Positions 1 to 24,000 of a DNA stretch of 24,000 nucleotides are shown piece by piece. A program made the position numbers and the translations under genes. Where the stretch lies: positions 1,676,967 through 1,700,966 of the forward strand of contig NZ_CM001555.1 of NCBI RefSeq assembly GCF_000275865.1, given 5' to 3'. This stretch comes from Methanofollis liminatans DSM 4140 (lineage in GTDB: Archaea; Halobacteriota; Methanomicrobia; Methanomicrobiales; Methanofollaceae). Positions within the stretch are counted from its first letter, which is position 1; every line of letters begins with the position of its first letter. The notes beneath the pieces were generated by a model. That model saw only the letters and a program-made list of their open reading frames with translations, searched no databases and was not told the origin of the DNA.

Positions 1-38
1 CGGAGATGAACGATGATCCCCTCTTCATCCTGGAACAT
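1..38 (-). CDS. Possible 5' end of a HEPN/DUF86-type toxin gene, truncated by the window edge
   Basis: An ATG at 38..36 overlaps the TGA stop (40..38) of the upstream MNT gene in a TGATG junction and reads MFQDEEGIIVHL to the window edge. Only 12 codons are visible. The partner identity is inferred from the usual MNT-then-HEPN gene order. Confidence 0.25.
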   Translation of the reverse strand, partial: MFQDEEGIIVHL

Positions 39-511
39 CACGGCGATCCCCCCAGGTACCGCCGGTTGAACCAGACCAGCGTCTCTCGATAGTCCTGCCA
101 GGCCGAGATCAGACCCGCTTCATACCTGACCCGTGCAGCAGGCTCACGCACGTACACCGCACGCCCGGTCCTGATCACCTCATAGGCGAACGAGACCGGG
201 GCATCGTTGAGGACCCGGCACTCGACGACGCAGAGGTAGCCGATCGCCCGCTCGATCTCCCCTTCGATGCGCCGGGCGACCTTCATCGCCTCATACGGGG
301 AGAACGACCCGGAAAGGAGAACTGCGCAGTCGAGGTCATGAAACGGCCCCCGGAGAAATGACCCGAAGACATACCCGAGAGAGACTGCCGGGAACCGACC
401 CATGACAAACCCGATCTCCCGGAGAAGGCGAGCCCTCTCCTCCCGGTCGAGGAGATGGAGGCGGCCGGTTTCCGGCCCGAAGAGATCTGCTCCAGGGCTG
501 TCCATCGTCAT
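38..511 (-). CDS. Minimal nucleotidyltransferase (MNT) domain protein, likely antitoxin of a HEPN-MNT module
   Basis: 157-aa ORF carrying the nucleotidyltransferase signature GS-x(n)-D-x-D (YVFGSFLRGPFHDLDCAVLL). GC3 is high. The start could be an internal Met (MGRFP...). Confidence 0.8.
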   Translation of the reverse strand: MTMDSPGADLFGPETGRLHLLDREERARLLREIGFVMGRFPAVSLGYVFGSFLRGPFHDLDCAVLLSGSFSPYEAMKVARRIEGEIERAIGYLCVVECRVLNDAPVSFAYEVIRTGRAVYVREPAARVRYEAGLISAWQDYRETLVWFNRRYLGGSP

Positions 512-585
512 CGTTCCGGGTACTCTTCTGTTCGAGATAATAAATGTGACCCGGAGAGAAGCATGGAACGAAGATACCTACCGGT

Positions 586-804
586 ATGACGAACGCCGCA
601 CGTCGTCGCCCTCCCCTCCTGCGCTACGCACTACAGTCCCCCCCCCTCCACGGCCCCGCGGGGGTGTGCATACCGGTCGGGGTGCCGCTCGTCTTCGCCG
701 CGGCGTGGTCTGTGTGGCGGGGGGAGGACGGCGATCCGCCAGACCCTGACAGCCCGGAGGCCGATCAGATCGATGCAACCGGAGACGACGAATCACGCCT
801 GTAA
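586..804 (+). CDS. Hypothetical small protein with one predicted TM segment
   Basis: 72-aa ORF with a basic N-terminus, a hydrophobic stretch (GVCIPVGVPLVFAAAWSVW) and an acidic tail. GC3 is about 76% by hand count. I recognise no family, and in a high-GC genome an ORF of this length could arise by chance. Confidence 0.25.
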   Translation: MTNAARRRPPLLRYALQSPPLHGPAGVCIPVGVPLVFAAAWSVWRGEDGDPPDPDSPEADQIDATGDDESRL

Positions 805-885
805 CCCCGGCAAAGATAGGAAAGGTTTTCCTCGCGGCCATGTCCATTCAGGGCAGCCGGGGATCTGGCAGCCCCATGCCATATA

Positions 886-922
886 CCATGGCCATGCTTT
901 TATGTCCCATAACTGGCCATAG
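886..922 (+). promoter_or_regulatory. Candidate relBE promoter/operator: TATA-like GCTTTTATG flanked by two TGGCCAT palindromic sites
   Basis: ATGGCCAT lies at 888..895 and TGGCCAT at 914..920, bracketing CTTTTATG (897..904). The TATA centre is about 27 nt upstream of the ATG at 929, which is leaderless geometry. Confidence 0.35.
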
Positions 923-928
923 ACTATT

Positions 929-1168
929 ATGCAAGAGGAGACGACCACGATCGAAATCGCCAGATCCGACCGGGACCGCTTGAACCACCTCCGTCTCTAC
1001 CCCAGAGAACCATATCGATCCATCGTACGCCGGCTGCTGGAACAGAGCGAGGATACCGAACCGCTGAGCCCAGAGACGATCGCCGAGATCCAGGCGTCGC
1101 TTGACGAGATCAAGCGAGGCGAGTTTGTAACACATGAAGCGCTGAAACGGGATCTGGGGATCGAGTGA
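929..1168 (+). CDS. RelB-like (ribbon-helix-helix type) antitoxin
   Basis: 79-aa ORF. Its stop overlaps the GTG of the downstream RelE-family gene (GTGA at 1165..1168). The N-terminal region looks RHH-like (TTIEIARSDRDRLNHLRL) and the C-terminal tail is acidic. The assignment rests mainly on this pairing. Confidence 0.7.
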   Translation: MQEETTTIEIARSDRDRLNHLRLYPREPYRSIVRRLLEQSEDTEPLSPETIAEIQASLDEIKRGEFVTHEALKRDLGIE

Positions 1169-1428
1169 GATACTCGCTCATCTACTCGAAAAGAGTCCAG
1201 CGCACGATCAAGCATCTCCCGAAGGAAACTGCCACACGCATCATCGGGGCGCTCGAACTGCTGGCGGAAGAAGAATACCCTCACCTCAAGGTGAAGCGCC
1301 TGACGGATTCGCCGCTCTTCTCCCTGAGGGTAGGAGCGTACCGGGTGATCCTGGCGTTTGAGCATCAGCAACTCGTGATCATGGCACTCGATCTCGACCA
1401 CCGAAAAAATGTCTATGATCGCCTGTGA
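1165..1428 (+). CDS. RelE/ParE-family type II toxin
   Basis: 87-aa ORF with the family-typical pattern: an N-terminal Y-x-I-x-YS..V.R.IKHLPK and a C-terminal LRVGAYRVILAFEHQQLVIMALDLDHRKNVY. It has a 4-nt overlap with the antitoxin gene. Confidence 0.85.
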   Translation: MRYSLIYSKRVQRTIKHLPKETATRIIGALELLAEEEYPHLKVKRLTDSPLFSLRVGAYRVILAFEHQQLVIMALDLDHRKNVYDRL

Positions 1429-1450
1429 AATTCCCGTCTTCGTTGACGAT

Positions 1451-1608
1451 TCAAAGCGTCCGATCGCGAGAGAGCACTTCCTCTCCGCCGTAACCCCGCC
1501 GACCCGTCCCAGACCCGCACACAAAGGAGATCGGTGTGGACCTGTTGATGCGGATCTTGAAGCAGGCCGGGATCTCGCGGGAAGAATGGGTATTGTCGGA
1601 GGAGAGGT
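1451..1608 (+). pseudogene. Decayed hicA-like toxin fragment (frameshifted, N-terminally truncated)
   Basis: Frame 3 reads PVPDPHTKEIGVDLLMRILKQAGISREEWVLSEER*. This parallels the intact HicA at 2109 (VVPVHEGEEIGRGLLRTIIREAGLTKDQFLQIL). Frame 2 upstream reads RPIAREHFLSAV, compared with EPIRQRGSHVILKH in the intact copy. There is no full-length ORF and a frame change near 1500. Confidence 0.45.
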
Positions 1609-1794
1609 AACAACCCCGAAATACCCTGGAGTGCGATGGTCGGCATGAGAAACCGGTTGATCCACGGATATTTCGACGTGAACTACGATATCTTCCGGGA
1701 CACCGTAAAATCCGACCTCCCACCCGTGATAGATGATCTTGAGCATCTGGTGGCCGCCAGGAGGTCCGGGAGCGAAGGGGATCGGGCGTCGTGA
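1609..1794 (+). pseudogene. C-terminal fragment of a HEPN (DUF86) toxin
   Basis: Reads NNPEIPWSAMVGMRNRLIHGYFDVNYDIFRDTVKSDLPPVIDDLEHLV, i.e. the HEPN R-x4-H catalytic motif (RNRLIH) with its flanking helices. The roughly 60 N-terminal residues expected for DUF86 proteins are absent. Confidence 0.6.
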
Positions 1795-1915
1795 TCAACG
1801 ACGACAGTCACGGCATCGCCTGCAGATCTCCGGCCTCATCGGCGGCCGCTGAGCAACGCGGCCCTGACCATACTGTTATAAGAGAACATATCGATGAACC
1901 TTACGTGAACGATCC

Positions 1916-2131
1916 ATGAAGCTCGGTGTTGTGATCGAAAAAGACGAAGACGGCTATTATGTCGGAAACGTTCCCACTCTGCCGGGATGTCACACACAGG
2001 CGAAAAGCATCGACGAACTGATGGAACGGATAAAAGAGGCGATCGCCCTCTATATCGAGGTGAGCGGCATAGATATCGGCGAACACCGGGAGTTCATCGG
2101 GGTGCAATTTGTCGAAGTTGAGGGCTGCTGA
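1916..2131 (+). CDS. hicB: HicB-family (UPF0150) antitoxin
   Basis: 71-aa ORF. MKLGVVIEKDEDGYYVGNVPTLPGCHTQAKSIDELMERIKEAIALYIE is the typical HicB N-terminal domain pattern. It overlaps the hicA start. A TATA-like TGTTATAAGA sits about 35 nt upstream. Confidence 0.85.
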   Translation: MKLGVVIEKDEDGYYVGNVPTLPGCHTQAKSIDELMERIKEAIALYIEVSGIDIGEHREFIGVQFVEVEGC

Positions 2132-2345
2132 TGGCAAAACAGTCGTTCGGGCCCTCCAGCACATAGGTTTTGAACCGATCAGACAGCGAGGCAGCCACGT
2201 CATCCTCAAGCACCCCGATGGAAGGATGACCGTCGTTCCGGTCCATGAAGGAGAGGAGATAGGCAGAGGACTTCTTCGAACAATCATCAGAGAGGCCGGC
2301 CTGACGAAAGACCAGTTCCTGCAGATCCTGGATGAAATATCGTAA
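2109..2345 (+). CDS. hicA: HicA-family mRNA interferase toxin
   Basis: 78-aa ORF with a TTG start. GKTVVRALQHIGFEPIRQRGSHVILKHPDGRMTVVPVH matches the HicA/YcfA pattern, including the GSH motif. Confidence 0.85.
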   Translation: MSKLRAADGKTVVRALQHIGFEPIRQRGSHVILKHPDGRMTVVPVHEGEEIGRGLLRTIIREAGLTKDQFLQILDEIS

Positions 2346-2378
2346 ATGAGGCATGATAGCGCGTAGCGGGGAACAACG

Positions 2379-2573
2379 ATGTCTGACATCAAGCGCCGGT
2401 ACGTGATCGCCGAAGACAACACCCCGGTCGGCGTCATCATCGACATCGCGACCTTTGAACGGATCGAATCTATTCTCGAAGACTACGGTCTTGCACAGTT
2501 CATCAATGAAGCCGACGACGAAGAGCCCCTCGACCGTGCAGGGGCACAGAAAAAGATACGTGGACCAGGCTGA
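2379..2573 (+). CDS. Phd/YefM- or RelB-like antitoxin, apparently orphan
   Basis: 64-aa ORF. PVGVIIDIATFERIESILEDYGL followed by an acidic tail resembles small antitoxins. No toxin ORF follows before the pilin-like gene. Confidence 0.5.
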   Translation: MSDIKRRYVIAEDNTPVGVIIDIATFERIESILEDYGLAQFINEADDEEPLDRAGAQKKIRGPG

Positions 2574-2637
2574 AACGGCCCCTCTTATGGACGCAGATCG
2601 ACACCTATAGATACGCCCTCCCACCAGAAAACTGCAG

Positions 2638-3027
2638 ATGAACCGGCACCACCCTGAAGAAGCGGTCTCCCATGTCCTCGGCGTCGCCCTGATGGTCGCC
2701 CTCGCCGTCATCCTCGCCGCCGTCACCGCCAGCTTCGTCCTGAGCATGACCGGCGGCCTCCAGACGATGAAGTTCGTGAGCGTCGTCGGCGAGAAAAACG
2801 ACGACGGGACGGCGACCTTCACCATCCAGGGCGGGGAGGACCTCAAGACCGTCACCGGGATCGCTCTCGTCTACCAGGACGGCACGGTCGAGCACCACTT
2901 CTTCGGCGCCTCGCCCTCGGCCGGCGCCACCAACACATCAACGAGCAGCGTCGCCGGGCAGCGGATCGTGCTCGCGGCCTCGTTCACCGACGGGACGCAG
3001 ATGATGATCCTGGAAAAACAATTCTGA
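2638..3027 (+). CDS. Archaeal type IV pilin-like protein (class III signal peptide, DUF1628-type N-terminus)
   Basis: The N-terminus EEAVSHVLGVALMVALAVILAAVTASFVL matches the archaeal prepilin/archaellin-like signal (E-x-AVS-x-V-I/L-G followed by a hydrophobic helix). A TATA-like CTATAGATAC sits about 30 nt upstream of the ATG. Confidence 0.75.
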   Translation: MNRHHPEEAVSHVLGVALMVALAVILAAVTASFVLSMTGGLQTMKFVSVVGEKNDDGTATFTIQGGEDLKTVTGIALVYQDGTVEHHFFGASPSAGATNTSTSSVAGQRIVLAASFTDGTQMMILEKQF

Positions 3028-3034
3028 TCTCTTT

Positions 3035-3367
3035 TCACCGCTCACCGCAGCAGGAGGGCTCCTCCTGGCCGCCGCCGCAGCACGACCCATCCCCGCACCC
3101 GCAGACACCGCTGTCCATATCCTTCCCCCGCAGGGCCGCCCCGATCATCGCCCAGGCGCACCCGACCCCGCTCTCCACCTCGATCGCCTGCACCGGGCAG
3201 TTCCGGGCGCACGCCCCGCACTCCATGCACCTCTCCGGGCTGACGCACGCTACGCGGCGGTCGCCGGCTGCAAAGACGCCATGGGGGCAGACCTCAATGC
3301 ACCGCCGGCAGTTGAAGCAGCGCTCAGGGTGGTACCTGAGAGTATTCTCTCCGTACGAGTAGAACAC
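3035..3367 (-). CDS. hgcB: HgcB, 2x[4Fe-4S] ferredoxin of the mercury methylation pair
   Basis: Two CX2CX2CX3CP motifs (CFNCRRCIEVCP and CMECGACARNCP) include the HgcB-typical CMECGAC. The C-terminal tail is Cys-rich and includes CC pairs. The GTG start directly abuts the hgcA stop. Confidence 0.85.
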   Translation of the reverse strand: MFYSYGENTLRYHPERCFNCRRCIEVCPHGVFAAGDRRVACVSPERCMECGACARNCPVQAIEVESGVGCAWAMIGAALRGKDMDSGVCGCGDGSCCGGGQEEPSCCGER

Positions 3368-4396
3368 TCAGATCGCCCCCGTCAGGCGGGCGGCGGCCAG
3401 CAGCAGGACCAGGACGACGCCAGAGAGCGCCATCGCCGCCATGACCGGCACGTACCTGAAGATCTCCCGTTTCACGCCGGTCCGCGAGGTGAACGGCGTC
3501 GATCCCGTGAAGTTGAGGGCGAGGTATGCGGTCACGGCCGGCATGAGGAGCAGGGGCGCAAGGGCCGCCCACCCGGGCAGGGCCGGGTCGCCGGAGACGG
3601 CCCACGCAAAGGGCAGGGCGACGACACCGCCCAGAACGAGCCCTTTCGTGCTGAAGTCCCGGGTCGGGATGAAGGGCAGCAGGGCCGGGAAGAGCACCGT
3701 CCCGGCGAGGACGGCGGCGAGCGCTCCAAGCGCCGCCGGCAGCCCCGCGAGGAGATAGAGGAGGACGGCGCCGGCGAGGGTGGGCAGCGCCGCATGGACC
3801 AGTTCCATCGGCGTCAGCACGATGCGGTCGGCGAACGGGAAGCGGACGCAGCGCATCTCGGGGGTCGCCGTTCCCGCAGCCAGGAACGCAGGGAGATCGG
3901 CGGCCCGGACCGGCCCATAGGTCACCCGGAAACCTGAGCGCCGCAGCACCTCGTGGGCCGAGACCCCGGGGGCGCCGAGCTGCGGAAGAATGAGCGTCCG
4001 GTGCTCCACCACCGACGAAAGCCCGGTGCGTGCAATCTGCCCGACCACCTCGTCGGTCCCGAACGTCCCCTTGCCCGCGGCGCACCAGACATTGATCCCG
4101 CGGGTGTCCAGCACCAGGATATACCCGTCATGGCCGGCGAGGGCAGACCTCAGGGCGTCAAAACTCAGGGTATAGTTCGCCGAGACAAAGACCGGCGACG
4201 CCGGCGTGGGGCGGCCGAGGCTGTACAGCCCGGGCTCCACCCGGTGACCCATCCGGTCCACGCCCCAGCGCGCCAGGACGTGATCGAGGCGGTGGGCGAG
4301 CGTGATCAGGCTGTCCGTCGTCCTGACCTCCGGGACCCCCTGCGTGCAGTCGCACGGGGCGCTTTCCGGGCAGCAATCGCAATCCGTCTGCGCCAC
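3368..4396 (-). CDS. hgcA: HgcA, corrinoid membrane protein of the mercury methylation pair
   Basis: Carries the cap-helix signature GINVWCAAGKGTFGT (N-V-W-C-A-A-G-K) in a CFeSP-like corrinoid domain, followed by four to five hydrophobic helices. GTG start at 4396. Confidence 0.9.
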   Translation of the reverse strand: MAQTDCDCCPESAPCDCTQGVPEVRTTDSLITLAHRLDHVLARWGVDRMGHRVEPGLYSLGRPTPASPVFVSANYTLSFDALRSALAGHDGYILVLDTRGINVWCAAGKGTFGTDEVVGQIARTGLSSVVEHRTLILPQLGAPGVSAHEVLRRSGFRVTYGPVRAADLPAFLAAGTATPEMRCVRFPFADRIVLTPMELVHAALPTLAGAVLLYLLAGLPAALGALAAVLAGTVLFPALLPFIPTRDFSTKGLVLGGVVALPFAWAVSGDPALPGWAALAPLLLMPAVTAYLALNFTGSTPFTSRTGVKREIFRYVPVMAAMALSGVVLVLLLAAARLTGAI

Positions 4397-4400
4397 CCCC

Positions 4401-4697
4401 TCACTCCGGCCCGTCCACCAGCGGCCCGAGAACCTGCTTCACCATGCCGCTCAGGCGCCCGGTCTTCATCAGCGCCAGGCAGCAGACCTCCCCGTCCCGT
4501 TCCCAGGAGATCAGGGCGAGTTTATCGCCGGGCCTGATCCCCGCCTTCTCGCGCACGTCTTTGGGGAGCACCATCTGTCCCCGTTCGTCCACGCTGAGCA
4601 CCGCCTCAACCGTGCAGAGCGATTCGGCGCTGCACCTGCACGGCAGGCCGTCGGGCGAACACAATTCGTCATCAGGAGTATTTCGTGGCATGAGCAT
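4401..4697 (-). CDS. Cys-rich AbrB/MazE/SpoVT-fold DNA-binding-domain protein, first gene of the hgc operon
   Basis: The core ERGQMVLPKDVREKAGIRPGDKLALI is the swapped-hairpin AbrB/SpoVT pattern. It is preceded by C-x6-C-x-C-x5-C and followed by a vicinal CC. The stop lies 4 nt upstream of the hgcA GTG. The start is placed at ATG 4697 (MLMPRNT), because the 27 upstream codons use AT-rich codons and coincide with a tandem DNA repeat. The longer form starting at 4778 is not excluded. Confidence 0.75.
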   Translation of the reverse strand: MLMPRNTPDDELCSPDGLPCRCSAESLCTVEAVLSVDERGQMVLPKDVREKAGIRPGDKLALISWERDGEVCCLALMKTGRLSGMVKQVLGPLVDGPE

Positions 4698-4725
4698 TCC
4701 CGCAGCAACGTGGAGCGCCAGAGTA

Positions 4726-4761
4726 TTTAGAATTATCAGAATGATCAGAATAATCAGAAAG
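4726..4761. repeat. Four tandem 9-bp units in the divergent hgc promoter
   Basis: The plus strand reads TTTAGAATT ATCAGAATG ATCAGAATA ATCAGAAAG, with ATCAGAA at 4735, 4744 and 4753. On the minus strand the last unit reads TTCTAAATA, a TATA-like element about 27 nt upstream of the ATG at 4697. Confidence 0.8.
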
Positions 4762-4817
4762 CATTCCAGAACCCGCACACGGCGATCTTATCATCTCCCC
4801 GCCCCCCACGCATACGT

Positions 4818-4985
4818 ATGAAGAGCCAGGTGAAATGGGGCCTCGGGTTGATCCTCCTCGGTGCGATCCTCCTGCCCTTCGGCTTCCCGTTTCTCCTCTT
4901 CTATGCCGTCCCGCTCATCCTGATCGGCATAGCCCTCATCATCTTCCGGAACCGGGAAGACCGGATCGAGCAGGTCCAGGAGTAA
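4818..4985 (+). CDS. Small two-TM membrane protein (55 aa), not in the supplied ORF track
   Basis: Reads ATG..TAA as MKSQVKWGLGLILLGAILLPFGFPFLLFYAVPLILIGIALIIFRNREDRIEQVQE. GC3 is strongly high. It ends 5 nt before the YbjQ-family ATG, and the AGGAG preceding that ATG lies within its last codons. Confidence 0.5.
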   Translation: MKSQVKWGLGLILLGAILLPFGFPFLLFYAVPLILIGIALIIFRNREDRIEQVQE

Positions 4986-4990
4986 AAGAG

Positions 4991-5311
4991 ATGATCCTCA
5001 CCACAACAGAAACCGTACCGGGCTACACGGCCACGGTCGTCGGCATCGTCTACGGCAACACCGTCAGGTCGAAAAACATCGGCAAAGACATCATGTCCGG
5101 CCTCAAGAGCATCGTCGGCGGCGAACTCGAGGCCTACACCGAGATGCTCACCGAAGCCAGGCTGGAGGCGATCAACCGGATGGAAAACGCCGCAAAAAAG
5201 ATGGGCGCCGACGCCGTCGTCAACGTCAGGTTCACCACCTCGCAGACGGCGCCGGGGGCGGCCGAACTCCTCGCCTACGGCACGGCGGTGACGCTGGCGC
5301 CGGTCAAATAA
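4991..5311 (+). CDS. YbjQ/UPF0145-family protein (annotated in databases as a heavy-metal-binding domain)
   Basis: MILTTTETVPGY...IVGGELEAYTEML..AR..A..RM...A..MGADAVVNVRF matches the YbjQ pattern. An AGGAG sits upstream of the ATG at 4991. The Pro/Arg-rich 52-aa extension in the track ORF (from 4835) was rejected. Confidence 0.85.
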   Translation: MILTTTETVPGYTATVVGIVYGNTVRSKNIGKDIMSGLKSIVGGELEAYTEMLTEARLEAINRMENAAKKMGADAVVNVRFTTSQTAPGAAELLAYGTAVTLAPVK

Positions 5312-5867
5312 TATATTCTTCCAGCAGGGCGGCCGCCTCGCGCTCCCGCGGTCCCCCGCATTTCCGCACGATGGCAAGGTGGTGGTCGATCAGGGCCTTG
5401 AGCGCCGGATCGCCGTTCTGCACATAGCGCGTGGCATGCACCGTCGCCTCGATGATCCCGGCAAAGCCCCGGTTGTGCGCCTGCACCTTCCCGCCGGCGA
5501 TCACCCCCTCCCCCAGGGGTTCGAGGGCGACAAAATACGTCTCCGCAGTCTCGTGCCTGACCGTCGCCCTAAACGCCGCCCAGGCCTCGCAGGCGGCAAG
5601 CCGCTGCACCGCACGGCCGCCCGCCTCGATCTCGACGAACGCCTCTGGCGGCAGGTCTGCAAACGCCGTCCGCACCCAGACCGCCGGGTCATGGGTGACG
5701 TTCGCCACCACCCAGCCGTCCCGGCGGATATTCGCCTCGGTGTGCGAGCCCTTGAAGAGCACCATCGAGAGGGCGCCGTTCCGGCAGATGATCCCCATCG
5801 GGGCGGCGTTGTCCCGCGTGGTGGCGATCACCTCGTTGATCCCCTCCCTCAGCAGTCCCACTGCCAC
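5304..5867 (-). CDS. DUF447-family protein (archaeal-type C1-transfer/H4MPT-linked gene family)
   Basis: GLLREGINEVIATTRDNAAPMGII...NRGF.AIIEA.VHATR is the DUF447 pattern. The start is placed at GTG 5867 (or GTG 5861), overlapping the stop of the upstream CitG-like gene. The track extension to 5945 lies inside that gene. Confidence 0.8.
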   Translation of the reverse strand: MAVGLLREGINEVIATTRDNAAPMGIICRNGALSMVLFKGSHTEANIRRDGWVVANVTHDPAVWVRTAFADLPPEAFVEIEAGGRAVQRLAACEAWAAFRATVRHETAETYFVALEPLGEGVIAGGKVQAHNRGFAGIIEATVHATRYVQNGDPALKALIDHHLAIVRKCGGPREREAAALLEEYII

Positions 5868-6670
5868 CCCTCCAGCAGGGCGAGATAGATCCCGGCGATC
5901 ATGATGTCGGCCAGGGAGCCCGGATTGATCCCCCGCGCCAGGCACTCCTCGTCGAAGACCGAGAGGGCCAGGCGTCCGGCCTGCACCTCACGCGCCCGCA
6001 GCACCGTCTCCCCGGCGACGGCAGGCCCGTGCTTCTTTGCGATAAAGGTGTCGGGATAGGCGGCGAGCATATCGAGAAACGTCCGCACGATCGCCTCTCT
6101 CCCCGAACCGTGGGCCATGAGGCGGTCGGCCGTCTCGGTACAGAGGGCGAACCCGTTCGTCCACTCCCGTGCCACCATGTCCCGCTCCGCGGAGTAGGCC
6201 ATCACGTCGTAGAGGGTCATCCCCCGCTCGCGGAGGAGATCGGCGGCGCCGGGATCGTTCACGTCGATCTCGTCTTTTTCCAGCACCCGCACCTGCGTCG
6301 CCGAGAAGGCGCGGTAGAAGGCGACGGCGTCCTCGACCGTGGTCTCACGGGCGGCCCGGAAGGCCGCCGACGCCCCCCCGCCGATCACCAGGGGGATCAG
6401 CAGGATGAACGCCCCGAAATGGGTGTTCCCCCCGGCATGGCAGTTCGTGTCCCGCACCGCCGCCTCGATCAGGGCGCCGATCCCGCCCTCGCCCGCTTCG
6501 GCGCGCTCCAGCGCCGCCCGGGCAAAGACCGCCGACGCCAGAAAGTGCTCCAGGCGGGTGTCGGGGTAGTCGTGCCCCCGGTCCACATTGCCGGGCTTGG
6601 GGGAGGCGGTCACCTCCAGCACCATCGCCAGCTGCGCCGCTTCAGTCCTCGTGATCGTCCGGCACCGCAT
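5849..6670 (-). CDS. Triphosphoribosyl-dephospho-CoA synthase (CitG/MdcB)-like protein, H4MPT-linked paralogue
   Basis: LEVTASPKPGNVDRGHDYPDTRLEHFLASA and a later GGNTHFGAFILL match the CitG-family pattern. It is adjacent to DUF447, as in the archaeal-like gene sets of methylotrophs. Confidence 0.85.
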   Translation of the reverse strand: MRCRTITRTEAAQLAMVLEVTASPKPGNVDRGHDYPDTRLEHFLASAVFARAALERAEAGEGGIGALIEAAVRDTNCHAGGNTHFGAFILLIPLVIGGGASAAFRAARETTVEDAVAFYRAFSATQVRVLEKDEIDVNDPGAADLLRERGMTLYDVMAYSAERDMVAREWTNGFALCTETADRLMAHGSGREAIVRTFLDMLAAYPDTFIAKKHGPAVAGETVLRAREVQAGRLALSVFDEECLARGINPGSLADIMIAGIYLALLEGWQWDC

Positions 6671-7778
6671 CGAAGACCCGCTCCATGATTTTTTCCGAAA
6701 GAAGACGCTTTTCCCGCATGTACGCCGGCGTATCCACGCCGGCCTCCTTCATGGCGACCTCCCTGAGCATGCAGGGCGAACTCGACTTGCAGCACCAGGC
6801 AAGGGAGCCGAAACAGGTCGTCCGGCCGCCTTCGAGGGGCGTGCCCTTCACCGCCTCGCGCTTCACCTCCATATAGGCCTCCCGGGAGAACCCGATGTTG
6901 TCGAGGAACGGCAGCAGGGGGCAGTGCTTCACCGGCATGCAGCAGAAGGTCAGGGACCGCACGTCCCCGCCGCGGCAGAGCTGCTTTGGCGCATTGTACC
7001 ACCCGGTCTCGTCGGCCTTGCGGCAGATGGCGGCGTCGATCCCGGCCAGGGTGCGTTCGTCAGAGCGCCGCGCCAGGGAGACCATATCGGCCCCGTGGGC
7101 GAACATATCCATCGCTCGGTCGAACGAGGTGATGGAGTTGTTCGCGATGAGAGTGAGCGGGCAGGCGTTCCTGATCTGCCGCAGGCGGGCATAGCCGAAG
7201 TCCATTAAGTCCACGTGGATGATGTCGGCCCCGGCCTTCCAGAGCAGGCGGGCCAGGCGCCGGTCGTCGGCTGCCACGCCAGCCCGGATCTTCACCGAGA
7301 CGGTGACGTCGAAGCCCTTGAGGGCGCGGACGGTCTCGGCAAGAAGGTGCGGCGTTTTCAGCAGGGTCTCGCCGCACCCGGCCGCCGTCATCAACGGCTG
7401 GCGGCAGTGGGCGTCGATCTCGTAGACGACGCCGTCCCCGATGGCGTCGGCGACCGCCGCATAGGAGGCCGGAGCGCTCCCCCGGAGGTTGAGGCCGGTG
7501 ACGACCCCGCTCCCCTCCAGGGCGCCGATCTCTGTGCGCAGCGCGGCGATCGGGTCGTCGTACAGGAACTCGGCCCGCCCTTCGGCGGCCATCTGCCGGC
7601 TCGCCTCCATCGTGGCCTCGTCAATAGAATAGCCGCCGATAAAGGCGGCGCCGATATGGTCAGCCCGGGCGAGCACATAGGCGGCGTTCACCATCCCGGC
7701 CATGGATGCAATCGCAACCGGGGTCCTGACCACCTGACCGTTGATGATCAGTCCGCAGCGCTCGTAGCTGTCGATCAT
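6642..7778 (-). CDS. DUS/DHOD-like TIM-barrel protein with Cys-rich C-terminal extension, function unknown
   Basis: Barrel-type motifs follow the order seen in dihydrouridine synthase/dihydroorotate dehydrogenase-like flavoenzymes: PVAIASMAGM, VSVKIRAGV, GADIIHVD, GADMVSLARR. The C-terminus carries two similar Cys motifs, C-x10-CC-x5-C and C-x6-CC-x5-C. The start is placed at Met25 (MIDSYERCGLII...). Confidence 0.7.
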   Translation of the reverse strand: MIDSYERCGLIINGQVVRTPVAIASMAGMVNAAYVLARADHIGAAFIGGYSIDEATMEASRQMAAEGRAEFLYDDPIAALRTEIGALEGSGVVTGLNLRGSAPASYAAVADAIGDGVVYEIDAHCRQPLMTAAGCGETLLKTPHLLAETVRALKGFDVTVSVKIRAGVAADDRRLARLLWKAGADIIHVDLMDFGYARLRQIRNACPLTLIANNSITSFDRAMDMFAHGADMVSLARRSDERTLAGIDAAICRKADETGWYNAPKQLCRGGDVRSLTFCCMPVKHCPLLPFLDNIGFSREAYMEVKREAVKGTPLEGGRTTCFGSLAWCCKSSSPCMLREVAMKEAGVDTPAYMREKRLLSEKIMERVFDAVPDDHED

Positions 7779-7894
7779 AATTCCATCCAGATTGGCCCCA
7801 CCATCACAAAGTCCTTTGGTCACCGCGGTGCGGGGGGCGAACACCCGCACCCCCTTCTCTCAGGGAGGAGAGGGAAGAGGAGCAGGATTCGTAA

Positions 7895-7904
7895 TACTTT
7901 TATG
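7895..7904 (+). promoter_or_regulatory. TATA-like element (TACTTTTATG) for cfbA
   Basis: AT-rich box centred about 30 nt upstream of the cfbA ATG (7930), within the 150-bp divergent intergenic region. The geometry suggests a leaderless or near-leaderless mRNA. Confidence 0.4.
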
Positions 7905-7929
7905 ATCTGAAAGTTGTACACAGTAGTAT

Positions 7930-8334
7930 ATGGCAAGAACAGGATTATTACTCGTCGGACACGGCAGCAAACTCCCCTACAATAAGGAGCTCATCGAGAG
8001 CACGGCGGCGCTGATCGCCAGTCAGCACCCGGAGTACCTCGTCAGGCCGGGCTTCATGTCGATGAACGAACCGAGCGTCGACGAGGCCCTGGACGCATTC
8101 AAAAAGGACGAGATCGACCTCCTGATCGTCGTGCCCCTCTTCCTGGCAAAGGGCGTCCACATCCTCCAGGACATCCCCGAGCTCCTCGGCCTGCCCGAGG
8201 GCGCGAAGAAGGGCACCTTCGCCCACGCCACCGGAGCGATCCCCCTGGTCTATGCCGACCCGATCGGCGGCGACCCGCTGCTCGCCGACCTGATGGTCAA
8301 GAACGCCGAAGCGGCGATCCGGTCGAACTCCTGA
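7930..8334 (+). CDS. cfbA: Sirohydrochlorin nickelochelatase/cobaltochelatase, small CbiX-type (CfbA)
   Basis: 134-aa ORF. LLLVGHGSKLPYNKE...LIVVPLFLAKGVHILQDIPE is the CbiX(S) pattern. It is the first gene of the cfb cluster. Confidence 0.9.
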   Translation: MARTGLLLVGHGSKLPYNKELIESTAALIASQHPEYLVRPGFMSMNEPSVDEALDAFKKDEIDLLIVVPLFLAKGVHILQDIPELLGLPEGAKKGTFAHATGAIPLVYADPIGGDPLLADLMVKNAEAAIRSNS

Positions 8335-8336
8335 GA

Positions 8337-9509
8337 ATGAAGATCCTCGTCCTCGACACCATCCACGGCGGCGCCGCCCTCGCAGAGGCCCTGAAGAGGG
8401 CAGGCCATGCCGTCGATATGGTGGACGTCTACCGGGGACGCGAAGGAATACCTGCCGGAGAGGCGGCACGGCGCCGCTACGACCTGGTCGCCGCCCCGGT
8501 CCACCTCGACCCGGCCCATCCTCTCCTCTGTGCGGCGCCCCGGAGGATCACCCACCACGAGGCGGTGCGGATGCTCCTCGTCGGGAACCGCCCGGCCCGG
8601 ATGATCGAGATCACCGGCGCGCGCGGCAAGACGACGACGGCGACCGCCCTTGCCTCGGTGCTGCCCGGCCCGGGCATCCTTCACACCTCGATGGGCACCG
8701 TCCGCTATCCTGAGGGCGTCACCCTCTGGAAACGCTCCATCACCCCGGCCTCGGTGCTCCCGGCGGCGGCGGAGGCGGCCCGTATCGGCGGCTGGCTCGT
8801 CGCCGAGGAGTCCCTCGGCGTCACCGGGGCCGGGGACCTCGCTATTCTCACCGCGACCGGGGACTACACGATCGCCGCCGGGAAAAGGCGCGCCCTTGCC
8901 GAGAAGATCAGGTCCATGAGCGGGTGCGCCGAAGTGCTCATCCCCCCGGGGACCGATCTGCCCGGTGCCTGCGCCGCCGACACGATCGCCGTCGTCACCG
9001 GGACGCTCTGCCGCTACCGGTGGAAAGGGATCGAGGGCGCGTTCGAGAACCCCCTCCTCGCGCTGCCCGGTTACAGGACGCCCCTCCAGATGGCGGCGGC
9101 GGCGGCCTGCCTGCTCGGCGCCGACCCCGCGGCCCTCGCCGCTTTTGCACCCTTAGAGGGCCGGATGGCCGTCGCCCGGCGGGACGGGAAGGTCATCGTC
9201 GACAACGCCAACAGCGGGACCTGCCGGGAGACGGCGGTCGGCGCCGCCGCCTATGCCCGCGCCCTCGCGGGCGGCGGCCCCCTCACCCTGGTGATCGGGA
9301 CCGAGGGGCAGACCATCTGCGAGGGGTTCCCGGCAGATGAGGTGAAACGGACGATCGACGATATCCGCCCTGACCGCGTGGTGCTCGTCGGCGACTACCC
9401 GGAGATCGAGGGAATAACGGCCGGAGACCTTGCAGAAGGGGCCGGCATCGCAGAAGAGATCGCAAACGACGGCGGCGCGGTCGTCCTCGCCGTCAAGACA
9501 TGGAGATAA
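8337..9509 (+). CDS. cfbE: Coenzyme F430 synthetase, Mur-ligase-like (CfbE)
   Basis: 390-aa ORF with a Mur-ligase P-loop (EITGARGKTTTATALASVL). It sits between cfbA and cfbD and starts 2 nt after the cfbA stop. Confidence 0.85.
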   Translation: MKILVLDTIHGGAALAEALKRAGHAVDMVDVYRGREGIPAGEAARRRYDLVAAPVHLDPAHPLLCAAPRRITHHEAVRMLLVGNRPARMIEITGARGKTTTATALASVLPGPGILHTSMGTVRYPEGVTLWKRSITPASVLPAAAEAARIGGWLVAEESLGVTGAGDLAILTATGDYTIAAGKRRALAEKIRSMSGCAEVLIPPGTDLPGACAADTIAVVTGTLCRYRWKGIEGAFENPLLALPGYRTPLQMAAAAACLLGADPAALAAFAPLEGRMAVARRDGKVIVDNANSGTCRETAVGAAAYARALAGGGPLTLVIGTEGQTICEGFPADEVKRTIDDIRPDRVVLVGDYPEIEGITAGDLAEGAGIAEEIANDGGAVVLAVKTWR

Positions 9510-9511
9510 CC

Positions 9512-10585
9512 ATGGATTACATACAGCCAAGGCCCAGTTCAATCGTCGCAGCCCTGTACACCGCCCGGGACCTCGAGGTGGAGGTGGCGATCCTCCACGG
9601 CCCGTCCGGGTGCTCGTTCAAGCACGCCCGCCTCCTCGAAGAGGACGGCATGCGGGTGCTGACCACCTCCCTCGCCGACAACGAGTTCATCTTCGGCGGT
9701 CAGGCGGTTCTCGAGCGGGTGCTCAAGGGAGCCGAGAAAGATTTTGCCCCGAAGCGGATGGCGGTGGTCGGCACCTGCGTCTCGATGATCATCGGCGAGG
9801 ACCTGCAGGCGGCGATCGACGCCTCCGGGGTCGAGACCCCGACGATCGCGATCGACATCCACGCCGGCTTCAGGGAGAACATCCAGGGGGTGCTCGCCGC
9901 CCTCGAACCGGCGGCGGCGATCGGCTGGATCAGCGCCGACGAACTCGAACGGCAGCGGCGGCTGCTCGCGGCGGCGAACGAGGTCGAGCACCTGCGGGGC
10001 GCGGCCTCCCGCTCCTATATCGAGCCCTCCCGCGGCGACCTCAAGCACGTCGCGGCCAGGCGCCTCATCGACCTGGCGCGGGAGGGAAAACGGGGCATCG
10101 CCGTCATGAACGCCAAGAAGGAGACCGCCTATATGTTCGCCGACGAACTCCTCGCCCTCCATGATGCCTGCCCCGACGCCGAGATCACCTACATCGCCAA
10201 CCTCGAAGACCGCGGCCTGCCCAAGGTGCGGGCCGACGCCGCCCGGGTCCTCCAGGGGATGCGCGAGGCCGGGCTCGAGCCCGAACTCCTCGGCGCCCTC
10301 GACGAGTACGGGGCGAACGGCGACGCCATCGGCGAGCGGATCAGGGAGATCGAGCCCGACTTCGCCCTCATCGTCGGCGTCCCCCATGCGGTCCCGCCAG
10401 AGTATACGGCGGGCGTCGAGGTGGTCTCGGTCACCAACGGCCCGCGGCAGGTGGCGCCCCTCCGCGAGATGGGGCACGCGGCGGTCGTCGTCGAGGTGGA
10501 CCTCCACCCCAAGACCCTGGGCGTGCGCTCGATCGTCGAGAGCGAGTTCGGCGCCGTCGTGCGCAGCATCGCCCGGGGTGAATGA
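9512..10585 (+). CDS. cfbD: Ni-sirohydrochlorin a,c-diamide reductive cyclase, NifD/NflD-like subunit (CfbD; methanogenesis marker 13)
   Basis: MDYIQPRPSSIVAALYTARDLEVEVAILHGPSGCSFKHARLLE is the NflD/CfbD pattern. A GGAGA sits 5 nt upstream of ATG 9512, which is preferred over ATG 9500. Confidence 0.85.
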   Translation: MDYIQPRPSSIVAALYTARDLEVEVAILHGPSGCSFKHARLLEEDGMRVLTTSLADNEFIFGGQAVLERVLKGAEKDFAPKRMAVVGTCVSMIIGEDLQAAIDASGVETPTIAIDIHAGFRENIQGVLAALEPAAAIGWISADELERQRRLLAAANEVEHLRGAASRSYIEPSRGDLKHVAARRLIDLAREGKRGIAVMNAKKETAYMFADELLALHDACPDAEITYIANLEDRGLPKVRADAARVLQGMREAGLEPELLGALDEYGANGDAIGERIREIEPDFALIVGVPHAVPPEYTAGVEVVSVTNGPRQVAPLREMGHAAVVVEVDLHPKTLGVRSIVESEFGAVVRSIARGE

Positions 10586-10586
10586 G

Positions 10587-11966
10587 ATGAAGGCCCTCCT
10601 TGTCACCGGGGACCGCTCGGGCAGCGGGAAGACGAGCATCACCCTGGCCGTCGCCGCCCTCCTGGCGCAGGAGGCGCCGGTCCAGACCTACAAGGTGGCG
10701 ATGGACTACATCGACCCTTCGTACCTGACGGCGGTCACCGGGCGCCCGTGCCGGAACCTGGACAGTTACGTGATGGACCCGACCCTGATCAGGGCCGTCT
10801 TCGAGCACGGGGCGAAGGGTGCGGAGATCGCCCTGGTCGAAGGGGTGCGGGGGCTCTACGAGGGGGCCGAGGCGATCGGCGACGCCGGGAGCACGGCCTC
10901 GGTCGCAAAGGCCCTCGACCTGCCGGTGGTGCTGGTCGTGGACGCCCGGAGCATCACCAGGAGCGCCGCCGCCCTGGTGAAGGGTTTTGCCGCCTTCGAC
11001 CCGAAGGTGCGGATCGTCGGGGTGATCCTCAACAACATCAGCAGCGAGGGCCACCGCAGGAAGACCGTGCAGGCGGTCGAGCACTTCTGCAACATCCCGG
11101 TCATCGGAGCGATCCCGAAGAGCGAGGAGATGCGGCTTGCGATGCGCCACCTCGGGCTGGTGCCGTACCGCGAGGGCCAGGAGAGCGGCGACTTCCTCGA
11201 CCGGATCAACGCCGTAAAAGAGGTGATCGGGTCGTACATCGACCTCGACGCCCTCAAGGCCCTGATGGAGGACTACCGCTTTGTCGGCGCCTCCGGGCCG
11301 TTCGCCCGCACCCACGAGGCCGACGTCACGGTGGCGGTCGCCTACGACGAGGCCTTCAACTTCTACTACAACGATCTCTTCGACGTCCTGCACGCCGGCG
11401 GGGCCGAGATCCGCACCTTCAGCCCGGTCCACGACCCCCTGCCCGCGGCCGACGGCTACATCGTCGGCGGCGGCTATCCCGAGATGCACGCCCCGGCGCT
11501 CGAGGCGAACGACCGGTGCCGGGAGGCGCTGAAGGAGGCCGCGGCAAACGGCGTGCCCATCTACGCCGAGTGCGGCGGGCTCATCTACCTCACCGAGCGG
11601 CTGGTCCTGCGGGCCGGGTGGCAGGGGCGGGAGCGAGAGGAGACCTGCACCATGTGCGGGGTCTTTTCAGGCGAGACCGTGATGCCGGCCCACCGCACCC
11701 TCGGCTACGTGGAGGGGCGGGCCGGGGCTGCGTGCCCCTTCGGCGAGGGGGCGTTCCGGGGCCACGAGTTCCATTACTCAGAGGTGCGGCTCGCGCCGGA
11801 GACGACGTTTGCCTACACCCTCTCCCGCGGCACCGGGATTAAGGGGGCGCTGGACGGGGCGGTGACCGAACAGACCCTGGCAAGTTACACGCACCTCCAC
11901 CCGGCGGCGAGTGCCGACTTTTTCCGTGGTTTTCTTCAGGCGTGCAGGCAGGGGCCGCGCTCCTGA
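10587..11966 (+). CDS. cfbB: Ni-sirohydrochlorin a,c-diamide synthase, CbiA-family amidotransferase (CfbB)
   Basis: [26 protein letters not shown], together with a C-terminal glutamine amidotransferase region ([12 protein letters not shown]), fits CbiA/CobB architecture. ATG 10587 lies 1 nt after the cfbD stop. The track's 142-aa upstream extension is out-of-frame overlap with cfbD. Confidence 0.9.
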
Positions 11967-11974
11967 AGCCGAAC

Positions 11975-11990
11975 CATAAAATACTATATC
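11975..11990 (+). promoter_or_regulatory. TATA-like element (CATAAAATACTATATC) for ilvE
   Basis: This is the only AT-rich patch between cfbB and ilvE. It lies about 25-35 nt upstream of ATG 12014. Confidence 0.4.
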
Positions 11991-12013
11991 AATCCTGCGC
12001 CAATACTCTCTTT

Positions 12014-12880
12014 ATGATTATCTACCTGGACGGGGCGTTCGTCCCTGAGAGCGAGGCGAAGGTCTCGGTCTTCGACCACGGCCTTCTCTACGGCGACGGC
12101 GTTTTTGAGGGGATCCGCGCCTATGACGGCCGCGTCTTCAGGCTGGACGAGCACATCGACCGGCTCTACGACTCGGCGAAGACGATCGACATGAAGGTCC
12201 CGATCACGAAGGAGGAGTTCAAGGAGGCGCTCCTCGAGGTCTTGCGGAGGAACAACCTCAGGGACGCCTATATCAGGCCGGTCGTCACCCGGGGCAAAGG
12301 AGACCTGGGCCTCGACCCGCGGAAGTGCCCGAAGCCGACGATCTTCATCATCGCCACCAGCTGGGGCGCGATGTACGGCGACCTCTACGAGAAGGGGCTC
12401 ACCGCCGTCAGCGTCTCCGTCCGGAGGAACCCGGCCGAGGCCCTCCCGCCGAACGTGAAGAGCCTGAACTACTTGAACAACATCCTGGCGAAGATCGAGG
12501 CGAACTATAAGGGCGGGGACGAGGCGATCTTCTTCGACACCCACGGCTATGTCGCCGAAGGCTCGGGGGACAACATCTTCGTCGTCAAGGACGGCGTCAT
12601 CGCCACCCCGCACACCCTCAACAACCTCAGGGGCGTGACCAGGAAGGTGGCGCTCGAGGTCGCCGCCTCACTCGGGATCGGTATCGAGGAGCGGAACCTT
12701 GGTTACTTCGACCTCTATACGGCCGACGAGGTCTTCGTCACCGGTACCGCCGCCGAGGTGGCGCCGATCACGAAGATCGACGGCAGGATCGTCGGCGACG
12801 GACACCCGGGCCCGGTCACCAGGCAGTTGATGGCCGGATTCTCTGCGGTGACCGCAAAGGAAGGCACCCCGATCTTCTGA
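12014..12880 (+). CDS. ilvE: Branched-chain amino acid aminotransferase (class IV PLP enzyme)
   Basis: [37 protein letters not shown]...[14 protein letters not shown] and [11 protein letters not shown] are classic IlvE motifs. The start is placed at Met25 of the track ORF. Confidence 0.9.
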
Positions 12881-12895
12881 GGTTCTCCCCCATCC

Positions 12896-12901
12896 TTTTT
12901 T
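12896..12901 (+). terminator. Oligo-T (T6) terminator after ilvE
   Basis: CCTTTTTTA lies 16 nt after the ilvE stop. Archaeal termination typically occurs at oligo-T tracts. Confidence 0.5.
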
Positions 12902-12926
12902 ATCCGATTGTGCCGTTCGATCACCC

Positions 12927-13748
12927 ATGGACCATCCGATCACCGTTGACAGCGATGCCTGCACGCGCTGCGGCATCTGCATGGAGATCTGCCCGATGGG
13001 GATCATCGCGCAGGACGGGCCCGACGATCTGCCGCGCCTCGTTCCCGGCGGCGAGGCGGTGTGCAGCCGTTGCGGCCACTGCGAGGCCGTCTGCCCGGCC
13101 GGGGCGGTCTCGGCCCTGTACCCGGCCTCAGGGCCGCAGCATCTTCCCGGGGGGTCGGCGGCGATCGCCCCCGCGGACCTTGCGGCCTACCTGCGGGCCC
13201 GCCGGACGGTCCGCCGGTACCGGGAGGCGTGCGTGGATAAGGAGACGGTCGAGGCCCTGCTCGACGTGGTGAGGTTCGCACCCTCCGGGATGAACGGTCA
13301 GCCGGTCCACTGGCTCGTCGTCCACGACCCGGCCGAGGTGCGCCGCCTCGCGGGGCTTGCGATCGCGTGGATGCGGGAGGCGAGTCGGGCCGGCCACCCC
13401 ATGGCCGATCTCTTCGGGGTGCTGGTGCGGACCTGGGACGCGGGCGTGGACCAGATCTGCCGGGGCGCCCCGCACCTGGTCGTCGCCCACGCCGATGCGA
13501 AGGACCCGATGGCCTACACCGACAGCATCATCGCCCTCGCCTGGCTCGAGGTCGCCGCCCCGTCCTTCGGCCTGGGGACCTGCTGGGCCGGGTTCTTCCA
13601 GATCGCCGCCGCGTCCTCGCCGGCGCTCCTTGAGGCGCTCGGCCTGCCCGAGGGGCACGCGCCGCAGTATGCGATGGCCCTGGGCTACCCGGCGTACCGG
13701 TTCCCCCGCGTGCCAGGCCGGGAGCCGGTGCGGGTCACCTGGCGGTGA
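12927..13748 (+). CDS. Ferredoxin-domain / nitroreductase-family fusion protein
   Basis: The N-terminus has two Cys clusters (CTRCGICMEICP and CSRCGHCEAVCP). A nitroreductase-fold region follows (RRTVRRY...V.FAPSGMNGQP.HW.V...APHLVV). Confidence 0.85.
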   Translation: MDHPITVDSDACTRCGICMEICPMGIIAQDGPDDLPRLVPGGEAVCSRCGHCEAVCPAGAVSALYPASGPQHLPGGSAAIAPADLAAYLRARRTVRRYREACVDKETVEALLDVVRFAPSGMNGQPVHWLVVHDPAEVRRLAGLAIAWMREASRAGHPMADLFGVLVRTWDAGVDQICRGAPHLVVAHADAKDPMAYTDSIIALAWLEVAAPSFGLGTCWAGFFQIAAASSPALLEALGLPEGHAPQYAMALGYPAYRFPRVPGREPVRVTWR

Positions 13749-13764
13749 GGCCGGCGCACCCCGC

Positions 13765-13769
13765 TTTTT
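13765..13769 (+). terminator. Oligo-T (T5) after the nitroreductase gene, inside a 9-bp perfect inverted repeat
   Basis: CCGCTTTTTCCGGG lies 17 nt after the stop. GGCCGGCGC (13749..13757) and GCGCCGGCC (13809..13817) flank it. Confidence 0.4.
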
Positions 13770-13820
13770 CCGGGAGAAGGAGAGCGGCCGGCATATAAGG
13801 GCGGCCAGGCGCCGGCCGAA

Positions 13821-13830
13821 GGTTTAAGTA
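13821..13830 (+). promoter_or_regulatory. TATA-like element (GGTTTAAGTA) for tRNA-Glu
   Basis: It lies about 32-41 nt upstream of the mature tRNA 5' end. A near-identical GGTTTAAATC precedes the catalase gene. Confidence 0.45.
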
Positions 13831-13861
13831 CCAGGATCCGGATATATAGTATAGCATTTCT

Positions 13862-13934
13862 GCTGCCATAGTGTAGTGGCCAATCATGTCGGCCTTTCAC
13901 GCCGACGACTGGGGTTCGAATCCCCATGGCAGCA
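13862..13934 (+). tRNA. tRNA-Glu (anticodon UUC)
   Basis: Hand-folded cloverleaf. Acceptor stem GCTGCCA/TGGCAGC (7 bp). Anticodon stem TCGGC/GCCGA with loop CT-TTC-AC. T arm TGGGG-TTCGAAT-CCCCA. Discriminator A, with no encoded CCA. The D arm GTGTAGTGGCCAATCAT is typical of archaeal tRNA-Glu. Confidence 0.9.
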
Positions 13935-13982
13935 CTCTTTTTCTCAACGCTTCCCCGAGAACCTGACGTTTCAGGATCCAGA

Positions 13983-14041
13983 ACTTCGCCGACATCTTTG
14001 AAACCGTCATCAGGAGGTCAAACCATCGACTTCCCTTCGCG
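13983..14041 (+). repeat. Copy A of a 59-nt repeat (partner at 19772..19830 in inverted orientation)
   Basis: ACTTCGCCGACATCTTTGAAACCGTCATCAGGAGGTCAAACCATCGACTTCCCTTCGCG matches the reverse complement of 19772..19830 at 50 of 59 positions with no gaps, by manual alignment. Confidence 0.85.
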
Positions 14042-14085
14042 TGAGCGTTCAGCACCGCACCCACCGCCGCGAAAACTCCCCGCAC

Positions 14086-14098
14086 AAAAAAAGAAAAA
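14086..14098 (-). terminator. Oligo-T terminator (T5-C-T7 on the minus strand) directly after the PGF-pre-PGF gene stop
   Basis: The plus strand reads AAAAAAAGAAAAA immediately adjacent to the TAA stop (14101..14099 on the minus strand). Confidence 0.6.
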
Positions 14099-15187
14099 TT
14101 AGGTCCGCCTGAGCAGCAGGAAGCCCGCCGCGCCGATCGCGACGACAATGAGCACGACCGCCGCAACCGGGAGGGGTTCGGCCGCTCCAGCAACCGGTTC
14201 ATCCTCCGCAGGCGCCGCGGTTCCGGCTGTCCCGGTCACGGCCGCCAGAGGTGCTCCGGTCTCAGGGGCGTCCACCGGGGCCGGGGTCGTCTCCACCGGG
14301 GTTATCGTGGTGTCGGGCGTGACGACCGGGACCGCACCTCCACTCCCACCGCCGCCGGGCGACGGTTTCGGCGCCGCGCCGAAGAGGCCGAAGGTCGAGA
14401 AGTGGTCGGTCTCGCCCCAGGCGACGTTCGCAGCGGTGTCGACGCCGCCGGGGAGCTGCTCCCAGGCGCCGGTCGTGCTCCACCAGTAGACCCTGATGGA
14501 GGACTCATCGATCCCGACGACGTCGGCGTCGGTGTAGTGGACCCGCACGATCACCGTCTGGATGTTGTCATTCCCGATCGTGCTCGTGATCTCGGCAAAC
14601 CGACCGACATCGCGGGTGCCCGGGGGGACGGGCTGGTCGTCCGGGGACGACGTGAAGAGGGTGAAGACGATCGTCTCGCCCTGGAAGTCCCCGGTCGTCG
14701 TCAGGACCGCCGAAGCCCCGCCGCCGTCGACGATAACCGACTGACCGCCGGTGGCGTTGACCGGCCGCGTCGTGCTCTCCTCGGGCCGCTCCTTCGGCAG
14801 GGCCGCGCTCGCCGTCAGGGTCAGGTTTGTGACGCCGCCGCTCTCAAAGAGCGCCGACTCCACCGCACGCACGCCGTCGATATAGAAGGTGATGTTCTTG
14901 CCCGGCTGCAGGGCGGGCGTCCAGACGACGAGTTTTGCGCCGCCGCCGTACGCCGTCCCGTACACTCCGGTCGGACCGACCAGGATCGTCCCGGCCTCGT
15001 TCCCCTCCACCGATGCGACGATGATCGAACCGGCCGGGGCATTCGAGCCGTCCGGGCCATAGACCTGCCCATAGAAGGCATGGGGGATCGTCGACGGGGC
15101 GCCCTCGCTCGCGAGCGCCGGGGCGACCAGGAGGCTCGCGGCGATGATGAGCGCCGCGATGATTGCGTGTGCTGGTATTCGCGTCAT
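14099..15187 (-). CDS. Secreted, C-terminally anchored surface protein with PGF-pre-PGF-type domain
   Basis: Signal peptide MTRIPAHAIIAALIIAASLLVAPALA. A domain ending VRVHYTDADVVGIDESSIRVYWWSTTGAWEQLPGGVDTAANVAWGETDHFSTFGLFG, which is the PGF-pre-PGF pattern. A Thr/Pro-rich linker follows, then a C-terminal TM helix with an RR tail. The start at ATG 15187 lies 7 nt after the upstream gene's stop. Confidence 0.8.
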   Translation of the reverse strand: MTRIPAHAIIAALIIAASLLVAPALASEGAPSTIPHAFYGQVYGPDGSNAPAGSIIVASVEGNEAGTILVGPTGVYGTAYGGGAKLVVWTPALQPGKNITFYIDGVRAVESALFESGGVTNLTLTASAALPKERPEESTTRPVNATGGQSVIVDGGGASAVLTTTGDFQGETIVFTLFTSSPDDQPVPPGTRDVGRFAEITSTIGNDNIQTVIVRVHYTDADVVGIDESSIRVYWWSTTGAWEQLPGGVDTAANVAWGETDHFSTFGLFGAAPKPSPGGGGSGGAVPVVTPDTTITPVETTPAPVDAPETGAPLAAVTGTAGTAAPAEDEPVAGAAEPLPVAAVVLIVVAIGAAGFLLLRRT

Positions 15188-15194
15188 GATTGCC

Positions 15195-18100
15195 TCACAG
15201 GTTCCACGCCCATTCGGGCATGGGGAGAGGGGTGGTGGAGAACCCGGCAAGGGTGGCGGGGTTCTCCATATAGACCCAGTAGCCGCAGGTGGCGTCCATA
15301 TCGGGTGCATCGTCCCCGCGGGTGAAGACCCAGGACTCGGGGTTGATCGACGGCGAGACGACGACGGTGTATCCGTCGCGGCCGTCAGGGGTGTACGCGA
15401 CGGTGGTCAGGGCTGTCGTGACCGACGTCCCGTAGGGCTCGCCCCACCAGAAGTACGCCTGGCCGATCGGCTCAGGGAGACCGACCAGGGCATAGGCCGG
15501 GCCGACCAGGTTCCACCCTGCCTCGAGGGTGCGGGTCGGCGGGCTCGTGACCTCCGGGCTGATCCGGACCGGCAGGCGGTCGTAGTCGTTCATCCTGACG
15601 TACACAGCATCGAGCGGGTTGATCGTGCTCGCATCGGTCACCTGGACCCAGCGCCCGGCACCGGCGTCCCAGGCATAGGCGACGGCGTAATCGAGGCCGT
15701 CGCCGAGGCCGGTGGCCGCCCCCCAGGTGGCGTTCTCAAGGGCCAGCGGGAACGAGAGGGTGTTCCATCCGGGCTCAAGCCCGGTGCGGTAACCGTCGCC
15801 GCCGATGAAGGGCGACCCGATCTCAAGCCCGAAGTACGACTTCCCGGTCTCCAGGACGACGTCCGCCGGCCTGGTCAGCCAGGGCTCGTACAGGGCGGCG
15901 CCGTAGACCGGGCTCCCTGTTCCGGGGCCGGTGCCAGACGGCCCGCTGGCGTCGCCCCACCAGTTGTGGGTGGCATAGGGCTCGTAGACCTCCCCGTCAT
16001 AGGAGTACGGGAAACCTGCATAGCCGTTGTTGATGGTGTTGAAGGTGGCGTCGCCGCCCACCGAGAGGATACCAAGGTCCAGGCCGATGAGCTGGGTCTC
16101 GCCGTCCACCCGGTCGCCCCGGCACATGCCCACCAGGGCTGCCCATGCCTCACCGTCCACGGTGTTCGCGTCGATATACGAGGGGTTCAGGCTGACGATG
16201 CCGACGTTGATCACCCCGATAACGCCGAGAATACCGGCGTCTTCGAGGAGCTCCTCAGTCGCCGCCTCGACAGTTCCTTCGGCGTTCGCCGCCGTGAAGA
16301 CGGTGTTGTTCGTGATGCACGAACGCAGGGTCACGATACCCCCGGAGGCGGCGATCCCCAGGTTTGCAGCCCCGGCACCGGGCAGGCCGGAGCCTGCCGC
16401 CAGGATGACAGGATCAGAGAGGTCCGTGACCTCTGCAACGGCCATGCTGTTCTGGCTTGCGACGGCGCTGACGGTGTTGTCCAGCACACTGGCCTCGGGT
16501 GCGACGATACCGAAACTCGCCGCGGCACCGACCGCCGCAGAGAGGGCATGGGAAGAGCCGTCAAGAGGCGGGTCGAGCAGCATCCCGGCGAGCGAGGCGA
16601 CGTTGATCTCGTCGGTGACCGAGACCGTGTTGCCCTGGATCACGTCGCCGAAGGCGTCGTCCATCGTGGGAGGAACGGGGGCGTAGGTCCCGGCGTCCAG
16701 GATCGTGCCGGCATCGAGGACGATGCCGACGCCCACGCCCGCCGTGGCCGCAACGCTGAGGGCTATCCGGTCCTTTACCAGGGCGACCGCCTCGGCGATC
16801 GCCTCCGTGGTCTGCAGGACGGTGATGTTGTTGCCCTGGACCAGGCTCTCATCGCCGTCTGCACAGATACCCGCCGCGAGGAAGAGGTGAGCGGTGCCGG
16901 CCGCCGCGTCCGAGGTCTCGATATCGCTTCCAGAGGCGATGTTCAGGTATATGCCGGAGGTGCCCACCTCGACGGTGTTCTCCGCCAGCCTGGCCGCATC
17001 GCTCGTCCCGATGATGCCGAAGGAGGTCACGAGACCGGCAGATCCGGCGGCGGCGTCGGGCACATCGGCGTTCTCGCTCTCGGCGACGGCGATCCCGATG
17101 CTCGAGGTCAGGACCGAGAAGGTGTTCTCATAGACCTGCGTCTCACCTTCGGCAGTGTAGAGGAGGCCGTAGTTCATCGAGACCGGGACGGCGGCTGCAA
17201 GCCTGGTCCCGTTCAGGAACCCGAACAGCTCATCGCTCTCAAGGATCTCCTGGTAACCGGCGATGATCTCGTCCACGCCGGATCCCGCGGGGAAGAGGCC
17301 GTCGGTCTCGGCATAGAGTGCAAGGGCGTCGGCGTCGCCGTTGATGACGGCGTCGGTGATCGCCGCCCTCTCCTCTACGGAGAGGTTCTGCCACGCATCG
17401 CCGTTCTCGTCGATGAGGCTGAGGACAGCGGCCTGCTGCATCTGTTCGCCGGCAAAGGCCTGCTCGATGAGCCCGAGCGGCATGGCACCCTCACAGAGTG
17501 CCGCCGCCTCCTCCTCTCCGACCGGCAGGCTGGATACAAGGGAGAGGGCGTTCAGGGAGACCGGGACGATGTTGCGGCAGACCGTCGGGTCCACGACGTC
17601 TTCGAGGACGATGCCGGCCGTCACCGTGCGGACCTGGGCGAGGCACACCTCGTCGATACGGGGTTCGAAGGCAAGGGCGCTGCTCAGATCGACGTCCAGG
17701 CCTTCAACCTCCTCGAAGGCGGAGAGAGCAGAGGCGCGGTTCTCCTTTGCATCCATCACGGCGGCGTACCTGGCCTGAAGGTCGCTGTTATCCGCAAGGG
17801 CGTCGCCGAACACGCCGGAGAGCGGACCAAGAAACGTCATGCTCTGCGCCGAAACAGAGACCGCGTTCCCGTCGACTACCGGGCTCTGGACGGGTTCATC
17901 CCACCAGCCCCGGACAGAGATGCCGGTCATCATGAGTTCGCCGGCGATGCCCGCAAAGGGTTCGTCCGGCGTCCCCCCGTCATGGGCGAACACGCCGCCG
18001 AAGGTCTCGACGACATTCTCCAGGATCTCGGGTTCGTCGCTCTCATAGACATCGATGCCGTTTACGCTGCCGGACACCCGGAGCAGGTCGTCATCACCGT

Positions 18101-19448
18101 CGCGGGTCCGGTCCCGGATCGTCATACTCTCCACGACGGCGACGTTCTCGCTCACCCGGCACGCGTCGCACTCCTCGAGATAGATGCCCTCGACCGCCAC
18201 GCGGCAGGTCTCGGGCGACCCGCTGGCAGAGAGGGTATAGGAGATGTCGTTCCTGGTGACCTGGGCCCTGACGGATTCAAAGGCCGTGATGCCGGCCGGT
18301 CTCATCCGCCCGTCGTTCCCGCCGGTGCTGGCGCATTCTACCTCCACAGAGACGGTATTGTTGAGGACCCGCCCCTTCTCGGCCCAACCGAGACGGATGC
18401 CGACCGGCTGGACGATGCTGGATACGGTGCTGATCTCGACGGTGTTGCCCTCGATGAGGGTGAGGTCGCCGGCGCCGTGGATGCCGAGCGTCCGGGTTCT
18501 GTTGGGTGCAAGCCCGACGACGGTGACCTCATTCTCGATGATTGAGGCACTTTCCGAGTCGCAGGACCTGATCCCCCATACGTCGGCAGAGACGTAGACC
18601 CCTTCAACCTCGTCGCCGAGACCCATGGAGACGACCTGGTTGCCCTCGACGAGAACAGAGGGGCTCTCCAGGACCGTGACACCGTCGGGCGCCAGTGATA
18701 GGTACTGCTCCTCTTCTATGGTGGAGAGCGGTTTGTTATCCTCAGGAACGAGGGCGGCAAGGACCAGGTTGACGGCGCCCACCTCGACCGGCCCAACCTC
18801 CGGGGCCCGTGAGGCGGCAAGGATGCGGTTGTCGCGGACGCGGGCTTCAGGCGCCCTGTCGAGGGTGACACCCATCTGGTGGCCTGATCCCATGACAAGC
18901 ACCATGTTGTCGCCGATGCAGGCCCCCGCGCCGTCCTCGACGAGAATGCCGCAGGTGTCCGGGGCGGCATCGTTGAGGAGAGAGACGTAGTTGTGCTCGA
19001 GGGAGACGGCATCGGCGCCATGGGCGAAGATGCCGATCTCGGTGGCGTTGGCGACCTCAAAACCGCTGAAGGTGACGTTATCCGCGGTGATCTCGACACC
19101 GATCGCCTCGCCGGGGACGTCGAGGATCGGTATCCCCTCATCGAGGGCGGTCAGTGCGGAGACGCCCAGGACGCTCATGCTCCGGTCGATCACGAGAGCC
19201 TCGCGGTATGTCCCGTTATGGACCCATACCTCGCCGCCCGTCGCCACGCCGTCTATGGCCTCCTGGATGCTGGAGAAGTTTAAGTAACCGTAGTCGGGCG
19301 TCTGGTCAGTGTACGATTCGTTCACGGCGACCCTGTCAGGCAGGGCCACCGCAGCTGCCGGTGCCGTCAGCATCACGCAGAAGAGCACCATCAGCGCAAA
19401 AAGAAGTCTTGGATGGAGAAGTATCCCCACCCCGGGGGCTTTAACCAT
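15195..19448 (-). CDS. Giant secreted right-handed beta-helix (PbH1/NosD-like repeat) surface protein, about 1417 aa
   Basis: The N-terminal signal peptide is MVKAPGVGILLHPRLLFALMVLFCVMLTAPAAAVA. Many x-N-T-V-x-V beta-helix rungs are present (ENTVEV, GNTVSV, NNTVSVEV, GNTVEIS). An AGGTGAT Shine-Dalgarno sequence sits 4 nt upstream of ATG 19448. There is no C-terminal anchor. Confidence 0.85.
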   Translation of the reverse strand: MVKAPGVGILLHPRLLFALMVLFCVMLTAPAAAVALPDRVAVNESYTDQTPDYGYLNFSSIQEAIDGVATGGEVWVHNGTYREALVIDRSMSVLGVSALTALDEGIPILDVPGEAIGVEITADNVTFSGFEVANATEIGIFAHGADAVSLEHNYVSLLNDAAPDTCGILVEDGAGACIGDNMVLVMGSGHQMGVTLDRAPEARVRDNRILAASRAPEVGPVEVGAVNLVLAALVPEDNKPLSTIEEEQYLSLAPDGVTVLESPSVLVEGNQVVSMGLGDEVEGVYVSADVWGIRSCDSESASIIENEVTVVGLAPNRTRTLGIHGAGDLTLIEGNTVEISTVSSIVQPVGIRLGWAEKGRVLNNTVSVEVECASTGGNDGRMRPAGITAFESVRAQVTRNDISYTLSASGSPETCRVAVEGIYLEECDACRVSENVAVVESMTIRDRTRDGDDDLLRVSGSVNGIDVYESDEPEILENVVETFGGVFAHDGGTPDEPFAGIAGELMMTGISVRGWWDEPVQSPVVDGNAVSVSAQSMTFLGPLSGVFGDALADNSDLQARYAAVMDAKENRASALSAFEEVEGLDVDLSSALAFEPRIDEVCLAQVRTVTAGIVLEDVVDPTVCRNIVPVSLNALSLVSSLPVGEEEAAALCEGAMPLGLIEQAFAGEQMQQAAVLSLIDENGDAWQNLSVEERAAITDAVINGDADALALYAETDGLFPAGSGVDEIIAGYQEILESDELFGFLNGTRLAAAVPVSMNYGLLYTAEGETQVYENTFSVLTSSIGIAVAESENADVPDAAAGSAGLVTSFGIIGTSDAARLAENTVEVGTSGIYLNIASGSDIETSDAAAGTAHLFLAAGICADGDESLVQGNNITVLQTTEAIAEAVALVKDRIALSVAATAGVGVGIVLDAGTILDAGTYAPVPPTMDDAFGDVIQGNTVSVTDEINVASLAGMLLDPPLDGSSHALSAAVGAAASFGIVAPEASVLDNTVSAVASQNSMAVAEVTDLSDPVILAAGSGLPGAGAANLGIAASGGIVTLRSCITNNTVFTAANAEGTVEAATEELLEDAGILGVIGVINVGIVSLNPSYIDANTVDGEAWAALVGMCRGDRVDGETQLIGLDLGILSVGGDATFNTINNGYAGFPYSYDGEVYEPYATHNWWGDASGPSGTGPGTGSPVYGAALYEPWLTRPADVVLETGKSYFGLEIGSPFIGGDGYRTGLEPGWNTLSFPLALENATWGAATGLGDGLDYAVAYAWDAGAGRWVQVTDASTINPLDAVYVRMNDYDRLPVRISPEVTSPPTRTLEAGWNLVGPAYALVGLPEPIGQAYFWWGEPYGTSVTTALTTVAYTPDGRDGYTVVVSPSINPESWVFTRGDDAPDMDATCGYWVYMENPATLAGFSTTPLPMPEWAWNL

Positions 19449-19457
19449 GTCTATCAC

Positions 19458-19560
19458 CTAACTATGAGATTGTGCGAGATTCTTTAATCCATAATATTTA
19501 GATATATTGAAATTTTAAATGCGATAATACCGATTTTTTATGAATGTTGTTGTATTTTGG
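19458..19560 (-). promoter_or_regulatory. AT-rich promoter/5'-UTR region of the giant surface-protein gene
   Basis: There is a sharp local GC drop, to roughly 30% by eye. Several TATA-like boxes lie on the minus strand (CATTTAAAATTTC, ATATATCTAAATATT). This resembles strong S-layer-type promoters. Confidence 0.5.
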
Positions 19561-19693
19561 CGGTAGATTCTCGAAATAGTTTGACATAGCGCATACTCCG
19601 GAGGAGGGGCCTGGTACTTCTCTCATTTTGACAGCCGACATCGAGCGATCTGGTCTCACGCGACGACTCAAAACGGCGTTAGCAGCACCCGAA

Positions 19694-19778
19694 CTTCGCG
19701 GCTTCGCGTTCTATAGCATGATTTTTTTGTCATTTTTTTCTGGAAAACTCACGCTATAGTCCGCGAAGATGCGCGAAG
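19694..19778. repeat. Composite inverted repeat built from CTTCGCG units, with a T-rich apical loop
   Basis: The left arm CTTCGCG-G-CTTCGCG-TT-CTATAGC (19694..19717) pairs with GCTATAG-TC-CGCGAAG-ATG-CGCGAAG (19753..19778) as three 7-bp helices. The 35-nt loop carries two T7 runs on the plus strand (19722..19728 and 19733..19739). Confidence 0.8.
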
Positions 19779-19830
19779 GGAAGGTGATGGTTTGATCTCC
19801 GGATGGCTGTCTCAAACATGTTGGCGAAGT
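19772..19830 (-). repeat. Copy B of the 59-nt repeat (partner at 13983..14041)
   Basis: The minus strand reads ACTTCGCCAACATGTTTGAGACAGCCATCCGGAGATCAAACCATCACCTTCCCTTCGCG, 85% identical to copy A. It lies just 3' of the cupin gene's oligo-T tract, as copy A lies just 3' of the tRNA's oligo-T tract. Confidence 0.85.
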
Positions 19831-19841
19831 ACGGGGGCTGG

Positions 19842-19848
19842 AAAAAAA
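19842..19848 (-). terminator. Oligo-T (T7 on the minus strand) after the cupin gene
   Basis: The plus strand GGAAAAAAAGA lies 22 nt downstream (minus-strand sense) of the cupin stop at 19870. Confidence 0.55.
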
Positions 19849-19869
19849 GATGGTTGCGTCCAGGCAGAC

Positions 19870-20274
19870 CTACTCGGTCGTCTTCCCGTCGAAATGCTCT
19901 TCCTGTGCCATGGCCTCCGCACGGGTCCGGCGGACGACGCCGTCCTGGTGCTCGGGCGGCGAGTAGATTGTGTAAAGCTTGAGGTTTGCGGTCTTCGAGG
20001 TGTTTATGACGTTGTGCAGCGCCCCGTTCGGGACGATCACGGCGTTGCCGTCCTTAACGGCGTGCGCGACGCCGTCGATCACGACCGACCCCTCGCCTTC
20101 CTCGAACCGGAAGAACTGGTCGACGTCGTCGTGCACCTCCTCGCCGATCTCCTCGCCGGGCTCAAGGCACATCAGCACGAGCTGGCTGAACCGCCCGGTA
20201 TAGAGGACTTTGCGGAAGTTGGTGTTCTTTACCGTCTCGGTCTCGATATCTGCGACAAATCCTTTCTTCATCAC
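19870..20274 (-). CDS. Cupin-domain protein (small single-domain cupin_2 type)
   Basis: 134-aa ORF. NFRKVLYTGRFSQLVLMCLEPGEEIGEEVH...DQFFRFEEGEG...VIVPNGALHNVINT is the two-motif cupin pattern. A GGGAGGGA Shine-Dalgarno sequence sits upstream. Confidence 0.85.
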   Translation of the reverse strand: MMKKGFVADIETETVKNTNFRKVLYTGRFSQLVLMCLEPGEEIGEEVHDDVDQFFRFEEGEGSVVIDGVAHAVKDGNAVIVPNGALHNVINTSKTANLKLYTIYSPPEHQDGVVRRTRAEAMAQEEHFDGKTTE

Positions 20275-20329
20275 TGTTCCCTCCCGGGATGATCCTCTCT
20301 GCTGCGCCGCGAGTATTTGAGGGTTCAGG

Positions 20330-21175
20330 TCATCCCCGGCATCCCCGGTGGGTCACCTCTCCCTCGGCCGCAACCCGCCCGGTGATCATGATCGTCCGGT
20401 CCTCGACCGGGACCGCTTTCCCCGAGCGCTGCAGGGCCCGGTCCACGACATGGCGCACCCCGCCGCAGCAGGGCACCTCCATGTGCAGGACGGTCACCGA
20501 GCGGATCGTGTGCCGCGAGAAGATCTCGGCGAGTTTTGCGACGTAACCCTCGATATCAGCGTCCAGCTTCGGGCAGAAGAGGAGCAGGACCCTGCCCCGC
20601 AGGAAGTCCCGGTGGAAACCGGCATAGGCAAAGGGGACGCAGTCGCCGGAGACAAGGAGGTCGGCGTCGTCGAAGTACGAGGCCGCGGGGTTGACGAGGG
20701 AGAGCTGGATCGGCCATTGCCGCAGTTCCGACGCCATCGTCCCGCGGTCCTGTGGGGCCGTGTCAGGGAGGGTCCGCACCGCAGACCCCGGACAGGCCGC
20801 CGGGGCGCCGGGGGTGCTGTGCGAGGGGACCGGGACGGCGTGTTCGGTCAGGTAGCCGACCGCCTGGCGGTAGAGTTCTTCCTCCCCGTGGCCGAGGAGG
20901 TGCTCCAGGTGCGCCCGGATCACCGCCTCGCCCTGCGGGACGATCTTCGCCATCACGGCCCGCTCGTCGTACGGGCCGGCCTCCCGCTCGACGACGCGGA
21001 TCGCTCCCTCAGGGCAGGTCCCGATGCAGGCGCCGAGGCCGTCGCAGAAGAGGTCGCTCACCAGCCGCGCCTTCCCCTCGATGACCTGGAGCGCCCCTTC
21101 GGGGCAGTCAGGGATGCAGAGCCCGCACCCGGTGCACTTCTCCTCGTCGATCTCGATGATCTTTCTCTTCACCAT
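20330..21175 (-). CDS. 4Fe-4S dicluster-domain protein with a conserved Cys-containing C-terminal domain
   Basis: The N-terminus has CTGCGLCIPDCP and CDGLGACIGTCP. The C-terminal region reads QWPIQLSLVNP...GDCVPFAY...FCPKLD...LHMEVPCCGG, a pattern I recognise from uncharacterised ferredoxin-like proteins of anaerobes. The specific function is unknown. Confidence 0.8.
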   Translation of the reverse strand: MVKRKIIEIDEEKCTGCGLCIPDCPEGALQVIEGKARLVSDLFCDGLGACIGTCPEGAIRVVEREAGPYDERAVMAKIVPQGEAVIRAHLEHLLGHGEEELYRQAVGYLTEHAVPVPSHSTPGAPAACPGSAVRTLPDTAPQDRGTMASELRQWPIQLSLVNPAASYFDDADLLVSGDCVPFAYAGFHRDFLRGRVLLLFCPKLDADIEGYVAKLAEIFSRHTIRSVTVLHMEVPCCGGVRHVVDRALQRSGKAVPVEDRTIMITGRVAAEGEVTHRGCRG

Positions 21176-21240
21176 GATACTCCAGATACCTCCCTGTTAG
21201 CGCAAAAACATTTGTGATCCGGCCGCCGGGTTTCGGGCAA

Positions 21241-21250
21241 GGTTTAAATC
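21241..21250 (+). promoter_or_regulatory. TATA-like element (GGTTTAAATC) for the catalase gene
   Basis: It lies in the 139-bp divergent intergenic region, about 65-74 nt upstream of ATG 21315. This implies a 5' UTR of about 40 nt. Confidence 0.45.
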
Positions 21251-21314
21251 AGCCCGGGGATAGTTTCCATCATACACCTCGCGGCCCCGCCCGCTAAAGA
21301 TCGAGGGATGACCT

Positions 21315-22772
21315 ATGGAAAACAAGAATAAACTGACAACGGCCGCCGGCGCACCGGTGGGGGACAACCAGAACGCCATGACGGCCGGGCCCCGCGGCCC
21401 GATGCTGCTGCAGGACGTCTGGTACATGGAGAAACTCGCCCACTTCGACCGCGAAGTGATCCCGGAACGGCGCATGCACGCCAAGGGGTCGGGCGCCTTC
21501 GGGACGTTCACCGTCACCCACGACATCACCCGGTACACAAAGGCAAAGGTCTTCTCGGATATCGGGAAGAAGACCGATGTATTCGTCCGCTTCTCGACCG
21601 TGGCCGGGGAGCGCGGCGCCGCCGACGCAGAGCGCGATATCCGCGGCTTTGCGATGAAGTTTTACACCGAGGAGGGGAACTGGGACCTGGTCGGGAACAA
21701 CACCCCGGTCTTCTTCCTCCGCGACCCCCACAAGTTCCCTGACCTCAACCGGGCGGTCAAGCGCGACCCCAGGACCAACATGCGTTCGCCCACGAACAAC
21801 TGGGATTTCTGGACCTCCCTGCCCGAGGCGCTCCACCAGGTGACGATCACCATGAGCGACCGCGGCATCCCCCTCTCCTACCGCCACATGCACGGTTTTA
21901 GCAGCCACGCGTACAGCATGGTCAACGCCGGGAACGAGCGTGTCTGGGTGAAGTTCCACCTGCACACCCAGCAGGGGATCAAGAACCTCACCGACCAGGA
22001 GGCGGCGGAGATCGTCGCAAAGGACCGCGAGAGCAACCAGCGCGACCTGATGGAGAGCATCGACCGGGGCGACTTCCCGCGCTGGACGATGTTTATCCAG
22101 GTGATGACCCAGGAGCAGGCGAAGGCGATGCCGTACAACCCCTTCGACCTGACCAAGGTCTGGTACAAGGGGGAATATCCCCTGATCGAGGTCGGCGTCC
22201 TCGAACTGAACCGGAACCCGGACAACTATTTCCAGGACGTGGAGCAGGCGGCGTTCAACCCGGCCGCGGCGGTGCCGGGGATCGGGTTCTCGCCGGATAA
22301 GATGCTGCAGGGGCGCCTCTTCTCCTACGGCGACGCACAGCGCTACCGCCTGGGGGTCAACCACCACCAGATCCCGGTCAACCGCCCGAGGTGTTATGCA
22401 AACCCCTCGCACCGCGACGGCCAGATGCGGGTGGACGGCAATGCCGGGTCCACCGTGGGCTATGAGCCGAACAGCTTCGGGGCGTGGCAGGAGCAGCCCG
22501 GGTATCGGGAGCCGTTCCTGGAGCTCTCGGGCGACGGGGGCGCCTGGAACTTCCGCGAGGACGATGCAGATTATTACACCCAGCCCGGCAAACTCTTCCG
22601 CCTGATGAGCCCTGAGCAGCAGCAGGTGCTCTGCGAGAACACGGCGCGGGCGATGGAGGGTGTGCCCGAGTTCATCAAGATCCGGCATATCAACAACTGC
22701 ATGCAGGCCGATCCGGCCTATGGAAAGGGCGTGGCAGACGCCCTGGGGATCCCGATGGACCGGGTGGAGTGA
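21315..22772 (+). CDS. katE: Monofunctional heme catalase (small-subunit type)
   Basis: Unmistakable catalase motifs: [20 protein letters not shown] (distal His), [44 protein letters not shown], and [14 protein letters not shown] (proximal Tyr). Confidence 0.95.
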
Positions 22773-22783
22773 GCCCACCAACC

Positions 22784-22789
22784 TTTTTT
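22784..22789 (+). terminator. Oligo-T (T6) after the catalase gene
   Basis: ACCTTTTTTC lies 12 nt after the catalase stop, in the 18-nt gap to the convergent radical SAM gene. Confidence 0.5.
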
Positions 22790-22790
22790 C

Positions 22791-23975
22791 TCACTCCTGG
22801 TTGACCGAACAGAAGGGGTCAGAGGCCCGAGGGTCGCCGGTGGCGGCATAGGCCCGCACCCGGCAGCCGCCGCCGCAGAGGGTGCGGTAGGTGCAGGTCC
22901 CACAGGGGCCGGAGATGGGGAGGTCTCTGGCCCTGAAGAGGGAGAGGACCGGGTTGTCGGTCTCCTGCCAGAGGCGTGAGAACGGTTTTTCCCTGATGTT
23001 TCCGACGAGGAATTCGGGGAAACGGGCGAACTGGCAGGGGTAGACGTTGCCCTGCGGGTCGATGTTCGCCACCCTGAGGCCGGCGCTGCACCCGCCGTTT
23101 GTGGACTGGAGGAGGGTGCGGGCATCGGCGGCGTCGGGGGAACCGTCACGCTCCAGGGACCTGAGGAGGTGGACGCCGTCCTGGGGGGCGTCGACGGTGA
23201 GGAACTCCATGGACCCGGGGTCGGTCGTCTTCGCCTTATGGTAGAGGAGGGTGAGGGCGTCGTCCACCTCCTCCGGCCCCACCTGGAGGCGCTCGTAGGC
23301 CTCGCCGCCTCGCCCGGTGGGGACGAGCCAGTAGAGGCAGAAGCGGGAGGCGCCCAGGTCTGCCGCAAGGTCGATGAGGGGCGCAAGCTCTCCCAGGTTC
23401 TCGGTCGTCAGGGTGACACGCAGGCCGGTCCGGACGCCGGCCTCCCGGCAGAGGGCGAACCCGGCCAGGGCCCGGTCGAATGCCCCCCTGCTGTTCCTGA
23501 AGGCGTCGTGGATCGCGGGGCTCGCAGCGTCGAGGGAGATGCCGGCATAGCCGATCCCGCACTCCCGGATCATCCGGGCGGCGTCGGCGGTGATCAGGGT
23601 GCCGTTCGTGCTGAGGGCGGTCCGGATCCCGCGGTCTGCCGCCGCCCACGCCAGGTCGAGGAGGTCCTCGCGGAGGAGGGGTTCGCCGCCGGTGAAGAGG
23701 ATGAGGGGGACGCCTGCCGCCGCAAGGTCGTCAATGAGGGCGAGGGCTTCGGCGGTCGAGAGTTCTGCCTCTTTCCGGCAGTCCGGGCCCGACCGGCTGT
23801 AGCAGTGGGCGCAGGCGAGGTTGCAGCGGTCGGTGAGGTTCCAGAAGACGACCGGGCGGTAGTTCTGCACAAAGGCGAGGTATTTTCCCGGCACTTCGGT
23901 GAGCGGTCTGTTCTGGTGGCGCATGACGCCGCTGATCGTCCCGCGTCCGTGTATGCACTGTGTCAGTCTGTTCAT
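22791..23975 (-). CDS. Radical SAM/SPASM enzyme of the AhbC/AhbD/NirJ (tetrapyrrole-modifying) type
   Basis: CNLACAHCY is the CX3CX2C radical SAM motif, with FTGGEPLLRED following. The SPASM-type C-terminus reads CSAGLRVANIDPQGNVYPCQF...GNIREKPFSRLW...GPCGTCTYRTLCGGGCRVRAYA, whose overall pattern resembles NirJ/Ahb heme-pathway enzymes. Subfamily assignment needs a profile search. Confidence 0.8.
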   Translation of the reverse strand: MNRLTQCIHGRGTISGVMRHQNRPLTEVPGKYLAFVQNYRPVVFWNLTDRCNLACAHCYSRSGPDCRKEAELSTAEALALIDDLAAAGVPLILFTGGEPLLREDLLDLAWAAADRGIRTALSTNGTLITADAARMIRECGIGYAGISLDAASPAIHDAFRNSRGAFDRALAGFALCREAGVRTGLRVTLTTENLGELAPLIDLAADLGASRFCLYWLVPTGRGGEAYERLQVGPEEVDDALTLLYHKAKTTDPGSMEFLTVDAPQDGVHLLRSLERDGSPDAADARTLLQSTNGGCSAGLRVANIDPQGNVYPCQFARFPEFLVGNIREKPFSRLWQETDNPVLSLFRARDLPISGPCGTCTYRTLCGGGCRVRAYAATGDPRASDPFCSVNQE

Positions 23976-24000
23976 GGTAGATCGCCTCTGTTCTCGCCGA

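Follow-up and report, generated by a model that had tools for sequence, protein, structure and literature searches.

Background

The closest described system is the NCBIfam family NF040962, 'HgcAB-associated protein HgcC'. The protein analysed here is a member and lies directly upstream of hgcA, as the family name and a 2023 paper describe; in that paper the gene preceding archaeal hgcA is called a 'TA-associated prlF/mazE/abrB gene' (Zhang et al., PMC10349881), and PMC13362967 likewise labels it as toxin-antitoxin. HgcC is thus already named, name and paper both drawing solely on gene neighbourhood. The family model, which has 70 positions, omits the N-terminal Cys tail of HgcC, and the word 'cysteine' occurs 0 times in PMC10349881. 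We found no mention of the conserved cysteines, of arsM-linked members or of an operator in the NCBIfam name, in PMC10349881 or in full-text literature searches; searches on the name HgcC returned only unrelated acronyms, and those tying arsM to AbrB, SpoVT, MazE or PrlF returned nothing relevant.

In fold, the nearest relatives are AbrB, Abh and SpoVT. AbrB and SpoVT have C-domains of their own, whereas HgcC ends in a short helical C-terminus, and SpoVT has an Arg where HgcC has Q39 in the aligned loop (..DeRGQ.. in HgcC, ..DDLGR.. in SpoVT). AbrB, Abh, SpoVT and MraZ are transition-state regulators; HgcC has six conserved cysteines and appears to regulate its local operon rather than to act globally. 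The DNA target of MraZ consists of tandem TGGGN repeats (our literature search gave no confirmation of this target), and we know of no metal-sensing member of the AbrB swapped-hairpin fold. The AbrB consensus is made of two 5-mers, TGGNA, with a 4-5 bp AT-rich spacer (PMC3738160). The operator predicted below for HgcC resembles it in having tandem 5-mers with a 4-bp AT-rich spacer, but its 5-mer is TCWGA.

In working, as we propose it, HgcC is closer to the ArsR/SmtB regulators, including the hgcAB regulator of Pseudodesulfovibrio mercurii ND132. These occupy the same slot, as a small autoregulated first gene before hgcAB or ars genes, and they sense through Cys thiolates, often vicinal pairs on flexible termini, like the site proposed here. 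Their fold is a winged helix-turn-helix, however, not a swapped hairpin, and HgcC is not a member. What distinguishes one ArsR class from another is where the As(III)-binding cysteines lie, and in one class there are just two (PMC9213503); the ArsR-like ND132 regulator of hgcAB is arsenic-responsive (bioRxiv 10.1101/2022.10.17.512643). ArsD and MerR, too, capture As(III) or Hg(II) through Cys thiolates, as proposed here for HgcC, which has no sequence or fold relation to either that we could find. ArsD is a weak ars repressor and an As(III) metallochaperone, combining DNA binding with metal hand-off (PMC9213503). MerR, the Hg(II) sensor, activates by distorting DNA within the promoter spacer, a mechanism unlike that proposed for HgcC.

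The hgcC-hgcA-hgcB operon of Methanofollis

The stretch of DNA analysed (24 kb, hereafter the window) carries the following transcription-unit features.

3012..3020, minus strand: T-rich tract TGTTTTTCC, about 15 nt past the hgcB stop, from sequence only
3035..3367, minus strand: hgcB, 110 aa, GTG start, 2x[4Fe-4S] ferredoxin (ORF, NF040864 and Pfam Fer4 families)
3368..4396, minus strand: hgcA, 342 aa, GTG start, corrinoid methyl-transfer protein (ORF, NF040863 and Pfam CdhD match)
4401..4691, minus strand: hgcC, 96 aa from ATG 4691 (98 aa from the alternative ATG 4697), Cys-rich AbrB/SpoVT-fold protein

By their motifs and profile matches, hgcA and hgcB of the window are predicted mercury-methylation genes. 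The hgcA product scores 452.9 bits on NF040863 HgcA (cutoff 275), residues 25-333 corresponding to model positions 2-322 of 325, and carries the cap-helix motif NVWCAAGK (GINVWCAAGKGTFGT), in agreement with the family pattern N(V/I)WCA(A/G)GK that holds the cobalt-ligand Cys; it also has a membrane domain at its C-terminus and, at its N-terminus, a Cys-rich extension (MAQTDCDCCPESAPCDC). On NF040864 HgcB, the hgcB product reaches 116.9 bits (cutoff 99). It has two C-x2-C-x2-C-x3-C-P motifs (CFNCRRCIEVCP and CMECGACARNCP) and a Cys-rich C-terminal tail (GVCGCGDGSCCGGGQEEPSCCGER) containing the vicinal cysteines SCC...SCC. Motifs and models together confirm the cap-helix signature and the ferredoxin reported in the initial annotation.

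The product of hgcC scores 125.8 bits on NF040962 (cutoff 70; model positions 2-69 of 70) and shares 99% identity with the entry 'HgcAB-associated protein HgcC [Methanofollis tationis]'. With the AbrB-type matches given below, all three proteins score above the cutoffs of their models. The protein had not been recognised as characterised, and this holds in part: it was named by NCBI and its position was published in 2023 (PMC10349881), while the literature searches found no experiment on any member of the family.

As first described, the three genes are co-oriented and tightly packed: the hgcA stop (3370-3368) abuts the hgcB GTG (3367) on the same strand, and the hgcC stop (4403-4401) lies 4 nt (GGGG) ahead of the hgcA GTG at 4396, with GGAG just before it. 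The upstream ORF had been read as 98 aa; its stop stands, its start probably does not. We place the start at ATG 4691 (96 aa) rather than ATG 4697 because this start column is common to 119 of 121 close homologues and the NCBI protein has 96 aa. A longer ORF, of 125 aa with a GTG start (to 4778), was rejected: its extra N-terminus is made of translated operator repeats, and the homologues start at ATG 4691. At the other end of the unit, the T-rich tract is a candidate archaeal oligo-T terminator of the operon. A scan for bacterial-type terminators, not relevant to an archaeon, found nothing there.

To place the arrangement in context, we surveyed loci from the best 80 of at least 533 GTDB genomes encoding the HgcC family, of which 77 were informative. 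In 53 of the 77, hgcAB lies directly downstream of hgcC, and since the order hgcC-hgcA-hgcB recurs in these 53 loci, the arrangement is not due to chance. The median gap between the hgcC stop and the hgcA start is 6.5 nt (49 of the 53 loci, those where the hgcA start could be placed).

HgcC belongs to the AbrB/SpoVT/MazE superfamily

Profile evidence puts HgcC in the AbrB/SpoVT/MazE swapped-hairpin superfamily. It matches Pfam PF04014 (32.1 bits, cutoff 24.7; 'MazE_antitoxin' is its best Pfam match) and TIGR01439 AbrB (38 bits, cutoff 28.3), and in a profile search of the PDB the nearest solved sequences were the DNA-binding regulators SpoVT, AbrB and Abh and archaeal AbrB-family proteins. These results bear out the fold first assigned to the protein. 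ArsR/SmtB models in Pfam and NCBIfam did not match HgcC at E <= 0.1. The AlphaFold2 (AF2) monomer (mean pLDDT 78.5) is beta-alpha-beta-beta followed by a C-terminal helix, with strands at 25-33, 57-65 and 68-76 and a helix at 44-50. When this monomer was compared with the PDB by Foldseek, the best match was an AbrB model at E = 0.58 and none was found at E <= 0.001; since a single chain of an obligate swapped-hairpin dimer makes a poor query, this does not count against the fold. Residues D35, R37, G38, Q39 and R47 are invariant, and R47 aligns in the profile alignment with the conserved Arg of the SpoVT PKEIRR helix.

A conserved, predicted tandem-repeat operator over the promoter

Directly upstream of hgcC, two further elements were identified.

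4724..4732, minus strand: TATA-box-like element TTCTAAATA, placed where a fourth repeat would fall in register, some 33 nt ahead of ATG 4691; putative promoter element
4733..4759, minus strand: predicted HgcC operator, three tandem 9-bp units TTCTGATTA, TTCTGATCA and TTCTGATAA (coding strand), each with the core TCWGA

The three repeats have the unit form TTCTGATNA, and 4733-4759 is the only TCWGA-N4-TCWGA site in the 24-kb window (two overlapping matches, 0.11 expected). The same design is seen across the family: among the loci of the best 80 of at least 533 genomes, nearly all members, archaeal and bacterial, have two to five tandem 9-bp units with the core TCWGA overlapping their promoter. 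The exact TCWGA-N4-TCWGA dimer occurs in 60 of the 79 upstream regions from these genomes, the rest having near-matches, and 77 of the 82 dimer matches in 802 kb of these loci fall inside the upstream windows, their median position being -55 relative to the start codon. Core-to-core distances in the same set are 9 bp (77 pairs), 18 (38), 27 (17) and 36 (7), with almost nothing else. A few further exact matches in the loci (e.g. L017:3216 and L022:11982) may be due to chance.

The repeats keep a regular place relative to promoter elements. In archaea they abut the TATA box, the other archaeal loci having (G)TATAAATA at the same distance as the TATA-like element of the window; the bacterial copies are flanked or overlapped by the TTGACA -35 and the -10. 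A sigma-70 scan of the window, not relevant to an archaeon, gave its only promoter-like match on the opposite strand within the repeats.

In an independent metagenome set, the motif was found upstream of hgcA in 15 of 18 loci with hgcC and in 0 of 42 without it (Fisher p = 1.5e-11). This co-occurrence of operator and gene is strong but correlative. The regulator role first suggested for the upstream protein is strongly backed by such a conserved tandem-repeat operator over its own promoter, and DNA binding by HgcC is, on these indirect sequence grounds, well supported; it is presumably HgcC itself that binds the repeats.

Conserved cysteines

The combination reported initially for the upstream ORF (C-x6-C-x-C-x5-C, an AbrB-like core and a vicinal CC) was found in full in the sequence. 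The two groups of cysteines are placed as follows.

4479..4484, minus strand: vicinal pair C70-C71, start of strand beta4 of HgcC
4614..4661, minus strand: N-terminal Cys cluster C11, C18, C20 and C26 (96-aa numbering), C-x6-C-x-C-x5-C, codons read

Conservation is high at both. The C70-C71 pair is invariant in 121 of 121 close relatives and in 81 of 81 proteins from the loci of the best 80 of at least 533 genomes, hgcAB- and arsM-linked alike. In the N-terminal cluster, which ends one residue ahead of strand beta1, C11, C18, C20 and C26 are conserved in 63%, 81%, 98% and 97% of 120 close relatives, respectively, and a Cys just before strand 1 is present in nearly all HgcC proteins of that same best-80 set. 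Among 143 diverse representatives with a tail, at least 2 tail Cys occur in 113, a Cys no more than 4 residues from beta1 in 106 and the internal CC in 107; with about a quarter lacking the CC, thiol chemistry does not extend to all of the wider family.

The tail Cys are not uniformly spaced: some members have CC-x5-9-CC where others have C-x6-C-x-C-x5-C. AF2 predicts a disordered tail (pLDDT about 50). Both features are as would be expected of a flexible metal(loid)-binding tail. Such Cys clusters could serve equally well as ligands for Zn or an Fe-S cluster, or as a redox sensor.

Genomic partners: hgcAB, arsM and ars genes

The initial annotation regarded the protein as dedicated to the hgc operon, an exclusivity that was not found. 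Among the 77 informative loci from the best 80 of at least 533 genomes, the gene directly downstream of the hgcC-family gene is arsM (arsenite methyltransferase) in 23, and in one more (L043) arsM lies behind a second, divergent hgcC copy, giving 24 of 77 arsM-linked loci beside the 53 with hgcAB; none of the 77 has both and none has neither. The arsM-linked members score 118-128 bits on NF040962. Conversely, only about 31% (20 of 64) of related metagenomic hgcA loci have hgcC. Where it is missing, the slot upstream of hgcA holds an ArsR with a CVC motif, MarR, ArsM, ACR3 or an ArsP-like permease, so that ArsR genes are found in the very position of HgcC. P0262 and P0265 are Cys-less or variant representatives on short contigs, and in P0265 the start of an arsM gene follows.

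Arsenic genes also occur around hgcAB itself. Of the 53 hgc loci of the best-80 set (of at least 533 genomes), 21 have an ArsC-like, ACR3, ArsR or permease gene no more than 6 kb away, an ArsC-like gene starting right after hgcB in about 10 of those 21, and in Methanoregula the hgcCAB operon often continues into an ArsC-like gene or acr3. No ars genes were found in the 24-kb window. Taken across genomes, the context of HgcC points at least as much to arsenic as to Hg(II).

A model for the control of hgcAB

Bringing together the observed family membership, fold class, cysteine conservation, operon packing, co-occurrence of operator and gene, and alternative pairing with arsM, we propose, as a reading we consider reasonably probable, that HgcC is an AbrB-fold autorepressor of hgcC-hgcA-hgcB that leaves its operator on taking up a thiol-binding metal(loid), As(III) being the likeliest ligand and Hg(II) a possible one. 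A dimer of HgcC dimers would sit on the three tandem 9-bp units (4733-4759) abutting the TATA-like box, block assembly of the transcription machinery and so repress its own operon. The six Cys of each monomer, four in the flexible N-terminal tail ending at beta1 and the invariant vicinal pair on beta4, would form a thiolate site for this metal(loid), most probably As(III), though Hg(II) is plausible as well. Ligand capture would shift the tail together with the DNA-binding face, free the operator and induce hgcAB. Repression is the proposed mode of action, although HgcC may act by activation instead; the ligand and the manner of release are likewise put forward as proposals. More tentatively, HgcC could represent a new structural class of metal(loid)-sensing repressor, in which an AbrB swapped-hairpin scaffold carries a thiolate site made up of the N-terminal Cys tail and the vicinal CC of beta4 and recognises a tandem 9-bp TCWGA operator, this sensor-operator cassette having been placed before arsM or hgcAB several times in evolution.

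Gene abundance is a poor predictor of methylmercury production, and mercury biogeochemistry still asks what controls hgcAB expression and what HgcAB does natively. Archaeal methylators are important in rice paddies and wetlands, and the sole printed proposal for control of their hgcAB has been a vague 'toxin-antitoxin' gene. The model makes this concrete and testable, specifying the protein, the operator (4733-4759), the candidate ligand residues (C26, C70, C71 and the tail Cys) and induction by As(III) and/or Hg(II). A family common to arsM and hgcAB operons and the presence of ars genes inside hgcCAB operons each independently reinforce the link between arsenic and mercury methylation, which was proposed earlier from the bacterial ArsR-like regulator (bioRxiv 10.1101/2022.10.17.512643). 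Were the inducer As(III), hgcAB in methanogens would be an arsenic-controlled operon, and the native role of HgcAB, on the more tentative reading above, would be metalloid handling rather than mercury. Confirmation would also add an AbrB-fold member to the known metal-sensor families and provide a compact sensor-operator pair for biosensing in anaerobes.

Alternative roles of HgcC

HgcC could be a DNA-binding autorepressor in which the cysteines act as ligands of an Fe-S cluster or a structural Zn, or as a redox-sensitive disulfide switch, the signal being redox, sulfide or oxygen status rather than a toxic metal(loid). The operator evidence fits this equally well, six Cys per monomer with four nearly invariant are compatible with it, and the hosts are strict anaerobes in which HgcA/HgcB and ArsM need reduced thiols. 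However, Fe-S and structural Zn sites seldom have the variable Cys spacing and predicted disorder of this tail, and a redox signal would leave unexplained both the nearby ars genes and the pairing with hgcAB or arsM in 77 of 77 informative loci (best 80 of at least 533 genomes). We consider this explanation unlikely.

Less likely still is that HgcC is mainly a metallochaperone that passes Hg(II) or As(III) on its thiols to HgcB/HgcA or ArsM, DNA binding being secondary as in ArsD, itself a precedent for a weak repressor that is also a chaperone (PMC9213503). Co-translation with the enzymes in tight operons (a gap of 4 nt in the window and a median of 6.5 nt) would suit such hand-off, as would the flexible Cys-rich tails on all three operon proteins (N-terminal in HgcC and HgcA, C-terminal in HgcB) and the CC pairs that are also present at ArsM N-termini in linked loci. 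Yet a pure chaperone leaves unexplained why conserved repeats overlap the promoter across archaea and bacteria and are confined to loci that have the gene, and the residues central to DNA binding in the AbrB fold do not vary. The Hg hand-off chaperone of the initial annotation, in its pure form, fails on the operator; a dual role as regulator and chaperone may apply.

It is, finally, highly improbable that HgcC is an orphan MazE/PrlF-type antitoxin, a toxin-antitoxin remnant lying by chance beside hgcA in a module-rich region: the 'MazE_antitoxin' Pfam match, the JGI label 'antitoxin PrlF' on many homologues, the toxin-antitoxin label in PMC10349881 and PMC13362967 and the ParE, HicAB and RelB-like modules 0.5-2.5 kb away in the window stand against a toxin gene after hgcC in 0 of the 77 informative loci (best 80 of at least 533 genomes), where hgcA or arsM is in every case the neighbouring methylation gene (directly downstream in 76 of 77, and after the second copy in L043), a curated NF040962 model of its own on which the window protein is far above the cutoff, conserved Cys and a specific operator that are foreign to antitoxins, and neighbouring toxin-antitoxin modules that are complete pairs of other families.

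The hgc operon and the identity of HgcC

The operon comprises the following features:
3035..3367, minus strand, hgcB, ORF of 110 aa with a GTG start
3368..4396, minus strand, hgcA, ORF of 342 aa with a GTG start
end at 4401 (TGA 4403-4401), minus strand, hgcC, small ORF 5' of hgcA in the same orientation

The hgcA-hgcB pair and upstream ORF claimed in the initial annotation are indeed co-oriented and tightly spaced: by sequence reading the hgcA stop directly adjoins the hgcB start, and a 4-nt spacer (GGGG) separates the hgcC TGA, itself immediately preceded by GGAG, from the hgcA GTG. Profile searches with the three proteins matched curated NCBIfam models above cutoff in each case: NF040863 for HgcA (452.9 bits, cutoff 275), NF040864 for HgcB (116.9 bits, cutoff 99) and NF040962, 'HgcAB-associated protein HgcC', for the upstream protein (125.8 bits, cutoff 70), which was also matched by AbrB domain TIGR01439 and Pfam MazE_antitoxin. 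The translations contain the HgcA cap-helix motif (NVWCAAGK) and, in HgcB, the two ferredoxin motifs and the CC pairs at the C-terminus. The hgcC ORF probably begins with the ATG at 4691, since 119 of 121 homologues start at that alignment column; the closest match, a near-identical M. tationis protein (99% identity), is annotated by NCBI as HgcC, 96 aa, and puts the window in Methanofollis.

The protein had not been recognised as characterised, which holds insofar as no experiment on it was found in the literature, but it is named by NCBI and its position has been described. In the study of Zhang et al. 2023 (PMC10349881), hgcA was immediately preceded by an abrB/prlF/mazE-like 'TA gene' in 14 of 35 contigs; among 31 confirmed methylators, 8 had this arrangement, 6 of these being archaea. 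The authors put the gene forward as an archaeal hgcAB regulator, with the cysteines unmentioned. Annotation had thus already placed the locus in a curated family, and the association with archaeal hgcA was known. No paper was found on conservation of the HgcC cysteines, on equal use of the family before arsM (arsenite methyltransferase gene) or on the operator.

Fold and cysteines of HgcC

AlphaFold2 predicted a core of beta(25-33), alpha(44-50), beta(57-65), beta(68-76) and alpha(77-92) with a mean pLDDT of 78.5, preceded by an N-terminal tail predicted to be disordered (pLDDT ~50). A profile search against solved structures matched SpoVT, AbrB, Abh and archaeal AbrB-family regulators, and residues D35, R37, G38, Q39 and R47 are invariant. 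The tail begins with a basic M-x-K-K and is then Cys-rich.

Conservation of the cysteines was borne out. Among 120 close relatives the vicinal CC never varies; conservation is 97-98% for the two tail cysteines closest to the domain and 81% and 63% for the outer two. In a diverse set (150 representatives of 50%-identity clusters, of which the 143 with an N-terminal tail were counted), the internal CC is kept in 107, a Cys lies at most 4 residues from strand beta1 in 106, and at least two tail cysteines are present in 113. The spacing of the tail cysteines varies: most lineages have CC...CC[KR], the Methanomicrobiales clade C-x6-C-x-C-x5-C. As judged from these alignments, the cysteines are a feature of the family.

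Residues 1-20 of HgcA (4337-4396, minus strand) form a Cys-rich N-terminal extension, MAQTDCDCCPESAPCDC, outside the coverage of the HgcA model. The HgcA N-terminus typically carries 4-6 Cys (SCCSC...PC.C) in the 49 hgcC-linked genome loci with a placeable hgcA start; the extension was noted in loci L002-L054 and L067, and in the last, which has 33 Cys, a 19-aa repeat, DCCNSASPCSCGSETKDTP, occurs about 9 times. Each of the three proteins of the operon thus has a flexible thiol-rich tail.

Partner genes of the HgcC family

A family scan that took a single genome from each GTDB species gave at least 533 genomes with an HgcC relative, from which the best 80 loci were fetched (3 interrupted by contig ends). 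In 53 of these 80, hgcA and hgcB lie immediately downstream; in 24, arsM (355-361 bits on NF008823, cutoff 263) is present without hgcA. No locus among the best 80 has both partners, and no informative one has neither. The proposal that the protein is dedicated to the hgc operon is therefore not supported. The arsM-linked proteins score level with the hgc-linked ones (118-128 bits on NF040962) and retain all cysteines. Among the best 80, arsM is immediately downstream in 23 of the 24 arsM loci (gap -4 to ~+110 nt); in L043 it comes after a second, divergent HgcC-family copy. Two distant family representatives, one with a His-rich tail, are also 5' of arsM. In a rough neighbour-joining tree, a large hgc-linked Methanomicrobia clade includes the window HgcC, and a second clade has arsM-linked and hgcAB-linked members intermixed, which indicates that the partner gene was swapped repeatedly.

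The L043 (Methanoregula) paralogues, at 5454-5726 (minus strand) and 6001-6297 (plus strand), are divergent; one is ahead of arsM, the other ahead of an unrelated 225-aa ORF, the tail of the latter paralogue ending in Tyr-Asn in place of Cys. In locus L083, the 5' end of a 675-aa ORF (489-2516), which has no NCBIfam match and no Pfam match on record, is overlapped by the Cys-free family member P0247 (211-492); a third type of partner may exist here for relatives without Cys.

A tandem repeat upstream of HgcC-family genes

Almost every HgcC-family gene is preceded by 2-5 tandem 9-bp units, wTTCTGAww, with core TCWGA. The exact dimer TCWGA-N4-TCWGA occurs in 60 of 79 upstream regions (hgc-linked 45/53, arsM-linked 13/23, interrupted by contig ends 2/3), the remainder having one-mismatch versions. 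The fetched DNA (802 kb) contains the dimer 82 times; 77 of these occurrences sit within the 160-nt upstream windows, at a median position of -55 relative to the start codon. Core-to-core spacing is 9 bp (77 pairs), 18 (38), 27 (17) or 36 (7), and almost never otherwise. The consensus site of AbrB itself (PMC3738160) is built the same way: it is bipartite, with TGGNA 5-mers in direct or inverted orientation around an AT-rich spacer of 4-5 bp. The array directly adjoins the TATA box in archaeal loci (..TTCTGAAAAGTATAAATA..) and occupies the gap from the TTGACA -35 to the -10 in bacterial ones; both are classic repressor positions. In the 24 kb of the window the dimer matches only at 4736-4758 (0.11 expected):
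4736-4758, matches giving tandem predicted operator units TTCTGATTA, TTCTGATCA, TTCTGATAA
in register after the three units, TATA-like element TTCTAAATA, with the ATG ~33 nt beyond

For an independent test, 80 metagenomic relatives of the window HgcA were fetched. Among loci with sufficient upstream sequence, the dimer was present 5' of hgcA in 15 of 18 with hgcC versus 0 of 42 without (Fisher P = 1.5e-11).

Proposed function of HgcC

Cys conservation, the pairing with arsM and the operator together raise an observation on gene neighbourhood to a mechanistic model that can be tested directly. On the best-supported reading, HgcC uses its AbrB fold to repress its own operon, hgcCAB, and is released by a metal(loid): it would bind the TCWGA array over its own promoter until a thiol-binding metal(loid) engaged its cysteines and released it. 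The fold, the invariant basic residues and the way in which the operator follows the gene through two domains of life and two different cargo operons make it appear highly probable that HgcC binds DNA and regulates. That the ligand is a metal(loid) is favoured only slightly over the alternatives taken together; context favours As(III), and binding of Hg(II) to the same site is chemically likely. Such a protein would amount to ArsR-like logic placed on the AbrB fold, and suggests a metal(loid) sensor on a scaffold not known for that function.

The conserved cysteines could instead have a redox, Fe-S or Zn role, which we consider unlikely. A little less likely still is that HgcC is primarily a chaperone, as the initial annotation had offered beside a regulator, perhaps a dual one like ArsD. 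That it is an orphan antitoxin is very improbable, since the adjacent toxin that defines such a protein is absent.

Arsenic-related genes near hgcCAB

Of the 53 hgcCAB loci, 21 have a gene for an ArsC-like protein, ACR3, ArsR or an ArsP-like permease within 6 kb. In about 10 Methanoregula-type loci an ArsC-like gene begins at the hgcB stop or no more than ~20 nt from it (right after hgcB in L002, L004, L006, L008, L012, L014, L019, L024 and L026), as does acr3 in 2 (L049, L050); the ArsC-like and ACR3 examples score slightly under the equivalog cutoffs, yet these are the best-matching families. In many Methanoregula-type loci this extends hgcC-hgcA-hgcB to a four-gene unit behind one operator. 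No ars genes were found within the 24-kb window.

Among informative metagenomic hgcA loci, only 20 of 64 have hgcC. Where it is absent, the slot 5' of hgcA holds a CVC-motif ArsR (5), an ArsP-like permease (3), MarR (3), ArsM (2) or ACR3 (2). A bacterial ArsR-like hgcAB regulator responds to arsenic and SAH (bioRxiv 10.1101/2022.10.17.512643), and ArsR classes place their As(III)-binding cysteines differently, a methylarsenite-selective class having just two (PMC9213503). In L100 (1531-2451) and L158 (1707-2444), which have no hgcC, a same-strand arsM-like gene immediately precedes hgcA (gaps -13 and +33 nt), so that two metal(loid) methylation systems are adjacent there.

Flanking genes in the window

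Divergent from hgcC are a 55-aa hydrophobic protein facing away from the promoter region (4818-4985, plus strand) and a YbjQ-family protein (4988-5311, plus strand; PF01906, Pfam title 'putative heavy-metal-binding', 128.7 bits); the pair is also present in Methanofollis locus L001. On the other side, a cluster of small toxin-antitoxin-type genes, including several pairs, spans 38-2573 and is followed by a pilin gene:
38-511, minus strand, nucleotidyltransferase
929-1428, plus strand, DUF7557/ParE-like pair
1916-2345, plus strand, HicB/HicA
2379-2573, plus strand, RelB-like gene
2638-3027, plus strand, archaeal type IV pilin, convergent with hgcB

The cluster and pilin suggest a variable region beside the hgc operon. 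The surrounding genes are of methanogen type, and 7930-11966 (plus strand) looks like a coenzyme F430 biosynthesis/corrinoid-type cluster, for which cfb gene names would be tentative assignments from Pfam matches:
7930-8334, plus strand, CbiX (Pfam)
8337-9509, plus strand, 390-aa ORF, no Pfam match
9500-10585, plus strand, nitrogenase-component-1-like protein (Pfam)
10161-11966, plus strand, CobB/CobQ-type amidotransferase (Pfam)

A 1420-aa ORF (15195-19457, minus strand) with weak beta-helix and NosD-like repeats is probably a surface protein; it overlaps a long opposite-strand ORF in GC-rich DNA.

Follow-up and report, generated by a model that had tools for sequence, protein, structure and literature searches.

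A large beta-helix surface-protein locus of Methanofollis liminatans DSM 4140 is bracketed by two inverted copies of a 59-nt repeat, which raises the question whether these repeats form a switch around the locus or have another origin. The locus was analysed within a stretch of 24,000 nt, hereafter called the window. A repeat search of the window returned the pair as arms at 13969–14041 and 19772–19844 (73 nt, 79% complementary, 5730 nt between the arms), with a 59-nt core that matched at 50 of 59 positions (85% identity). The original prediction that a real 59-nt inverted pair flanks the surface-protein locus was therefore confirmed. In the whole-genome search, copy A matched copy B with an E value of 2.2e-12, which excluded a chance likeness; the longest exact run common to the two copies, as read from the sequence, was 12 nt. 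The gene context was also found to be as first described, with tRNA-Glu, a T-run and then copy A on one side, and the cupin gene, a T7 run (19843–19849, directly ahead of copy B) and then copy B on the other. It was concluded, with a probability of roughly 0.93, that each of the inverted 59-base repeats is the left end of a MITE copy, one copy being whole and the other broken, and that the MITE shares its termini with an ISH3-family IS. The features of the region are as follows.

13862..13935, plus strand: tRNA-Glu (UUC) (ARAGORN; Rfam RF00005, 65 bits)
13979..14060, plus strand: MITE copy A, a 5′ remnant of ∼82 nt (nhmmer profile positions 2–75; alignment with the other copies)
14099..15310, minus strand: 403-aa ORF, downstream part of the surface-protein locus (no Pfam match; hydrophobic C-terminal tail)
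15195..19457, minus strand: 1420-aa putative surface protein with beta-helix / NosD repeats (Pfam Beta_helix 32.2 bits, NosD 30.5 bits)
19606..19610, no strand: TSD GCCCC (minus-strand reading) at the 3′ end of copy B (sequence)
19611..19834, minus strand: MITE copy B, full, 224 nt (nhmmer 291 bits over the whole profile)
19694..19778, minus strand: central hairpin of copy B with CTTCGCG / CGCGAAG heptads (sequence and fold)
19834..19838, no strand: TSD GCCCC (minus strand), second copy, at the 5′ end of copy B, with a 1-nt ambiguity (AGCCC at 19835–19839 if the element starts at 19834) (sequence)
19870..20274, minus strand: cupin gene (Pfam Cupin_2 54.6 bits)

The repeat family

The 59-mer proved to be just the 5′ end of a longer element, which measures 210–273 nt in full copies (∼220 nt), and the stretch at 19772–19830 corresponds to the 5′ part of copy B. 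Fourteen full copies with common termini were found across seven genomes or MAGs, and all 14 ended in a 12-nt inverted repeat, CAGTACTTCGCT ... AGCGAAGTACTG, the AGCGAAGTACTG end being the reverse complement of the CAGTACTTCGCT start. A perfect 5-bp TSD was present in 11 of the 14, and two more copies matched at 4/5 positions. The perfect TSDs varied in sequence (GCACC, GGTCC, AGACC, GGCTC, ATCCC, GGGCA, GAACC, TGACA and TCTCC). An empty site was also observed: in the closest relative, G003, copy G003_d was flanked by ATCCC twice, and the corresponding position of the M. liminatans genome carried a single ATCCC (522270–522274) between flanks that were 95–98% identical. No transposase gene was found in the element, and its sole recurrent ORF was a non-conserved stretch of ∼21 codons. 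Small size, the lack of a transposase, terminal inverted repeats (TIRs), a TSD of fixed length and variable sequence, a precise empty site and IS-like termini identify the element as a MITE. A MITE-like element had been among the explanations first offered, and it was borne out by the TIRs, the 5-bp TSDs, the empty site and a matching autonomous IS.

Five copies of the element were found in this genome by whole-genome search (three full and two truncated, E values of 6e-13 to 3e-10), and three of the five reached ∼245 aligned nt. It had been proposed that the pair would amount to a chance relic if the two copies were the only ones in the genome, which does not apply because the genome holds five. 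Copy B had slightly degenerate termini (CCGTACTTCGCC ... GAGAAGTACCAG). The core of the MITE is an 82-nt hairpin in which three CTTCGCG heptads face three CGCGAAG heptads, and the central hairpin at 19694–19778 is explained as the core of the same element. In copy B, one heptad was swapped for CTATAGC / GCTATAG on both arms with the hairpin kept, and the predicted fold of the whole copy was a rod (–86 kcal/mol, z = –4.1).

Copy A, which was inserted in the 3′ flank of tRNA-Glu, had a degenerate left terminus (CAGAACTTCGCC) and lacked heptad repeats, the hairpin's right arm and the entire 3′ half. Its 3′ limit, placed at ∼14060 from the sequence, may be off by ∼10 nt; the orthologous flank of G003 on this side extends to window position 14072. 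Among the sequence similarities beyond the 59-mer that had been pointed out in the original prediction, CGTGAG proved to be a true part of the element. ACAAAAAAA, however, was a coincidence: after copy A it is part of the 3′ flank of the surface gene, a stretch kept in G003, whereas in copy B it forms the loop of the central hairpin. At 14068, the CGCGAA taken earlier as the hairpin partner of copy A was likewise coincidental, since it sits outside the repeat in the orthologous 3′ flank of the surface gene.

The distribution of the MITE was patchy. It was detected in 2 of 12 genomes of its own genus, in three of the five sampled Methanoculleus genomes and in named Methanoculleus species, and the family is common to two families of methanogens.

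The ISH3-family partner

An IS with matching ends was found in G003 and in Methanoculleus genomes. It is 1315 bp long, carries a 385-aa ORF, has a 16-nt TIR (CAGTACTTC(G/T)CTAATT) and was flanked by 5-bp TSDs (GGACC, TACAC and GTGTC). The MITE and the IS of G003, G014 and G039 had the first 14–16 nt in common, more loosely ∼25 nt, and the same TSD length of 5 bp. No sequence in common was found past ∼25 nt, which indicated that the MITE did not arise from this IS by simple deletion. The IS ORF scored 282.8 bits against the NCBIfam model transpos_ISH3 (NF033541; cut-off 225), and at least seven G003 copies passed the cut-off, which was also passed in G014 and G039. The ISH3 family is defined by ends of the C-GT form and direct repeats of 4–5 bp (ISfinder). 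The ends observed here (CAGT, CATT, CCGT and CGGT, with 5-bp repeats) fit this pattern, and a 5-bp duplication has been described for ISHsal1 of Halobacterium (PMC7002104).

Among 41 related genomes, close homologues of the transposase (at least 73% identity) were found only in G003, G014 and G039, and all three hold the MITE. The genome of M. liminatans had no ISH3 transposase by the NF033541 profile (best score 22.8 bits, cut-off 225), no homologue of the partner transposase in a protein search, and no IS remnants by blastn and tblastn.

Alternative readings of the pair

Solo copies of the core hairpin were also observed, at least a dozen of them in this genome and probably dozens in two Methanoculleus species; within the sample searched, they were confined to MITE-holding genomes. 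It is conceivable, although we regard it as unlikely, that the core is an independent REP-like or terminator-like module with its own spread or function, which was captured and ferried by an ISH3-type MITE. Another idea considered was that a Y1 (RAYT-like) transposase serves the solo hairpins as REP elements. PF01797 was present in this genome, G003 and G014, but the two genomes richest in hairpin candidates, G024 and G039, lacked it; because this showed no correlation, the Y1 reading was dropped. As a weaker variant, the surface-protein locus might be a hot spot, marked by recurrent MITE and IS insertions on both of its flanks, which remodel its expression.

The original prediction had included recombination sites, by which the 5.7-kb surface-protein cassette would be flipped for phase or antigenic variation. 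The pair is indeed inverted around a large beta-helix surface-protein locus, and inversions between opposed ISH3-class elements have been documented in Halobacterium (PMC7002104). However, those inversions involve full-length IS copies (PMC7002104), and the stretch common to A and B is just ∼60–80 nt at 79–85% identity, with no exact run beyond the 12 nt given above. No recombinase domain was found by Pfam among six flanking or internal products (beta-helix, cupin, ferredoxin, nitroreductase, aminotransferase). Further evidence against a switch came from G003, which shares the surface-protein locus at 91–97% identity in collinear order, with the 403-aa ORF represented by a separate 408-aa ORF, and which was the only genome within the genus to share the locus at the DNA level when further empty sites of copy B were sought. 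Copy B was absent at the orthologous site of G003. This site holds ∼140 nt of unrelated sequence, which made an exact reconstruction of the B insertion impossible. On the tRNA side, G003 carries a full copy that lies ∼7 nt from the copy A junction and is oriented opposite to A, that is, as B is in this genome. The possibility that copy A is a truncated form of this G003 copy was rejected, because the opposite orientation and the ∼7 nt offset indicated two independent insertions. Since G003 has no copy B and an independent, opposite tRNA-side copy, there is no inverted pair in that genome; the bracketing pair is therefore not conserved, and no inversion was seen. An invertible cassette is thus considered very improbable.

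A second suggestion was a conserved structured RNA under selection for its fold, which would act as a 3′-UTR or terminator module or as a small RNA. The position of the copies in intergenic DNA directly after gene ends would be in line with this, as would the long rod of copy B and the heptad swap that preserves its hairpin. Nevertheless, RNAalifold on 13 full copies gave no support (covariation term of +0.94), and the predicted pairs consisted of the terminal repeats and the near-invariant heptads. Any element whose ends are inverted and whose core is palindromic is expected to fold into a rod. The orthologous copies G000_E (this genome) and G003_b were 88% identical (80% counting gaps) versus 96% for the adjacent coding flank, indicating that the repeat diverges faster than its surroundings. 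No Rfam match to the repeat was found in the 24-kb window, where the tRNA was the only hit at gathering score, and, as the TSDs and the empty site demonstrate, it was transposition that brought the copies to their places. Selection for an RNA fold is accordingly given very little credence.

The least credible proposal was that the 5′ part stems from a duplicated gene end or codes for a micropeptide of ∼21 aa (MFETAIRRSNHRLPFA...). In its favour, five of nine A/B mismatches do fall on one codon position, an ATG stands at the same place in most copies, and a short protein encoded by the ISH2 MITE of Halobacterium has been detected by proteomics (PMC7002104). The bias did not hold for the family, however (third-position mean entropy of 0.53 vs 0.58 and 0.60 over 26 distinct copies, permutation p = 0.66), at least six copies had in-frame stops in the first 16 codons, the C-terminal continuation differed between copies, and copy A has no start codon.

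Proposed origin and known systems

What lies around the surface-protein gene is ordinary debris of mobile DNA and no purpose-built switch. Judging from the common termini, the MITE was probably mobilised in trans by the transposase of the partner IS: this DDE transposase would bind the ends of the element and cut the target with a 5-bp stagger, after which the element would insert. Copy B landed on its own between the cupin terminator and the promoter region of the surface gene, and copy A, separately, behind tRNA-Glu, where it later shed its 3′ two-thirds. The facing arrangement across the 5.7-kb locus reflects two independent hits in insertion-tolerant intergenic DNA, with no designed bracket. 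Because this genome has no such transposase, its five copies are probably stranded fossils that are immobile at present. It was estimated that two of five copies would lie 5.7 kb apart with a probability of ∼0.05 under random placement, which is mildly improbable; the closeness of A and B could be due to local hopping or to a permissive region.

A composite transposon bounded by the two MITEs was also considered and rejected, as the outer flanks (GGATC left of A and GGGGC right of B) do not form a shared TSD. Together with the separate TSD of B, the truncation of A and the lack of a transposase, this leaves no sign of the cassette having moved as one. The MITE assignment removes a false lead, namely an invertible surface-protein cassette, a micropeptide or a conserved RNA motif at this locus. 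A stranded MITE of this kind helps annotation and can mark IS activity or transfer in the past.

In the literature searched, no MITE was reported in Methanomicrobiales, and no publication treating both Methanoculleus and MITE was found. Composite structures with a MITE at either end, such as TIME-COMPs (bioRxiv 10.1101/2025.11.05.686661), resemble the present arrangement in that two MITE copies with outward left termini flank a gene cassette; here, by contrast, copy A is truncated, copy B has its own TSD and the genome has no transposase. With ISH3-family ISs (NF033541, e.g. ISHsal1), the element shares the terminal 14–16 nt, the C-GT ends and the 5-bp TSD, but it carries no transposase gene, measures ∼220 nt rather than ∼1.3 kb and shows no internal likeness past ∼25 nt.

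Close counterparts are also known among archaeal MITEs with ISfinder-style names, such as the MITEHsal elements and ISH2 of Halobacterium salinarum (PMC7002104) and the MITEs of Sulfolobus listed in a review (PMC10969869). Like these, the element is short and non-coding, occurs in several intergenic copies, shares homologous TIRs with a resident IS family, carries TSDs and differs in presence between close relatives. It is unlike them in that a Methanomicrobiales methanogen is the host and that the core is a heptad-built palindrome also found solo in the same genomes. Its partner is an ISH3-family IS, a class without a MITE in the Halobacterium table (PMC7002104). A defined MITE family with an ISH3-type partner is added here for the Methanomicrobiales.

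The inverted pair and the longer repeat

A repeat search of the window returned two arms, 13969-14041 and 19772-19844, which were 73 nt long, 79% complementary and 5730 nt apart. The inverted repeat pair of the original prediction was thereby confirmed, with a 59-nt core of 85% identity, and copy B matched copy A with E = 2.2e-12 in a whole-genome search. The neighbouring genes were also all located as claimed:

13862-13935, tRNA-Glu
14099-15310, minus strand, 403-aa ORF of the surface-protein locus
15195-19457, minus strand, 1420-aa ORF (putative surface protein) with Beta_helix and NosD repeats
19870-20274, minus strand, Cupin_2 gene

The 1420-aa and 403-aa ORFs overlapped by ~115 nt (15195-15310) in different frames. 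A fresh frameshift as the cause of this split was ruled out, because a separate 408-aa ORF was found at the corresponding place in G003, the closest relative of the host genome, so that the two-ORF layout is conserved.

In the host genome (single contig, 2,475,100 bp, 61% G+C), five copies of the 59-mer were found by the whole-genome search. Once the flanks were extended, copies B, C and E had ~245 aligned nt in common, and the similarity of copy A ended after ~80 nt. The 59-mer is only the end of a larger repeated unit. The copies outside the window were:

genome 1415191-1415464, copy C, full-length alignment group
genome 2286855-2287128, copy E, full-length alignment group
genome 773445-773578, copy D, similarity ending after ~130 nt

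Fourteen full copies of this element (MITE) were delimited in the host genome, G003 and several Methanoculleus genomes, with lengths of 210-273 nt. All 14 exhibited a left end of C-N-G/T-TACTTCGC (consensus CAGTACTTCGCT) and a right end that was its reverse complement, ...AGCGAAGTACTG. A perfect 5-bp direct duplication was observed at 11 of the 14, its sequence varying site by site (GCACC, GGTCC, AGACC, GGCTC, ATCCC, GGGCA, GAACC, TGACA, TCTCC); at 2 further copies the flanking 5-mers agreed at 4 of 5 positions. Both ends of copy B were flanked by GCCCC, one of the two junctions being ambiguous by 1 nt. The centre of the element was a long hairpin, in which two or three CTTCGCG heptads face CGCGAAG heptads across a variable loop. 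Terminal inverted repeats paired with target duplications that keep one length but differ in sequence are what a DDE transposase characteristically leaves behind, through either cut-and-paste or copy-in transposition.

Longer variants were observed in Methanoculleus (regions L027:1495-2034, L026:1492-1825 and L066:366-638), containing one to several additional internal units of ~47 nt, GTGCGATGTTCC...GGAAC...GAGCACCGCAAGGTGCGAA, each of which can form small hairpins. One longer-variant record had an N-run within the unit array.

Insertions around the surface locus and alternative readings

Copy B was complete (19611-19834, minus strand), had a duplication of its own and mildly degenerate ends, and lay between the T7 run of the cupin gene and 19498-19611, a stretch preceding the surface gene that was 91% conserved in G003. 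Copy A started at 13979 with CAGAACTTCGCC; it included the first heptad and TGAGCGTTCAGCACCG near the loop, after which came the native 3' flank of the surface gene, whose orthology with G003 reached window 14072. A composite transposon bounded by the two copies was rejected, because their outer flanks, GGATC for copy A and GGGGC for copy B, shared no duplication, and the cassette was thus not moved as a composite.

The same tRNA-side intergenic region of G003 contained a full-length MITE with the duplication GGCTC. It had its right end towards the tRNA, versus the left end in copy A, and its junction was ~7 nt off that of copy A; given the differing orientation, junction and length, the two are independent insertions. 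In the orthologous interval of G003, flanked by the cupin and surface genes, copy B was absent and ~140 nt of unrelated sequence was found instead, hence no clean empty site. This G+C-rich stretch (L041:1359-1500), which had no counterpart in the window, reflects either a deletion in the host genome or another insertion in G003. A precise empty site was obtained for another G003 copy, G003_d, which had ATCCC on either side; the host genome had a single ATCCC at 522270-522274, with flanks 95-98% identical. The identity of the two genomes at shared loci was 91-97%, and copy E and the G003 copy G003_b were orthologous, lying at the same locus.

In G003 a 1.14-kb insertion missing from the window (L041:1614-2754) was also observed upstream of the surface-gene orthologue, where it separates that gene from a conserved promoter-proximal stretch. 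From its sequence, its 316-aa ORF looks like an IS5/IS4-type DDE transposase.

By a rough estimate, the chance of one pair within 6 kb among five copies in 2.5 Mb was ~0.05. Across two lineages, at least four insertions have landed in the flanks of the surface locus: copies A and B, the G003 copy beside the tRNA, and the IS5-like insertion upstream of the G003 surface gene. The closeness of A and B is most simply explained by a lineage-specific locus whose surrounding intergenic DNA tolerates insertions, with local hopping a further possibility.

It had also been proposed that the pair could invert the surface cassette. It is very improbable that the two sites form such a switch: their common stretch was short and diverged (longest exact run 12 nt), a scan of the six neighbouring gene products turned up no recombinase domain, and in G003, the sole relative with the locus, the locus was collinear and the pair was not kept. 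Copy B folded as a rod (z = -4.1), as a structured RNA might, but any element with inverted ends and a palindromic core would be expected to fold this way. The RNAalifold covariation term was +0.94 over 13 copies, the pairs being essentially invariant; E and G003_b were 88% identical (80% with gaps counted) versus 96% for the adjacent coding flank, and there was no match in Rfam. Without covariation and with divergence faster than that of the coding flank, a structured RNA is just as hard to credit, and the suggested conserved 3'-UTR or terminator module was not upheld. Least credible was the hinted coding relic or micropeptide, since the three codon positions were equally variable over 26 distinct copies (permutation p = 0.66) and several copies had in-frame stops.

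Distribution and stand-alone hairpins

Of 12 genomes from the host's own genus, 2 contained the MITE, as did 3 of the 5 genomes sampled from a genus of another family in the same order. Two of the MITE-holding Methanoculleus genomes were M. methanifontis and M. sediminis (100% identity to named records), which places the host outside Methanoculleus; a pattern scan added M. chikugoensis, M. formosensis and Methanoculleus MAGs. The few matches in bacterial MAGs, on short contigs, are probably binning errors. Full copies in an 'Alphaproteobacteria' MAG contig (L057) and a Methanoculleus MAG contig (L072) shared the label scaffold_53407_c1, suggesting that the bacterial contig was mis-binned.

Solo copies of the heptad hairpin core were also present at twelve or more sites in the host genome, and ~15 of 18 profile matches to it were outside MITE copies. 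These solo hairpins of ~82 nt, in which three CTTCGCG heptads face three CGCGAAG heptads across a variable loop, equal the MITE-core module. They included:

genome 2219858-2219939 (L081:159-240), solo hairpin
genome 1672384-1672466 (L082:185-267), solo hairpin
genome 1665590-1665671, solo hairpin
genome 1481714-1481803, solo hairpin
genome 1141483-1141587, solo hairpin
genome 1068643-1068697, solo hairpin
genome 857916-857948, solo hairpin
genome 392216-392269, solo hairpin

At genome 2219858, two hairpin units were in tandem, separated by the spacer AAACAAAGCCCCGAACACAC. Within the 41-genome sample, solo hairpins were confined to four genomes, all MITE-holding; first-look candidates numbered 67 and 71 in two Methanoculleus genomes. 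A link with Y1 transposases was looked for and none was found. Of the loose ends, only the hairpin core has a degree of novelty.

The ISH3-family partner

The host genome has no ISH3-family transposase: its best match to NCBIfam NF033541 (cut-off 225) reached only 22.8 bits and a protein search gave no matches; blastn and tblastn with the partner IS found no remnants there. G003 contained at least seven intact copies of this 1315-bp IS, whose one 385-aa ORF scored 282.8 bits against NF033541. Two related MITE-holding genomes, G014 and G039, had transposase relatives of 73-74% amino-acid identity, and among 41 related genomes searched, close homologues were limited to 3 of the 5 holding the MITE.

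One G003 IS copy (L048:1231-1275) was inserted right next to what is left of a MITE right end, and its flanks (AGTCT versus ATACC) formed no matching duplication, suggestive of an inter-element rearrangement.

The IS ends in G003, G014 and G039 were CAGTACTTC(G/T)CTAATT, a 16-nt inverted repeat, and the flanking 5-bp duplications were GGACC, TACAC and GTGTC; termini and duplication length thus equalled those of the MITE. No similarity between the two was found past ~25 nt. Among the options first offered for the repeat, the MITE-like element is borne out by termini, duplications, empty site and partner IS. It is an ordinary MITE, apparently undescribed so far for this methanogen group.

The ISfinder description of the ISH3 family, with ends C-GT and direct repeats of 4-5 bp, fits here. 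A 5-bp duplication has been reported for ISHsal1 of the ISH3 class, and a MITE is usually classed with the transposon whose termini it has in common (PMC7002104); by that criterion, the common termini identify the short element as an ISH3-class MITE.
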